A DNA stretch of 64,000 nucleotides from Candidatus Thorarchaeota archaeon. Its GTDB lineage: Archaea > Asgardarchaeota > Thorarchaeia > Thorarchaeales > Thorarchaeaceae. The stretch lies in contig JACAEL010000026.1 in the NCBI GenBank assembly GCA_013388835.1, positions 92,780 through 156,779 on the forward strand, read 5' to 3'. How positions within the stretch are numbered: the first letter of the stretch is position 1; each line of letters starts with the position of its first letter. Position numbers and translations under genes: made by a program. Below, piece after piece: positions 1 through 64,000 of this stretch. The notes under the pieces were generated by a model. That model was given only the letters and a program-made list of their open reading frames with translations, did no database searches and was not told where the DNA came from.

Positions 1-72
1 CAGGAATCAATAAGGAAGACCCGGAGGGCTTGATGACCCCCTCCGGTCAGTCTACACATAGTGGCATCAGTT

Positions 73-606
73 CTAGTCCTTGTTAGACTCAGAAGGTGCT
101 GGCCCGGCAGGCTTTCGTCCCCCAAGTCTGGCGTCTATGTGCAACAGAGCAGGAATCGAGTCCTTTGCCATCTTGATCAGGTCCCGGTTCTCTGTCGCGT
201 TCTTCTCTTCCTCCACTTGTTCGTTGTAGAACCAGCGGAGGAATGACTGTGTGGCCCTGTCGCCCAGCCGCTCGGCAATCTCGCCTATCTTGTATATGCG
301 CTCAGTCACGGTCCTCTCATGGTTGAGTGCGTCCTCGAAGACCTCCAGAGGTGAACCCCATTCTGTTCTTGGTGTCCGAATCTCCTTCAGCAGGGTCCTG
401 CCTCCCCTTTCCGTGACGTGTCGATGGAATCTGATGGCATGGTTGTATTCCTCGTCAGCCTGGACCTCCATCCAGTGTGCCATCCCTCTCAGGTTTCTGC
501 TTTCAAACCAAGTTGCCATCGAGAGGTATATGTAACCACTATACAGCTCAAAGTTGATCTGGTCGTTTATTGCATCGACCAGCTCTTTAGATATCTCCAG
601 ATTCAT
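73..606 (-). CDS. ftn: Ferritin (non-heme, ferritin-like diiron protein). The ORF-track N-terminal extension to 810 is probably not translated.
   Basis: Matches the ferritin consensus over about 170 aa: INFELYSGYIYLSMATWFESRNLRGMAHWMEVQADEEYNHAIRFHRHVTERGG, with ferroxidase-centre E/H spacing. An internal Met (MNLEISKELVDAIN) sits at the normal ferritin N-terminus and gives a typical ~177 aa protein. Stop codon is TAG. Confidence 0.8.
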   Translation of the reverse strand: MNLEISKELVDAINDQINFELYSGYIYLSMATWFESRNLRGMAHWMEVQADEEYNHAIRFHRHVTERGGRTLLKEIRTPRTEWGSPLEVFEDALNHERTVTERIYKIGEIAERLGDRATQSFLRWFYNEQVEEEKNATENRDLIKMAKDSIPALLHIDARLGGRKPAGPAPSESNKD

Positions 607-751
607 TTCCTCCGTTGGGTTTCTTGTGAGAGTTAACCGTAAGAGGTGATTAACTATATTTAAGCGCTTTGGTGTGGCACTGCCGTATGTGCGACGAACC
701 TTTTTGTACACGACTTCACCTAGTCGATGACGCGCACAGAGGTGTTGTCTT

Positions 752-3433
752 GTGGCCGAGCTGAACACACTCACTGTAATTATTGAATTCATTCCGCCTA
801 TCGTAGTCACGTTGGTCTATCTCATCGGACTGAGGCATCAGAGAAATCGCTACATCGAGGCATTTCTGCTTCTGATGTACATCAAGACTGTGACCTTCTT
901 TCTAATGTTGATGGCTCGCGCTGCTCTCGTCGTGAGTGGCTTCAATCCACAAGTCGATTCATCGACACTGGCATCGGTTCTCCTGACCGACTTCGTCTTC
1001 CAGTTCATGTACGCATTGCAAGAGCTACTGACATGGGTGATGGTGTCATTTATTGCAGTGCTGTTTGGTATGTTCGTGCTTGGAGTGAAGATGGCGTTTC
1101 AGGACCCACTGAAGATGCGTTTTGCAAACCTGATTCGTCGGATCACTGGCAAGACCCCCGAGAGTGACGGATTCAGTGGGTTCAGAGATAGGCTTAGTAA
1201 CCTGAGATTCGAAGGCCTTCCTGAACATCCGTTGGACCCGGCAGTGCAGTCACACGTATGGAGAGACTCTTGGAGAGACTACCTCATCATCGGGCTAGCA
1301 ACTCTGCTGCCATCAATACCCGCCTACATCGGCTCCTACCAGGACTACGTTTCAGGTGTCACCACCGCATCAGCTTATGCATCTGGTGTCTTTGTCCTCC
1401 TGACATGGATGTACCGTTTCGGGTATCCGTCGTCCAACCGCTTGGCAAAGGCTGCTGGGCTCAGACTGGGAGACCGAGACGTGGGCGGAGAGATGATGAG
1501 GGGGGTTCTTGGTTGGTTCTTTAGGTTCAACATCCTGCTCACACTGTTCTTCATCGGTCAGGATATCCATAGGGCGGTCTTCGCGCCACAGAGTGCTGAT
1601 GCCCTGAACAAGCTCGTCGATTACTACGTGCTGGGTGTGACTCAGGCCGCTCCGCCCATTCTATTTGCAATCATCGTGCTCCCACTGGCCGAGAAGTTCG
1701 CGGTCATCATGTATAAGAGCCTCTTCGAGTGGCTGTACGGCTTCAAAGCGCGCATGACCCAACTGCATCTGCGAGCAAGGGCGGTCAGTCTGGCGGGCTC
1801 TCTGACTACGGGTGGTGTTGCCACCCTTGGCTTCCTAGGTGCTATCGCGGGTGTGACACTGTTCACTGCATACAGCATCGGAGTCGGCTACGTATTCAGA
1901 CCCGGCTTGATAACAACTGATGTTGAGAAGCTGCTAGAGACCGCTGCCACGAATGCACAGCTGATAGTGCCGTTGAACTTCGTCATGCTAGTGTTTTCGA
2001 TTCCAATGGCCTTCATGATATTCACCGGAGTCGTTGGTCACTATGTGCGAAGCCGAACCGGCGGTAGTGTTGTGTCCTTCGGGGTCGTCGCTGCGGCTCT
2101 AGTCAGCATAATCCCCTACTTTGTGTTTCCGAACCTGGACTACATACTCGGGCCTGCGGTCAACGAAGTCGTATTCGAGGGCACCTCATTCTACAGAGTG
2201 CGGTGGCTTGTGTATGTCGCAACGGAAGATCTCCTCCTATCGAGGTACGCGTTCCAGTTCCTAGTGAATGTGCCGATATGGCTATCCTCTGCGATATTTG
2301 TCATGTACTACCTTGAGTATCGCAAGCGATGGCAGGTCAAGTGCGGAGTGACACTCCGACCGCTGCTAAGCGTCTGCGCCGAGGATGTCCGACATGTCGT
2401 GACGATGTTTGTCGTGGGACTTGCAGTGGCAGCCGCCGGCGTGATATGCCTGTCCTTCCTAGTGGCACCCGTGGTGCTGATCCATCTAATAGAATCGCTC
2501 ATTGCCGAAATAGGCCTGCCCGATGGTCTAGAGGCGGCCCTTGCAATGCCGGGAGTTATGCCACTGCTTCTGATGGAACACAACTTGATCCGGACTCTCT
2601 TGATGCTGGTCATAGGCCCGGTCTTTTGGACACTGATACTCTGGGTTGTTGCGGTGAAGCAGAAGACCCAATCGGAGAGGACTGTTGCACTACTTGGTAT
2701 TGTGATGATAGTCTACTGTGGGATAATCGCCATAGTTCTGACGATGCTATACCCGAACCCCTTCGGACCGCAGCCGTGGGTATCGCCACAAGCGGTCTTG
2801 GGATACCATGCACTGAGAGTGTACAGTGTCCTCTTTGGTGCTTGTCTATTGGTACTGCTGGTCCGGAGAGTTGCTGGTCTAAACAGTGGAGGCTGGTGGT
2901 TCCCACCACTTGCCACTCTCTTCGTGACGGAATACCTTGTCTATGATGACCAGTTCACACTCATAGCTCTGATTGTGCTTCCCTTCGTACTCGCACCTGC
3001 GATGAGAGTGCTTGAGAGGGACAAGACCCATGATGATGAGGACTTCTTACTCACGTACATCCGAGTGAGTCTCATGTCTGTGGCGATTGCGGAGGTGCTG
3101 TCAACAGCTCTCTGGGTGGCCGGCATCGGCACACTCGCATTCATGTATGGTAATGGCCTCTCGTATCTCGCAAGCATACTCCCTCACGGTGTCATCGAGA
3201 TACCTGCATTCCTGTTCGCCGCGGCAGCCTCGCTCACAATAGCAAGGGAGCTGGGTCCATCAGTGACAAGAGAAGAATGGGACGCCATTCCGTCGAAGAC
3301 AAGGTCTCTGTTGACTGATGCCCGACTCTGGAGGACGTTCATCCTGATAGCGTTCTTCCTGTTCATCGGGGCGATGATTGAGGCCTATGTGACTCCTCTG
3401 GTGTCTCAGATGGTGGAGTACGGATTCCTGTGA
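752..3433 (+). CDS. Large polytopic membrane protein (893 aa) whose C-terminal ~200 aa is SpoIIM/DUF95-like.
   Basis: Hydrophobic helices run throughout. The C-terminus carries ...MYGNGLSYLASILPHGVIEIPAFLFAAAASL..., matching the HG-x-x-E-[LI]-P-A signature of the stage II sporulation protein M / DUF95 membrane family. Start is GTG at 752; downstream ATGs are alternative starts. Stop is TGA. Confidence 0.6.
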   Translation: MAELNTLTVIIEFIPPIVVTLVYLIGLRHQRNRYIEAFLLLMYIKTVTFFLMLMARAALVVSGFNPQVDSSTLASVLLTDFVFQFMYALQELLTWVMVSFIAVLFGMFVLGVKMAFQDPLKMRFANLIRRITGKTPESDGFSGFRDRLSNLRFEGLPEHPLDPAVQSHVWRDSWRDYLIIGLATLLPSIPAYIGSYQDYVSGVTTASAYASGVFVLLTWMYRFGYPSSNRLAKAAGLRLGDRDVGGEMMRGVLGWFFRFNILLTLFFIGQDIHRAVFAPQSADALNKLVDYYVLGVTQAAPPILFAIIVLPLAEKFAVIMYKSLFEWLYGFKARMTQLHLRARAVSLAGSLTTGGVATLGFLGAIAGVTLFTAYSIGVGYVFRPGLITTDVEKLLETAATNAQLIVPLNFVMLVFSIPMAFMIFTGVVGHYVRSRTGGSVVSFGVVAAALVSIIPYFVFPNLDYILGPAVNEVVFEGTSFYRVRWLVYVATEDLLLSRYAFQFLVNVPIWLSSAIFVMYYLEYRKRWQVKCGVTLRPLLSVCAEDVRHVVTMFVVGLAVAAAGVICLSFLVAPVVLIHLIESLIAEIGLPDGLEAALAMPGVMPLLLMEHNLIRTLLMLVIGPVFWTLILWVVAVKQKTQSERTVALLGIVMIVYCGIIAIVLTMLYPNPFGPQPWVSPQAVLGYHALRVYSVLFGACLLVLLVRRVAGLNSGGWWFPPLATLFVTEYLVYDDQFTLIALIVLPFVLAPAMRVLERDKTHDDEDFLLTYIRVSLMSVAIAEVLSTALWVAGIGTLAFMYGNGLSYLASILPHGVIEIPAFLFAAAASLTIARELGPSVTREEWDAIPSKTRSLLTDARLWRTFILIAFFLFIGAMIEAYVTPLVSQMVEYGFL

Positions 3434-4372
3434 GTCGTCCGTGCTTCCCATCTGAGGGAAGACTGTCAGTTGTCTAACAGACACAGTTGGATGCAGGAGT
3501 CTTGCCACCGTAAGGAGACCATATTGGAGTAATTCTTCGAGGTCCGCCTTGGTGGTGAGTTGACCTCAGTTTAGGTATCTCTGCACCGGGATAAGCATAC
3601 TCGTGTGCTATCTCCGCGAGTGTCCAGCTTCTGGACGGCTATTGCCAACCCGTTGAGAACCGGATGCTGACCACGATTGCATCTAGGAGATGACATTCGG
3701 TGGCCAATGAATGCCAATGCACACTCTATGATCTGAGAATTGATCCGGTAGTGGTATTCGCGTAAGCCGAGTAGGCTGTATTAGACTCGTTCGAAGTGAT
3801 ATGGCCTGTTACAATGACCGTGACTCGTCCATCTCTGCTTCTAGCTGCAGGTTCATGATTGATGGCATTGCGACAACATCCGGTCTATGAGTGATACAGC
3901 ATGAAGAGGGGCTGTACCGGACGGCAGTATCTGGATCGATTGAGGTGTCGGTGCAGACAATCGAGGCGTCAACAGCGCCTGACAAGACTGAAGGTGATGT
4001 GATAGGTCCGGAACACCAACGACTGCCATGACTCGTCTAGCTGAAACGTCGTGGCGACACCATAAGCGGCATCTGCAGGTGGCTTCAAGAAACACTGCTC
4101 TTGTCCGTGCATGCTGTGATCCTCTCATTCAGATCGAAAGCAAGCGTCATGCTTGCCGGCTTGAAGTCATTTCCATACTGTCCAACCACAACTTCCGCAC
4201 ATGGAATTCACCATGAAGTAAGCTTATAACGTTTCCAACGGATATGACTCTATTGTTAATGGCCATCACCGATGAAGGTTTCGCGCTTGTGGACTGCCAA
4301 CTGTTGTGACACACTCCTTAGCAGTGCGAGACAGTCAGCGACTGATGGGCATCCGCTCAGAGGTGACCCTTC

Positions 4373-7300
4373 TTGAGGTTGAGAACAAGCAGCACTCCTC
4401 TAGTACTCCCATGTCTACTACTCACTCTGCTGATGATTCTGCCAGTCGTCCCGACAATACCGAGCGGGGCTGAATCTCTTGCTCCTGTCACGGTGTTGGG
4501 GCCACCGACTGGACCGAGCATGCGAGCAGATTATCCTTACAACTACACGCATGTTGTCTGGGAACAGGGAACAAGAAGCGAGTCTTACAGCGACTCTTAC
4601 GCGTTCCAGGACTGGCAGTTTGGCCCCGCGATAAGATGGCAGATCAAGAATGCCACCACAGGGGCTTCCATAACAGTCATGGATACGCTAGTGATTGACG
4701 GTTGGTTCGACTTGGAGGTACAGACTCCAAAGGCCTCTCTGCGAGGGCAGCTGCCATACGCAGTCGGTGTCATGGGCACATACTTCAACGTGACAGAGAT
4801 GGCGACTGGGGAATTCTCATCAAATACCATCGCCATGATTGCGGTGTATATTGTGCCCCAGAACCGCTGGGAGTTCTACTCCTCATGGAATGCGACATGG
4901 GCAGAGCCTATCGAGTCCGGTGGTTTCAAGGAGAGTCCTGTCGAGGCGACTGACCTGCCCCCAGACTGGAGCTTTGAGGATGAGTTCGGTCCTGCAGTCA
5001 ACCCCTTCCTTGAGCAGGACAAGACTGCCAGTCAGTACTACATTGGTCCAGATGATGTCTGGACAAGCTTTCGGTTCAAGCTGAACGAAAGCTCACCACG
5101 AGGGGTCTTCAGCTTTGGAGCAATGGCACTAGACAGCAACCTGAATCCACTGGCCGAGAGCATAGCCACAGAAGAGAGCGCAAGGACCGTGGGCATGACG
5201 CTCCACGAGGTCTTGGCCGAAGCCACTGGTGGTTACTACGAGTTGAGCCGCCTTGATGATGACGGCAACACGGTCTACTCGGCGACTCGGGGCGTTGACT
5301 TCAATGTGACACTTCGAATTGGAGGTTTTAACCTCGACAATGCGACTGTCTTCTTCGAGCTGCCGTGGCAGGTCCTCCGAGAGGAGTTGGTCGAAGGTCC
5401 CTACCAAGAGCACATTCAACGAACCGGCGGATGGGTGTTTGACGTGAGCGCGGGCACCTATGTCTGGAACGCGTCTCTGGTGGTCGATACTGTTGAAGTC
5501 CGATATGGCCTTCATTGGGAGACGCATCCGGTGTACATCGATTCGGGAACAACGTACTCTGTCTGGGATGACGACCTCGGGCAATATGTGGATGTCTGGA
5601 CCCCTGGCTATGTCGCTCTGGTTTACTGGTTCGAGAACAACTCCTTCTCGACGATGTACGGATACATGGTTGATGGTTACAAGTGGGTTGTCGAAGGCCT
5701 AGACGCGCACCCTAACCTGCCGCTGTCGTTCATTCTTAACACAACCTCAAGCATACACTACTATGCTGATGGGCACGACTACGTGGTCTTCAGAGGACAC
5801 GTCAGTGAAGACATGTTGCCCACCGGCGGTGCTAGTTGGCAAGCAATGCATATGGATGTCCAAGTCCTGACAGAAGACGACAAGCGACTGATACCCTTCG
5901 CAAGCCTGCCATTTGCAGATGAGAGTGACATCGCAATGGATCAGATGCTGAGGGTACTCGCCGTAGAGAGTCCTGTTTCCGTTGTTGAGTTGACTCGGAA
6001 AGAGGAAGAGTATCGATCCAACTGGTTATTCGCAGTTGACAGAGGTGACACCTTCACAGTGCGCGCGCGACTCCAAGGCGGCGCCGATGTGGCCGGTGAG
6101 ATTGATGGTGTGGCGTTCGTGCTTAGCTCCTATGAGCATGAATGGGGGACTGACGCCTTCGGTGACTGGTCACAAGAAGAGTCCGTGGAGCTGTGGATTC
6201 GTGCTTCACCTGCAGGTCAGTTCGAAGTGAAGACCTACAACACTACGAGGAGGGTGTCCTATGAATATGGCACATACTGGGAGTGGCAGTACATTGAGGT
6301 CTTCGACGGCTTCTGGGACTGGCAACTTGTAGAGATCACCGGATATGGCTGGCATGAGAAGTGGTGGAACTTTACGTCGGGCACTTGGACTGACATACCT
6401 CTGTACAGATTCGCTCCTGAGACCGTGATGCCAGTGACATTTGCTGAGGCTGGGAACCTCACCTACGAGTTGGTTGGCAATGACCTTCGAGTCGCATTTG
6501 ATGTGACTGTTACCCAGTCGATGCCTGAGACCAGTTGGGACTGGCAGTTCTTCTATGGCGACCTTCAGATGGTGATTGACTACGAGTCTGGTTGGGGGTA
6601 CCATGAGCTCTTGGGTTGGAAGTACGACTTGGTATACAGCTACCAGGATGGCCCGGATCGCCTATATGCAGAACGGCCGTATCGCGGGCATACAATGCGG
6701 AACAATGACACAGACGAGCTTTACCATGCAGACTGGAGTGCCTACATATCCATCGGTGGCACGAATCACACTGTGAGAAAGTTCGTGGAGCAGTATCCGG
6801 ATGGTCTTGTCTATGAGCGTTTCATCTACGAGGAGTGGGACCCCACTGCGTACGACCCGTGGACTGGAGGTTATACAGGCAATTGGGTGCGGTACTACGT
6901 ATTGGATAACGGTACACGCATAGACGTTCTTGAAGGACACGAGTCCGAGATATACAATATCACCGTGCAGTCCGGAGAGTGGTTCCTAGCGCTTCACGAC
7001 GCACCTTGGGGGGTGCCCTATATGCCGGGTCTACAGAGGCTGATGCTGGCGAACGGAACGGTGCTGATAGAACCTGACGCCTATTGGGCAGGCTTCGGAG
7101 CTACCCCACTTGGCACTGTCCCCGTTGCGAAGATTGGACGTTACTCGCTGCTGAATGCTTCCATCTCCGTCTACTGGGCTGTGGACCCCGTTTGGATGGG
7201 TGACCACTATACATTCTATGTCAATGGTACCAATGCGCCGGTAGATGTGTGGTACGGTTATGCGCCCGATATCGATTTCGAGGGCTACTTCTACTTCAAC

Positions 7301-10300
7301 TCCACTGACGGCAGTACGTACTGGTTCCTCGACGGACTCTGGCCAGTCGACATCTATAGAGGAGAGCATGGAGGCAAGGCGGTCATCGCACCTGAAGCAC
7401 TTGCCTACTACTTTGCATATACTGACATCAGGGGAGTGAAGGATGAGCTACCGTATCCCGGTGCTGTGCTCTATGGGCCCGAAGACCTAGAGTATGTGAC
7501 CCCGGTGGCGCTCCAAGTACACATCAATGGTCACTACCGTCCAACATGGCAAGCGGGCAGTTACCACTACTTCAATGCGACAGAGGGTCTTGACTACTGG
7601 TATCAGTTCTATCATGCAGACGTCGAGGGTGTCATCTATAACCTCACGCTCTTTGGACTGAACCCGAACAGTCCGTGGAGTCCGACCTACGAATGGGACT
7701 TCCCATGGGTGACCACGGGCAATGGGACCCAACACTTCCCGTCCCTCGACTTTGCCGGATGGAGACTGGCTTACGGGCATCGTGATGCCCAGACCTACGA
7801 GTTTGTCATTGATGGCTTCCTTGAGTTGACGAGCGGCTACTACGATGACACGTACAGTGCTGACTTTCTGGTCTACAATGGCTCCTCAGGTCACTACGAG
7901 GCCAGGACAAGGGATGGGTGGGTGTTGGCCCTCAATGATACCACAGGCGAACTCACAAGCGTGCGAGGGTACTTCTACAATCTAACCTTCACGAACGGCA
8001 CCAGTGTGTACACATCGTATCCATACGTGAACGCGTATGAGGTCTATGACCCCGTCAGAGGCATGTATGACCTGGAGTGGTTATACACATGGGACCTCGA
8101 TGGAGACGTCGTCAGTTGGAGTCTCGAAGACACCTACACCACTCGCATCGTGCAAGTCACCATCATTGACATTGGTTCTGTCTACTACTTCGAAGTCGAA
8201 GGAGTACTCAGAGAGTGCCAGTCATACATGTTGGTAAGTCGGTGGGACTTCTCAGGCCAGTCTTGGATTGAGTTCAACATCCCAAGTCCGAATCTCGAGT
8301 ACCCAACACTGTTGTATGACGTTACCAATTCCAGCGTCGTGTATGAGGTGATGCCCATGTATGCCAACGAGATGACGGAAGTCAACTACACGTATCACAT
8401 TCCGGTCTTTCATGCGGGCCCAACCAACTTCACTGGCAATTGGGAGATGATCCACAGACTGTTCACTTTCTGGGGATACGGAATGAAGATGGACTATGTT
8501 CCTCTGCCAGTGACGGTCATTCGCAGTCAGTGGACGATAGTTGTCGGCGTCCCCAAGTTCGGTCTCTGGGGTATCCAGTCTTGGGCAATAGACTTGTCCA
8601 CTGGAGCGCTTGACCTTGACGGAGACCTCGGCACGACTGATGACCAGTACTATGTGCTCCACTCTTACGAGAGCACGGACACATACAGGGTGGATGAAGA
8701 GTACCTCCGAGTGCACATCAAGTGGGAGCCCAACTCCACTGTGTCTGGCGACGAGGTCTATGTGGACTCATACACAGGCCTCCGAACGGTCAATTGGAGC
8801 TACGACTGGGCAGACAACTTCTACTGGCGGAGAGCAGACACTGGAGAGCCACTCACTCCTGCAGAGTGGACGCAGGTCACTGACACAATCTATGACAGCC
8901 AAGGTATGCCAAGACCCGGCTACTGGGACATTGCTTTTCTCAGCAGGAACTTCACTTCCGATGACCTCAGGCAGCAGGCCGCTGAGGAGGGTTGGGACTG
9001 GGCCGCCAGTGAGTCGCAGGAGTGGAGCTGGATCTGGTGGGAGCTCTCTGAACACTACGTGACGGAGCTGCCAAATGCGACAGCTGTGTCTGTGACCGTC
9101 TCATATCAGTACGCGGGAGCGTTTGCGTGGAATGACACCAACCGCAACAACTACACAGACATAGACCCGATGAACATTGAGAGTTCAGAGGTCACACACT
9201 ACTGGCTTCCTGTGAGCGTGGACGATGTGTCATTTATCACCCCGAACGGTTCTCTGTCCGGTGACATTATGTGGTCGCTCGACGCCGCCGTGCCCTTTGG
9301 GGTCACATTCACCAATGTGACTGGTGCTGCGTTTCCCTTCGGAGACCGCTCTTACTGGGACTGGTACGCGCAGCAGCAGACTGGCAGCAACTTCGCAACA
9401 TTTGATGAGCGGCCGACACTGACTGAAGTCAGCAGTTTCGGCATCGGGGTGTCATTCACAGGCGAGGTGAGCGAACCGGACAACACGGCGTCTGTGAAGT
9501 TCAACATGACTGTTGGTGACTGGATGGTCGACGCACCCGGTGGGCGCAGCCTCCTGACCAACAGGTCTCTCGGACTGGCATTCTTCACCGACGTCGAGCT
9601 CTATTCGGAGACCGGTGAACCAATCCTGCCTCAGTACACAGACGACCTCGGCAATCCGTTGTTCAACAACGAGACCGTCGCGTCTGAGAACTTCACACTA
9701 TCGACCGGGTTGTCCAGCTACGGCTCGATGAACATGGGTGACTCACCCTATGTCTGGTCCAAGAACAGAAGTGCGACCTACACGCGGGTGAACTCCCAGA
9801 CTGTTCCGCTCAGTGTATTCGAGGCTGCCTACATATCGGACAGCGGTATCACTGCGACCTCTTTTGACATCTCATCCAGTCAGTTCTACACCCTTGTCAA
9901 CTTCAAGTGGTGGGACGGCTATGCAGTGTCTGTTGATCCGGTCTTCATCAGCTATGTCTCGGGACAAGGCGTCACAGACAATACAGCTCCGTCGATAAGC
10001 AACGTCGAGACAGAGGTGCTCTTCGTCAATGGAAAGGAGCGGCTCTACTACACTGTGACTGTGACCGACACAGGTGGATCGGGTCTGGCAAGCGTTCGCA
10101 TTGTGAATCTGGATGACCTTGGCAGCAATGTCTCGCTGACGTATCGCGGAGACATTCAGGCATGGGTCGGATATGTGGAGATGCAGGGGACCACTCCATA
10201 CACCTTCAACTCCACGATTGCTGCAGTTGACTATGCCAGCAACGAAGCAACCAGCGATGAGATTCACCACACGTTCTACAACGACCCCACACCACCCGAG

Positions 10301-11611
10301 ATCTCGAACGTGGGGAGTCAGTCAATTGGCCCACAGCAGAGCTATGTTCTGATCAGTGCCACGGTCATCGATGTGGGCGCTTCGGGAACCGACCATGTTG
10401 ACATCTATCTCGTTAACACGGAGCAGACGGTCTCCATGAGCTACAACGCGTCGATTGACAAGTGGCAGGCATATGTAGCTAGAACTAGCGGTTCTGCATA
10501 CACACTGGCTTACAGAGTGCTTGCGTATGACAGGGCTGGCAACCTGAAACAGAGTTCGCAGTTCACATATGCGTTCAAGGACGCCATCGCGCCGTCCGTG
10601 AGTGCAGTCAGTGCAGTCACCGTCTACCCGGCGGGCCAGGAAGCATTGTACGTTAGTGCCTCTGTGGGTGATACTGGTGGCTCAGGACTCGCGTCCGTAC
10701 AGCTGACCTACACGATAAGTGGTAACCCCACCACCGTGGCAATGAGCTACAATGCGTCCACTGCTCGGTACCAGCACACGGTTCCCAACCAAGCGCCGGG
10801 CACCTACGTGTTCTACACGATAACGGCGACTGACAATGCCGGCAACTCGTTCACGACGACGGAGCGTGTATACAGGTTCTCGACATCGGGGGACACTCCA
10901 CCCGGAATAGGTTCGCTAAACCTGAACCCACAGGAGCCCTCCTCTTCGCAGGCCGTCAACGTGTCGGTGACCATCCTAGATGAGGGGTCCATTCTGAATG
11001 CAACCCTCTACTACAGGGTAAACGGAGGGCCCTATACTGGCCTTGCAATGACCCACACCGGTGATGTCTACTCTGCAGTCATTCCTGCGCAGCCACACGG
11101 CTCTATCGTGGAGTGCTATGTTGTCGCCTTCGACAATCTGGAGCAGAGGTCGGAGTCATCGGTCACTTCCTACACTGTCAACGACGATGTGACTGCTCCT
11201 GTCATAACCGGCCTGAGCATAGACAAGTCGACAGTCACTTCTGCGGACTCTGTCGTTGTGAGTGCAACAATAACCGATGATGTTGCGGTCAAGAATGCAA
11301 CCCTGTACTACAAAGTGGGGACGGGCAGCTGGATTGCAGTGGTGATGACACATGTGGGAGATGTGTACAGTGCCACAATCCCGCCACAGGCTGATGGCTC
11401 TGTGGTGACCTACTATGTCCGCGCATACGACACATCGGACAGACACAGCGACTCGGCTGAGCAGTCCTACACCGTACAGGACGCAACAGGAACTACGACG
11501 ACATCTCCGGTGTCACCTCTGCCAGAGATGACCATCATAGTTGTCCTGGGTGGTGCCGGCGCCGCAGTGGTCGCGATTCTACTAGTGCTCCGGTTGCGAA
11601 AGAAGAACTAG
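4373..11611 (+). CDS. Giant secreted surface protein A (2412 aa). N-terminal signal peptide, very W/Y-rich body with dense N-x-S/T sequons, five C-terminal ~100-aa beta-sandwich repeats, then a C-terminal TM helix and basic tail.
   Basis: The N-terminus MRLRTSSTPLVLPCLLLTLLMILPVVPTIPSGAES is a signal peptide beginning at a TTG start. The C-terminus ...IIVVLGGAGAAVVAILLVLRLRKKN* is a single TM helix with a basic tail. Many NxT/NxS sequons are present. It shares several conserved blocks with the downstream paralog: ALDLDGDLGTTDDQYYV, GMPRPGYWDIAF, FDERPT, DPVFISYVSG. Stop is TAG. Confidence 0.9.
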   Translation: MRLRTSSTPLVLPCLLLTLLMILPVVPTIPSGAESLAPVTVLGPPTGPSMRADYPYNYTHVVWEQGTRSESYSDSYAFQDWQFGPAIRWQIKNATTGASITVMDTLVIDGWFDLEVQTPKASLRGQLPYAVGVMGTYFNVTEMATGEFSSNTIAMIAVYIVPQNRWEFYSSWNATWAEPIESGGFKESPVEATDLPPDWSFEDEFGPAVNPFLEQDKTASQYYIGPDDVWTSFRFKLNESSPRGVFSFGAMALDSNLNPLAESIATEESARTVGMTLHEVLAEATGGYYELSRLDDDGNTVYSATRGVDFNVTLRIGGFNLDNATVFFELPWQVLREELVEGPYQEHIQRTGGWVFDVSAGTYVWNASLVVDTVEVRYGLHWETHPVYIDSGTTYSVWDDDLGQYVDVWTPGYVALVYWFENNSFSTMYGYMVDGYKWVVEGLDAHPNLPLSFILNTTSSIHYYADGHDYVVFRGHVSEDMLPTGGASWQAMHMDVQVLTEDDKRLIPFASLPFADESDIAMDQMLRVLAVESPVSVVELTRKEEEYRSNWLFAVDRGDTFTVRARLQGGADVAGEIDGVAFVLSSYEHEWGTDAFGDWSQEESVELWIRASPAGQFEVKTYNTTRRVSYEYGTYWEWQYIEVFDGFWDWQLVEITGYGWHEKWWNFTSGTWTDIPLYRFAPETVMPVTFAEAGNLTYELVGNDLRVAFDVTVTQSMPETSWDWQFFYGDLQMVIDYESGWGYHELLGWKYDLVYSYQDGPDRLYAERPYRGHTMRNNDTDELYHADWSAYISIGGTNHTVRKFVEQYPDGLVYERFIYEEWDPTAYDPWTGGYTGNWVRYYVLDNGTRIDVLEGHESEIYNITVQSGEWFLALHDAPWGVPYMPGLQRLMLANGTVLIEPDAYWAGFGATPLGTVPVAKIGRYSLLNASISVYWAVDPVWMGDHYTFYVNGTNAPVDVWYGYAPDIDFEGYFYFNSTDGSTYWFLDGLWPVDIYRGEHGGKAVIAPEALAYYFAYTDIRGVKDELPYPGAVLYGPEDLEYVTPVALQVHINGHYRPTWQAGSYHYFNATEGLDYWYQFYHADVEGVIYNLTLFGLNPNSPWSPTYEWDFPWVTTGNGTQHFPSLDFAGWRLAYGHRDAQTYEFVIDGFLELTSGYYDDTYSADFLVYNGSSGHYEARTRDGWVLALNDTTGELTSVRGYFYNLTFTNGTSVYTSYPYVNAYEVYDPVRGMYDLEWLYTWDLDGDVVSWSLEDTYTTRIVQVTIIDIGSVYYFEVEGVLRECQSYMLVSRWDFSGQSWIEFNIPSPNLEYPTLLYDVTNSSVVYEVMPMYANEMTEVNYTYHIPVFHAGPTNFTGNWEMIHRLFTFWGYGMKMDYVPLPVTVIRSQWTIVVGVPKFGLWGIQSWAIDLSTGALDLDGDLGTTDDQYYVLHSYESTDTYRVDEEYLRVHIKWEPNSTVSGDEVYVDSYTGLRTVNWSYDWADNFYWRRADTGEPLTPAEWTQVTDTIYDSQGMPRPGYWDIAFLSRNFTSDDLRQQAAEEGWDWAASESQEWSWIWWELSEHYVTELPNATAVSVTVSYQYAGAFAWNDTNRNNYTDIDPMNIESSEVTHYWLPVSVDDVSFITPNGSLSGDIMWSLDAAVPFGVTFTNVTGAAFPFGDRSYWDWYAQQQTGSNFATFDERPTLTEVSSFGIGVSFTGEVSEPDNTASVKFNMTVGDWMVDAPGGRSLLTNRSLGLAFFTDVELYSETGEPILPQYTDDLGNPLFNNETVASENFTLSTGLSSYGSMNMGDSPYVWSKNRSATYTRVNSQTVPLSVFEAAYISDSGITATSFDISSSQFYTLVNFKWWDGYAVSVDPVFISYVSGQGVTDNTAPSISNVETEVLFVNGKERLYYTVTVTDTGGSGLASVRIVNLDDLGSNVSLTYRGDIQAWVGYVEMQGTTPYTFNSTIAAVDYASNEATSDEIHHTFYNDPTPPEISNVGSQSIGPQQSYVLISATVIDVGASGTDHVDIYLVNTEQTVSMSYNASIDKWQAYVARTSGSAYTLAYRVLAYDRAGNLKQSSQFTYAFKDAIAPSVSAVSAVTVYPAGQEALYVSASVGDTGGSGLASVQLTYTISGNPTTVAMSYNASTARYQHTVPNQAPGTYVFYTITATDNAGNSFTTTERVYRFSTSGDTPPGIGSLNLNPQEPSSSQAVNVSVTILDEGSILNATLYYRVNGGPYTGLAMTHTGDVYSAVIPAQPHGSIVECYVVAFDNLEQRSESSVTSYTVNDDVTAPVITGLSIDKSTVTSADSVVVSATITDDVAVKNATLYYKVGTGSWIAVVMTHVGDVYSATIPPQADGSVVTYYVRAYDTSDRHSDSAEQSYTVQDATGTTTTSPVSPLPEMTIIVVLGGAGAAVVAILLVLRLRKKN

Positions 11612-11619
11612 AAATCGGT

Positions 11620-11650
11620 GCGGGCCGCGAGCCCGCTCCACCCTTTTTCC
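11620..11650 (+). terminator. Hairpin plus oligo-T terminator downstream of giant gene A.
   Basis: GCGGGC-CGCGA-GCCCGC forms a perfect 6-bp GC stem. It is followed by TCCACCCTTTTTCCTCTCTTTCTT immediately after the TAG stop. Confidence 0.55.
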
Positions 11651-11956
11651 TCTCTTTCTTGCTTGCACTCACTATCTCCTCAGAGTGCCATATTGAAGGC
11701 ACATTCACACGAGTCCTGATCAGTCTCGGGACATTCGTCTGAGATCATGTTGACGACCGCAGACGTTTCGTAACTCTGGCATGCCGACATGAGCAGTATG
11801 TGCTGCAGGTGGCAGTCACGCCTCCTCGGAGCCCCTTTACACGAATCATACATCGAAGTTTTCCTTATATGGATTGGCGGTAGCATCCTACTAGTAGACT
11901 TGAGCGCCACAGGTCTACCTGGTTATGTACGCTAAGTCACTGCACTGTACAAGACC

Positions 11957-14900
11957 ATGCTAGACCTGATGCGCATTTACAGGAGTTCAGTCAACATGCG
12001 AGCGAGATTGATAAGTCGCCAACTCCTCTCAGTTGCAGCAGTCTGTCTCTTCCTGTTCTCGATGCTGTCTTTGGATGCAGCTCCCCAAGCTGACAATATG
12101 ACCATCCAACCAAAGACAGAGACATCAACAGTGTCCCAGAGTCCGCATGGCAGTGGGACATATGTGAACTGGAACCAGGATAGCGGCAACAGCAGCAATG
12201 AGTGGACTTGGAGCAATACAAACTGGCTCTTCGGACCCAGACCAACCTTCAAGATATACCATCAGAACGGTTCTGAGCTCACGAAGGACAGTTATGCAGA
12301 GATTAACGAGAACCTCACCTTCCAGGTGACCGTTCCCAAGAATGTGTTCACTCATGGAGGCGTTCTGGGCCGGGTGAGCTTCTATGGCTATTACATGAGC
12401 TCAAACATGAACTTCAGCGCCAGCTTCAGCATGGAGTTCAATGCCTACAGCTACGAGCCATGGTATGCATACAGCTGGGCGTACAACTCTAGCGAGGGCC
12501 CATCTCCGCCCAGTCCGAGCTTCCTTGATATCCTACCATTGTTGTGCTCGAACAGTTCCGACGCGAACAGATACTATGTGAACTTCGTCGTGAGGTTCAC
12601 AGCCGAGTCACCGATTGGACTCTTTGGCATCGACATGACTGTTTCCGACAACAACTACAACACAATTGGGACCTACAACTATGGCTCCGGATGGGAGTTC
12701 AACGGGATTGCAGTGGGCATACCTCCGAACCAGGCATGGTCATTCTCCTACGGCGGAACCTACACCCTCCAGAAGCTCGACCTAGAAGGAGATCCCCTCT
12801 ATTCTGTAAGCAGAGGCCGGGACTTCATCATGCGGTTCAATGTGAGTGGTCCTGAACCAGAGTATGTGCAACTCGGTCTGCAGATACCGCCCATGATGCA
12901 GGTCGCGGTCGAAAAGACTGGTATGCACCGGGAGATGAAGGTCTCAACCGGTGGCTGGGTCTACGACACCACCATGCAGACCTACATATGGAATGCAACA
13001 GTCGAGGTGAGCTACTACGAAGACGTGTACGGTCCATATCAGTCGTATGAGTATGTCGATGTTGGCATATACAAGGAGGTGCAAGTGTATCGTCTCTATG
13101 AGGTCTGGGACCCGGAGCTGAGCCAGTTCAACCGCACGGTCGTTCTTGAGAACACCTGGGCTTACCGGTACATGATGTTCATCTACAACAGCTCACTGGG
13201 CTTTGAGACGAGACTTGGTTATACCTACTATGGCTATCCGTGGGACCACTATGTCGATGGTGAGTACAACCGGATTATCACTGTCTATGAGCCCATACCC
13301 TCTGACTATCCTGTCTTCTACGAACTCAACATGGGTCTGTGCTCTGTCAGTACCTTGGGCATTGACCTCACCGTGGATTTCGTCGGGCACTTCACTCAAC
13401 TCATGCAGCAGAGCGGTGCCTACGATTACTTCTCGTTTGAACCGCTGGTCATGGGTCCCGATAACGCAGTCTATCAGCCCTCGACGTATGGCCAAGCTCC
13501 AAGACAGACACCATCCGACTTCGAAATGGCCAAGAGGATCACGATTGAGCGCCCGGTGACCATTGCGCGCCTCCTCAAAGAGGATGGGACCGAGCCACGA
13601 GGCTGGCTCTTCCAGGTCAATCAGGGTCAGAACTTCATGGTCAAGGGAAGGCTTCAGGGCGGTGGGTCATTGGCGTCCGACATAGATGGCGCGGCCCTGG
13701 AACTTGAGGCCTATTCTGGTTCATGGACAGCTAACGAGTCCATATCCTCGCATGTCACATACGACATCGTCATGGACATGCATGGAAACCCAACGCTGCA
13801 GGCGTTCAATCACACTCAGAAGTACAACTACACCTATGGCAAGTACATGGACTACGTGTACACCAACATCACAGGCTGGCACTACGAGTACAACAGCTCG
13901 ACCAGCACATGGGAGTGGGTGAACAGCATGTACTGGGAGTGGCGCTGGATGGAAGTCGAAGGTTGGCACTGGCAGTGGTGGTACTACAACCAACTCACAG
14001 GCGAGTGGCAACAGAACGGCTTTGACTACCGAAGTTCTGAGGCGAAGGTATCAGACGACTTTGCTCGAGTCACAGGCTTTGCATCATGGGTTGACAGTGG
14101 AGACCTGTTCGTGACCTTCCTCGTCAACATGAGCGAGAGCGTGCCGTCCACAAGCTACTGGTGGGACTTTGCGTTCCTGAACAACACGTGGTATGAAGAC
14201 TATTCCAGTGGCTATGGCTTGCATCAGGTGCTCACATGGGACCGCGAATGGGTCTACAGCTTCGATATGGGTGGTGACAAGGTCTATGTGGATCCATTCA
14301 AACAGAATCAGCTGGCATTCCTCAACACAACGCTGAGCCCAGACTTCATGAGAGGAGAAGAAACTCCCTACATAGTGAAGGATGGTGTCCAGTACACCGT
14401 GAAGGTCATCAAGAGCTATGACCCGTGGTCCGGAACGGAGAATGAGGAGTTCTTCTTCTACGACCACTACGACCCGGAGGAAGGCAAAGACTACTACTAC
14501 TATCTCCTGCCCAACACCACGAAGGTCCTCGTCACATACACAGATGCGAAGTACATATACAATGTGACGGTGAATGACGCTGAGTGGTTCCTGACCAGCA
14601 TGGAGTGGCCGAACTACTGGTACGACTATGGCTCAAGCAGCAATTACGCATGGTGGCTCGATCTCTATGGAGCTGTGCACTACTATCCTGACCCCGTCTC
14701 CTATGCAGCCGTATATCATGACAAGGTGGAATTGGAAAACCGTCATGAATACATGTACCTCAGGTACGGTCTGGACGGTGTCCTGAACATCAGTCAGTTC
14801 TGGTGGGAGAGCCGCGATGGGTGTTACTATGCCACTGACATGTCCGGCAGTCTGTACAGGTTGGACTTCAACTATACGACCGGTGAATACCAAGCCATCA

Positions 14901-17776
14901 TCAACTCCGTCCTTCAGAGCGTCCGCGGACCAATGTACTACTTCATAGGCGAGTACGAAGGCAATGACGTCGTGCTGGCTGGCTGGGGAACCCAGAGGTT
15001 CTACTACACCGAGGACAACGGCGTCAGACATGAGATGCCTTATCCGGGGGCCAATGCGCAGTGGCACATGGACCTGAGCAGGACCGATAACTCTGGAGGC
15101 AAGGTACCGACCACCAAGTCGGTGATCTACAATGGCAACGTCTATCCTGTCTACAACATCTCCGCAGAACACTATGTGGACATAGGTGGCCAGACGTACC
15201 GGCTTGATATGCAGACAGCAGTCTATGGGTCTGCTAATGGAACCGACATCTGGAACCCCACAGTACTTGGGTACTATGGGGAATACGGTGTGTTTGATGA
15301 CAATATGTTTCTGAAGAACGGTACGGTCACCTACAACTCCGGCATGGACGGCTGGGTGGATAGCTACTGGGACGGCGAGGCCTACCAATACTACGCTGAC
15401 CTTGTCAACGGCACAAGGTGGTTGCTGAACAGAACGGGCTTCCTCACAGTCTTTGAGCGCAACTACAATGGCTCATCCCTGTTCACAACCAGAACTTATC
15501 CAGAGTTCAGATCTGTAGGAAACGAGACATGGTACGAGTATGTGGCCCTCAACGGGTCATTGTACAACTCGTCCGAATACCGTATCCTCGATGTGTTGAA
15601 CTCGTTCACCGTGGAGGCATACAACAACGGCTCGGCAGATGTCTTTGAGTTCATGGGTGATGTGTACGTGGTGGACGCCTATGTGCCGGTCTTCTGGAGC
15701 TGGAAGATAACCAACTCCAACTCGACAGGCGGTCCCTACTTCTTCATGAACTCCAACAGACCAGTCTACGAGTTCCAGTACCGGAGTACGACAGTGACTG
15801 CGGCCCCCAACTTCGAGAACATCTACAGGGTCAGAAACAGATGGGGCTACGCGTCTGTGTACGGACCAGCGCCTATTGCTAGCAGTGTCTACAAGAACTT
15901 CTACAACCTGATAATCGGAATGCCCGATTGGGGCATGTGGGGACTGAAGAATTGGGACACGAATCCGGACAATGGCGCACTGGACCTTGATGGCAACCTT
16001 GACACGGTTGACGACCAGTACTTTGTTGAACAGGAGTACTCCTCAAGGAGCACCTCGACCCACGAGTGGGACTTTATGAGCGTCTGGCTTGACTGGGATC
16101 CCAATTCAACCCTGCCGGGTGACGAGATGCACATCAACTCCTACCTGGGTCTGAGTTCATTCACATGGTCGTACGAGTGGAACCAGACGTTCTACTGGTA
16201 CCACGCTGCCGACATCACTCCACTCAACGCTTCCGAGATGCAGGACGTCAAGGACATAGTCCTCAGCAGTTCGGGTACTCCAATGCCCGGTTACTGGGAC
16301 ATTGCGTGGATGTGCAAGAACGTCACTTGGGCTGACCTGGTCGCCGAGGCTATCGCCAACGGGTGGGACTGGATGACCTCCAACACACAGACTTGGACTT
16401 GGCTGACCTTCGCCATCAACCAAGACTATGGGACCTCATACCAGGAGTCCGGGGTGGACTACTGGATGAATGTCGGCCTCCACTATGAGTTCAGTGGTCT
16501 GATGCTGTGGGAGGACGAGAACAACGACGGTCTGATGAATGTCGACCTCAACAACCCATCCAGCGGAGAGCTCACGCACTACCTCATCCCTGACCATGTC
16601 GACAGTGTCAGCTTCGTGACTCCCGGTGCGGCGTACGGCAACCTGAACGCATCCGGGTCCATCGTCGCTGGAGTGGAAGATGAGCTGACATATGGAATCT
16701 CGTTCAGAGGAGTGAACGGCACTGTCTATCCGTTCAACCTCTACGGATACTGGGGATGGTACGACCGGCAGGTGACCGGTGCGGATCTGAGGACGTTTGA
16801 TGAGCGACCGACCAAAGTGACCATTGACGAGCTGTCCTTCCTAGTCCACTTCCAGGGACATCTCAACAGCACGAGTCTGAACAATTACGCGACCATCAAG
16901 GTGGACAACTACGTGGGGAACTGGGATGTGGATATGCTGGGCGGACGGTCCAACCTCGTGAACAAGTCACTGGCACTCAACTATCTGGCGGATATCCGGA
17001 TGTCGAGCTTTGCATTCAAGGCAAACGGCTCGTTCACAGGGTCCGAGAGCACCGTCAGCAGCGATGTCTTCGAGATGGAGACGGCTGGTGCAAAGTTCGC
17101 TGAGATGGTCATGGGCGGCACAACATACGACTGGAGCAAGAACACGAGCGCTCCGTACGAAGTTGTGAGTCAGACGACTCCCATGGGCACGTTCAGGACC
17201 GCGTTCGAGTCTGAGAGCGGACAGTCTGCGACGGCGTGGAGCTTCACGTCTAGCATGTACTACGTGACCATCGGCTTCCCAGAGTGGCAGGGCTACAGCG
17301 TCTATCAGGACCCTGTCTTCATCAGCTATGTCTCCGGCCTTGGAACGTCAAGCATACCCAGTCCTGTGACATTCAGTCAGTTCAGTCAGAGCCCAATGAC
17401 ACCGGGAGCGGACGACTACGTCGAGATTGGTGTGGACATAGACTCACAGTACCCAATCAGTTCTGTCCGACTTGAGTACTGGACCAGTGGGTCAGCGCAT
17501 CAGAGCGTGCCGATGAACAATGTGCACGACATGCACTGGTCTGGTCAGATACCCGCGCACCCGCTGGGAACAACCGTGTTCTACAAGGTGATAGTCGAGA
17601 CAGAGTCTGGTCCATACGAGTCCTCGACTAGATCTTATGTGGTCGGCGGGACAACCACCTCTACTTCACCGTGGGTGCCAGGTCCGGGAGTCCCTCTTGA
17701 CGTACTTGTCATGGTCGTGGGTGTTGCGTCTGCAGCTCTGATCATCGTTCTCCTTGTGCTGAGACGACGTAAGTAG
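11957..17776 (+). CDS. Giant secreted surface protein B (1939 aa), paralog of protein A.
   Basis: ATG start with a hydrophobic N-terminus (LLSVAAVCLFLFSMLSLDAAPQA). The C-terminus VLVMVVGVASAALIIVLLVLRRRK* is a TM helix with a basic tail. Blocks shared with A: GMPDWGMWGLKNWDTNPDNGALDLDGNLDTVDDQYFV, GTPMPGYWDIAWMCKN...NGWDWM, FDERPT, DPVFISYVSG. It is extremely Trp-rich, with many N-x-S/T sequons. Stop is TAG. Confidence 0.9.
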   Translation: MLDLMRIYRSSVNMRARLISRQLLSVAAVCLFLFSMLSLDAAPQADNMTIQPKTETSTVSQSPHGSGTYVNWNQDSGNSSNEWTWSNTNWLFGPRPTFKIYHQNGSELTKDSYAEINENLTFQVTVPKNVFTHGGVLGRVSFYGYYMSSNMNFSASFSMEFNAYSYEPWYAYSWAYNSSEGPSPPSPSFLDILPLLCSNSSDANRYYVNFVVRFTAESPIGLFGIDMTVSDNNYNTIGTYNYGSGWEFNGIAVGIPPNQAWSFSYGGTYTLQKLDLEGDPLYSVSRGRDFIMRFNVSGPEPEYVQLGLQIPPMMQVAVEKTGMHREMKVSTGGWVYDTTMQTYIWNATVEVSYYEDVYGPYQSYEYVDVGIYKEVQVYRLYEVWDPELSQFNRTVVLENTWAYRYMMFIYNSSLGFETRLGYTYYGYPWDHYVDGEYNRIITVYEPIPSDYPVFYELNMGLCSVSTLGIDLTVDFVGHFTQLMQQSGAYDYFSFEPLVMGPDNAVYQPSTYGQAPRQTPSDFEMAKRITIERPVTIARLLKEDGTEPRGWLFQVNQGQNFMVKGRLQGGGSLASDIDGAALELEAYSGSWTANESISSHVTYDIVMDMHGNPTLQAFNHTQKYNYTYGKYMDYVYTNITGWHYEYNSSTSTWEWVNSMYWEWRWMEVEGWHWQWWYYNQLTGEWQQNGFDYRSSEAKVSDDFARVTGFASWVDSGDLFVTFLVNMSESVPSTSYWWDFAFLNNTWYEDYSSGYGLHQVLTWDREWVYSFDMGGDKVYVDPFKQNQLAFLNTTLSPDFMRGEETPYIVKDGVQYTVKVIKSYDPWSGTENEEFFFYDHYDPEEGKDYYYYLLPNTTKVLVTYTDAKYIYNVTVNDAEWFLTSMEWPNYWYDYGSSSNYAWWLDLYGAVHYYPDPVSYAAVYHDKVELENRHEYMYLRYGLDGVLNISQFWWESRDGCYYATDMSGSLYRLDFNYTTGEYQAIINSVLQSVRGPMYYFIGEYEGNDVVLAGWGTQRFYYTEDNGVRHEMPYPGANAQWHMDLSRTDNSGGKVPTTKSVIYNGNVYPVYNISAEHYVDIGGQTYRLDMQTAVYGSANGTDIWNPTVLGYYGEYGVFDDNMFLKNGTVTYNSGMDGWVDSYWDGEAYQYYADLVNGTRWLLNRTGFLTVFERNYNGSSLFTTRTYPEFRSVGNETWYEYVALNGSLYNSSEYRILDVLNSFTVEAYNNGSADVFEFMGDVYVVDAYVPVFWSWKITNSNSTGGPYFFMNSNRPVYEFQYRSTTVTAAPNFENIYRVRNRWGYASVYGPAPIASSVYKNFYNLIIGMPDWGMWGLKNWDTNPDNGALDLDGNLDTVDDQYFVEQEYSSRSTSTHEWDFMSVWLDWDPNSTLPGDEMHINSYLGLSSFTWSYEWNQTFYWYHAADITPLNASEMQDVKDIVLSSSGTPMPGYWDIAWMCKNVTWADLVAEAIANGWDWMTSNTQTWTWLTFAINQDYGTSYQESGVDYWMNVGLHYEFSGLMLWEDENNDGLMNVDLNNPSSGELTHYLIPDHVDSVSFVTPGAAYGNLNASGSIVAGVEDELTYGISFRGVNGTVYPFNLYGYWGWYDRQVTGADLRTFDERPTKVTIDELSFLVHFQGHLNSTSLNNYATIKVDNYVGNWDVDMLGGRSNLVNKSLALNYLADIRMSSFAFKANGSFTGSESTVSSDVFEMETAGAKFAEMVMGGTTYDWSKNTSAPYEVVSQTTPMGTFRTAFESESGQSATAWSFTSSMYYVTIGFPEWQGYSVYQDPVFISYVSGLGTSSIPSPVTFSQFSQSPMTPGADDYVEIGVDIDSQYPISSVRLEYWTSGSAHQSVPMNNVHDMHWSGQIPAHPLGTTVFYKVIVETESGPYESSTRSYVVGGTTTSTSPWVPGPGVPLDVLVMVVGVASAALIIVLLVLRRRK

Positions 17777-17784
17777 AACAGTGC

Positions 17785-17820
17785 GAAGGGGTGCAAGCCC
17801 CTTCCTCATTCTTTTTTCTC
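17785..17820 (+). terminator. Hairpin plus oligo-T terminator downstream of giant gene B.
   Basis: GAAGGGG-TGCAAG-CCCCTTC forms a 7-bp stem. It is followed by CTCATTCTTTTTTCTC. The architecture matches the terminator after gene A. Confidence 0.55.
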
Positions 17821-18126
17821 TTCCCTCTCCTCTTCTGCTTCACTTTCCCTCTCCCTATCTCTTTGTGTATCATTCTCTATTGCTGACTGTTGCTGCTGGA
17901 GCGACTATACGACGGACTTGCGGGCTGAATCCCCAGCGCATGCAGTCTCTGTGATGGCCTGTTCCTTCGGGTCGTGTCTGTGTCAAGCAGTCTCCAAGGA
18001 CACCTGTGAGGAATCCTTCTGCCCCGCACACGCTAGACGGTCTGTGACTGAGTGAAGCCTCGACAGCTCGTCATGCATACCATGCGTTCCGTGACAGGCA
18101 TGTCTCCGGGAGACGCCCTCTCGATA

Positions 18127-18558
18127 CTACTCCTTTGGAGAGATGAGTGGGAAGAGTTTGTTGTGGAAGAACTTAATGCCGGTCATGTGTGCCTCATAGA
18201 TGGCACTGAATGCATCATAAGATATGCCAGTGATGGGAATTGCGTTAGTCAGCACTATGTAGGACTTCTTGTCAACACCGAAGCTGACACCCACGAGACT
18301 GGCATTAGTCTTCAACAGCGTCTCGTAGATCGTTCTTCGACTCTTCAATGGTGTCTTCGAGAGGTCGTGAAGTCGAGTGGTGAGCGTTATCCAACTGGCC
18401 TCTGGGAACACCTCGATCTCTTCGGTCTTGGTGGGTCCGTGTGGAAATAGGCTGAAGGTCTTCTTCTCTTTCTCCTCGAACTCGACCTCCAGTCGTTTGA
18501 GGTACTCCTTTGCCAAGAACCATGTGGTGCTCACCGTAGACTCACCAGAAACACACAC
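18127..18558 (-). CDS. Hypothetical protein (143 aa; GTG start), unrecognised family.
   Basis: Protein-like K/E-rich composition (…FLAKEYLKRLEVEFEEKEKKTF…), lying 118 bp downstream of mutL on the same strand. A + strand ORF at 18052..18450 overlaps it and the two cannot be fully resolved from sequence alone. Confidence 0.4.
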   Translation of the reverse strand: MCVSGESTVSTTWFLAKEYLKRLEVEFEEKEKKTFSLFPHGPTKTEEIEVFPEASWITLTTRLHDLSKTPLKSRRTIYETLLKTNASLVGVSFGVDKKSYIVLTNAIPITGISYDAFSAIYEAHMTGIKFFHNKLFPLISPKE

Positions 18559-18676
18559 TGACGCAGTGCGAAGAGACTCATCGGTCTAATCAACTATCAG
18601 CAAATACCTAGTAAAACTCTTCGCTTTTTGTTGTTCTAGGTAGTTGCTGGGCAAATCATTCCCTACTGGCACTATC

Positions 18677-20437
18677 TCAGAGCAGTCTCTTGAAACGCAT
18701 GTCGAGCTCCTCCTGAGTGACCTTGATGAGGGTGGGCCTGCCATGCGGACAGTTGTATCTGTCGGGTGTCTTGGCCATGTCTTCAAGGAGTGCTCGAACC
18801 TCACCGATACTGAGAGGCTGACCTGCTCTGATTGCGGAGTGACAGGCAGTCACTTTGACTATCTCGTCCATGAAGTGCTCGCGTGCATGGTCCGTACCGG
18901 TTGAGAGAATGTCGTCGACAAGGGACACAATCTCCTTCTCTGATACCTGTCTGCCAAGGACTGCTGGCACCGATGAGACAAGGATCTCGTTACCGCCAAA
19001 GGAGCTTATTGAGAATCCGACAATGTCGAGCTGGTCAGTGAGAAGAAGCACGTCCTCCACATCTCTTGGGTCAAGACGAAGCACGATTGGCTCAAGGAGT
19101 TCCTGCGAGTATGCCTTGCCCTCGTTCACCTGTCTTCTGAGCCGCTCATACATGACACGTTCATGTGCTGCGTGCTGGTCCACTATGACGAGACCATCTT
19201 CGAACTCCAAGAGCAAGTATACGTTATTCATCTGTCCGATGATTCTGAAGAGCCCTCCCAAGTTCGGGATGTTCATGGTGGCCTCGTCAGGACTCGGTGG
19301 CGGTGTCTCCAAGACCGTCTTCTCCACCAGTGGCCATGTGGGAGTCCGCCTTGCCGGACCGGGAGCCGGTCTGTGGTGGGGGTAGTGTGATGGTGTTTCA
19401 TCGGACTGATGAAGGAAGTCCTCGAGCGTACCAGCAGGCTCGTATGGGGTCTCTTTCGTGATTGCGCGGTTGACGGACTCGTAGATGAGCTGGGTGACAA
19501 GGTCAATGTCCTGCAGACGAATCTCCTTCTTCGTGGGGTGGACATTGGGATCGACACTTCTCTTGTCCACAGTCACGTCGATGCAGCAGAGAGGGTGTCT
19601 GCCTCTCATGAGCAGGTTCTCGTAGGCAGCCTCGACTGCGCTGCTCATGCGCTCGTCGCATATGGGTCGTCTGAGGACAGAGAAGAGCATCCTCGACCGG
19701 TTGCCTCTTGTGATGTTCGGCCTGACAGCGAAGCCTTTCACCCTGACTCCGCTTCTCTCACCGTCTATTTCCACCAGGGAGCGGGCAATGTCAGAGCCCC
19801 AGAGGCTCACGACCCTGTCAACAGGACTCTGACCGGCTGGACATTCAATGATTGTCGTCCTATCACGACTGAGCCTGAAACCGATGTCATTCCTGACTAC
19901 TGCATGTGCTATGACGACATCGACAATCCTCTGCGCTTCGGTCTTGGGCTCTGCAAGGTGTTTTCTCCGGGCAGGGAACAGAGCGAACAACTCGGTGACA
20001 TCCACTGTGGTCCCTGGTGGACGGCTCGCCTCGGACACGGACACCTCTCCACCAGGACGTGAGACCAGCCTGGAGCCAGTCTGCTCTTCCCGAGCACGAG
20101 TCGTGATTATCAGATTGGCCACCGCCGCTATGCTTGCCAGTGCCTCGCCTCTGAAGCCATAAGTGGCAATAGCGTCGATATCACTTCTTGTCGCAATCTT
20201 GCTGGTGGAGTGACGTTCTATGCATATGGGAAGGTCTTCCTTCAGTATGCCACACCCGTTGTCAGCCACAACAATCTGGTCGATACCACCATTGGAAATG
20301 GAGATGTCTATGTGCGTCGCCCCGGCATCCAGTGAGTTCTCAACCAGTTCCTTGACTATAGATGCGGGGTTGTCAATCACCTCCCCGGCCGATATCAGGG
20401 CCACGACATCACTAGGCAAGACTCGAACTCTGCCCAT
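18677..20437 (-). CDS. mutL: DNA mismatch repair protein MutL: GHKL ATPase N-terminal domain and C-terminal dimerisation domain carrying the endonuclease motif.
   Basis: The N-terminus LPSDVVALISAGEVIDNPASIVKELVENSLDAGATHIDISI..DNGCGI carries the classic MutL/GHKL motifs. The C-terminal domain contains VIVDQHAAHERVMYERL, which fits DQHA(x)2E(x)4E, the endonuclease motif of MutH-independent MutL. Stop is TGA. Confidence 0.9.
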   Translation of the reverse strand: MGRVRVLPSDVVALISAGEVIDNPASIVKELVENSLDAGATHIDISISNGGIDQIVVADNGCGILKEDLPICIERHSTSKIATRSDIDAIATYGFRGEALASIAAVANLIITTRAREEQTGSRLVSRPGGEVSVSEASRPPGTTVDVTELFALFPARRKHLAEPKTEAQRIVDVVIAHAVVRNDIGFRLSRDRTTIIECPAGQSPVDRVVSLWGSDIARSLVEIDGERSGVRVKGFAVRPNITRGNRSRMLFSVLRRPICDERMSSAVEAAYENLLMRGRHPLCCIDVTVDKRSVDPNVHPTKKEIRLQDIDLVTQLIYESVNRAITKETPYEPAGTLEDFLHQSDETPSHYPHHRPAPGPARRTPTWPLVEKTVLETPPPSPDEATMNIPNLGGLFRIIGQMNNVYLLLEFEDGLVIVDQHAAHERVMYERLRRQVNEGKAYSQELLEPIVLRLDPRDVEDVLLLTDQLDIVGFSISSFGGNEILVSSVPAVLGRQVSEKEIVSLVDDILSTGTDHAREHFMDEIVKVTACHSAIRAGQPLSIGEVRALLEDMAKTPDRYNCPHGRPTLIKVTQEELDMRFKRLL

Positions 20438-20443
20438 CTGGGC

Positions 20444-22003
20444 TCACCTGTTCTTCGCAACGGAGAACTCCTCGATGCCGCCAACAAATGTGTTCTCCAC
20501 CACGATGTCCTTTATGCAGCTCGGGCTTGTTCGCAGAATGTTGTCCGACAGCACAACGAAGTCTGCGCGCTTGCCCACTGTGATGCTACCCGCGATGCGC
20601 TCCATGAAGGAGGCGTAGGCGCCCACAACAGTGTAGCATCGCAAAGCTTCTTCCACACTCAGTCTGACCTTTGGGTTCGGGTGCGTGGCGGCGGCCCATA
20701 TGCCATAGAGCGGTCCGTACGGCATACCGTCCGAACCAAAGCACACCCTTGCCCCATTGTCAAGCGCCACCCGGAACATGTTCATGCAGTCGACTCTATC
20801 ATCTTCGAAGCGGTCGTAGTAGAGTCCGCCTTCAAGCTGCCACGGAACGACGAAGTTGGGCTGCATGGAGAGGATGAGTCCCAGTGCTGTGGCACGGCGA
20901 ATCTGGTCCTCGCTTATCATCTCCGCATGCTCAATCCTGTGGCGCTGTGCTCTCATGAGTGACCTCTCATCGTCGCTCAGTGACTCGAATGTAGCAATGA
21001 GCATCTCAATGGCAGCATCGCCTATGGCATGGATGGCCGTCTGAAGTCCACCATGGACTGCGGTAGTGACCAGTCGCTTCAAGGCTCTGGGAGTAGTGAG
21101 AAGACGGCCCTTGTTCTTCCTGTCATCCTTGTAGGGCTCCGACACGGCCGCGGTGCGCGCGCCTATGGAACCGTCAATGAAGCTCTTGACACCACCAATT
21201 CGGACCATTGGACTGCCCATCCCAGATGTGATGCCCAGCTTGATCAGGTGCTCCATCTGCTTGTCCCTGATGTTGACGACCAGTCTTGCCGTCAACTCGT
21301 TGCTCGTCTCACATTCACGGATGAGCCGCAGTGTGCCAGGTTGAATGTTGTCAACCGCAGTGGTGATGCCATGCACATTCGCAATACGTGTGGCTGCAAC
21401 AACCCCTCTTCTGACCTCATCAGCGGTGGGATAGAGGGCCTTGTGTACGTCTGCCACGTCCCGATAGACCCCGATAGGGCGCCCCTTGGCGTCCTTCAAC
21501 ACGCCCTCTTGGTCCGGTATCGCCATCTGCTGCATAGCTGTGGTGTTTACTGATGTCAGGTGCATGTCAACGCGGTCCACTGCTATGGGATGATCTCTTG
21601 ACACAGCATCCAAGTCGGATGCAGTGATGTAGCGCTTTTCTGACCAGCGACTCTCGTCCCATCCATATCCTCGAATCCATTGGCCGGGAGCGTGCCGTGG
21701 CACAGCTTCTCTCAGGAGCGCTTGAACCTCCGCAATTGACTTTGCGTCGCTCAGTCTTACGTGGGACGCTCGTATGCCTTCGACAGTGATATGAGTATGA
21801 GCATCCACAAAGCCGGGTAGTGCGGTCTTGCCCCCAAGGTCGATGACCCGTCTGGCGGTGGGGAGAAGGTCTTCGATGTGTTCGTCCTTGCCGACAGCTA
21901 GGAACTTGAAGTTCTTGATTGCAAGGGTCGTAGCCATGGGCTGGGCTGGGTCCATGGTTATGATGTTGCCATTGAAGACCACGAGGTCTGCCTCAATCTT
22001 CAT
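20444..22003 (-). CDS. Amidohydrolase-3 family metal-dependent hydrolase (519 aa).
   Basis: The N-terminus …LAVGKDEHIEDL...RVIDLGGKTALPGFVDAHTHI is the amidohydrolase metal-binding HxH motif. A C-terminal ..DG.P..P...I.. block is also present. The gene ends 6 nt before the mutL start. Stop is TGA. Confidence 0.8.
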   Translation of the reverse strand: MKIEADLVVFNGNIITMDPAQPMATTLAIKNFKFLAVGKDEHIEDLLPTARRVIDLGGKTALPGFVDAHTHITVEGIRASHVRLSDAKSIAEVQALLREAVPRHAPGQWIRGYGWDESRWSEKRYITASDLDAVSRDHPIAVDRVDMHLTSVNTTAMQQMAIPDQEGVLKDAKGRPIGVYRDVADVHKALYPTADEVRRGVVAATRIANVHGITTAVDNIQPGTLRLIRECETSNELTARLVVNIRDKQMEHLIKLGITSGMGSPMVRIGGVKSFIDGSIGARTAAVSEPYKDDRKNKGRLLTTPRALKRLVTTAVHGGLQTAIHAIGDAAIEMLIATFESLSDDERSLMRAQRHRIEHAEMISEDQIRRATALGLILSMQPNFVVPWQLEGGLYYDRFEDDRVDCMNMFRVALDNGARVCFGSDGMPYGPLYGIWAAATHPNPKVRLSVEEALRCYTVVGAYASFMERIAGSITVGKRADFVVLSDNILRTSPSCIKDIVVENTFVGGIEEFSVAKNR

Positions 22004-22071
22004 GGGCTATCACATCTCTACCCGAGAATACGAATATAGACTTAGTGAGCTTCTTGAACGAGCTGCGTACA

Positions 22072-22719
22072 TCACTTGTCCTTGACTTTCTCCCAGTCCT
22101 TGAGAAACCTCTCGATACCAATGTCTGTCAGGGGATGGCTTATCATCTTGCTCAAGACATCCGGTGGGATTGTGACTATGTCGGCGCCGAGGAGGGCAGC
22201 CTCATGCACATGTATCGGATGTCTTACACTGGCAACAATCACCTCGGTCTCAAAGCCATAGTTGCCATAGATCTGTACGATGTCCTCTATGAGTGACATG
22301 CCCACATGGCCGACATCATCAAGCCTGCCGATGAATGGTGATACAAAGGTGGCACCTGCCTTGGCTGCCATTATCGCCTGATTTGCACTGAAACACAGTG
22401 TGACGTTCGTCTTGATGTCCTCTGAGGCAAGGACACGGACTGCCTTCAGTCCCTCCCACGTCAGGGGAATCTTGATGGCGGCATTCCCTATCCAGCTGTT
22501 GAGTTCTCTGGCCTCCTTGACCATCTCGACGGCGTTCTCAGCCACCACTTCGAGACTGATAGGTCCCTCGACGAATTCCGCTATCTCCTCGACGACCTTT
22601 CGGAAGTTGCGACCCTCTTTGGCCACAAGCGATGGGTTTGTTGTCACTCCGTCACACATGCCTCTGTCGTGGGCCTGACGGATTGCTTCAACATTAGCCG
22701 AGTCTATGAAGAACTTCAA
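22072..22719 (-). CDS. tal: Transaldolase / fructose-6-phosphate aldolase family (short TalB/Fsa type, 215 aa).
   Basis: [36 protein letters not shown]...[11 protein letters not shown]...[27 protein letters not shown] is the canonical short-transaldolase sequence, including the Schiff-base Lys region. Confidence 0.85.
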
Positions 22720-22734
22720 GTATGGTCTCCTCCT

Positions 22735-23397
22735 TCAACTCTCCCCTGCAGCCGCCCGTAGCTCCCTCACTGCCTTCGATATGTCGCCTGTCCCAAAGAC
22801 CGACGAGCCTGCAACGAAGAAGTTAGCACCTGCTTCCCTCAGGCTTCTGATGTTGTCCTTGCTGACCCCGCCATCAACCGCAATCTGGACTGATGGCTTG
22901 CTGCTGTCCAGAAGCTCTCTGAGCCGACGAATCTTTCGGATGGAGTCCGGCTGGAACTTCTGTCCTCCGAATCCCGGGCAGACTGACATCACCAACACGT
23001 AGTCAATCCTGTCGAGCAGAGGTTCCACCCACTCTGCAGGTGAGCCCGGGTTCAGCGTAATGCCCGCCTTTGCTCCGAAATCGGTTATCAGCTGCACTGT
23101 CCGATATACATCGTACGTCGCTTCCACGTGGGGGTATATCAGTTCCACCCCGGCATCCACAAACTCAGGAATGTACTTGTCGGGGTTCGTGATCATCAGA
23201 TGGGCATCCAGAGGGGTCTTTGTGATTCTTCTCATCGTGCGTGCGACGATTGGCCCAAATGATATATTCGGGACGAAGTGACCATCCATCACGTCGATGT
23301 GGAAGTAGTCAGCTCCGCCTCTCTCCGCGGCCTTGATGTCGTCCTCCAGACGAGCGAAGTTGGCAGACAATATGGATGGAGCAATTATGGTCTTCAT
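22735..23397 (-). CDS. rpe: Ribulose-phosphate 3-epimerase.
   Basis: IAPSILSANFARLEDDIKAAERGGADYFHIDVMDGHFVPNISFGP...DAHLMI...ITLNPGSP...VLVMSVCPGFGGQKF...IAVDGGV is full-length RPE with the metal-binding His/Asp residues. It lies 15 nt upstream of tal. Confidence 0.9.
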   Translation of the reverse strand: MKTIIAPSILSANFARLEDDIKAAERGGADYFHIDVMDGHFVPNISFGPIVARTMRRITKTPLDAHLMITNPDKYIPEFVDAGVELIYPHVEATYDVYRTVQLITDFGAKAGITLNPGSPAEWVEPLLDRIDYVLVMSVCPGFGGQKFQPDSIRKIRRLRELLDSSKPSVQIAVDGGVSKDNIRSLREAGANFFVAGSSVFGTGDISKAVRELRAAAGES

Positions 23398-23805
23398 GTG
23401 TACGGTCTCCCGCTGGCATGGGGGCTTGGGGGGAGGTCGATGAGGGACCAGCCGTCGTGCCGTATATCGTTTGCTATTAGGCGACAGAGACAGCAGGCAT
23501 AGCCAAACCGGTCTGGGGATTCTTCAGGAGATGTCGACGCATCAGGATAGACTGGGTGCTCCTGCGTGAGGCGGTTGATGTGTGCAGTCTTGTGTGCTAG
23601 CAATCAATCCCGTCAAGGCGATGACTCGCGGCGTCCCCTGTGCCATACAGCGAGCGGCAGACTGACATCCCGACTCTGCAACGAGCGGCGCATTGTAGAC
23701 ACGGGCTCATGGTGGAAACGCGTTTTGCCACAACTGGGAACAAGAAAGAGGGGTATGCAGAGGATTGTGCCCCTGCATACATATTCCTAGACTAACAGCG
23801 TAGGT

Positions 23806-25695
23806 CTACCAGACAGTCATGCCGACGCCGTACGCCTTGTAGTAGTGGTAGAAGTACGCGTCATGCATGGGGTTGAACTGGTATCCGAACATGTAGTCGG
23901 CTTCCACATGGAATGACTGTGCCTGGTACGCCCAGATGTAAGCGCAGTGATCCACTATGGCGTCCTGAATCAGACCATAGTACTGCAGTCGGAGGGTGGC
24001 GTTCTGCGTCTGAGCTGCAGAGTTGATCCAGCCATCGACCAAGGCGGCATTCCAACCCGGTGAACCCGTAAGACCGATTCGGAGCGGGTAGGTACCTGTG
24101 CTCTTGACGAACGGACCAACGTAGTTGTCAGGGTCTGCGTAGTCAGGAGCCCAACCCAGGAAGAAGAGCGGGAGCTGCTTGTTCCTCACCTGGTAGAGGT
24201 ATGACGCCCACTCAAGCGCATTGACATTGATTGTCAGTGTCTGTGCCGGCTTGGTGGAGTCCGGGTGGTTCAGGATGGCAGTGATACCGTCCTTCATGAG
24301 GAGACAGGCTCTCTCGCGGTTGGTGTTGCCGCTGTTGTAGTATATGTCCAACGTGTAGCTCATGTTGGCAAGGATTGCGGGTAGACCCTTTGTCATGGCC
24401 TCGTTCCACTTATCAACAGCCTTCTCGATGTCGTACTCGTACATGAAGAGACTGTCGTTGTGGCCGAACATGCCTATTGGGATTGGTCCCTGTCCTTGCT
24501 GACCAAAGCCATTCAATACGTTGTCAATGTATGTTTTGTAGTTGAATGCGTAGGACAGTGACTCACGGAGCTCCTTTATCACAAACGGGCTAAGTACTGT
24601 ATTGCCGGAACGGTTCAAGTACTGGTTCATGTTAAATCCGAGGAACATCACATCGTAGGTTGGTTCTTGGGCCCACAGCTTCAGGAACGGATTGGCTGAC
24701 TTCAAGTTGCCGTCGCCGCTGGGACCAGTCACACCATTATAGATTTGTGTTGCGTGGCTGACAGGCCAGTAGCCGATGTCAGTCGTGTGGGACTGGAGGT
24801 TCAGAATCCTGCTGCTGACATCCTCGTTGGTCTTGATAGTGACCCTAGTGATGTTGCCTGCGTACGGGGTGACCTCTGTCTTTGCTGAAGCGGCACGCCA
24901 GTAGTTGGGGTTGACATCAAGCTGGATGTACTGGTCTGGCACCCACGCCGTGACCATGTACGGTCCGGTGCCACAGGTGTGCGAGTCGACGTAGTCGTTG
25001 TGTTCACCTATTGTGATGCCACCATGCGCCTCAACCCATGTTGGGCTCATCTGCGCACCGACTTCGTAGGTAATCGCGGCAAGGAATGCAGCGTATGGGT
25101 AGGCAAGGCGGAACCTGATGGTGTAGGTGTCAAGGACTATGATTGCACCTGTCCCTGCGTCATTAGCAGCCTTCCATGCAGTGTAGTTGCCGGCATGTTG
25201 TGGACTTCCCTCACCATACTCGTATGCGGCATCCTCAATTGCCTGTCCACCAAGGATTGGCTCGGCAAACATCCAGGCCGGTCCGAAGGTGTCGAAGAGT
25301 GCCATCACGCGCTCGAAGTTGTACTTGACACAGCTTGCATTGAAGGGTGTCCCGTCGTGGAACTTGACATTCTGGCGGAGAGTGAAGGTCCAGTTGAGGC
25401 CATCACCGGATACGGTGTATCCTGTAGCAAGCAGCGGCACTGATGGTGAGGTGTCAGCTGAATCCCAATCATACGTGTACAGGGTTTCATAGACATTGTA
25501 CGAGATCCATGAGCCGAATGACTCGTAGTCAGTATGGGGATCCAGATACTCGGGGTTACCGATTGTTTCATACACGATTTCGTTCTTTGCGGTCTTTATC
25601 TCCGGTCTGACGGGTTGCATGAACAGATAGGCCACACCGACAGAACCGACGATTACTACCACAATTACTATCGCGATAATCTGGTTCTTCTCCAA
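23806..25695 (-). CDS. ABC transporter substrate-binding protein, family 5 (Opp/Dpp/Nik-type), with an N-terminal membrane anchor.
   Basis: An N-terminal TM helix (IIAIVIVVVIVGSVGVAYLF) is followed by the SBP_bac_5 pattern (…VYETIGNPEYLDPHTDYESFGSWISYNVYETLYTYDW...). It is divergently oriented from the permease genes. Stop is TAG. Confidence 0.8.
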   Translation of the reverse strand: MEKNQIIAIVIVVVIVGSVGVAYLFMQPVRPEIKTAKNEIVYETIGNPEYLDPHTDYESFGSWISYNVYETLYTYDWDSADTSPSVPLLATGYTVSGDGLNWTFTLRQNVKFHDGTPFNASCVKYNFERVMALFDTFGPAWMFAEPILGGQAIEDAAYEYGEGSPQHAGNYTAWKAANDAGTGAIIVLDTYTIRFRLAYPYAAFLAAITYEVGAQMSPTWVEAHGGITIGEHNDYVDSHTCGTGPYMVTAWVPDQYIQLDVNPNYWRAASAKTEVTPYAGNITRVTIKTNEDVSSRILNLQSHTTDIGYWPVSHATQIYNGVTGPSGDGNLKSANPFLKLWAQEPTYDVMFLGFNMNQYLNRSGNTVLSPFVIKELRESLSYAFNYKTYIDNVLNGFGQQGQGPIPIGMFGHNDSLFMYEYDIEKAVDKWNEAMTKGLPAILANMSYTLDIYYNSGNTNRERACLLMKDGITAILNHPDSTKPAQTLTINVNALEWASYLYQVRNKQLPLFFLGWAPDYADPDNYVGPFVKSTGTYPLRIGLTGSPGWNAALVDGWINSAAQTQNATLRLQYYGLIQDAIVDHCAYIWAYQAQSFHVEADYMFGYQFNPMHDAYFYHYYKAYGVGMTVW

Positions 25696-26338
25696 TTTTC
25701 TTCCTCCTTAGAGAGGCTACTCGTCCGGGGCGCAACCACGCCCGGATCCCTTGTGTAGTCCCCGCCATCTGAACAAAGTATCACTAGATGACGAGTCGTC
25801 ACACATAGGCCAATGCATCCGGTTGTGGCATCTAATATAGCTTACTACTTCCGCTTAGTGGTTCTAGTTAGAGAACTGGTTGCAATGCTGCGGAGATTGG
25901 ACATATGAAACGCACTCTTGCAAGACTCCTATCTTTGAGTGCGAACGGTGTTACCGTTCTAATGCGCTTCTTGGTGAAGAGCGCATCCCCGGGCGGTTGC
26001 CAGATGTCGCTAGAACGATCTCAATCTTACAACGAGCACCCACATCGGGTGAATGGTAGAAACTCATCGTAGATGTGCCGCGATACTGCTTGCCTGTGCG
26101 TACTAGACTCAGGCATCAGTGCACATGCAACATGTGTATCTGATAGTAGTTTGTATAAAGCAACCGCAGCCTCATTGTGCTTAATCCGTAGTCGTTTTAA
26201 GGTGCCCACGATGGCATCTAATGTGCTGGGAGTGTGCCCCGGCAGTCAGTTAGCCTTAAGTGTCGATTCAGTGTGGCGGGGCACAATCCACAACAGGCAG
26301 GACCGTGAGCCTGCTTCATAGTCCCCGAGGCACAAGAC

Positions 26339-27394
26339 ATGAAGTTGCGTGATTTCATAATCAGGAGGATTCTCCTCGCCATTCCAGTGATTTTTGGAGT
26401 GGTCACAATCACATGGTTCCTGGCTTACATCGTCGGTGATCCGGTTGCGATGTTCGTCACTGAGAGAACACCTGACTCTGCCGTGCCCGGAATACGGCTC
26501 AGGTACGGGCTTGATGAGCCATTGTATGTTCAGTACTTCATATACCTCCGGAACTTGCTTCAAGGTGACTGGGGTCGAAGCTACAGCGAGGCTCAAGACG
26601 CGCCCGTCTTGACCGTGATTGCACAGAAGTTCCCTGCGACCATTGAACTTGCGATGATTGCCATGGTATTCGCAGTGATTCTCGGCATCCCACTGGGAAT
26701 TCTCTCTGCCACCAAGAAGGACAGACCGGTAGACCATGTGACGAGAGTGTTCTCGCTTGCTGGCGTTTCCATGCCCATCTTCTGGTTTGGGCTGATGCTC
26801 AAGTACGTGTTCTTCTACCAGTTCTGCATCAGCGGACTACCATATCTACCCGGAGACTCGCGGTTTGATCCAAATGTGTGGAGAGTTATGCTCGGGAACA
26901 ATGAGGGGTATGTACCTATCACGAATTTCCTGCTGCTGGACTCCCTTCTCTATCTATCCCCGGCGTGCTTCGTTGACGCGCTCAGGCACTTGATTCTTCC
27001 CGGATTCTGTTTGGGTTACTTGACACTGGCCATAATAACAAGGATGATGCGATCCAGTATGCTTGAGGTCCTCAAGGAGGACTACATCACACTCGCCCGG
27101 TCCAAGGGGCTGAAGGAGCGGACGGTCATCTACAAGCATGCTCTGAGGAATGCTCTCATTCCTACAGTCACGGTAGTTGGTCTTGCATTCGGTGGCCTCA
27201 TGTCAGGAGCTGTGCTAACCGAAACGATTTACAGCTGGCCCGGACTTGGTCGCTGGGCGACTAGGGCCATACTCCAGTCGGATCTCGCCGCCATCAACGG
27301 GTTCACTCTGCTTGTCGCTTTCATATTCGTGACAGCCAATCTACTCGTTGACCTGCTCTATGGAACACTGGACCCACGAATCAGGTTCGGATAG
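26339..27394 (+). CDS. ABC transporter permease, OppB/DppB-like.
   Basis: MKLRDFIIRRILLAIPVIFGVVTITWFLAYIVGDPV... is a BPD_transp_1 permease with the EAA-like loop (..RSKGLKERTVIYKHALRNALIPTVTV..). Stop TAG. Confidence 0.85.
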   Translation: MKLRDFIIRRILLAIPVIFGVVTITWFLAYIVGDPVAMFVTERTPDSAVPGIRLRYGLDEPLYVQYFIYLRNLLQGDWGRSYSEAQDAPVLTVIAQKFPATIELAMIAMVFAVILGIPLGILSATKKDRPVDHVTRVFSLAGVSMPIFWFGLMLKYVFFYQFCISGLPYLPGDSRFDPNVWRVMLGNNEGYVPITNFLLLDSLLYLSPACFVDALRHLILPGFCLGYLTLAIITRMMRSSMLEVLKEDYITLARSKGLKERTVIYKHALRNALIPTVTVVGLAFGGLMSGAVLTETIYSWPGLGRWATRAILQSDLAAINGFTLLVAFIFVTANLLVDLLYGTLDPRIRFG

Positions 27395-27398
27395 GAGG

Positions 27399-29123
27399 AT
27401 GAAAAACGTGAAGAATGACCAAGGTGCGACCTCTCATGTCTCTGAATATGGGTTATGGGGAAGACTCCTTCCGATACTGCAGACTGTGTTTGTCTTGACT
27501 GTCATTGCTTGTTCACTGATTTCGCTCGTGGGGCCCATAATCAGCTTCGTAATCTCTGTACTCGGATACACCATAGGCATTCCAGCAGTCTTGACTGGTT
27601 GGCCTCTGCAAGCATTCATTCTCATAATACTTGGCTTCATTGGCTTTGGCAACGCCAAGGCCATGTCTAGCTACGAGTCTTTTGCTTACTCCTCCACACT
27701 GCAGATGAACCTGCTGAGTGCAGCTGTTCTCATTACGATCGGTCCCTTGGGCTGGACACTGGCTCCAGTGTCCGTACTTCTGGTTGTCCCCATGTTTCAC
27801 AAGAACCTCAAGCCCCTCTGGTACGCAGAGTTCAGGGAGGACATGGGGCCCCGAATGAAAGAGCTGAGGTATAGCCTTCACCTGGTCCGCAAGAGCCCGC
27901 TTGTCGTCGTCGGTATTCTCATCATACTTGTGTTCGTGGGGATCGCAGTACTGGCTCCGTTCATTGCACCTTATGGCCCAGAGGAGCGAGTCTGGACGGA
28001 CCCCAAGGCTCCCCCCGGTGCAGTGTCTAATTCTCCCAAGTTCTCCCAGAGATACGTCGAGCGGATAAACAACACGGCTCCGCTGTACCTGCCGAACGAG
28101 ACCTACATTCAATTCACTGTGACACCTGAGGAAGTTCGACTCCTCGAAGAACTCCCGAATGTGTACATGTCTCTGTCCGTGCGTGGGACAAATGAAACAT
28201 ACTATGCGCAGATTTATGCTGCCGTATACGATGTTGGGCGGGCACAGCTCCTCTCCATGACCCCTGAGCAGAGAGCCCTCCATAGAATCGCCGAGAAGTA
28301 CGATACCAACACACTTAGAACAACAGTCACTCTCAAAGACGATTCCCGTGACTATACCTGGCACTACTGGTTGAACGTCAGTCATCCTGCGATGCCTTGG
28401 AACCTCACAGGTGCACTGGTATTGAGATACAACCACTACTATCCGATTCACATCTGGGGTGCCGACGAGAACGGTGGTGACATCTTCAGCAGGATTGTCT
28501 GGGCCGCGCAGGTCGACCTTAGACTATCCGTGACCATAGTCGTCGTGGCCGTAGTGATAGGTGCGATGATAGGAGCCGTCGCAGGATACTACGGTGGAAA
28601 GATAGACGAGCTGATGATGAGGGTCACGGACATATTCTTCGCATTTCCAGGCCTGATACTCGCGATGGCCATTGTGATGGCACTGGGACAACGAAACCTG
28701 GAGAACATATCTTTGGCTCTAATGGTGACATGGTGGCCCGTTTATGCAAGACTTGTGCGGGGGCAAGTGCTTACGGAGCGTGAGAAGCTCTACGTTGAGG
28801 CCGCGCGGTCGGTCGGAGCCAGCGATATGAGGATTCTGCTTGTTCACATCCTTCCTAACACATTCCAGCCTCTGATAGTGCAGGCCACCCTAGACACTGG
28901 TGGAGTACTGCTGACTGCTGCAGGCCTGTCATTCATAGGTTTTGGAGCACAGGCTGGAGTCGCTGAATGGGGGTTGATGATTTCCACAGGACAGCTGTAC
29001 CTCACTGAGGCTCCATGGATGTCCCTCTATCCGGGTCTTGCCATTCTCATGACTGCGCTCTCTTTCAATCTGGTAGGAGATGGAATAAGGGACATATTTG
29101 ATCCCAAGCTCAGACGGAGGTAG
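27399..29123 (+). CDS. ABC transporter permease, OppC/DppC-like, with an extra N-terminal membrane region and a large extracytoplasmic insertion.
   Basis: The C-terminal half matches OppC (…GADENGGDIFSRIVWAAQVDLRLS...IFFAFPGLILAMAIVMALGQ...ARSVGASDMRILLVHILPN...). AGGAGG precedes the ATG at ~27399, directly after the TAG of the upstream gene. The first ~150 aa add 3-4 TM helices. A ~170-aa sequon-bearing loop is inserted before the core. Confidence 0.8.
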   Translation: MKNVKNDQGATSHVSEYGLWGRLLPILQTVFVLTVIACSLISLVGPIISFVISVLGYTIGIPAVLTGWPLQAFILIILGFIGFGNAKAMSSYESFAYSSTLQMNLLSAAVLITIGPLGWTLAPVSVLLVVPMFHKNLKPLWYAEFREDMGPRMKELRYSLHLVRKSPLVVVGILIILVFVGIAVLAPFIAPYGPEERVWTDPKAPPGAVSNSPKFSQRYVERINNTAPLYLPNETYIQFTVTPEEVRLLEELPNVYMSLSVRGTNETYYAQIYAAVYDVGRAQLLSMTPEQRALHRIAEKYDTNTLRTTVTLKDDSRDYTWHYWLNVSHPAMPWNLTGALVLRYNHYYPIHIWGADENGGDIFSRIVWAAQVDLRLSVTIVVVAVVIGAMIGAVAGYYGGKIDELMMRVTDIFFAFPGLILAMAIVMALGQRNLENISLALMVTWWPVYARLVRGQVLTEREKLYVEAARSVGASDMRILLVHILPNTFQPLIVQATLDTGGVLLTAAGLSFIGFGAQAGVAEWGLMISTGQLYLTEAPWMSLYPGLAILMTALSFNLVGDGIRDIFDPKLRRR

Positions 29124-29129
29124 AGAGAG

Positions 29130-30374
29130 ATGACAATAGCACAGAGTGAACTTGCCCTGAAAGTGAAAGGACTTCGTATGAACTTCTACACGTACGAAGG
29201 TGTTGTGAAAGCGCTCGACGGAGTCGAGATACGCCTCAAACGTGGTGACACAATGGGCATCGTGGGAGAGACTGGCTGTGGCAAGTCTGTCACTGCCAAG
29301 TGTATCCTTCGTCTGATAGAGCCGCCCGGACGAATAGAGGGCGGCCAGGTCCTGATATACGACACCGACCCTCAGACCGGAAAGGTTGTGGAACGAGACA
29401 TTCTGAAGCTGACAACCGAGGAGATGCTCGATATCAGGGGCAACCGCATCAGTATCGTCTTTCAGGACCCTGCCACCTACCCGAACCCGGTCTTCCGTGT
29501 AGGCGACCAGATAGCAGAGGTTGTCCTTCTGCACCAAGATCTTCGGAGAGATGCACTTCAGCTGAAGATTGACGAGCTGCGAGGAATGCTGTCTGCAGCA
29601 GAAGGCGATGCAACACAGGTTGGTGAGCACAAAGACTCATGCGAGTCAGGGGAACCCGTGAGAGCAAGGAGCCTGTCTCCAGAGAAGATGGCGAAGATAC
29701 GAGAGCAGATTGCCAAATACGAGTCGATGCTTGAGAATCCTCCAAAGCCTGACAAGAAGTACGCCAAGAAGGCGGCCATGCGTCGAGCAATAGAGATGCT
29801 GCGGATGGTTAAGATGCCCTCTCCCGACAGGGTAGCAATGCAGTATCCCCACGAGCTCTCCGGAGGTATGCGCCAGAGAGCGCTAATCGCCATGGCCTTG
29901 GCGAGCAACCCCTTACTCTTGATCTGTGACGAGGCTACGACGGCACTGGATGTGACTGTCCAAGCTCAGGTCCTCAATCTGCTTAACGAACTCAAGAAAG
30001 AGATTGGCAGCTCAATCATGATAATCACGCATGACCTCGGTGTCGTGGCGGAGACGTGCAACTCGGTCACTGTGATGTATGCGGGCAACACAGTCGAGAG
30101 TGCCTCTACGAAGGAGCTGTTCGAGAATCCTGTACATCCATACACAATTGGGCTGCTCCAGGCAATACCCAAGCTCCATGAGAACAAGGAGCGGTTGGAC
30201 CAGATTCTGGGCACGGTGCCCAATCTAATCAACCCTCCTTCAGGCTGCAGATTTCACCCTCGGTGTGAATATGCCACAGCAGAGTGCTCCGGGGTCAAAC
30301 CGGAACTGAAGGAGGTGCGCCCCGGTCACTGGGTCGCGTGCTACCATCCTCAAGGCAGAGTCGGAGGCGAATGA
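29130..30374 (+). CDS. oppD: ABC transporter ATP-binding protein, OppD/DppD-type, with a helical insertion.
   Basis: Walker A GETGCGKS, signature [15 protein letters not shown], Walker [13 protein letters not shown], and the C-terminal oligopeptide-ATPase domain (GCRFHPRC). A ~70-aa charged insertion (…[13 protein letters not shown]...[13 protein letters not shown]…) precedes the signature motif. Confidence 0.9.
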
Positions 30375-30375
30375 G

Positions 30376-31407
30376 ATGACAGAAGCACTTGTGAAGGTCA
30401 TAGGCCTTAAGAAGTACTTCCCGCTGACTGGCGGCGTCTTCAGAAAGGTCGTAGGCAAAGTACACGCGGTTGATGATGTGAGCTTCGAAGTATACAGGGG
30501 AGAGACCCTTGGGGTTGTTGGTGAGAGTGGTTGCGGCAAGACGACACTGGGCCGAACCATCCTTCGTCTGATCAATCCCACGGCCGGACAGATCATCTTC
30601 GACGGCCAGGACATCTCACGCCTCTCAGCAAGGGCGATGAGAGAACTGCGCGGTCAGATGCAGATAGTCTTCCAAGATCCCATGGCATCACTGGACCCGC
30701 GAGTCACCATCAAGAACTCTGTTGGAGAACCTCTTGTTGTCAATGGCGTTGCGCGTGGCCCAAAGATGCGTGAAATGGTACTCTCGTTGCTCGAAAAGGT
30801 CGGTCTCACAGAGGATCACCTGAACCGGTTCCCGCACGAGTTCTCTGGCGGACAGAGACAGCGCATTTGCATTGCCAGGGCCCTCGCTCTGAACCCCAAG
30901 TTCGTGGTCATGGATGAGCCCACCTCGAGCACTGATGTTTCAGTCCAGGCGCAGACACTGAATCTAATGAAGGACCTTCAACATGAATTCAAGCTCACAT
31001 ACATGTTCATCTCCCACAATCTCAGTGTTGTCAAGCACATGAGCGACAGGATTGCAGTCATGTACCTTGGTAAGATAGTTGAGCTCACACCGCATGACAT
31101 CTTCAGGAAGACCCTGCATCCCTACACGTTCGCTCTGGTGTCAGCAGTACCTGTGCCGGACCCGAAGTTTGCCGGGAGAGCACAGATCCTTCCGGGAGAG
31201 GTCCCCAGCCCCATCAATCCACCTGTGGGATGCAGATTCAATCCACGTTGCATATTCGCACAGGAGATATGCAGAACGCAGGAACCGGAGCTTAGAGACA
31301 TGGGTGATGGGCATCTGGTCGCTTGCCATTTCGCGGGTGAGCTTGACTTTGGCAAGAGCTCCCAGATGGAGTATGCTCAGGCCGACACTGCGGCGCAAGG
31401 GTTGTGA
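30376..31407 (+). CDS. oppF: ABC transporter ATP-binding protein, OppF/DppF-type.
   Basis: Walker [10 protein letters not shown], signature [15 protein letters not shown], Walker [13 protein letters not shown]-terminal GCRFNPRC. Its start overlaps the oppD stop (ATGAGATG). Confidence 0.9.
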
Positions 31408-31687
31408 CAGCTCGCCCGGGAGAGCGCCCAGAGAAGCCTCAGTACCTCAGGAGGTCAAAGACCCCGTGAGAGAGAATGAAGACGGTGACCACACCATAGA
31501 AGAGCGTACTGATTGGGATGAGTATGTGCACATCCCGGAAAACAGGCAGGAGAGCGTGAGCCTTGAGCTGAAGGACTATGTCGCGCTGTTCATAGCAGCA
31601 CTGCAGACAGTCTTCCTGCCGCTGGTCATTCTCTCCGTACTTCTCGTCGCAGCCGCTCTGGCCTTCACATTTCTCTGGTGAACCATC

Positions 31688-32038
31688 ATGCCTATCGACT
31701 GGGAACGGTACAGGTCTGTCATGGAGCCAATGGCAGTGGCCTCTGCCATCTCTGTCTTTGACCTACTCCTAGCACTGGTTGTCTTTCTCTTCGACCCCAC
31801 GAGGAACGTGTATTTCATTGCCTCAGATGCGCTCTTCCTGGAGTTCGGCGTAATGCTGGTTCTAGGGGCTTGTTTCATGTCTAGGGAACCAATCTCCGAG
31901 GCGGCCCGGCAGAAGGCGGATGGGACTCCTACGACGTCATGGCGTCTCTCACAGTTGGGCAAGAAGATACTGTATTCGACGGTCTTTGTCTTCCTCTTTG
32001 GCCTGTTGTTTGTAATTGTCGGCTATGCACTGAAATGA
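31688..32038 (+). CDS. Small hypothetical membrane protein (116 aa).
   Basis: Two to three hydrophobic helices (AVASAISVFDLLLALVVFLF; LFLEFGVMLVLGACFM; STVFVFLFGLLFVIVGYAL) on the same strand as the opp genes, downstream of them. Confidence 0.45.
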   Translation: MPIDWERYRSVMEPMAVASAISVFDLLLALVVFLFDPTRNVYFIASDALFLEFGVMLVLGACFMSREPISEAARQKADGTPTTSWRLSQLGKKILYSTVFVFLFGLLFVIVGYALK

Positions 32039-32824
32039 CTACCATCGCATTCCTGACGCCATCTCTTCCTCTTCCGACCGCCCTCCACTGAAGCGAGTCC
32101 AGACTGCCCGGGGTATGATGTAGAAGGCAAGCACTATCACCAGACCAATGTACACCATGGCAAGTGCCAGACTCCAGCCTGCGAGTGTTAACGCGGGGTA
32201 CAGGACGAGATACACTATCAGAGTGGAGATGCAGTGCGCTACCAGTGTTGGCACTTCTTGAGCCCAGGGCGCCAACAGGATGAACGTGATGCCAATGATG
32301 GCGGACCTTGCAGTCCACTGACGGACGGAATCCACTGCAATCTTGAAGTAGAGATAGTCATGCGCACACAAGCTCCTCCAGTCTGCTTTGCCCAAGTCCT
32401 CAAGGTACTTCTCGGAAATGCGGGGCCCGGAAGGTCCCAGTATTACCAGAAAGGTCATGGCGAAGACCGCCACTGCTCCACCAAAGAGCGCGATGGACTC
32501 TACTAACAACAACGTGAGAATGACTGCTGCACTGCTCATGACCAGTGCAATCACAAGGAAAGCGGCTAGCGTACGAGTGTTCAGAATGTCCTCAAAGAAG
32601 AGTCTCAGGTGGGTAGGTCTGTCAGAACTGATGTTCTCCATGGCCCACTTGTGAGAGTAGCACTCAGAGGGAACACCCTGCGCTGATGGGTCGAGGGATG
32701 AGACATCATAGTACTGGCGAATCCTGTCTCCGTGCTTCTCCAGTTGTACTAGTCCTCGTCCTCTGATTGCCGTTCGCACCAAGACTAGTACACCGCTGAC
32801 AATGAACGCAACACCGAGGTCCAA
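32039..32824 (-). CDS. Hypothetical polytopic membrane protein (261 aa).
   Basis: Several predicted TM helices (LAAFLVIALVMSSAAVILTLLLV; AVAVFAMTFLVILGPSG; IIGITFILLAPWA; LIVYLVLYPALTLAGWSLALAMVYIGLVIVLAFYII). No recognisable family. Confidence 0.5.
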   Translation of the reverse strand: MDLGVAFIVSGVLVLVRTAIRGRGLVQLEKHGDRIRQYYDVSSLDPSAQGVPSECYSHKWAMENISSDRPTHLRLFFEDILNTRTLAAFLVIALVMSSAAVILTLLLVESIALFGGAVAVFAMTFLVILGPSGPRISEKYLEDLGKADWRSLCAHDYLYFKIAVDSVRQWTARSAIIGITFILLAPWAQEVPTLVAHCISTLIVYLVLYPALTLAGWSLALAMVYIGLVIVLAFYIIPRAVWTRFSGGRSEEEEMASGMRW

Positions 32825-32842
32825 CTCTCAGCATCTCCAGCT

Positions 32843-33754
32843 CTACAGTGAATACCTCTCCCGTACCAGTCCTTCCAGTACGATGAGCCACATGCATCCA
32901 AGCAGTTCTCTTGAGGAGTCACCGCCTGTCTGCGCAGGCAATCCCAGAAGCAACACGACGTCCCCTCTGAGGGCGTTCTCAGCGTACTGCCCAGTCTTGA
33001 GTCTGAAGAGGCTTCCGTCTCCACTGATAGAAAGCCCCAGATCATGAAACGTCCTTGGACTATCACAGTACCTGTAGTCGAAGTCACGACTGAGGTCCGG
33101 CAGAATCTGGGTGTCTGGTCCAGATACTCGTATCCGAAGCCTGAACTGGCGCAAGACATAGTGAGCGACCAAGTCCTTCCGACCAGTTCCAGCCGGTATC
33201 AGAATGGGCCTGCCCTCCGGCCTCTCGACCAGACGCGCCTCGACAAGACCGGAGAAGTCACCACATTCACCTGTGAACACAACCTCATCATGGCGGTCGA
33301 TGTCTACAGCGAGATCCCCTATGACTTCTCTCTTCACTCCCTCAGGGTTGTCCTTGGTCTCGGCGCCAGGTTCCCAGTGAAACCACGGGACGGTCAGCAT
33401 CGGGAGCATCTTGTCCGGGTATGACCGCTTCCGCTCCATGATCTTCTGCGTGGCTGGATTCGTCACAAACAGAGCAAGTGAGAGAGGACGAACGCTTCTC
33501 AGATGTTCCTTGAGGAACTGAACCGCAGCTCCTCTGTCCGGGCACAGCGACCTTGTCGCTTCCACAAGCTGAGCAATGGTCAGCTGAACCTGTCCTGCGG
33601 TGTCTATCTCCTGTTGCTGCGAGTAGTTCAGGGCGAAGCTGACTCCAAGTCGCTCTGACACAGCGTCAAGAGATCTGGAATCCAATCTGACTCGGGCTGC
33701 CACACTCGAATCGTCTGTGAGTCTAGCATAATCCTTCCGGTCTGCGCCACCCAA
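32843..33754 (-). CDS. Hypothetical protein (303 aa), family not recognised.
   Basis: Long ORF with soluble-protein-like composition and no motif I can assign. Confidence 0.4.
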   Translation of the reverse strand: MGGADRKDYARLTDDSSVAARVRLDSRSLDAVSERLGVSFALNYSQQQEIDTAGQVQLTIAQLVEATRSLCPDRGAAVQFLKEHLRSVRPLSLALFVTNPATQKIMERKRSYPDKMLPMLTVPWFHWEPGAETKDNPEGVKREVIGDLAVDIDRHDEVVFTGECGDFSGLVEARLVERPEGRPILIPAGTGRKDLVAHYVLRQFRLRIRVSGPDTQILPDLSRDFDYRYCDSPRTFHDLGLSISGDGSLFRLKTGQYAENALRGDVVLLLGLPAQTGGDSSRELLGCMWLIVLEGLVRERYSL

Positions 33755-33799
33755 TGGATATCTTGAATACCGCTACGAGTCTGGCAATCCCGAGCCGAT

Positions 33800-34657
33800 T
33801 TGACAGACGAAGCCAGTCACACACGCAGCAGCCATATCGACAGATGGCTGAGAGTCTTTAACGGAGGCCAGAGGAACAGTGGCGACACTCAGCCATTGAT
33901 TCAACAGGACTTGGTGCGACTCGTAAGAGACCGTGTTGTGGACTTCGACGCGCTTCATCTCTCAACCAGAAGACGGACCCCCGTTGCTGCTTGCAGACTG
34001 AGCGTTTCACCCGTTCGAGGGTCGATGGCTCTTGCAGACCTAGCATACCTTCCCGGGGAGCGCGAATCCGCGGAGTCGTTGATGGAAGTCGGTCTTGCAA
34101 AGGCGAGGGAACAAGGTCTCTCAGAACTGGTGATGTGGGTCAGCGAGAAGGCAACAGCAATCGCTGACATGACTGCGTGCTTCTGCTTTGAAGCGAGAAA
34201 AATACGGGCTAGGTATGTCAGAACACTGGCCGCCGAAGGAGAACCACCGACAGGTGAGCAGTCGTGCCGCACGGAGCCTGCAACAGGCCCTGGCCGCCTC
34301 TCTCAACTCCTTCTTGGGGGCGTCCCCAGTCTTACAGACCTCGTCTCTGAGTGGAAGAGCCCGTTCACAGTCGCTGTCAAGGACACAGATGTCTCCGTGA
34401 GCGTCTACGAGTCCGAGGACTCTAGGAGAGAGTGCTGGATTCACTTTCATAGCAAGAATCCGACAGACTGCAGAATGAGCATCTCCGTATCCACCCTCGA
34501 AGCCGTATTGGCTCTGCTGTACAGAAGAGGGGTCCGAAATGTCAACACCGAGGTGTGTCTTGATCATCACTTGAATGACTCACTCTCGCAAGCGGGATTC
34601 GAGCTCGTTACAACATACTATGAGATGGTGATGTCGTTACAACAGGCCGAGGACTAG
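33800..34657 (+). CDS. Putative GNAT-family N-acetyltransferase, possibly a tandem GNAT fold.
   Basis: …LMEVGLAKAREQGLSELVMWVSEKATAIADMTACFCFEARKIRARYVRTL… resembles the GNAT acetyl-CoA-binding core. Two overlapping - strand ORFs exist, and the call rests on motif resemblance only. Confidence 0.4.
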   Translation: MTDEASHTRSSHIDRWLRVFNGGQRNSGDTQPLIQQDLVRLVRDRVVDFDALHLSTRRRTPVAACRLSVSPVRGSMALADLAYLPGERESAESLMEVGLAKAREQGLSELVMWVSEKATAIADMTACFCFEARKIRARYVRTLAAEGEPPTGEQSCRTEPATGPGRLSQLLLGGVPSLTDLVSEWKSPFTVAVKDTDVSVSVYESEDSRRECWIHFHSKNPTDCRMSISVSTLEAVLALLYRRGVRNVNTEVCLDHHLNDSLSQAGFELVTTYYEMVMSLQQAED

Positions 34658-34860
34658 ACGCTACAGAATTACTCACACTTCGTCTGTCGGTATGCTCGTG
34701 GCTGTCGAGCTTGAGGTAGTGTTCTACATCTTCACATCGTCTCACATGGCATACCAGTCGAATGAGCCAGTCCACACGGTGTTATGAAGAGACTCGACAG
34801 AAGCTCGGCGCCTGTTGGCATCCAGCAAGACGATGAAAGACTAAAATCCTCGTTGTTAGC

Positions 34861-36105
34861 ATGCGCGGGCGTGATGAACACTATATGTTATCCCGCTCTG
34901 CGATCGTGCTGATGTTATTGCTTGAACTCATCTGCGGTCTGCAGGTCTATCAGCGGCTTTACCAGGTCTTCTTGGTGGATGGGGGAGTGATATTTGGAGA
35001 TGTTACTTGCCACTACTTCCCGGCAGGCATGGCCATCATCAACGGGCATTCTCCATATGATAGTCCATTCATTACTCATCCGCCGCTGATGTTGCTGTTG
35101 TTCGCGGCTGCCGTGTATGTACATCCAGCCCCGTACTCGATTGGCATCCTCATCATGTGCACATACTTCCTATTGCCTCCGCTGGCTCTTGTGACTGCAT
35201 TGCAGCGTCTTAGCGAGCGCCTATCGGTTCTGACTGCGTGGGTTGTCACGCTCAATCCACTGACTACTCATGGATTCGTTGTGCTCATCGACGATGACGT
35301 GATTATCATGCTCGGGCTGCTGGTAGTCGTATGCCTCTATCCTCGTCACCGTGTTGCATCCTCATTGGCTGCTGCCATCTTTGGGGGAATGAAGTTCGTT
35401 CCCCTTCTGGCTGGTGTGTTCTTGGTCATGTTGGACAAGAATACCTGCCTGGCGTGTCGTCTTCGTCTTCTGTGCCTTCAGGCTGTGGTCTTCTCATGTA
35501 TCATGGTGTTGGGCACCGCGCTCTGGGGGTCGGTGACTCTGACTCGCTTGCTTCACTACACTTCCTACGTGAAGATTGACTATCCCGCCATGAACCCCTA
35601 CTACGTCCTCTTCGTCTTCTGCCATGTACCTGAGTACCTGCTTAGACTAGCGTCGGGCGTCGCAGCGGCCGTTCTAGTCAGCGCCTACTTCCTCTTCCGG
35701 AGGAGATCTCAAGGCGAGGGTCCGGATTGGACTGTGCTGGACGCAACTGTCGCCTGTGTAGTGGTGCTCTTGGGCAACGTTGAGACGAGCTACATGTACT
35801 ACTCTTGGTTGATACCACTTGCCTCACTAGTCGCGCTTGGTGCTCTGGCCCAGAAGCGTATCGTGACTTCCCTCTGCCTGCTAATTGAGTGCGTGGTATT
35901 TGGCTATCTTGCCTCCGAGTGGGCCTACTACACATGGGCCTACGGGGAATCCTTCTTGGTATGGGCATACGTGGCGTCATGTATTGCCCCGTTCGTCCTT
36001 CTGTGCGTCCTGGCAGTCGCTTGTACATCAAGAACGCAGCAGGATGCGGGCTCAGTTACCTTCAAGAGGACTATGCAGTGGGAAGGAGTCGTTGGAGTGC
36101 GATGA
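34861..36105 (+). CDS. GT87/DUF2029-like polytopic membrane protein; putative GT-C family glycosyl(mannosyl)transferase.
   Basis: Ten or more hydrophobic helices. The N-terminal loop GDVTCHYFPAGMAIINGHSPYDSPFITHPPLMLLL fits the D..Y..A...G.sPY....YPPl signature of DUF2029/GT87. Its stop overlaps the start of the downstream ATPase (ATGA). Confidence 0.45.
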   Translation: MRGRDEHYMLSRSAIVLMLLLELICGLQVYQRLYQVFLVDGGVIFGDVTCHYFPAGMAIINGHSPYDSPFITHPPLMLLLFAAAVYVHPAPYSIGILIMCTYFLLPPLALVTALQRLSERLSVLTAWVVTLNPLTTHGFVVLIDDDVIIMLGLLVVVCLYPRHRVASSLAAAIFGGMKFVPLLAGVFLVMLDKNTCLACRLRLLCLQAVVFSCIMVLGTALWGSVTLTRLLHYTSYVKIDYPAMNPYYVLFVFCHVPEYLLRLASGVAAAVLVSAYFLFRRRSQGEGPDWTVLDATVACVVVLLGNVETSYMYYSWLIPLASLVALGALAQKRIVTSLCLLIECVVFGYLASEWAYYTWAYGESFLVWAYVASCIAPFVLLCVLAVACTSRTQQDAGSVTFKRTMQWEGVVGVR

Positions 36106-37187
36106 ATGACGAGGTCATCCTGCGCGTCAGGAATCTGAGAGCGTTCTACACATCTTCTAAGGGTCTGGTCCGGGCTGTAGACAATGTCAGCTTCGATCTG
36201 AGAGAGGGCGAGTGCATCGGCATACTGGGGGAGTCAGGATGTGGTAAGAGTTCCATGGCACTCGCGATAATGGGTCTTTTCGAGAGAGTCGCTCGCTATT
36301 CTGCAGGTACCTCGAATGTCCCTGGTCTACGTCAGGAGTTTGATAGAGGTCTTACTGCAGCGGGAGAGAGTCGGCCGGGTGTTCAAGGGAAGGTGTTCTT
36401 CAGGGACTTGGAACTGACCGCCCTTCCGGAGGAGGAGTTCGTAAAGATCCGGGGGCGGCAGATCTCATTGATTCCCCAAGGTCTCCAGCATGCGCTCAAT
36501 CCTCAGTACAGCATCGGCTATCAGACTGGGGAGCCTGTTGAGGTCCACGAAGAGAACATTCGTCTGATACAGCTGAAGCGTCGTGTACTGGAGTACCTCG
36601 GACTGGTCAGCATCGCAGACGCAGGCACAAGGTTCGTCCTTGACCCGAGTTCTTTCTCTGGTGGCGAGGCGCAACGGATTCTCATTGCAATGGCCCTGAT
36701 AGCCGGGCCCCATGTGGTCATAGCTGACGAGCCCACGTCTGCACTGGACGTCACCATACAACGTCAGATCATGAACGTCATGGCGATGATTCGTGATGAG
36801 TTCAGTGTTAGCCTGATACTGATAAGCCATGACGCTGGTGTGATTGCTGAGCTTGCTGACCGCGTCGCTTGCATGTACGCAGGCAGGATCATGGAGATTG
36901 GAACCGCAGAGCAGATGTTCCTGAGACCTTCACATCCTTACACTATGGGTCTGATGAGTTCGTTCCCCACCATTGCAATGATGAGAATGAAGGCAGGCGG
37001 GAAGAGACCCGTCCTACGAGGGATTCGGGGCGACCCGCCAGACCTCACGAACGTGCCGAGCGGATGTCCCTTCCATCCCCGCTGCGACTACGCCATTGAC
37101 CGATGCAGGACCGAAGTCCCGGAGTTCAGAGAGGTGGAGAAGGACCATTGCATAATGTGTCATAGGTATGGAGAACTCACCACCTGA
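36102..37187 (+). CDS. Orphan ABC ATP-binding protein, OppD/F-type (oligopeptide-family C-terminal domain).
   Basis: Starts MNDEVILRVRNLRAFY. Walker A GESGCGKSS, signature FSGGEAQRILIAMAL, Walker B VIADEPTSALD, C-terminal GCPFHPRC. A ~50-aa insertion after Walker A is shared with the convergent ATPase. No ABC permease lies adjacent. Confidence 0.85.
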   Translation: MNDEVILRVRNLRAFYTSSKGLVRAVDNVSFDLREGECIGILGESGCGKSSMALAIMGLFERVARYSAGTSNVPGLRQEFDRGLTAAGESRPGVQGKVFFRDLELTALPEEEFVKIRGRQISLIPQGLQHALNPQYSIGYQTGEPVEVHEENIRLIQLKRRVLEYLGLVSIADAGTRFVLDPSSFSGGEAQRILIAMALIAGPHVVIADEPTSALDVTIQRQIMNVMAMIRDEFSVSLILISHDAGVIAELADRVACMYAGRIMEIGTAEQMFLRPSHPYTMGLMSSFPTIAMMRMKAGGKRPVLRGIRGDPPDLTNVPSGCPFHPRCDYAIDRCRTEVPEFREVEKDHCIMCHRYGELTT

Positions 37188-37376
37188 CCTGCAATCACGA
37201 CCTGTCCTATCGCCACACAGTTCAGCGTTGTCCAACCGCGCGTTGCCAGCGACCTTCCGACAACAGGACGATACTGAATCGGTAGTGCCTCCTGCCGTTG
37301 GGCTAAGTTGCGTAGGCGACACCGAGGACTCACGCTCAGCCTGATGTTGCGGTGGACCTGACTGCTGAAGAGGCGA

Positions 37377-38504
37377 CTAGAACTCGGGCAGTCGCTCGTA
37401 TAGGTGGCAGGCAACCCAATGGCCCGGTTCGACCTCTCTGTACTCTGGCACTTCCTGACGACAGACCTCATCGCAGTACTCGCACCTGGGGTGAAAGACG
37501 CATCCCTTAGGGGGGTTGGTCAGGTCTGGGGGCGAACCCGGGATGCCTCGTATTCTGAGCCCCTTCTGACGTATCCGCCACATCATCTCCATGGAGGGAT
37601 TGCTCATGACGAAAGCCCTGGTGAATGGATGACCGGGTGACTTCAGGACGCGCACGGTGCGGCCGAACTCCACAATCTTTCCCGTTGTCATCACTGCAAC
37701 GCGGTCAGTGACGGCAGCTTGGAGTCCTTGGTCGTTGCTTATCATGAGAAAGGCAAGGCCGACCTTCTTCCGAATGAGGTCAATGGCGTCCATCACACGT
37801 TGTTGAACACCTGGATCGAGTCCTGTTGTTGGTTCGTCTGCAATCATCAGAGAGGGTCTGGTAATGAGAGCCATGGCTATCATCACACGTTGGTCCTCTC
37901 CAACGCTGAAGTCACTTGGCTTGAGGTCCTTTCTCAGGTCCACCTCCGCCAGGTCCACAAGGTCTAGGACCTCCAAGACCCTCCGAAAGACCTCACGCTC
38001 AATCAGTATGTTGTCCTCATCGTGGACCCAGAGAGACTCGGCAGTCTGGATGTTGATGGTGGTGTAGGGGTTCATTGACTTCTTTGTTCCCTGCGGTACG
38101 TATGTGATCTCGTTTCCCCTTATCTTGCGATAGTCCTCCTCGCTCAGAGCAAGCAGGTCTTTTCCCTTGAACCATATGTGACCCTCGACACCAGGGAGTG
38201 TCACTCCGAGATCGGTTGATGACAGACCCTTCCGTCTTGCCTCGTCCCTCATCTCCCAGAGTCGCTTGTTGTGCTCGTCTCCCGACGATGAGGCGTAGTA
38301 CCTCGAGACTTGGTCGAAGATGCCCATTATGGCCAATGCCACAGATGTCTTGCCCGCACCAGACTCTCCGAACAGCCCGACTGACTCACCCTCGCGAATG
38401 TCAAACGACACATCATCGACTGCCCTTACAAGTCCCTTCTTGGATGTATAGTACGCTCTGAGGTGTTCAACTCGAAGAACGGTCTCATCGTCTGCACCAG
38501 ACAT
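37377..38504 (-). CDS. Orphan ABC ATP-binding protein, OppD/F-type; paralog of 36102..37187, in convergent orientation.
   Basis: Walker A GESGAGKTS, signature (FSVGEDQRVMIAMAL), Walker B MIADEPTTGLD, C-terminal GCVFHPRC, same insertion after Walker A. The start was chosen at MSGADDETVLRV; the ORF could extend to 38630. Confidence 0.8.
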   Translation of the reverse strand: MSGADDETVLRVEHLRAYYTSKKGLVRAVDDVSFDIREGESVGLFGESGAGKTSVALAIMGIFDQVSRYYASSSGDEHNKRLWEMRDEARRKGLSSTDLGVTLPGVEGHIWFKGKDLLALSEEDYRKIRGNEITYVPQGTKKSMNPYTTINIQTAESLWVHDEDNILIEREVFRRVLEVLDLVDLAEVDLRKDLKPSDFSVGEDQRVMIAMALITRPSLMIADEPTTGLDPGVQQRVMDAIDLIRKKVGLAFLMISNDQGLQAAVTDRVAVMTTGKIVEFGRTVRVLKSPGHPFTRAFVMSNPSMEMMWRIRQKGLRIRGIPGSPPDLTNPPKGCVFHPRCEYCDEVCRQEVPEYREVEPGHWVACHLYERLPEF

Positions 38505-38719
38505 GCTCCGCTGCTTGGACGTCGAGTAAGAAATATGCTGTGGCTGGCGCATCGCAGGGATTGTGCTGTGGACTTGACTGAACACGAACTGCTGGAGCTC
38601 CCTCGGTGTAGTAGTCTTTCGGCGAGGCAATCCATGCGCCCGTCAGGTCGAGACTGTGTTGAACGGACCACTACCTTAATACTACCGCCACACGGCGAAA
38701 GACGGGCAAGGCACAGTCC

Positions 38720-39994
38720 ATGTCTGATTCTTCCGCTCGACTGCTCCCAGTCTACGTACCATACCTGCTCCAGTCAATGGCGCAGGCCATAAGCTGGCAG
38801 TTCGTTACGTACTTCGTCAAGCACGACCTCGGCGTCGAGTCCTTCCTGCTTCTCACCGTAGTGTGGGCGGTTCCTGCGCTGGTCACAACGGTTGCCGTGA
38901 ACGTGTGGGGGGCGGTTTCCGACCGGATTGGGAGGAAGAAACCATTCATGCTGGTCGGTTTCATCGGATATGCTTCCACATTCCTGTTGTACTCTCAGGT
39001 CACGGACGCTGTCCAGTATCTTGTCGTCGCCTGCTTCGGAGCGCTGATGGGCTCTGCCTCAGTGCCGGTCGGTCAAGCATACGTGACGACAGGGACAGAA
39101 AAGCGGGGTGAACGCCTTGGGTACTTGCTTGTCGTGCAGTCCGCCGGATGGTCCGTCGGAGCATTGTCCAGTGGTGTCTTGTATGACGTGGTCGGAATGC
39201 GCGTCCTCTACGTTGTGGCTGCCTCTCTGGCCATCGTAGCCACGGTGAGCTGTGGGCTGTTCGTCATGGACATGCGTATCCATGTGACCTCGACGGAAGA
39301 GCGTGTCAGGTTCTCAGTAGTGATGAGACGGCCGGGGATGGCCAGACTGACTCTTGCGGCCTCTCTCAGCGCTATCGGGAACAATGCCATTGCCTGCATG
39401 CTGATGATCATGGTTGTCGATGAGCTGGGCGGCACAGAGGGCATGGTTGGCCTTGCCAATGCGCTGGCGACTCTGCTTGCCGTCGTGTTTACAGGTTTCG
39501 TTGGTAAGCTCACCGACCGCAAAGGCCCTGTCAAGGTGCTCGTGATAGCTTACTCATCGTATGTCTGCTTCGCCACGGCATTTGCACTTGCGACGGACCC
39601 GTGGGTGGTCACTGCGCTCTATGCATTGCCAATCTACCCGTTGGCGTCCACCGCCGCATTCGCCTATGCAGCAAGGGTCTCGAAGGAGTCTGAGCGGAGT
39701 ACATCAATGGGACTAGTCAATGGAGCGCAGAACGCAGGGGCGGCACTGGGGCCCATTATCGGTGGTTTGTCTGCAGAGTTCGTCTTCCTTCGTGTGCAGC
39801 CAATCTCGTGGCTGAACATGCTGTTCAACCTGCTTGCACTCCTCTTCGCTCTCTCTCTGTTGAGAGTCTGGGCCGGTCTTCACGCGCAGGACAGGGCCAC
39901 TGACACGCACTCCGTCAGGAGCCCCATCGAGAAGGTGTCAGGCCTAGTCGAGGGGAATGTCTCGTCCGTTGATGAACACACGGACGGGCTTTGA
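38720..39994 (+). CDS. MFS (major facilitator superfamily) transporter.
   Basis: Twelve-helix hydrophobic profile, MFS loop-2/3 motif GAVSDRIGRKKPFMLVGF, and two repeated 6-TM halves. Confidence 0.8.
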   Translation: MSDSSARLLPVYVPYLLQSMAQAISWQFVTYFVKHDLGVESFLLLTVVWAVPALVTTVAVNVWGAVSDRIGRKKPFMLVGFIGYASTFLLYSQVTDAVQYLVVACFGALMGSASVPVGQAYVTTGTEKRGERLGYLLVVQSAGWSVGALSSGVLYDVVGMRVLYVVAASLAIVATVSCGLFVMDMRIHVTSTEERVRFSVVMRRPGMARLTLAASLSAIGNNAIACMLMIMVVDELGGTEGMVGLANALATLLAVVFTGFVGKLTDRKGPVKVLVIAYSSYVCFATAFALATDPWVVTALYALPIYPLASTAAFAYAARVSKESERSTSMGLVNGAQNAGAALGPIIGGLSAEFVFLRVQPISWLNMLFNLLALLFALSLLRVWAGLHAQDRATDTHSVRSPIEKVSGLVEGNVSSVDEHTDGL

Positions 39995-41002
39995 GTAGAA
40001 GTCAAACGGGTCCCCGGACCAGAGGACTATGTCCGCATCCTTTCCAGGCTGAAGAGAACCAACTCTGTCTTGAAGTCCGAGAATCTCCGCCGGGTTGATC
40101 GTCACACACCTCAGTGCCTCTTCATAGCTGAGCCCGTGTTTGATTGCATACATGGGCAAGAGCTGGAAGTGAAGCATCGGAGTGAGCGAGTCGGTCTGCA
40201 GTGCTACCTTGACGCCTGCACGCACCAGCTTGACCGCGGTCTCAAAAGAACGTTCTCTGGTCTCGGGCTTGCTGACCCAGTACATTGTTGGACCTACAAC
40301 TGCTGGAAAGCCTGACTTCGCTATGAAGTCCGCAATCTTGTGCCCCTCTGTGCAGTGGATGAGTACCAGTCGCAGGTGGAACTCATTGGCAACACGAATC
40401 ACTGTGGCAATGTCGTCTGCACGATGTGCGTGCGCATGAAGCGGTATCTCCCTCTTGAGGACCTTGGCGATGGTCTCCAGGCCCAGATTCCGCTTCGGTG
40501 GATTTGGCGGGGTCTCGCCCTTCTCTCTCGCCTCTCTCGCCCTGTCCCCGTACAGTGTCCACTCGTTCAGATAGTCCTGGCCTTCGGTGAGAGTCCTCCT
40601 GAGCAGAGCTGCGACTCCCATCCGGGTTGAAGGTGTGCGCTTCTCGGTGCCATGCACCCTCTTGGGGTTCTCGCCCAGCGCGACCTTCAGCGCAGAGGGA
40701 GCAAGGACGAGCATCTCATCGACGACGCCACTCGGTATGGGCTTGATCACGAACGACTGGCCGCCAATTACATTGCCTGACCCGGGTCCAGTGTTGATGC
40801 ACGTCACCCCTCCCCGGACCACTTCCTTTAGCGACGGTTCGAACGGGTAGAAGGAGTCGATGCCTCGCATGTCCGGCGTGATGGGGGTGGTCATCTCATT
40901 CCCGTCCTCTCCCGCCCAGCCGATAGAGCCATCGAACAGTCCCTGGTGTGTGTGGGCGTCAATGAATCCCGGAGCGACGAACATCCCCTTCCCGTCAATC
41001 AC
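39944..41002 (-). CDS. Amidohydrolase-family metal-dependent hydrolase. Start uncertain: the conserved N-terminus continues upstream to ~41128 without a canonical start codon.
   Basis: PGFIDAHTH(Q) HxH motif, plus the downstream ..HAHA.. and ..DS... metal-ligand regions. The ORF-track start is the GTG at 41002. The upstream in-frame translation IKAIVNATVVCPVRGRITGGTIVFDERIVAVGESTKPPPEAEVIDGKGMFVAPGFID is a typical amidohydrolase N-terminal beta-sandwich, yet contains no ATG/GTG/TTG. The only candidate is an ATT at ~41126-41128, preceded by GGAG. Confidence 0.7.
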   Translation of the reverse strand: MIDGKGMFVAPGFIDAHTHQGLFDGSIGWAGEDGNEMTTPITPDMRGIDSFYPFEPSLKEVVRGGVTCINTGPGSGNVIGGQSFVIKPIPSGVVDEMLVLAPSALKVALGENPKRVHGTEKRTPSTRMGVAALLRRTLTEGQDYLNEWTLYGDRAREAREKGETPPNPPKRNLGLETIAKVLKREIPLHAHAHRADDIATVIRVANEFHLRLVLIHCTEGHKIADFIAKSGFPAVVGPTMYWVSKPETRERSFETAVKLVRAGVKVALQTDSLTPMLHFQLLPMYAIKHGLSYEEALRCVTINPAEILGLQDRVGSLQPGKDADIVLWSGDPFDFYSKPVRVFINGRDIPLD

Positions 41003-41292
41003 TTCGGCTTCTGGTGGCGGCTTGGTACTCTCCCCGACCGCAACAATGCGTTCGTCGAATACTATGGTGCCTCCCGTGATTCTGCCTCTTACAGGGCAGA
41101 CGACTGTCGCATTGACAATGGCTTTAATTCCTCTGTCTCCCTGTGACCAGGGTCTGCCCTAGGAGAAAAGGATTGCGCACAGCATACCGAATCGCTTGAA
41201 TTGGCTGCACATGCCGTCCTAGACTGAGCTGAATGGGAGCGCAGTGTCATCACCACGTGGTCCGACGCTCCGGCTGTTGTCACTGTCATCGA

Positions 41293-42294
41293 CTACATTT
41301 TCTTGGCAATGATGGAGACCAAGTCTGCAAGTCTCTGCGAGTAACCTGCTTCGTTGTCGTACCAAGCCATGACCTTTGCCATGTTGCCAACCACGAAGGT
41401 AGAGAGCGAATCGTAGATGCAAGAGTGAGTATTGCCTATGAAGTCCGAGGAGACGAGTTCCTCGTCAATGTACTGCACAATTCCCTTCATCTTTCCGTCG
41501 GCAGCCCTCTTGAAGGCGTCGTTAACGCTCTGCACCGTGACCTCCTTCTCGAGGTCCACCACTAGGTCCACAAGGGACACGTCCATTACCGGAACGCGGA
41601 TAGCAAGTCCGTCCAGTTTGCCCTTCGCCTTCGGATAGACAAGACCTATCGCCTTTGCTGCTCCCGTCGTCGTGGGCACGATGTTCCAGCATGCAGCCCT
41701 AGCTCTCCTCAGGTCACTGTGCTGCATGTCAAGTATCCGCTGGTCGTTGGTGACAGCGTGTATCGTGGTCATGAGACCGCGCTGGATACCGAATGCCTAA
41801 TCCATTATCTTGACCATAGGAGCCAAGCAGTTTGTCGTGCAAGAGGCGTTGGAGATCATGTGATGCTCTGCAGGTCGGTAGTCGGCATCATTGACACCAA
41901 TGACGACCGTAAACATCTCCCCCTTTGCAGGAGCGCTGAGAACCACCTTCTTTGCCCCAGCAGTGAGGTGCTTCTTGCAGTCCTCGGCCCCACGAAAGAC
42001 CCCCGTCGACTCCACCACTATGTCAACGCCCAAGTCCTTCCACGGCAGCTTTGTGGCATCGCGTTCCATCAGTGCCTTGATCTTCCTTCCGTCAACGACA
42101 ATCTCCCCGGCACCATGAGTCACCGAGCCGTTGAATGTGCCCATCACCGTGTCATACTTGAAGAGGTGGGCCAGTGTCTTTGCATCAGCAAGGTCGTTGA
42201 GTGCAACGACCTCGTACTCCTTCTTTCCAAGCGCAGATCGAAGGAAAAGACGGCCTATTCGACCGAACCCGTTGATTGCCACTCTAACAGTCAT
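41293..42294 (-). pseudogene. gap: Bacterial-type (class I) glyceraldehyde-3-phosphate dehydrogenase gapA, interrupted by a single in-frame TAG at ~41797-41799.
   Basis: The N-terminal half VAINGFGRIGR...SNASCTTNCLAPMVKIMD ends in TAG (TGA is not used here). The same frame then continues AFGIQRGLMTTIHAVTNDQ...RRARAAC.NIVPTTTGAAKAIGLV...WYDNEAGYS. The TAG aligns with a variable D/E/K residue of the conserved KV(I)ND-x-FGI linker. No frameshift and no other lesion is present. Confidence 0.75.
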
Positions 42295-42661
42295 TTGTCA
42301 CTCCACCGAGGCCTCAAGAGACCTGAGGGAGTCGCCGTCAGCTCGGCTATATATCTTCCGAAATCCCGACTCCCTTAGACAGCCGAACGACTCCAGACGA
42401 TAGTGCAGTGTTGGCGATTGGTGAGGTGACTTGCGACTCTCAGTCCGAGGAAGTGACTAGATAGGGCAGTGGTTCGCCAAACTGATGCTCAGGACAGAAC
42501 GAGCCCATGACGGGTGAGTGAGAGTGGCGACAATCAATGTGGGCGAACAGACGGACCCGGTCACTGTCTGGCACGCCCGCAGGCTGCCAGGGGGGATTCG
42601 TCATGGTGCCCTTGGTGGTCGATGCACATTTGTGAACTGTTATTAATGAGGGAGCAGAGAG

Positions 42662-42841
42662 ATGACGAGTGACTCGGGAGGTCACAATATGGGTGATCAT
42701 AGCAACCACATGTGCGACTACTCAAAGCATCACAGCGTCGAAGAGATGAGAGTCCGGGTGAAGGACCCGAAGTGGATCTGTGAGGTCTGCGGACGGACTG
42801 CAAACAACAAAGAGTACCTCTGCAGGCCCGTAGCGCTGTGA
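42662..42841 (+). CDS. Candidate small Cys/His-rich protein (59 aa), below the ORF-track length cutoff.
   Basis: GAGGGA precedes the ATG. Translation is MTSDSGGHNMGDHSNHMCDYSKHHSVEEMRVRVKDPKWICEVCGRTANNKEYLCRPVAL*. It has four Cys including a CxxC, and a His-rich N-terminus. The overlapping antisense ORFs are R/S-rich and look non-coding. Confidence 0.3.
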   Translation: MTSDSGGHNMGDHSNHMCDYSKHHSVEEMRVRVKDPKWICEVCGRTANNKEYLCRPVAL

Positions 42842-42923
42842 ACCAAGAATGGTGGAGAGGTGTCCTCGGAATCCGAAACACCTCTCACCTACTATTCGTA
42901 GACTACTTGCATATCAGCAGAGG

Positions 42924-44525
42924 TCATGGCAGTGGCGGGGTGATTATGCAGTCCTTCTCCCACTCCACCTCAAAGCCATATTCCACTTGGAGTTCCTTTC
43001 CAGGGTCTATTGTGGCTTCCCACTCGAGTACTCCCATCTCGAACTTCTTCTCCGGAAGCGAAGGGGGTGGTTGCAGAGTGACTGTTATCTTCTCGGAGCC
43101 ACTGTAAGGAATCCTATCAACAATGCGAATCTCAGCAGGGTTCTTCGAGAAGTTCTTCAGTTCAAGCCTGTACTTGTAGGCCCGCTTCTTCTTCCCCTTG
43201 GTGATGCCCGCCTTCTCGGTGTCCTTCAGAGCCAGCTTCTTCTCCGCCTTGATGTCATATGCAGTCCGGGTCCCGATTCTGATCTTCTCACGCGGGGCCA
43301 CGAGATTGATGTGGGTCTCGCCGATGAAGTCACCGTTTGCATAGACCCTCACCTTCCCTGGGAGCATCACCGAGTCGCCGTTTGTCACCTCGTCCTGAGC
43401 TACCACTTCCGACATCGCATAGGCGTTCCAGTAGTATAACACCCTTGACACGAAGGTCTCCTCGGTCAGAGTCACTGGATGAGGCTCCCTTCCGGACTCG
43501 ATAGTCACACGACCTGGGACCGCGTAGATGACTGTGCCACCCAGTGATTCGGAGACCGCGGCGAATGACTCCTCGATTTCCGTGGCACTCGTTTCCTGCT
43601 CTTCAGCACGCTCGTACTCGTATGCACCAGCCTCTTCCTTTGCTCCCGACTGAGGCTCCGCCATCCTCTTTCGGTCTCTAAGGGCAAAGGCCTTTGGTAG
43701 CTGTCGCGCCGCCCTCAGCACGTCCACATAGAGTGGTTGGGCCTTCACTGCCTCTACTCGTGTTGCCGAGGCAGTAGACACAGTGAGGGACACATCGTCC
43801 CAGTCCTCGAGCGTGTTGTTCCAGACTGTCGCGATTCTCTTCACACGCGAGGACTTCTCAGACGTGTCAATGTCGTACATTGGTGTCCATCCTGACTGTC
43901 CCAGCTGGTATGTGACCTCAAGCTCGAGGTCCGTCGCACTGCTCGCATTCACTGTGATACTAACATCGGTCAGAGTCTCTGTGCGCCTCTCTCCTTGGAC
44001 TCGGTTCAGGTTCTGCTCGGTCGCCTGAATCGCAGAGGTGACCTCTCTCAACTCCCTCGACAGGTCTCTCAGTCTCTTCTTTGCGTCACGTAGTATCGCC
44101 GTTGTCGCCTTGTCCATCTCAGACAGGTTGTCCATCTTAGACTCTCCAGCAGCATACCATTTGCCGAACTCGGAGGAGAACTGGAGTGACATTGAAGATG
44201 CCCTCTTGACACGTGCTTGCTGTTGCGCGATTGCGTCGTTGATGTCATCTCTTCTGCGCTGCAGTTTGAGGAGTTGGTCTCGCAGCGTCTTGAGTTCTCC
44301 CTCTGGTTCATATGTCCTACTCACATGTTTGACGTCAATACCACGCAGGACTGCATTGCCCTTGCCCTTCACTCTGAACGAGTTCTCTTCAGCATATGCG
44401 CTGATGCCCGAGACCATCAGAATCTGCTCGCCCTCTACTAGCTTTGCCTTTCCCCTCCTTGTGATCCTAGCACCGTCTCTGAAGACCGTGACCTCAGATA
44501 TTCTTGTCTCAATGTTCTGTGTCAA
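42924..44525 (-). CDS. DUF4140/DUF4139-family protein (MuiA-like conserved hypothetical), paralog 1 (533 aa).
   Basis: The N-terminal block ISEVTVFRDGARITRRGKAKLVEGEQILMVSGISAYAEENSFRVKG matches DUF4140. A central coiled coil follows. The C-terminal blocks LEVTYQLGQSGWTPMYDID...EDWDDVSLTVSTASA and VIYAVPGRVTIESGREPHPVTL...GKVRVYANGDFIGETHINLVAPREK match DUF4139. Confidence 0.7.
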   Translation of the reverse strand: MTQNIETRISEVTVFRDGARITRRGKAKLVEGEQILMVSGISAYAEENSFRVKGKGNAVLRGIDVKHVSRTYEPEGELKTLRDQLLKLQRRRDDINDAIAQQQARVKRASSMSLQFSSEFGKWYAAGESKMDNLSEMDKATTAILRDAKKRLRDLSRELREVTSAIQATEQNLNRVQGERRTETLTDVSITVNASSATDLELEVTYQLGQSGWTPMYDIDTSEKSSRVKRIATVWNNTLEDWDDVSLTVSTASATRVEAVKAQPLYVDVLRAARQLPKAFALRDRKRMAEPQSGAKEEAGAYEYERAEEQETSATEIEESFAAVSESLGGTVIYAVPGRVTIESGREPHPVTLTEETFVSRVLYYWNAYAMSEVVAQDEVTNGDSVMLPGKVRVYANGDFIGETHINLVAPREKIRIGTRTAYDIKAEKKLALKDTEKAGITKGKKKRAYKYRLELKNFSKNPAEIRIVDRIPYSGSEKITVTLQPPPSLPEKKFEMGVLEWEATIDPGKELQVEYGFEVEWEKDCIITPPLP

Positions 44526-44539
44526 TACTCACTCATCTC

Positions 44540-46135
44540 CTATACCAGCGGCGGACTGACTGTCACGCCCTTCTCCCAGAATACCTCGTAGCTGTACTCG
44601 ATTGTCTCCTTCTTTCCGATGTCGATGGTCTTCTTCCACTGCATGACTCCAAGTTCATACTTCTCAAGACCTAGCCTCTCCCAGTCGACCTTCACTTCAA
44701 TTGCCGGGTTCAAGCTGTGCGGGACCCGGTCAAAGACTTCTATCTCTATGGGCCGCTTGGAGAAGTTCTCCAGTTCGAGTCGGTAGGTGTAAGACCTTCT
44801 CAGCTTGCCTCGTGTTATCCCCGTCTTCTCAACCTCTCTCGACACCATCTTCTTCTTCGCCTTCACGTCATATGCGAGTCGAGTGCCCATCTTGAACTCC
44901 TCGCGTGGCGATACGAGGGGCATCAAGGACTCTCCGATGTAGTCCCCCTCGGCATACACTTTCACCTTGCCGGGAAGGATCACGCTATCGTTGTTTGTCA
45001 CTAGGTCCTGTGCCACGACCTCGGACATCCCGTCTGCATACCAGTAATGTATGGTCTTGGTGGCTAGCTCCTCCTCTACGAGCGTCACCGGATGGCGGTC
45101 ATCGTCACACGGTATGGTGACAGGCTTCGGGAGCTCGTATACTGACACTCCCGATGCGGCCTCCGATACCTCCGCGAACTCCTCTAGCATCGGCGGCGCG
45201 GGCGGTGGTCGGGCTGCTTCGACTTTGAGTGACGGAGCTGCTATCGGCATGGTCTCCCCTGGCATGGAGGGTGGCATGCCGCCGCCGGTCATGCTCCGAC
45301 TTGGACGTGGAGGTGGAGGAGAGTAGACGTCGATTATGAGTGGAGTGGGCTCGACTGCCTCTACAGGCTGTGCTGTCGCGGATGAGACAACCAGCCCCAC
45401 TCGCTCCCACGGTTCCATCGTCTGGTTGGTCACCATGGCCACCCGTCGTATCTTTGCCTTTGTTGGAAGGAGGTCCACGTCATAGGTAGGAATCCATCCT
45501 GCCTCGTCGCACTGGTACGACACTTCGAGCTCAACTTCGGCTCTCTGAGAGACCTCCAGATTCACCTCGACGTTGTAGGAGACCTTCGTTCGTCTCTGGT
45601 ACTCGTCACGACCAAGGTTCTGTCGTACTACATTCATCTGGTCCTCCAACTCACGCATCTCTCTCTCAATGTCTCTGAGCTTTGACCTTGTCTCCGCAAT
45701 CATCTTCCCCGAGGTCTTGTCCATCTCTGTCAGAGCGGTGATGTCCCCCTCGTTCGCGGCAAACACCATGCCAAAGGTGCCTGCAAACTCGTTGTTCATC
45801 GCTTCGAGTTGGCTCAGTCTGGCTGTGTGGAGTTCGTGGTCGTCCTTGAGCTGCTGATACTGGTCTTGGAGACGCTCGAGTTGGTCCCGGAGTGCCTGAA
45901 TGTCCCCTACGGGTTCATAGACTTCGGTGTGGCGCTTGACATCAATACTTGAGAGTGATGCAGGTCCTCGTCCCTTCACCCTGAAGCTGTCCTCATGTGC
46001 ATACTCGGTTATCCCCATGATCAGTACCTTCTGAGGTCCCGCTTCAAGGGTCCGTTTGCCTACGCGCGTCACGCGGGCTCCATCCCTGAAGACAGTGACA
46101 CGCTTGATCTTCGTTTCCATTTCAGTCAAAGGCAA
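44540..46135 (-). CDS. DUF4140/DUF4139-family protein, paralog 2 (531 aa), with a Pro/Gly-rich linker.
   Basis: Collinear with paralog 1 (KRVTVFRDGARVTRVGKRTLEAG...FRVKGRG; LEVSYQCDEAGWIPTYDVD...EPWERVGLVVSSATA; GKVKVYAEGDYIGESLMPLVSPREE). It lies 14 nt upstream of paralog 1 on the same strand. Confidence 0.7.
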   Translation of the reverse strand: MPLTEMETKIKRVTVFRDGARVTRVGKRTLEAGPQKVLIMGITEYAHEDSFRVKGRGPASLSSIDVKRHTEVYEPVGDIQALRDQLERLQDQYQQLKDDHELHTARLSQLEAMNNEFAGTFGMVFAANEGDITALTEMDKTSGKMIAETRSKLRDIEREMRELEDQMNVVRQNLGRDEYQRRTKVSYNVEVNLEVSQRAEVELEVSYQCDEAGWIPTYDVDLLPTKAKIRRVAMVTNQTMEPWERVGLVVSSATAQPVEAVEPTPLIIDVYSPPPPRPSRSMTGGGMPPSMPGETMPIAAPSLKVEAARPPPAPPMLEEFAEVSEAASGVSVYELPKPVTIPCDDDRHPVTLVEEELATKTIHYWYADGMSEVVAQDLVTNNDSVILPGKVKVYAEGDYIGESLMPLVSPREEFKMGTRLAYDVKAKKKMVSREVEKTGITRGKLRRSYTYRLELENFSKRPIEIEVFDRVPHSLNPAIEVKVDWERLGLEKYELGVMQWKKTIDIGKKETIEYSYEVFWEKGVTVSPPLV

Positions 46136-46369
46136 TCTCCGGTCCTTTCGGTATTCATGTGAGCTTTTATTCTTTCACCATGACAGTCTCTGTTGCGGAA
46201 ACCAGGTCCGGAGTGAGCAGACGCGCCGGCATTACCAGATTCGCATCGAGTATTGAGACTGAGAACCGTCCCCTGCGTCAGTCTCAGCCATGCGATAATG
46301 GTCATGACGACTTATGAAACAGGGTCGTGTGCAGATGAAGACGCCCGAACGCTTTCCAGTCTGCATCCT

Positions 46370-46912
46370 CTATGCACGGCGAGCTCTCTGAACAAGGGCG
46401 ATGAGCAGGAACATGAGCAACAGAATGACACCGGTGGAGAGCAGGATCCACTTGATGGCGGTGAAGGAAGCGGACAGCAATACGTTGGCCTCTGCCACAG
46501 CAGGATATGAGTGGATCATCATTGCGATTGCTATGTTCTCAAGGTAGTCGAAGAACGCTGCCAGTAGGGACAAGAGCGCCAAGACGCGATAGCGGACAAG
46601 GTATTCGATGCCATTTGCCAACCGAAGCGTCATCAGGCAGAATGCCAGGCCATATGCAGCTGGAAAGACCGAGTCGAGGAGCTGCAGCTGCCCGTAGAGT
46701 GACAGTCCTTCTGGTCCCAGAGCACCGAAGAGCTGAGTCATCTCGTCATAACTGTAGAATAGCCTCATGTCAAGTATGGGCAGTCCTCCTGACAACCCGA
46801 CTATTCCGGGTACGAGGAACATCATCGCAGCTCCTGTGACTAGCGCGATGATAGTCACGACATACAGAACGTACGTCCGAGCCCAGTGATCCAGAGATCG
46901 AATCAGACGCAT
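46370..46912 (-). CDS. Hypothetical membrane protein (~180 aa).
   Basis: Four to five hydrophobic helices. The start was chosen at the internal Met (MRLIRSLDHWARTYVLYVVTIIALV); the ORF-track start at 46996 adds an unlikely non-hydrophobic leader. Confidence 0.45.
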   Translation of the reverse strand: MRLIRSLDHWARTYVLYVVTIIALVTGAAMMFLVPGIVGLSGGLPILDMRLFYSYDEMTQLFGALGPEGLSLYGQLQLLDSVFPAAYGLAFCLMTLRLANGIEYLVRYRVLALLSLLAAFFDYLENIAIAMMIHSYPAVAEANVLLSASFTAIKWILLSTGVILLLMFLLIALVQRARRA

Positions 46913-46996
46913 GGCTCTCTCGTTCTCGTCCAGACTACATCTCCTGCTTAAAACGATGACTGGGAGATCGTAACGGATGCACACAGTCAGAGACAT

Positions 46997-47274
46997 GCCC
47001 TTGATTGTGCCGGAAAAGTGCCTTTCATCATAAGTATGATATCCATTAGTATATCCTTTATGCTCTATATCGCTCTTACAGGACGGAATATACCCAGATT
47101 GTGTATTAAATCGTATTCCATTGCATTATGGACGTCAGTGGATATATGAGTGTGTAATGTGGCGATGCAAATCCCATAAGTGCGCTCGTGCCTAAGTCAT
47201 TGACAGGCTGCGGACACAACGGAGCAGATCTCAAGGCACACCTGAAGTATCACGAGCTAAGGAGCAACTCGCAC
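46997..47274 (+). promoter_or_regulatory. AT-rich intergenic region upstream of the GH3 gene, with TATA-like elements (candidate archaeal promoter).
   Basis: Local AT content is much higher than the window average (…TATATCCTTTATGCTCTATATCGC…TGTATTAAATCG…GGATATATGAG…). AAGGAG lies 12 nt before the ATG at 47275. Confidence 0.3.
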
Positions 47275-48819
47275 ATGACGATGCTAAAACGACTGGTCAA
47301 GATGGTTGCCGAGAAGAAGGCACACGCTATCGACAAGATGCTCGAGCATCAACAGGAAGTGATGGAGTCAAAGCTGACGTCCATACTCCGAAGGCACCAT
47401 GACACAGTCTATGGAAGAAAGTATGGGTTCGAATCTATCAGAACCGCCGAGCAGTATGCTGAGCGGGTTCCACTGGTTGACGCTGAGAAGCTCAGGCCCT
47501 ATTTCGGAATGACTTATGTGGACCCGAAGGGGGGAATACTCACCAAGGACCCTGTGATATGGTACCTGCAGACCTCCGGGACAACAGGACACCCGAAGCG
47601 AGTACCCATAACCCGCCCCGGTCTGAAGGACTCGTCCAGAGGCTCTGCCATGACATGGATGTCATTCATAAACGCGGAGGAGGAGAACGCAGACATCCTG
47701 GACGGGACACTTGTGACTTTCGGTGCTGCATCAGTGCTCGATTGGGTGAACGGAATACCGGTGGGTTATGCGACGGGTGTCTATGCTCGCCACCAGAACC
47801 GGCTATTCCAGAGGCTCATCAAGCCGGGTGAGGACATCTTCAACATAACTGACATGGACACAAAGATGAGGGCCTATGCTCGGATTCTTGCGACCGAGAA
47901 CGTGACAGGACTTCAGGGTATCACGACGCTTTCGCTATCTCTGATCAGACGGATGCAGGACCAGTATGGACCTTGGCTTGCAGAAGAGCTCAGCAATTCC
48001 GAAGGCAGGAACAGGATTCTAGCATCTCTTGACGATGAGGGTCGACTTGATGTCAGTCAGCTCTGGCCTAATCTGAGGCTCTTTCTGGCCAGCGGAATCG
48101 ACACCACTCCCTACAAGGTCTGGATGACGAAGACCTTTCCCAACCTGAGCGTTGTCGAGATTTATGGTGCATCAGAGGGTGTCTTTGCTGGTCAGCTTCT
48201 GGAACCCCAAGAAGGGATGCAGCTGTTTGCAAACACGCACTACTTCGAGTTCATTCGAGAGAATGACGCCAACGAACCCAACCCTGCTGTGATTCCTCTC
48301 TCCGAGGTCAAGGTCGGAAGCAGGTATGAGATTGTCCTAACTAACATTCAGGGCTACTACAGATATCGCTTGGGGGACGTAATGACCTTCACGTCCACTG
48401 ATCCCTATTCTGTGAGCCGGATATCAAGAAGGGGAAAGGTGGTGAACCTGTCAGGTGAGAAGGTGTCTGATGCGCATGCGTCGATTGCGATGAGTGAGGC
48501 CTGTCGGAGGACGGGTGCACAGGTGGTTGACTACACCCTGTTAGGAGTGATAGAGAATGGGATTGGCCACTACACAATCGCTGCGCTGTTCCGAGACGAC
48601 TCAGTAGACTCCATAGAGTTTGTCCAGACCTTTGAGGAGTCCATGATGAGCATAAACCCAGAGTTCAGGGTGGTGAGAGAGGTTGGTGCACTGGGCCCAA
48701 CCGTGCTGAAGAGGCTTAAGGTACCGTACTTCGATGAGGTTGTCAAGCAGAGCCACCTGCAGGCAAAGCCTCATTGTCTGACGACCAGCAAGGACGTACT
48801 CTCGCTATGCGAGTCGTGA
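47275..48819 (+). CDS. GH3-family adenylate-forming enzyme (GH3 auxin-responsive-promoter superfamily, PF03321-like acyl-acid amido synthetase).
   Basis: YLQTSGTTGHPKRVPIT matches the GH3 SSGTSxGxxKxxP adenylation motif. YGASEG matches the GH3 Y-x-S-SE motif. Length and C-terminal domain fit the GH3 family. The start at MTMLKRLVKM is preceded by AAGGAG; the ORF track extends it to 47188. Stop TGA. Confidence 0.7.
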   Translation: MTMLKRLVKMVAEKKAHAIDKMLEHQQEVMESKLTSILRRHHDTVYGRKYGFESIRTAEQYAERVPLVDAEKLRPYFGMTYVDPKGGILTKDPVIWYLQTSGTTGHPKRVPITRPGLKDSSRGSAMTWMSFINAEEENADILDGTLVTFGAASVLDWVNGIPVGYATGVYARHQNRLFQRLIKPGEDIFNITDMDTKMRAYARILATENVTGLQGITTLSLSLIRRMQDQYGPWLAEELSNSEGRNRILASLDDEGRLDVSQLWPNLRLFLASGIDTTPYKVWMTKTFPNLSVVEIYGASEGVFAGQLLEPQEGMQLFANTHYFEFIRENDANEPNPAVIPLSEVKVGSRYEIVLTNIQGYYRYRLGDVMTFTSTDPYSVSRISRRGKVVNLSGEKVSDAHASIAMSEACRRTGAQVVDYTLLGVIENGIGHYTIAALFRDDSVDSIEFVQTFEESMMSINPEFRVVREVGALGPTVLKRLKVPYFDEVVKQSHLQAKPHCLTTSKDVLSLCES

Positions 48820-48889
48820 GCAGCTCTCCGCTCTCATGATGCGCGCTAGGAGCCGACGGAGTGTCCCGGCAGATGGATTCCGAGAGCTC

Positions 48890-49567
48890 CTAGCCCTCCT
48901 GCATACTGGTTGTGGGACTGGGAGCAGAAACGCTCCCATGGTACCACGGATTGATGAGTGCTACTGTCGCTATGAGTGTGGCCAGTACGTTGATGGTGTC
49001 TGCGACGAACACAAGCCCCATCGCAATAAGAGATACACGCGACAGCTGGCTGACGATTATCAGTGATAGGGATACCAGCATGAGTTCGCTGCGGACCTCC
49101 TTGAGCCGACCGGTTCTCCACGTCACGGCAAAGGTCGCTGCGAGACCGAACATCATCACGACGAGGATTGGAATGAGGAGAGCTTGGACCGTCGTGCTAT
49201 CGGGAGCCAGAAGAGCTACGAGAATCCAGTAGACCAGCAGGGCCACGAGTATCTTTACGTGGTGGCGCTTCTGTCCAGGGAGCCAGATTATGAGAAGCGC
49301 AGTCAGCATGGGGAACGCGGTGCCTGCTATCACCAAAGCCCTTACACGTAGAACCTCCAGACTATCGGGCAATATGGCTGCTGCGACCAGCGTCTGGATG
49401 AGCATGTTGATTGCCTGCATGATGAAGGTCACTCCGAACAGAAAGGGAAGGTCTGACAGCAACCTCGCTTCCTGCCTGGACCACTTGAACAGCAGGTAGC
49501 CCGACAGTATGAAGCTGATGATCACAGCGAAGAGGGTGGACATCACATAGAGCGTCGTTATCTGCAT
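48890..49567 (-). CDS. Hypothetical polytopic membrane protein (225 aa).
   Basis: Six or seven hydrophobic helices. No family recognised. Confidence 0.45.
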   Translation of the reverse strand: MQITTLYVMSTLFAVIISFILSGYLLFKWSRQEARLLSDLPFLFGVTFIMQAINMLIQTLVAAAILPDSLEVLRVRALVIAGTAFPMLTALLIIWLPGQKRHHVKILVALLVYWILVALLAPDSTTVQALLIPILVVMMFGLAATFAVTWRTGRLKEVRSELMLVSLSLIIVSQLSRVSLIAMGLVFVADTINVLATLIATVALINPWYHGSVSAPSPTTSMQEG

Positions 49568-49615
49568 CTTCTCACCTCGGCGACCGTTTCAATGCCTTTT
49601 CTCACGGCCTCCTAT

Positions 49616-50539
49616 TTAAGCACGTTGTGACTGACTCTCACGAACCAATGTTGCCCTCAGCTGCAACAGAGCCCGCTCCATGTCCACGACCGTACGCTTG
49701 GAGAATAGCACCAAGTAGAATGAGAACACTACTATGAAGGCCATCGCCATCATGCCCATGAGAACAGGGTCATTGAAGCTGAAGTCCGGGCCCTGAACTG
49801 AGCCTTCAGATCCGACCTTGAATCCCTCGTTAAGGAAATTGATCAGAGTGTGTGCAACGATATTACCAACGAGACTGGTTCGTAGAGAGAATCGCTCGTA
49901 GTAGACTCCGAACATGGCTCCTAGAAGGCCGGACAGCAGAATCATTGAGACCCACTCGGTCGGAGGCGCTCCATTGGCCATGGGCCAGCAAGCGTGCCAG
50001 AAGCCAAAGACTATTGCGGAGAGCAGTATGGCTCGACGGACTGCCATCTTCTGGCGCAGGGAGTTCTGCAACATGCCTCGGAAGAGGGTCTCCTCAAAGA
50101 CGGCGTTGACAAAGAAGAAGAAGAATGAATACAATAGCAAGGACGGGTAGACGACGCTGAGACTGAGGGAGTATTCGGGATTCACAAACAGTCCGTACGC
50201 GACCGTGCTGCCGACGATGACCAAGAAGAAGACTGAGAAACCCACTAGTAACCCGGAGAGGACGAGAGGTCTCAGGTGTTTCTTGCTGAGACCTAGCACC
50301 GATTCAATCTCGTTCCGTCTGTAGACCCACACGACTGTCAGAATCACAGTGAGGGGACCAAGCTTGGATGGGAGAATGTTCATCCACGTGTTTCCAAGCT
50401 GCAGCACAAACACATCCACGACACGCCACATCGCTGACATGAGAAGAATTATGCAAGTCAGGGTCAGTAGACCGATGCTGCTCAACCGTCTCTTGGTTTC
50501 AGTGTGCACAGGCAAGTCATGCTCGGTAGTTGTAGTCAT
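49616..50539 (-). CDS. CPBP-family intramembrane metalloprotease (CAAX protease / Abi).
   Basis: Motif 1 AVFEETLFRG, motif 2 FGFWHAC (FxxxH), motif 3 region …IVAHTLIN…, within a multi-TM protein. The start was chosen at MTTTTEH, preceded by AAGGTGG; the ORF-track start is 50584. Confidence 0.7.
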   Translation of the reverse strand: MTTTTEHDLPVHTETKRRLSSIGLLTLTCIILLMSAMWRVVDVFVLQLGNTWMNILPSKLGPLTVILTVVWVYRRNEIESVLGLSKKHLRPLVLSGLLVGFSVFFLVIVGSTVAYGLFVNPEYSLSLSVVYPSLLLYSFFFFFVNAVFEETLFRGMLQNSLRQKMAVRRAILLSAIVFGFWHACWPMANGAPPTEWVSMILLSGLLGAMFGVYYERFSLRTSLVGNIVAHTLINFLNEGFKVGSEGSVQGPDFSFNDPVLMGMMAMAFIVVFSFYLVLFSKRTVVDMERALLQLRATLVRESQSQRA

Positions 50540-50914
50540 TCCATTCCACCTTATTGTTGCGACATATCGAGGTGCTCTCGGCACAATATAAGGTCCGAAA
50601 CTGCCCGGTTTCTGAACTCGTCCACGTCTTCATGCCGACTCTTCATTGCCCGTACCGGAGCCGCAGGGCTGCACAGGGACAGTGCGAATGCACATTGCAT
50701 GAGAACCTGATGGTGCATTCTCCCAGTATTCGGCAGTTCTAGCACTGAGGCACTTCGATGAGTCGTCGCAGTAACGGATCGGGCTGAGGCTTCAGACGTC
50801 CTACATGATGGAATCTTGATATGTCAGGCCAACTGCTGGAAGGAGACCTGAGCATGAGGCCGTACAAGTCCCGCACATTGACGGACGAACCAGTGTATTC
50901 TGAATCCGGCCTGA

Positions 50915-51076
50915 CTAGCCAACTTTCTCGAAGTCTTCCTTTGCGGCGCCGCACATGGGGCAGACCCAGTCATCAGGTATGTCCTCAAACTTCGTACCTG
51001 GGGCAATACCACCATCGGGGTCACCAGTGTCCTCATCATAGATGTAGCCGCAGACCGTGCATTCCCACTTAGCCAT
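50915..51076 (-). CDS. rub: Rubredoxin (53 aa); below the ORF-track length cutoff.
   Basis: Translation by eye: [53 protein letters not shown]. Both CxxCG knuckles (CTVCGY, CPMCGA) and the conserved aromatic core are present. Stop TAG. Confidence 0.85.
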
Positions 51077-51349
51077 CTGTCTTTCCTCATTGGTGATATG
51101 GTGTGGCTGAAGGCTGTTCCCTCAGCTTTTCAGTCCAGTCAGCCATCCTGTGTTAAAAGGCTTCGGATGTAGTTCATCGTACGTGGATGTTCGGGTGACG
51201 ACTCTTGCTTGGTCCTTCTCGACTCTGAGGATGCGACGTTCTGCGCTTGCACCCAGGACGTGACTGTTGTGACAGAGCGTCTGATGGGGAAACGTTAATC
51301 TTGAACCACTCTATCAGGTCTTCGACCCCACTTCCGGGATGCCGCAGGG

Positions 51350-51883
51350 GTGACATTACGCATGGCAGAAGATGGCACATATCTGAGAGCTAAACTGACA
51401 GAGATCAACGTTGCTATTGACAGGCTTACGGACATGATGAACCGGATGGTCGAGGTTATGACCCGGCTCAGTGAGTCAACGCAGTCTCTGGACAGTCTGA
51501 GCAGGTCCGTGGCGGGAAACAACGAGAGGCTGGACGAGCTGATGAAGACGCTCAAGGGTCTGTCTGCGGGGGGTGGCCTTACTGCTGAGGGGCGCGGTGC
51601 TGCTGACAGGGGTCAGCTCTCTTCGCTCGCGGCAGTCCTTGACACACTGGACAGTCAGATAAGGGACGGCGTCATCGCGAGTGACCTGGCCAAGAAGATT
51701 GATGACTCTGCAACAATGATGGAGCAGAAGGGAGGTGCTGCAGCCCTGGTGGTCAAGATGCAGCGCTGGGTCCGAATCCTCAGGACTTACGGGAGGGTCG
51801 ACCCGATAAGCTCCGCTGACCTGTCCAAGCTTCGGGCGGATCTGAAAGAGTGGCAGAAGGAAATCAGCCAGATGCGTACATAG
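51350..51883 (+). CDS. Hypothetical coiled-coil protein (177 aa).
   Basis: Heptad-like helical composition (…NERLDELMKTLKGLS…LSKLRADLKEWQKEISQMRT), preceded by an AT-poor but conserved-looking promoter gap. No family assigned. Confidence 0.45.
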   Translation: MTLRMAEDGTYLRAKLTEINVAIDRLTDMMNRMVEVMTRLSESTQSLDSLSRSVAGNNERLDELMKTLKGLSAGGGLTAEGRGAADRGQLSSLAAVLDTLDSQIRDGVIASDLAKKIDDSATMMEQKGGAAALVVKMQRWVRILRTYGRVDPISSADLSKLRADLKEWQKEISQMRT

Positions 51884-52023
51884 GATTCATCGGTATTGTG
51901 TAATGCCAGTCAGTTTATCGTCACCGCATGCAAAAAAGGCGTATCTAAAGCCACATGCTGAATGCTTAATAGGCGAAGAGAGGACAATAAATCTGACTTC
52001 GCCGGGATAACCAGAGGTGCACG

Positions 52024-52365
52024 TTGATGATTGACTCGCGGACTGACGATGCCATAGGTGGTATAATCAACGAGTTCCCACAGCCCTACCGAGATGCGAC
52101 CATGCGACTGTGGGAGCTCTGGAAGAATACAGACCCAACGCCACCTTATTACCTCTCATGGTCTGAGTTCGCTTCGAATCACGACGACGCAGGAGCACTC
52201 TACACAGAACAGAGAGTGTACAACAGAAGAATCACCAATGAGCTCAGGTCGCTTGAAGTACCAAGGACGCTACGCCAGAGAGTAGCACACGCTCTGGCAG
52301 CAGTCGCAGGGATCTTCCTGGTCGTGTTTCTAGCGCTGTCACGAGCACTCAGAGCTGCAGAGTGA
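52024..52365 (+). CDS. Hypothetical small protein with a C-terminal TM helix (113 aa).
   Basis: Soluble N-terminal region followed by the C-terminal hydrophobic helix AAVAGIFLVVFLALSRAL. Confidence 0.4.
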   Translation: MMIDSRTDDAIGGIINEFPQPYRDATMRLWELWKNTDPTPPYYLSWSEFASNHDDAGALYTEQRVYNRRITNELRSLEVPRTLRQRVAHALAAVAGIFLVVFLALSRALRAAE

Positions 52366-52432
52366 AGCGAGCACCACTCGCTCTGCCTGAGAGTCCTCCT
52401 TATAACCAGTGAGGCAGCTGTGCCCATAAGAT

Positions 52433-53926
52433 ATGGTCGAACTGCTAGATGAACTGCCGTCCGACATGGTGTGTCTGCTAGACGAGGCAGCCGCCGCACT
52501 GAAGGGCGCTCGAAGAGGACTGGTGGTCTCGCACAATGACGCCGATGGTATATCTGCCCTTGCTATCCTTCTCACAACGCTTCAGCGAGAGGGCATCCCC
52601 CACGTATGGAGGAACATCCACCAGCTGAACTCGGACACAGTCCTCGAAGTGGCAGGGCTTGTGAGAGAACACAGTCCAGACCTCGTCGTATTCACGGACC
52701 TTGGGAGCGGCCAGATGCCACTGATACTGGACAATGTGACCCCGGAGATGGGTGTCACACGAGTGATTGTATTGGACCATCACCTGCTCCAAGACCGGGC
52801 AGAAGACGGTCTCCCCGAACATGTGACAGAGCTGAACCCCAACATACATGGCATGAGCGGCAGCAACGATGTCTCAGGGGCGGGCATGGCATTCCTGTTG
52901 TCCGTGGCTGTACGAGCGACCAACACGGATCTGAGTGAGCTTGCTGTGGTTGGCGCATCGGGTGACATGCAGGACTACTACGGCAAGGGGTTTGTCGGAC
53001 TCAACGCACGCATTGTAGATGCGGCTAAGAGAGCCGGTTACATTGCCGTCGAGAGAGACCTCACATTCTTTGGCATCAACACGAGACCCCTTGCTCAGCT
53101 CTTGGAGTACGCTACGGAGCCGTACCTCCCCGGCCTGACGGGCAATCGAGATGCATGTTACAGCTTCTTCACGGAGCGTGGCATCCCATTGAAGAGCGGA
53201 CCCGACGAGTGGAGGACATGGTCCGACCTGAACAAGGAGGAGAAGCAGCTAGCAGTTCAGGGTCTCATCGACGTTATCCTAGAGCACTATGCGGACCCAT
53301 CCATCGCACGAGGGATAATCGGTGATGTGTTCGTACTATGCAACAGGCCACGGAAGTCTGAGATGAGAAGCGCCAAGGAGTTCTCGACTCTGCTGAACGC
53401 CTGCGGACGGAATAGAAGGGCCGAGGTCGGTGTTGAGATCTGTCTAGGCTCCGAGGAGGCGTATGAACTCGGCAAGGCGCTTCTCCAGAGGCACCGAGCA
53501 AACCTTGCTGACGCGCTTCGGAGGCTTGAAACCGGTGGGGCCTCTGACAGACGAGGGATGTATTATGTCAATGACCCGCTGACGCCCGATACAATAGTGG
53601 GCATCGTGATTGGCATGGCGCAGGCAGCGAGGATAGTGCCCGATGACAGACCGGTGATTGGTGTGAGCACAAACACGACCGCCAACACCCAGAAGGCAAA
53701 GCTGTCCGGTAGGGCTCCACGCCATCTCGTGGACCGCGGTCTCAGTCTCAAGGAGGTCTTCGCCAACTCAGCAAAGAGGCTCAATGAGAGACATGGTGAG
53801 ATGCTGGCAGAAGGAGGTGGTCATCCGATGGCTGCGGGTGCCTTTGTCCGTGTCGAACATCTCGATGAATACGTCAGTCTGGTCTCAGATGAGATTGAGA
53901 GGATGTTGGCACAAAGAAGAGGGTAG
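52433..53926 (+). CDS. DHH-family phosphoesterase, archaeal RecJ/GAN (Cdc45-like) nuclease homolog.
   Basis: DHH motifs: SHNDADGISA (motif I), VFTDLGSG (motif II), VIVLDHH (motif III), and the DHHA1 GGGHPMAAGAF motif near the C-terminus. Length 497 aa, typical of archaeal RecJ-like proteins. Confidence 0.75.
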   Translation: MVELLDELPSDMVCLLDEAAAALKGARRGLVVSHNDADGISALAILLTTLQREGIPHVWRNIHQLNSDTVLEVAGLVREHSPDLVVFTDLGSGQMPLILDNVTPEMGVTRVIVLDHHLLQDRAEDGLPEHVTELNPNIHGMSGSNDVSGAGMAFLLSVAVRATNTDLSELAVVGASGDMQDYYGKGFVGLNARIVDAAKRAGYIAVERDLTFFGINTRPLAQLLEYATEPYLPGLTGNRDACYSFFTERGIPLKSGPDEWRTWSDLNKEEKQLAVQGLIDVILEHYADPSIARGIIGDVFVLCNRPRKSEMRSAKEFSTLLNACGRNRRAEVGVEICLGSEEAYELGKALLQRHRANLADALRRLETGGASDRRGMYYVNDPLTPDTIVGIVIGMAQAARIVPDDRPVIGVSTNTTANTQKAKLSGRAPRHLVDRGLSLKEVFANSAKRLNERHGEMLAEGGGHPMAAGAFVRVEHLDEYVSLVSDEIERMLAQRRG

Positions 53927-53958
53927 CGAATTGGGAGGCCCCCCTCCCCAGTGGACTA

Positions 53959-54417
53959 TTAGTACTCCTCTGCCGTCAGAGAAGCGCCGATTACTCCGGG
54001 GATGAAGAGCAGACCAAAGGATGCCGCCAAGTCTATTGCAATTGTCTGGGCGAGGTTGGCAAGTGCCGTGGGTTCGAGTGCCATGCTCAGCGAGAGGGCT
54101 GCGTATCCAATGAAGAACAGGACTAGAGCAATGATGGACACGAACAGCATTCTCACTCCGCTCTTAGAGATGAGCCCGGCGATAAACCCGGCCACGCCAA
54201 GAGCGACAATTGGAGCGTAGACACCAGAGAGCGCAAAGTGATAGGGGAATATCAGCTGAGCAAAAAGCAGCGCCCCCTGATACTTTAGAGCATCAGTCAG
54301 ACTGGGTGAACCGAGGATTGCCTGTATGGCAGCAATGTCGAGACCCAGTATCTGAAAGGCCCCAATCACTATCGACACGATTAGTGTGATTAGAAGTGCT
54401 ATTATTGTTCGGAACAT
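53959..54417 (-). CDS. Hypothetical small membrane protein (152 aa).
   Basis: Four hydrophobic helices; no family. Confidence 0.45.
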   Translation of the reverse strand: MFRTIIALLITLIVSIVIGAFQILGLDIAAIQAILGSPSLTDALKYQGALLFAQLIFPYHFALSGVYAPIVALGVAGFIAGLISKSGVRMLFVSIIALVLFFIGYAALSLSMALEPTALANLAQTIAIDLAASFGLLFIPGVIGASLTAEEY

Positions 54418-54550
54418 CTTGATTCAACTCCGAGAGTTGACTGCGTACAGGCAGGTTCTAGTCCACTTATATCTGTTAGCACACCTGTTCATGCCAAGCT
54501 GAACCGGTCCTCAGACGAGGTGGTCTCTTCAACCGGTCGCGGGACTCCTC

Positions 54551-55714
54551 TCAGATTGATGCCAGCGAGTCTGGTATGGGTGCTTCAGACTGACATGAAG
54601 TACATCTTACACAGGATATCTGCGAAGCAGTCTGGGCTGTGGGAAGCGAGACTTTGAAGCTGGTATTGCATATCGAACAATGGGCCTTGATGTAGCCTCG
54701 CAGCTCAATCGATTTGCGCCATGCTCGTTCAGCTTCAGTCCTCTGTCCTCGTCTACCGAGTTCCACTGCCAGCAACACCCATGGCGCGGCTGAGTTCGGG
54801 TCGTGCTCGGTGGCTCTTCTGAGGCACTCAAACATCTTCTCGTGCTCGCCAAGTCTGAGCAGTGCATCACAGAGCCGGTACCAAGAATCACAGTCCTCAC
54901 ATGTGAGACTCCACGCCCTCTCAAGATACTTGTTGCTCTCTTTCTCTGCTCCCAGGTATTTCGATATGACCGCAAGTCGGCCCAGTGCCTCAACACTATC
55001 CGAGCTCATCTTCAGTGCGTCGCCAAACAGTGTCTCAGCTCTGTGATAGAGTCCTGACTGGAAGTAATACTCTGCAGCCAGCATCTTGGTCCTGTAGTCA
55101 TTGGGGGCCATTGCAATGGCACGCTCCACAAGTGGGGCCGCCTCCTCAAAACGCCCCAGGATCACCGACGAGTAGGCGTAGTTGGTTAATGCTATCAGTG
55201 AGTCAGGGTTGAGGTGGAAGAGCACACCCCACTCTTGTGCAGCCTCAGTGTAGTCGCCTTGCTTGTGCAACACCATCGCTCGCAGATTATGCAACGCAGA
55301 GTCGTTGGGGAACCGACCGACTCCCTCGTCCAGTAGCTTGGCTGCCTGACGGTAGTCAGTTCGCTGATAATGCACTTCCGCAAGATCCGCCCATGCTTCA
55401 GGCACATCTGAACCCAGTGCCAGTGCCCGTGTCAGGTACTTCTCTGCGCTGTCGTAATTCTCAAGGGCCTTGTACGCTCTACCCAGGAAGAGGCACAACA
55501 CACAGTGTTCTTCGACCAGTTCTTCAGCCTTCGTCAACACCGAGACTGCGCGCTGGGGTTGCGCAGACTGGAGGTATGCAAGTCCCAGAAGCACCATTGC
55601 ATCCGGGTTGTCGTCGTCTTCCTCTAGGATTGCCTCCAAGACGTGCATGGCCTCTTCGATGCGACCGTCTTCAAGCGCTTCCTCTGCGAGCTTGAGTCTG
55701 TCGCTCTTCACCAT
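54551..55714 (-). CDS. TPR-repeat protein with a C-terminal zinc-ribbon-like Cys cluster.
   Basis: Multiple 34-aa TPR units (…AMVLLGLAYLQSAQPQRAVSVLTKA…; …AWADLAEVHYQRTDYRQAAKLL…). The C-terminus is HCSICNTSF...CVRCTSCQ (CxxC...CxxC). The start was chosen at MVKSDRL; the longer ORF-track version overlaps the divergent methyltransferase gene. Confidence 0.7.
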   Translation of the reverse strand: MVKSDRLKLAEEALEDGRIEEAMHVLEAILEEDDDNPDAMVLLGLAYLQSAQPQRAVSVLTKAEELVEEHCVLCLFLGRAYKALENYDSAEKYLTRALALGSDVPEAWADLAEVHYQRTDYRQAAKLLDEGVGRFPNDSALHNLRAMVLHKQGDYTEAAQEWGVLFHLNPDSLIALTNYAYSSVILGRFEEAAPLVERAIAMAPNDYRTKMLAAEYYFQSGLYHRAETLFGDALKMSSDSVEALGRLAVISKYLGAEKESNKYLERAWSLTCEDCDSWYRLCDALLRLGEHEKMFECLRRATEHDPNSAAPWVLLAVELGRRGQRTEAERAWRKSIELRGYIKAHCSICNTSFKVSLPTAQTASQISCVRCTSCQSEAPIPDSLASI

Positions 55715-55811
55715 ATGTGCCTCTGTCCTCAGCCAATCCACGAGTGACGACGTCGTGATTCTGGCGGCTAGGGCTGACTGACCACAAGTCTCGATATAAG
55801 TACGAATCGAT

Positions 55812-56651
55812 GTGGCAAATGTGATGTACGCCACTCCTTTCTCTCTGTTAAACGGCGTCAGTCTCCTCAGCCAGAAGTCAAGGCTGGCAAAGTTCAGGGA
55901 TGCGCTGTCAAGAGTGGTCCGACAGGACTCTCTTGTGATCGACCTCGGGTCGGGATCTGGAGTCCTTGCGCTGCTCGCCGCCAGAATGGGTGCCCGACGG
56001 GTGATTGCAGTCGAGATAAACGAGAGCACTGCGAACTACGCCCGACAGGCTGCACGACTGAACGGACTTGAACAGAAGGTCGAGTTCGCAGTATGCCACT
56101 TTGCGGACTTCTATCCTGATGAGCTCGCGGATGTTGTGGTCTGCGAGATGCTCTGCTCGATGATGCTCGTCGAACAGCAGGTTGCGGCAAGTCATCATGC
56201 AGTGAGGCATCTGCTCAGACCGGGCGGGGTGTTACTCCCAAGACGCGCGGACGTGTACGTTGTGCCCGTTGAGTGTGAGGATGTCTGGAGACGGTTCAAG
56301 TTCGACACTCTGGTCTTTCCGCCGATGCCTCAGACGGTAGGTGTGGGAGAGGCCCGGGACCTTGCAGACCCACAGGCCGTCGCACACTTGGACTTTATCT
56401 CTTCAGCACATCAGACGGTCGATGCGTGTATAAGCTTCCGGATTGCTGAGGACGGGGTGATGCATGGCATCTGTGGGATGTTCGAAGCGTTCTTGGACGA
56501 TCTGACAAGACTTGACATGACAGACGGCTGGCGCGACCTGTTTGTACCACTAAAAGACCCAGTCGAAGTGACCGCTGGTGACTCGGTCGTGATAGAGTTG
56601 TCCTACACACCGGGTGAACTGCACACATTGAGACTTGTCGCCCGGCGGTGA
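55812..56651 (+). CDS. SAM-dependent methyltransferase, protein arginine N-methyltransferase (PRMT)-like.
   Basis: Motif I VIDLGSGSGVLALLAARMG, post-I RVIAVEINE, and the double-E-loop region DVVVCEMLCSMMLVEQQV followed by LLRPGGVLLP. A ~130-aa C-terminal beta-domain follows, as in PRMTs rather than PrmA. Confidence 0.6.
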   Translation: MANVMYATPFSLLNGVSLLSQKSRLAKFRDALSRVVRQDSLVIDLGSGSGVLALLAARMGARRVIAVEINESTANYARQAARLNGLEQKVEFAVCHFADFYPDELADVVVCEMLCSMMLVEQQVAASHHAVRHLLRPGGVLLPRRADVYVVPVECEDVWRRFKFDTLVFPPMPQTVGVGEARDLADPQAVAHLDFISSAHQTVDACISFRIAEDGVMHGICGMFEAFLDDLTRLDMTDGWRDLFVPLKDPVEVTAGDSVVIELSYTPGELHTLRLVARR

Positions 56652-56713
56652 CGGGAGGCACTTGACTAAGGTTTTTAACCGGACACTTCTGCGTCTGGAC
56701 TGCTGGTGATGCC

Positions 56714-57379
56714 ATGGAGCTGAAAGGTCCACTGTGTTATGTCTTGGACTTCGACGATGTATACAACTATGCCTATCAGACTTCGCTCAAGATAAAGGAG
56801 TCAGGCTGGAGACCGGACGCCATCGTGGGTATTGCGCGAGGTGGTTGGGTACACGGCCGAGTACAATGCGATCTTCTCGGAGTCAAGGACCTGTTCAGTG
56901 TCAAGATTGACCACTGGGGAGTCACTGCCACAAGAGACGGACGTGCGAAACTCACCTGCCCACTCAACGTTGATGTGCATGGCAAGAAAGTCCTGGTTGT
57001 CGATGACATCACGGACACTGGTGAGAGTCTGACCACGGCTGTTGAACATGTCAAGTCCTGTGGTCCCGCCGATGTCCGCTCAGCAACACTGATGCACATA
57101 GTGGGCTCCAAGTTCGTGCCGAACTACTTCGGCGTCGAGGTGACTTGGGCATGGGAGATATTCCCATGGAACTTCTTCGAGGACGTAACGAATCTCGTCA
57201 TGGAGATATTCAAGGGTGAGAAGACTGACAGGATGACGACCGCCGAACTCAAGCGTCACCTCAGGGAATACAACAACCTTGTACTCTCCGATGAACAGAT
57301 GACAAAGATAAAGGCGCACATGGAGTACCTTGGAAAGCTGGAGAAGACCGGTGCTGGCGACTGGAGGGTCGCCAAGTAG
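56714..57379 (+). CDS. Type I phosphoribosyltransferase (probable purine PRTase).
   Basis: PRPP-binding motif VLVVDDITDTGESL, an upstream GIARGG flexible-loop region, and a C-terminal ~50-aa extension. Confidence 0.75.
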   Translation: MELKGPLCYVLDFDDVYNYAYQTSLKIKESGWRPDAIVGIARGGWVHGRVQCDLLGVKDLFSVKIDHWGVTATRDGRAKLTCPLNVDVHGKKVLVVDDITDTGESLTTAVEHVKSCGPADVRSATLMHIVGSKFVPNYFGVEVTWAWEIFPWNFFEDVTNLVMEIFKGEKTDRMTTAELKRHLREYNNLVLSDEQMTKIKAHMEYLGKLEKTGAGDWRVAK

Positions 57380-57454
57380 GGCTCTGTCAGGACTTGGAAT
57401 ACTCCTCTCAATGGCGCAGAAACAGATCCCATATTGCGGGGAGCGAAAGAGGGA

Positions 57455-60400
57455 CTACTCCCAGTCGGTGGGCAGAGCCGCCAGTCCGCTCTTCAGCTTC
57501 ACTCTCAGTACGAGCGCAACAATGCCCAATACGAGGCCCCCATAGGCAACAGGAGACGTGGCTGCGTCCAGTGTGACTGAGAGTGGTCTTGTCGTCACGA
57601 TGATCTTGAACTCCTTCAGGTATTCCATATCCACAGGAACACCTCCGATCCACGCACTGACTCTGTACTGACCTTCAAGGAGAGGAATGAATGAGAACAC
57701 GACTCTGTCATTGGAGTAGGTCTGGACGGAACGGTTCAAGACCAGTGAATCGTTTACGTCGTACACACTGATGTGCATGCTTCCCCTCCAGCTCTCATCC
57801 ACGCCCAGGATTCGGATGGTCAGGCTCAGACTTGTGTTTTCACCTACGTACGCTGGTGTCAGCTGCTCGATGTCAATGGTCTTCACAGGTGTGACTGTGA
57901 TGTTGGCAACGAGGTCTGCGGGTGCGATTGACTCAGAGCCCTCGTAGTAGGCGACCAGCATGTACTCGTCCGCAAGAAGTCCCTCAACACTGAAGGCAGC
58001 CGTTCCCAGCGTGTTAGTTGATGCAGTCTGATTCAACCTCAGCACGCCGTGACTGAGGAAGCATATCCTCACACTCACCCCGACTAGCGGCGCGAGCGAC
58101 GTCCGGAGCGTTACTGACACGTGTATTCTCTGGTCGTATGGTGTTGCTTGCGGGGCATCCAGGTCAATGAGCGCCTCGTGACGGGTCAGGACGTCGAGGC
58201 TCGTGGTTGCGTTTAGGTACCTGCCAGTACTCTGGAAGACTATGACCAGGCGATAAGTCCCAGTCTGGGAAGGCCTCCACGCGACCTCCACTGTCCCAAG
58301 CGAGCTGACCACAAGTTGCGTCTGAGTCGTCAGTGGATTCCCATAGACCTCAGCGCCCGTCGGATTGAACAGACTGACAAGCACGTTATGACCCGACATG
58401 GGTGAGCCAAGGGAGTCGGACACGAGGACGACCACTCTGTGATCATGGCTGAGAAGGCCTGGGATTTGAGCCTGAACCACCTCGAGCGCCACACGACTGG
58501 TGACGACCAGTGAGGACTCGTACACACAACCCAGACGCTCGGCTGTGTCCTGGACCCGTACTGACACACTGTAGTCGTCTGGCAACAGACCTGTCAGGTT
58601 GAGCAAGACCTTGTCTCTCGCAAAGACCAGACGCCCTCCCAGGTCAATTGGACCGGACGCGAGACTCAGGACAATCTCAATCTCCAGTCCTGTAGGGTCT
58701 AGGGGCACACCGGTCTCATCCAGAACTTCGATGACAGCAGACACCAAGTCACTTCGGTCGAGTGACTCGGGTATCTCTGCATTGATGCTTGTCGTTCCTC
58801 TCACGAAAGCGGTCACTGCCACAGACGAGGCGTGATAGTGTTCGGTGCCCTCAAAACGAACTAAGACTGTGTAGTTGCCCATTCTCTGAATGAGGATGCT
58901 TATGTTCTCGGGCAGACTGCTTCTCTGTGTCACCCCGCCAGACAGGACAAGTCCGTACTCATCGTGGTAGACATCATAGAGAATCTGCCGACCCTCCAGT
59001 ACTGCGCCCTCAGTGTCCTGGAGCAGGGCGGTCAAGACCAGCGGCACTGTGCCTGCAAGTGGAGCACTGCCTTCCACAATCGCGACAGTGATCTGTGTGC
59101 CGAATCTCACATCCACAGTCACTGACCCGCTTGACGGCAGGTGAATTCCAAGACCTGAGAATGACACCTCGAGAATCCACTCGCCCTCTGAAGGTATCGC
59201 GACGCTGTACGTGACCCATCCGTCAGGACCGGTCACAAGAGTGACCGGGCCAATGTCAAGAGATCCGGGGCCATCCACCATTACAACCAGTGTCATGTCC
59301 GCCATCGGGAGCGAACTTGAGTTGCTGAGGCTGATGCTTGCGTTCAGGCAGCCTCCCACCTCAATGGTCTGAGTCACATTGAGAATCTGAATGAATGTCG
59401 GAGAGTAGACGACATGATACTCCTCGACGGTGAAAGCATGAGTGCTGGGAGTACCACTGGACGAGACCGTCACCCTGTAAAGACCTGCGAGCGATGGAGT
59501 GAAGGGCACGGTGGCAAGTCCGTTCTGGAGTGTGACCACCACGTTCTGGGTGAGTGCACCAAGTCTGACCGGGTTACCAAATGGGTCTCTTAGAGCGACT
59601 GTGACCGACATCCCTGAGATTGGGACTCCCAGTTGGTCAAAGACCATGACTTCAATGTAGACTTCGGTGGCCAGAGTAGGTGGATCCGGCAGGAAGTCCG
59701 TGGTGACGACGCATTCGCTCACTGCCATGAACTGTATCTCTGCATCTGCACCCAGCAGGAACTGCCCCTCAGTGGGTCCGGCTCTCACCATGAGGGTGCC
59801 ACGGCTATGCTGCACCAGATACATACAGCGCAGGGTGCCATTCGCATCTGTCAGGCCAAAATAAGTCCATACTGGGACGAGGTTCACATCAAGGACCTGA
59901 ATGCGGACACTGACGCCCGCGTCCTCACCGGGGCACTGAATCTCGTAGGTGATGGAGAGGTTGTCAAACAGATTGACCGTGGATGAACTCAACTCAAGCA
60001 CCCCCTCGGCAATCTCCATTACAGATAGAGTACTGGACGTGGAGTTGTCAAGGTAGTACGTGTCACCGGTGTGCGTGGCTGTCACCTGTGCCACGCCTCT
60101 GGCTGAGGGATACCATGTCACCTGAGCAAGTCCCTCCAAGGAGACAATACCGGCCTCGAACACCTTCTCATCGTCCATCCATATGGCAACCACAATGCTT
60201 CGGCCCACGACAGACCGGCCCAACGCATCCGTGAGACCGACTTGTATCTGAATGGAGCTTCCCAGCAGGACTGTGAGGTCGTGCTGTACGACGAGGTTGG
60301 GTGTCACTCGCACCCTCTGAACCATGATGCAGGAGGAGGGGGCATTCTCCTCTTCTCCGCCGAATTGAGCAGTGAGAATGAAGTCTCCCACCTCATCAAA

Positions 60401-63400
60401 GTAGTGCGCAAGACTGCACGTACCTCCGGTCCCCGTGGTGCGAACCACCGAGTCACGAAGGGTGCCATTTGCCCACTGGACCGACAGCGTGACCTGGTAC
60501 CCCACCATGGGTGTCCCCTGCCAGTTCACAAGCTGAGCCACAATGCCAAGTGTCGTACCCTGTGTGATAGGGTTGCCAGAGAGAAGCAATGCTAGAGTAG
60601 TCCTGCCACGGACGCTCCACACAGTGGTGTTGACGAGTCCTCTGAGGCAGTCCTGATCTGGCATGTCCAGTGCGACTGATAGGCTTCCCGGTTCTTCAAG
60701 GCCGACTTGAACCTGCAGCGTCCCAGACTGCGTAGTCGTGCCGAGAGTGTCAACGAGGACTGCTCCATTCAGTTCGACTCTTATGGACACGTTTACCCCT
60801 TCAATGCCAACACCATGGAAGCCGACAATGGTCACTTGAAGCATGACATTGGATACAGCCTCGAGAGTGTTGCTCCACTCCAGTTGGAAGTCTGCTTGTT
60901 CATACACGTCGGTAGTCCTCTGCGCCATGGCAGCCTCATACACGCCCTGTCTTGCGGACTGAGCAGTCACCGTAGTGGGTCCCCTGGCATCGGGGGTCCA
61001 GATAACGACCAACCAGCCATCGGAGCCGGTTGTACCCGTCGCCTGATGCACGGTGACCCCCTCGCGGACAATCATGACCTCGACCAGAAGTCCTTGGACT
61101 GGCTGCCCCATGTGATCATTTGCACGCAGTGCGATTGCTTCCTCTTCTCCCACTTCGAGTATCATTGGTGACAGACTGATTGTGACAGGCAGTCTGGTCT
61201 CGGTGCTCATCTCGCCGCTGGCAGCCCCTCTAGATAGAGACCCCGGGTACTCGAAGCGGATGAGATAGCTGCCTGCGCTATTTGGCACCCACTCCCAGGA
61301 CACATGCCCTGTCGAGTTGGTGGCAAGGCTTTGGAACACCACCTGGATGTCTGGAAGGAACACTATTCGTAGCTGTATCTGTGAATTGACAAGAGGAGTC
61401 CCTGCACTATCTGTCAGCCTTGCCCATGGTCTGTACGACTGACTGACAAGTGAGTCTGCCATGACCCCGCCAACTGTGATAGTCGTCGACGACCAGGACA
61501 CGATACCGACCGTCGTGTCCGAGCCGAGCAGGTGAACCGAGCCCAAGAACTGCCCGGTGACAGTGTACTCTCCGTTCTCTCCCAGTTCGAGCAAAAGCAT
61601 GACATAGCCTGTGGCGTTCGTTGTAAGTTGGGCGTCGAACACCACCTGTGCAGACGGACTGAGTACTATCGCATGGACGGACATTCCGGAGAGACCGTAG
61701 CCCCGCGAGTCGATGAGGCGCAGAGACATATCTGCCGTCGAATACTGGTTAACAACTGATGGACCGGAGTAGAGCATTGCAGTGTTCTCGGCGACGACAA
61801 TCTGACCGGAAGCACTGGAGGATTCAAGACTGCCATTTCTGGCGAAGTAGATTGTGAACGTGAATTCGCCTCTGTCAAGGGGCGACCAGACAAACACACT
61901 CTCCCCGTAGGTTGAGACCGCCGAGTCGCTGTGGACTAACTGGTCCGCGCTGTCCCATATCTTGATGGTGACATTCTGCGAGGCAACGGCGCTCCCATTG
62001 GAGACCAACCTCAGAGTCCAGGGGATTGAGATCTCATCTCCCAGCACTCCTTCGATACTTGACTGCGTGACTATCTCAGTCTGTAACGGTTCAAGAACCG
62101 TTATCACGTCGCTGAGCACTAGCATGTCACAGTGGGTCCGCTGGACAGTGACTGTGATAGGATGGGCTCCATCCCCCATGTCATCAGTGCTTACCGAGAA
62201 GTGGAGAGGGCTCTCAGTTGCATAGTTCCACTCTCGGTAGACTGGTGGTTCCCCTAGCCGCACTGTCACTTGACAGGGGCCAGCGGCAGCCCCGCCCTCC
62301 AGATACCAAGTCGCAGTCCCGTTCACCAACTCCCCTCTCATGACTGTGGGTGTCTCAACTGTCAGGTCGCCAGCAAGAGAACTCCTCACCTCGACATCGG
62401 ACGCCGCAAATGACCTGCTGACCCTGACATCCGACACCACGAGCGACACTCTCTGAGACCCCAGCAAGGAAGCGTCATATGGGACCGGGACAGAGATCAC
62501 GTCGAGGCTGCTCAGGCCAGTGTACTCCGTCCAGCTTCCAAACGCGTTCACGAACACGGTGTGGGTCGGGGAGGCTGAGGAGATGTTCAGACTGACACTG
62601 AATGCCTGTCCGAGGGTGGCAGTCAGCGGGAACGTGACGTCCAGCGTGGACCCCGTCGCGTTGACCATTCTGGTACGCAGGCCGAGAATCGACACCATGC
62701 GGAGCACGTCCGCTGTGAACACTGGCTGCCAGCCTGTGGTTGAGTTGAACCAGCCATTGCTGATACCCGCGGAGACAGCGTCAAGCACCTCCGAACTGTT
62801 GAACAACTGAAGTGCTGAGGGCGAGACCAGACCCGCAGAGACCAGTAGCGCAACACTCGACACATCCAAGCTCAGTGCCCACAGGTCATTGTACTGGACT
62901 CTGGTCTGGATGACTGTGAGTATCTCGCTGGCCATGATGGAGTCGATGAGACCGAGCCGAAGTGCCGCGCGCATGCTGAGGAAGTCAATAGCTGTTTGGT
63001 GTCCCGAGAATGGCCTGAGTGTCCAGCCCTCACCGGACCACATCCCGCCCTGATATGCGGCGAGTACAGCCGCGTTGAGTTCATCTCTGTAAGTGATCGA
63101 GTTCATGAAGCCGAGCGTGTATAGTACCTCGACTGCGGCGGCGGTGTACTGCATATGGGGTGTGCCAATTGGTACGTTGGTGAGTCTAAAGTGACCGCTG
63201 GAGTCCTGGGACTGCAGGGCATATGTCGCTGCAGACGATGCGAGCGGTGTCGGATACATCTTGAGGACCTGTGCTGACCCAATCCCAAAGTACTGTGTCC
63301 ACACGCTCTGAATCCGATACTGGGACTCTCTGTACTCAGGCGAATATGGGTATGCCGTGATGTTTGCCCATGTCGGGTACTGAGCCCATGTGGAAAAACC

Positions 63401-64000
63401 TGTCAGGTAATCGGCGGCAGAACTCAAGTCCACCAAGTCTGAGGAGTGAGTGGCTCTTGCACTCAGCGTGAGCCAGTAGGTCCACATCAGGGACGGGAGC
63501 GGCTCAACAAGCTCAAAACCCACCGGGCTCTCACAGGTGTTCACGAAGCCAATGATGCCTTCTCCGATGGCACCGGTGGCGTTGAGGTCGAAGAGGCACG
63601 ATGCAACAAGCGCAGTCTGCTCTCCCTTTGGCAGTATGTCTTCCGACTTCGCCGTGATGGAGAATCCGCCCGAATCGTGCTGATTGAGAGCAAACCACTC
63701 GAGTCCTCGTGTCCTATTCTGTGTGCTCAGTGTGCCCATTATCGCCATTGTGCTCAGCGCCGCAGATGTGCCCGCGACTCTCTCGGTTGACATACCGAGC
63801 TGTTCTCTGAAGGAGCCATCACCAACCATCATGCGCGTGATGAACCACGAAGTGAGCTTCAACGGGTCGTTGTGGCTCTTGCCAATAAGCTGTAGCGACC
63901 TGACGTACCTTGCTGCGTACGAGCTGCGCGGCGAAATGCTTGTTGGGTTGTTCCCGATGGCTCCCCAGAGGTCGGGATTGGAAGTCTCCTGGCCGTCGAT
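57455..64000 (-). CDS. Giant surface protein C (>2180 aa); the 5' end lies beyond the window.
   Basis: The open frame continues to the window edge: upstream of the track's TTG start there is no stop. The N-terminal region has prenyltransferase/alpha-alpha-toroid-like repeats (…LNQHDSGGFSITAKS…; …QSQDSSGHFRLTN…). A long array of Ig-like/Big-type beta domains rich in S/T/V/G follows. The C-terminus is a TM helix and tail, AYGGLVLGIVALVLRVKLK…*. Confidence 0.85.
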   Translation of the reverse strand: MDGQETSNPDLWGAIGNNPTSISPRSSYAARYVRSLQLIGKSHNDPLKLTSWFITRMMVGDGSFREQLGMSTERVAGTSAALSTMAIMGTLSTQNRTRGLEWFALNQHDSGGFSITAKSEDILPKGEQTALVASCLFDLNATGAIGEGIIGFVNTCESPVGFELVEPLPSLMWTYWLTLSARATHSSDLVDLSSAADYLTGFSTWAQYPTWANITAYPYSPEYRESQYRIQSVWTQYFGIGSAQVLKMYPTPLASSAATYALQSQDSSGHFRLTNVPIGTPHMQYTAAAVEVLYTLGFMNSITYRDELNAAVLAAYQGGMWSGEGWTLRPFSGHQTAIDFLSMRAALRLGLIDSIMASEILTVIQTRVQYNDLWALSLDVSSVALLVSAGLVSPSALQLFNSSEVLDAVSAGISNGWFNSTTGWQPVFTADVLRMVSILGLRTRMVNATGSTLDVTFPLTATLGQAFSVSLNISSASPTHTVFVNAFGSWTEYTGLSSLDVISVPVPYDASLLGSQRVSLVVSDVRVSRSFAASDVEVRSSLAGDLTVETPTVMRGELVNGTATWYLEGGAAAGPCQVTVRLGEPPVYREWNYATESPLHFSVSTDDMGDGAHPITVTVQRTHCDMLVLSDVITVLEPLQTEIVTQSSIEGVLGDEISIPWTLRLVSNGSAVASQNVTIKIWDSADQLVHSDSAVSTYGESVFVWSPLDRGEFTFTIYFARNGSLESSSASGQIVVAENTAMLYSGPSVVNQYSTADMSLRLIDSRGYGLSGMSVHAIVLSPSAQVVFDAQLTTNATGYVMLLLELGENGEYTVTGQFLGSVHLLGSDTTVGIVSWSSTTITVGGVMADSLVSQSYRPWARLTDSAGTPLVNSQIQLRIVFLPDIQVVFQSLATNSTGHVSWEWVPNSAGSYLIRFEYPGSLSRGAASGEMSTETRLPVTISLSPMILEVGEEEAIALRANDHMGQPVQGLLVEVMIVREGVTVHQATGTTGSDGWLVVIWTPDARGPTTVTAQSARQGVYEAAMAQRTTDVYEQADFQLEWSNTLEAVSNVMLQVTIVGFHGVGIEGVNVSIRVELNGAVLVDTLGTTTQSGTLQVQVGLEEPGSLSVALDMPDQDCLRGLVNTTVWSVRGRTTLALLLSGNPITQGTTLGIVAQLVNWQGTPMVGYQVTLSVQWANGTLRDSVVRTTGTGGTCSLAHYFDEVGDFILTAQFGGEEENAPSSCIMVQRVRVTPNLVVQHDLTVLLGSSIQIQVGLTDALGRSVVGRSIVVAIWMDDEKVFEAGIVSLEGLAQVTWYPSARGVAQVTATHTGDTYYLDNSTSSTLSVMEIAEGVLELSSSTVNLFDNLSITYEIQCPGEDAGVSVRIQVLDVNLVPVWTYFGLTDANGTLRCMYLVQHSRGTLMVRAGPTEGQFLLGADAEIQFMAVSECVVTTDFLPDPPTLATEVYIEVMVFDQLGVPISGMSVTVALRDPFGNPVRLGALTQNVVVTLQNGLATVPFTPSLAGLYRVTVSSSGTPSTHAFTVEEYHVVYSPTFIQILNVTQTIEVGGCLNASISLSNSSSLPMADMTLVVMVDGPGSLDIGPVTLVTGPDGWVTYSVAIPSEGEWILEVSFSGLGIHLPSSGSVTVDVRFGTQITVAIVEGSAPLAGTVPLVLTALLQDTEGAVLEGRQILYDVYHDEYGLVLSGGVTQRSSLPENISILIQRMGNYTVLVRFEGTEHYHASSVAVTAFVRGTTSINAEIPESLDRSDLVSAVIEVLDETGVPLDPTGLEIEIVLSLASGPIDLGGRLVFARDKVLLNLTGLLPDDYSVSVRVQDTAERLGCVYESSLVVTSRVALEVVQAQIPGLLSHDHRVVVLVSDSLGSPMSGHNVLVSLFNPTGAEVYGNPLTTQTQLVVSSLGTVEVAWRPSQTGTYRLVIVFQSTGRYLNATTSLDVLTRHEALIDLDAPQATPYDQRIHVSVTLRTSLAPLVGVSVRICFLSHGVLRLNQTASTNTLGTAAFSVEGLLADEYMLVAYYEGSESIAPADLVANITVTPVKTIDIEQLTPAYVGENTSLSLTIRILGVDESWRGSMHISVYDVNDSLVLNRSVQTYSNDRVVFSFIPLLEGQYRVSAWIGGVPVDMEYLKEFKIIVTTRPLSVTLDAATSPVAYGGLVLGIVALVLRVKLKSGLAALPTDWE

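What the first reader, a model, noticed from the sequence alone, without database searches (positions are those of the whole stretch)
57455..64000. Third giant surface protein (>2180 aa, 5'-truncated by the window) with prenyltransferase-like alpha/alpha-toroid repeats and an A2M-reminiscent KGEQT motif.
This - strand gene is distinct from the + strand pair. It is S/T/V/G-rich rather than W/Y-rich, and it is built from many Ig-like/Big domains plus a C-terminal TM anchor. Its N-terminal region has terpenoid-cyclase/prenyltransferase-like repeats (…QHDSGGFSITAKS…), as found in alpha2-macroglobulin/complement-type thioester-domain proteins. It contains ILPKGEQTALV, which resembles the CGEQ thioester motif but has Lys in place of Cys. 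It could be a thioester-less A2M-like or glycan-binding envelope protein. With the other two giants, it suggests an elaborate cell-surface architecture in this organism.
Basis: partly seen in the sequence, partly recalled or inferred. Interest (0 to 1): 0.5.

Follow-up and report, generated by a model that had tools for sequence, protein, structure and literature searches.

The report
Giant stalked Thorarchaeota surface glycoprotein
This is the last 84% of a 2,594-residue membrane-anchored cell-surface protein found across Thorarchaeota (Asgard archaea), in which about 17 Ig-like domains form a stalk carrying a prenyltransferase-fold head; it is not an alpha2-macroglobulin/thioester relative, and its 'KGEQT' string is a chance match.

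Summary
The ORF is real. Window 57455-64000 (-) is open for 2,181 codons. It is 100% identical to residues 414-2594 of NCBI NWF95601.1 ('hypothetical protein HXY34_05630', Candidatus Thorarchaeota), so 413 residues lie beyond the window.

About 50 orthologue clusters were found. All named ones are Thorarchaeota/Asgard, and lengths are fixed at about 2,600 aa, with a subgroup near 2,300 aa.

Architecture, from N to C terminus:
- signal peptide
- ThuA-like alpha/beta domain (outside the window)
- two 12-helix alpha/alpha toroids
- about 17 Ig-like (Big_1-type) domains
- one TM helix
- a 17-aa cytoplasmic tail ending in a conserved P-x-[DE]-W

The A2M reading fails. KGEQT is unique to this sequence (family consensus K-T-x-E-T). 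No Cys is conserved in the head. No TED, A2M, bait-region or receptor-binding Pfam family matches, and the domain order is wrong. The Cys expected for a prenyltransferase zinc site and the cyclase DxDD motif are also absent.

Best reading: a heavily N-glycosylated, stalked surface protein with a non-catalytic ligand-binding head. It is ordinary in kind, uncharacterised in detail, and its ligand is unknown.

The parts
57455..64000 (-). Coding sequence for residues 414-2594, plus the stop codon at 57455-57457, of a 2,594-aa Thorarchaeota surface protein (NWF95601.1). The first 413 codons lie beyond the window end.
   Evidence: Open frame of 2,181 codons. 100% identity over 2,181 aa to P0015. P0015 identified as NWF95601.1.
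63530..64000 (-). C-terminal half (6 of 12 helices) of alpha/alpha toroid 1 (P0015 aa 414-570). It includes the Pfam Prenyltrans match (window aa 33-157 = nt 63530-63904) and the family-invariant motifs H-x-D-P-x-K-L-T-x-W, D-G-S and N-Q-x-x-S-G-G-F.
63614..63628 (-). KGEQT (window aa 125-129, P0015 aa 538-542) at the start of helix 11 of toroid 1. Only the Lys is conserved, so this is not a thioester motif.
   Evidence: Homologues read KTRET, KTEET, KSRET, KMYTT and similar. It is the single GEQ in the protein.
62666..63490 (-). Alpha/alpha toroid 2 (P0015 aa 584-858; 12 helices). It includes the best-conserved 50-residue block of the protein, and carries a divergent copy of the repeat motif (Y-x-x-Q-S-Q-x-x-x-G-H-F/Y-R).
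   Evidence: AlphaFold2 secondary structure. Identity profile peaks at 0.59 for P0015 aa 751-800. hhalign of toroid 1 against toroid 2 aligns the repeat motif. Foldseek aligns about 600 columns to double-barrel class II terpene cyclases.
57596..62650 (-). Stalk of about 17 tandem Ig-like (Big_1 / Big_3_5 / Filamin-type) domains, each about 100 aa (window aa 451 to about 2135). The first one (aa 451-539, nt 62384-62650) was modelled.
   Evidence: Pfam Big_1 E 4e-26 and related families. 13 repeats by a family-trained HMM, plus spacing gaps of about 100 aa. Beta-sandwich at P0015 aa 864-952 in the model. 28 of the 31 N-x-S/T sequons fall at or beyond aa 401, near or within the stalk.
57494..57553 (-). 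Single C-terminal transmembrane helix (about aa 2150-2169, PVAYGGLVLGIVALVLRVKL).
   Evidence: Only Kyte-Doolittle peak above 1.8. The same feature is present in all 53 family members.
57458..57493 (-). Short cytoplasmic tail (KSGLAALPTDWE) ending in the family-conserved P-x-[DE]-W motif (LPTDWE = nt 57458-57475).
   Evidence: 52 of 53 members have [DE]W near the C terminus, with Pro at -3 in 41. Trp lies 14 residues after the first basic residue in 40 of 43, and 2 residues from the end in 40 of 52.

Best explanation
The gene encodes a type-I membrane glycoprotein of the Thorarchaeota cell surface.

Shown or strongly supported:
- A signal peptide directs export, and one C-terminal helix anchors the protein in the membrane.
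- About 17 individually conserved Ig-like domains form a stalk of fixed length.
- The stalk carries an N-terminal head made of a ThuA-like alpha/beta domain and two prenyltransferase-fold alpha/alpha toroids.
- The head lacks the chemistry of its structural relatives. It has no thioester Cys, no conserved Cys for a zinc site, and no DxDD acid.

Inferred:
- If the stalk is extended at about 4 nm per domain, it would reach roughly 60-70 nm.
- The head acts as a binding module for an external ligand, probably a glycan or another surface component of a partner cell or particle. This would make the protein an adhesin or capture receptor in the style of 'extender plus ligand-binding tip' adhesins.
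- The short cytoplasmic tail with its conserved P-x-[DE]-W end gives a fixed docking point inside the cell. The nature of the ligand and of any tail partner is unknown.
For: - Full-length identity and family: P0015 is 100% identical. About 50 clusters were found, every named one is Thorarchaeota/Asgard, and lengths are 2,527-2,631 aa, with a subgroup of 2,229-2,312 aa.
- Topology: signal peptides and a TM helix followed by a basic cluster in all members.
- Export and glycosylation signature: 31 N-x-S/T sequons against 12.7 +/- 3.2 in shuffles, with 0 of 2,000 shuffles reaching 31. The family mean is 36 against 19 expected. The protein is acidic and Lys-poor.
- No catalytic or thioester signature: no DxDD, no DDxxD, no Cys column at 90% or more. 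The conserved head residues are rich in W, Y, Q, E, R, D and H.
- The head is better conserved than the stalk, yet the stalk aligns collinearly domain by domain.
- More distant sequence relatives are also secreted or anchored multidomain proteins that combine the toroid with PKD, Big_1, subtilase or FG-GAP modules.
- Cultured Asgard cells display 'complex surface proteins' rather than an ordered S-layer (PMC9834061).
Against: - No ligand, partner or expression data exist.
- Genomic neighbours give no functional clue.
- A strictly fixed stalk length and a near-universal gene could instead point to a structural envelope role.
- Absence of a catalytic site was judged from motifs and conservation, not from inspecting the pocket.
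- The stalk beyond the first Ig domain was not modelled.
Confidence: 0.6

Rival explanations
1. Surface-displayed enzyme. The double toroid, possibly together with the ThuA-like domain, is catalytically active on extracellular glycans or isoprenoid-type substrates, and the Ig stalk merely holds the enzyme away from the membrane.
For: - The head has many family-conserved (≥90%) acidic, His, Trp and Tyr residues.
- One distant relative fuses the toroid to a subtilase.
Against: - No DxDD or DDxxD motif and no conserved Cys for a zinc site.
- No glycoside-hydrolase or cyclase Pfam family was matched by the window protein at E <= 1 or by the L001 orthologue at E <= 0.1.
- No NCBIfam hit.
- The closest structural matches are prenyltransferase beta subunits, whose chemistry needs zinc and an alpha subunit, and both are absent here.
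Confidence: 0.2
2. Structural envelope protein. The family is the main stalk or canopy component of the Thorarchaeota cell envelope, S-layer-like or a spacer that sets the width of a pseudo-periplasm, rather than a ligand receptor.
For: - The family is widespread among Thorarchaeota assemblies, its length is nearly fixed, and the Ig domains are positionally orthologous.
- A C-terminal TM anchor and strong sequon enrichment are typical of archaeal S-layer glycoproteins.
Against: - The cultured Asgard archaeon imaged in PMC9834061 lacks an ordered S-layer.
- A 17-domain extended stalk is far longer than usual archaeal envelope spacings (my own knowledge).
- The best-conserved part is the distal head, not a lattice-forming region.
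- Abundance and copy number per genome were not measured.
Confidence: 0.14
3. One reading: a thioester-less alpha2-macroglobulin/complement-like protein, acting as a protease trap or opsonin-type molecule, whose toroid is a degenerate thioester domain.
For: - Weak Pfam MG2 (38.5 bits against a 32.8 cut-off) and MG4 hits.
- The string KGEQT is present.
Against: - The MG2 hit (aa 1446-1525) falls on the same Ig domain as the Filamin (1428-1518) and CarboxypepD_reg (1449-1526) hits, and the MG4 hit (957-1027) on the same one as Big_1 (955-1017).
- No TED_complement, A2M, bait-region or receptor-binding family matched.
- The PDB profile search finds only RabGGTase beta.
- KGEQT is not conserved in any homologue, and no Cys is conserved in the head.
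- There are two tandem toroids at the N terminus, before all Ig domains, instead of one TED nested in a CUB domain after MG7.
- Prenyltransferases, cyclases and sugar enzymes all outrank thioester domains.
Confidence: 0.03

Closest known systems
Protein prenyltransferase beta subunits (GGTase-I, RabGGTase/GGTase-II and -III, FTase; Pfam PF00432 Prenyltrans)
   Different: Those are about 330-450-aa cytosolic zinc enzymes that work with an alpha subunit. Here there are two tandem toroids in an exported 2,594-aa protein, no conserved Cys that could serve as the zinc ligand, and only 13-16% identity.
Class II terpene cyclases (squalene-hopene cyclase, oxidosqualene cyclase, drimenyl diphosphate synthase, Rv3377c)
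   Different: No DxDD general-acid motif. The two barrels do not superpose as a rigid pair (TM about 0.4, rmsd 13-15 A). The location here is extracellular.
Alpha2-macroglobulin / complement C3-C5 / TEP / CD109 thioester-containing proteins
   Different: No CGEQ motif and no conserved Cys. No bait region, CUB domain or receptor-binding domain. The toroid is duplicated and placed N-terminally. The resemblance is at fold level only and is weaker than to prenyltransferases.
Giant 'extender plus tip' adhesins (intimin/invasin Big_1 arrays; RTX adhesins such as the Marinomonas ice-binding adhesin, PMC4083281)
   Same: The working logic is shared: a long chain of Ig-like domains projects a ligand-binding module away from the cell. 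Big_1 is the best Pfam family for the stalk.
   Different: The anchoring differs (an archaeal C-terminal TM helix rather than an outer-membrane barrel or a type I secretion retention module). The tip differs (ThuA-like domain plus double toroid). The repeats are divergent and positionally conserved rather than near-identical.
Archaeal S-layer / surface glycoproteins with a C-terminal membrane anchor
   Same: Signal peptide, Ig-like beta-sandwich domains, strong N-glycosylation sequon enrichment, acidic composition, and a C-terminal TM helix.
   Different: No PGF-CTERM-type sorting signal. Instead the TM helix is followed by a conserved 17-aa tail. Lattice formation is untested, and the protein is much longer than typical S-layer proteins.
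Uncharacterised 'prenyltransferase/squalene oxidase repeat-containing' surface proteins of bacteria and archaea
   Same: This is the label NCBI and JGI give many orthologues. The distant relatives found here combine the toroid with PKD, Big_1, FG-GAP or subtilase modules, and four of the five whose termini were read end in a C-terminal TM anchor.
   Different: This family forms a tight, isolated cluster: E-values jump from about 1e-230 (plus one divergent member at 1e-44) to 1e-20 or weaker for full-length proteins outside the family. It has its own fixed architecture and tail motif.

Membership tests
Alpha2-macroglobulin / complement thioester-containing proteins | G-C-G-E-Q thioester motif in the thioester domain | tested here: not met
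   The sequence has K-G-E-Q with Lys in place of Cys. Aligned homologues read K-T-R-E, K-T-E-E, K-M-Y-T and similar. Only the Lys is conserved, and no Cys column reaches 90% in the head.
Alpha2-macroglobulin / complement thioester-containing proteins | Match to the family's signature models (Pfam A2M, A2M_BRD, TED_complement, A2M_recep, Thiol-ester_cl) | tested here: not met
   None of these is listed at E <= 1 for the window protein, or at E <= 0.1 for the full-length orthologue. NCBIfam gives 0 hits. The PDB profile search finds no A2M or complement chain.
Alpha2-macroglobulin / complement thioester-containing proteins | Domain order: MG1-MG7, then a CUB domain with the thioester domain nested inside, then a C-terminal MG8/receptor-binding domain | tested here: not met
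   Two tandem toroids (P0015 aa 282-858) precede the whole Ig array (aa 864 to about 2550). No CUB domain was found.
Alpha2-macroglobulin / complement thioester-containing proteins | Macroglobulin (MG) beta-sandwich domains | tested here: inconclusive
   MG2 scores 38.5 bits (cut-off 32.8) and MG4 33.9 bits (cut-off 24.7). The MG2 stretch (aa 1446-1525) overlaps the Filamin and CarboxypepD_reg stretches, and the MG4 stretch (957-1027) overlaps the Big_1 stretch (955-1017), so the signal is a generic Ig-like one.
Protein prenyltransferase beta subunit (PF00432) | Pfam Prenyltrans model matched above its gathering score | tested here: met
   32.4 bits against 26.5 in the window fragment. 60.9 bits in the full-length orthologue from L001. 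36-45 bits in P0004, P0005 and P0009.
Protein prenyltransferase beta subunit (PF00432) | Alpha/alpha6 toroid fold | tested here: met
   [not shown]
Protein prenyltransferase beta subunit (PF00432) | Zinc site formed by Asp, Cys and His (established for FTase and GGTase beta subunits; my own knowledge) | tested here: not met
   This is an indirect test. No Cys column is conserved at 90% or more anywhere in the head; the best is 79%, in a V-A-x-C-L helix.
Protein prenyltransferase beta subunit (PF00432) | Cytosolic heterodimer with a helical alpha subunit | tested here: not met
   The domain lies between a signal peptide and a C-terminal TM anchor, so it is extracellular. No alpha-subunit-like gene is adjacent in the window or in four related loci.
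Class II terpene cyclases (SHC/OSC type) | DxDD general-acid motif | tested here: not met
   A regular-expression search of P0015 aa 1-954 finds no D-x-D-D and no DDxxD.
Class II terpene cyclases (SHC/OSC type) | Double alpha/alpha-barrel arrangement | tested here: inconclusive
   [not shown]
Bacterial Ig-like group 1 (Big_1) domain proteins | Pfam Big_1 matched above its gathering score, in tandem copies | tested here: met
   91.2 bits against 34.9, with 4 stretches. 13 repeats found by the family-trained HMM.
Archaeosortase substrates (PGF-CTERM and similar sorting signals) | A short motif (for example P-G-F), then a TM helix, then a basic cluster at the very C terminus | tested here: not met
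   There is no PGF motif. The TM helix and basic cluster are followed by about 12 further residues ending in a conserved P-x-[DE]-W. NCBIfam gives no hit.
Archaeal S-layer glycoproteins | Self-assembly into a two-dimensional lattice covering the cell | not testable with these tools
   Only indirect features could be checked: sequon enrichment and the C-terminal anchor.
ThuA-like / class I glutamine-amidotransferase-like fold (N-terminal domain, outside the window) | Fold match and Pfam ThuA match | tested here: inconclusive
   [not shown]

The most novel reading that the evidence does not exclude
The family could be an integrin-like adhesion receptor of Thorarchaeota. In this reading a huge glycosylated ectodomain binds an external partner, such as a syntrophic cell or a particle. 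Its short, geometrically fixed cytoplasmic tail (Trp 14 residues after the membrane, P-x-[DE]-W at the C terminus) would dock a conserved intracellular partner such as the Asgard cytoskeleton or trafficking machinery. The conserved, co-oriented 199-aa polytopic membrane protein encoded immediately upstream in relatives could act as a co-receptor or assembly factor.
Probability: 0.07. Interest if true: 0.75.

Novelty: new member of a known kind. Interest (0 to 1): 0.3.

Why it matters
Asgard archaea are the closest prokaryotic relatives of eukaryotes. The cultured Asgard archaeon imaged by cryo-tomography (PMC9834061) shows 'complex surface proteins' in place of an S-layer, and these are thought to mediate the cell-cell contacts relevant to eukaryogenesis.

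This analysis defines a candidate for such a molecule in Thorarchaeota. It gives the full length, the domain map, a confident head model and a conserved cytoplasmic tail motif.

It also removes a misleading lead. There is no evidence for an archaeal thioester or complement-like system here.

The protein is otherwise an already-deposited 'hypothetical protein' built from familiar modules. Its value is as a well-defined target for Asgard cell-surface biology, not as a new principle.

Tried and rejected
- Recovering the missing 5' end from assemblies by exact look-up failed, both for the neighbouring gene and for P0015 itself. The full protein was instead found as P0015 in the representative search.
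- The genome-contig scan returned two orthologous loci but not the source contig.
- A first AlphaFold2 run of P0004 with a 12-sequence alignment was unusable (pLDDT 53). It was replaced by a 56-sequence run (pLDDT 91).
- The afdb50 fold library was unavailable.
- NCBIfam gave nothing.
- A single-sequence PDB search gave only marginal RabGGTase hits.
- Neighbouring genes gave no functional clue. In the window they are a phosphoribosyltransferase, a TPR protein, a DHH protein, an Rce1-like protein and a GH3-family protein. In the relatives they include FEN1, a RadB-like protein and Nre.
- Five literature searches found no paper on this family.
- Rejected: thioester/A2M membership, active prenyltransferase, class II cyclase, and archaeosortase substrate. 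Reasons are in the membership table.
- Pfam does not detect the N-terminal ThuA-like domain even at E <= 10.

Full report
**1. The observation**

Window 57455-64000 on the minus strand translates into 2,181 codons with no stop, ending in a TAG-type stop at 57455-57457, and is open to the window edge. Pfam finds the following:
- Big_1 (E 4e-26, four stretches), Big_3_5, Filamin, MG2 and MG4 along the body.
- Prenyltrans PF00432 above its gathering score (32.4 against 26.5 bits) at aa 33-157, which contains QHDSGGFSITAKS.

ILPKGEQTALV is at aa 121-131. The only hydrophobic peak found lies near aa 2150-2169. The description is therefore accurate.

**2. The full gene and its family**

A search with the first 520 aa found only Thorarchaeota proteins at 45-49% identity. 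Two of them (P0004, P0005) carry a signal peptide and about 420 residues upstream of the point where the window starts. An exhaustive profile search of 1.84 billion representatives found 89 hits at E <= 0.001, of which 38 had E <= 1e-30. Nearly all full-length ones are 2,535-2,621 aa. Beyond them, E-values drop sharply to 1e-20 or weaker for full-length proteins outside the family.

One hit, P0015 (2,594 aa), is 100% identical to the window ORF over all 2,181 residues, with window aa 1 equal to P0015 aa 414. It is NCBI NWF95601.1, 'MAG: hypothetical protein HXY34_05630 [Candidatus Thorarchaeota archaeon]'. The window therefore lacks 413 codons.

A further search with a 31-sequence alignment listed 50 family clusters. 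Every named one is Thorarchaeota, apart from one labelled Hodarchaeota and one labelled Promethearchaeota. NCBI and JGI annotate them as 'hypothetical', 'prenyltransferase/squalene oxidase repeat-containing protein', 'terpene cyclase/mutase family protein' or 'prenyltransferase beta subunit'. A subgroup of 2,229-2,312 aa exists. In P0020, the one member I checked, about three Ig domains just after the head are missing.

**3. Anatomy**

All members start with a signal peptide. All end with a TM helix, a basic cluster and a short tail.

An AlphaFold2 model of P0015 aa 1-954, built with a 56-sequence alignment, is confident (pLDDT 91.1, pTM 0.88). It shows:
- an alpha/beta domain at aa 40-230;
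- 26 helices at aa 234-858, including two units of 12 helices (about 282-569 and 584-851);
- a beta-sandwich at aa 864-952.

The window starts after helix 6 of the first 12-helix unit. It therefore holds half of toroid 1, all of toroid 2, the whole stalk, the TM helix and the tail.

A repeat HMM trained on the family finds 13 Big_1-like repeats at roughly 100-aa spacing. Gaps that fit four more divergent domains bring the total to about 17. Identity to the other full-length members is highest in the head (0.40-0.59 per 50-aa block) and lower in the stalk (0.20-0.45). The alignment is nevertheless collinear, so each Ig domain has its own orthologue.

N-x-S/T sequons number 31, against 12.7 +/- 3.2 in composition-preserving shuffles, and none of 2,000 shuffles reached 31. 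The family mean is 36 against 19 expected. The protein is acidic, with D+E at 208 and K+R at 103.

**4. What the head resembles**

Foldseek agrees. RabGGTase beta scores E 4e-6, double-barrel class II cyclases align over about 600 columns at low TM, and C3b, A2M and the C5 thioester domain score near E 1e-3. At sequence level a family profile hits only RabGGTase beta in the PDB. An hhalign comparison of the two toroid halves aligns their Y-L-x-x-x-Q-x-x-x-G-(G/H)-F motifs.

**5. The thioester idea**

In a 31-sequence alignment, KGEQT is seen only in this protein. The family consensus at that position is D-[IL]-V-[AG]-K-T-x-E-[TS]-x-x-V-A-x-C-L, and only the Lys is conserved. GEQ occurs once in the protein, and about 0.4 occurrences are expected from the composition.

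No Cys column in the head reaches 90% conservation, and there is no DxDD or DDxxD. No TED, A2M, bait-region or receptor-binding Pfam family is matched. The toroids precede all the Ig domains. The MG2 hit falls on the same Ig domain as the Filamin and CarboxypepD_reg hits, and the MG4 hit on the same one as Big_1. A2M/TEP membership is therefore rejected. So is an active prenyltransferase or class II cyclase, on the evidence available.

**6. Mechanism**

Shown:
- An exported, membrane-anchored, multi-Ig protein with a double-toroid head.
- A head that is the most conserved part of the protein.
- A glycosylation-type sequon excess.

Inferred:
- The stalk projects the head tens of nanometres from the membrane.
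- The head binds rather than catalyses.
- The protein works like 'extender plus tip' adhesins.

This fits the 'complex surface proteins' seen on a cultured Asgard archaeon that lacks an ordered S-layer (PMC9834061). More distant sequence relatives are also anchored or secreted proteins that combine the toroid with PKD, Big_1, subtilase or FG-GAP modules, so the kind is widespread although functionally uncharacterised. The rival readings, a surface enzyme and a structural envelope component, cannot be excluded with these tools.

**7. Two further features**

First, the cytoplasmic tail is conserved in geometry:
- 52 of 53 members have [DE]-W near the end.
- Pro is at -3 in 41 of them.
- Trp lies 14 residues after the first basic residue in 40 of 43.
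- Trp is two residues from the C terminus in 40 of 52.
- A divergent member (P0044, 23% identity) still ends in …YPWSKE.

Second, in all four relatives whose loci were read (L001-L004), a co-oriented 198-199-aa polytopic membrane protein with no Pfam family lies 125-145 bp upstream of the giant gene. These four proteins share 32-48% identity with one another. In the source genome that position lies beyond the window end, and no copy exists inside the window.

**8. Verdict**

The object is a new, well-defined member of the known class of giant prokaryotic surface proteins with prenyltransferase-fold modules. It is already deposited as a hypothetical protein. Interest is modest and rests mainly on Asgard cell-surface biology.

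Noticed in passing
window 57458-57493 (-); family members P0013-P0130: The 17-aa cytoplasmic tail is conserved in spacing and ends in P-x-[DE]-W-x-x (here LPTDWE). This holds in 52 of 53 family members, and a 23%-identical outlier still ends in YPWSKE. It is not an archaeosortase-type signal. Its partner is unknown.
   Followed up: partly
L001:8002-8601, L002:8055-8654, L003:4260-4856, L004:4254-4850 (all +, directly upstream of the giant gene): A 198-199-aa polytopic membrane protein with no Pfam family (32-48% identity among the four) is encoded 125-145 bp upstream of the giant gene, on the same strand, in all four related Thorarchaeota loci read. Upstream of it lie a divergent 550-685-aa protein on the opposite strand, then a FEN1 gene and a RadB-like gene (the Pfam identities of the last two were checked in three loci). 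The corresponding position in the source genome is outside the window, and no copy is inside it.
   Followed up: partly
window 4373-11611 (+) and 11957-17776 (+): The two other giant ORFs (2,412 and 1,939 aa) also have an N-terminal hydrophobic signal and a C-terminal TM helix ending in RLRKKN or RRRK. They are Y/W-rich (7-9% Y, about 4% W) and carry 51 and 44 N-x-S/T sequons. They have almost no Pfam matches, only sub-threshold DUF7743 and CBM_56. They have no toroid and are unrelated to the protein studied here.
   Followed up: partly
P0020, P0122-P0130 (family subgroup): A subgroup of the family is about 2,229-2,312 aa instead of about 2,600. In P0020, the one member checked, about 300 residues (three Ig domains) are missing just after the first Ig domain. 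Stalk length therefore comes in two discrete classes.
   Followed up: partly
[not shown]
   Followed up: partly
window 42924-44525 (-) and 44540-46135 (-): Two adjacent paralogous genes (533 and 531 aa) each combine DUF4140 and DUF4139.
   Followed up: no
window 47188-48819 (+) and 49616-50584 (-): A GH3-family (acyl-acid amido synthetase-type) protein with all three GH3 domains, and nearby an Rce1-like CAAX prenyl endopeptidase homologue. Both families are better known from eukaryotes.
   Followed up: no
window 52433-53926 (+): A DHH / DHH-CID / DHHA1 protein (497 aa). It looks like a GAN/RecJ/Cdc45-type archaeal replication nuclease.
   Followed up: no
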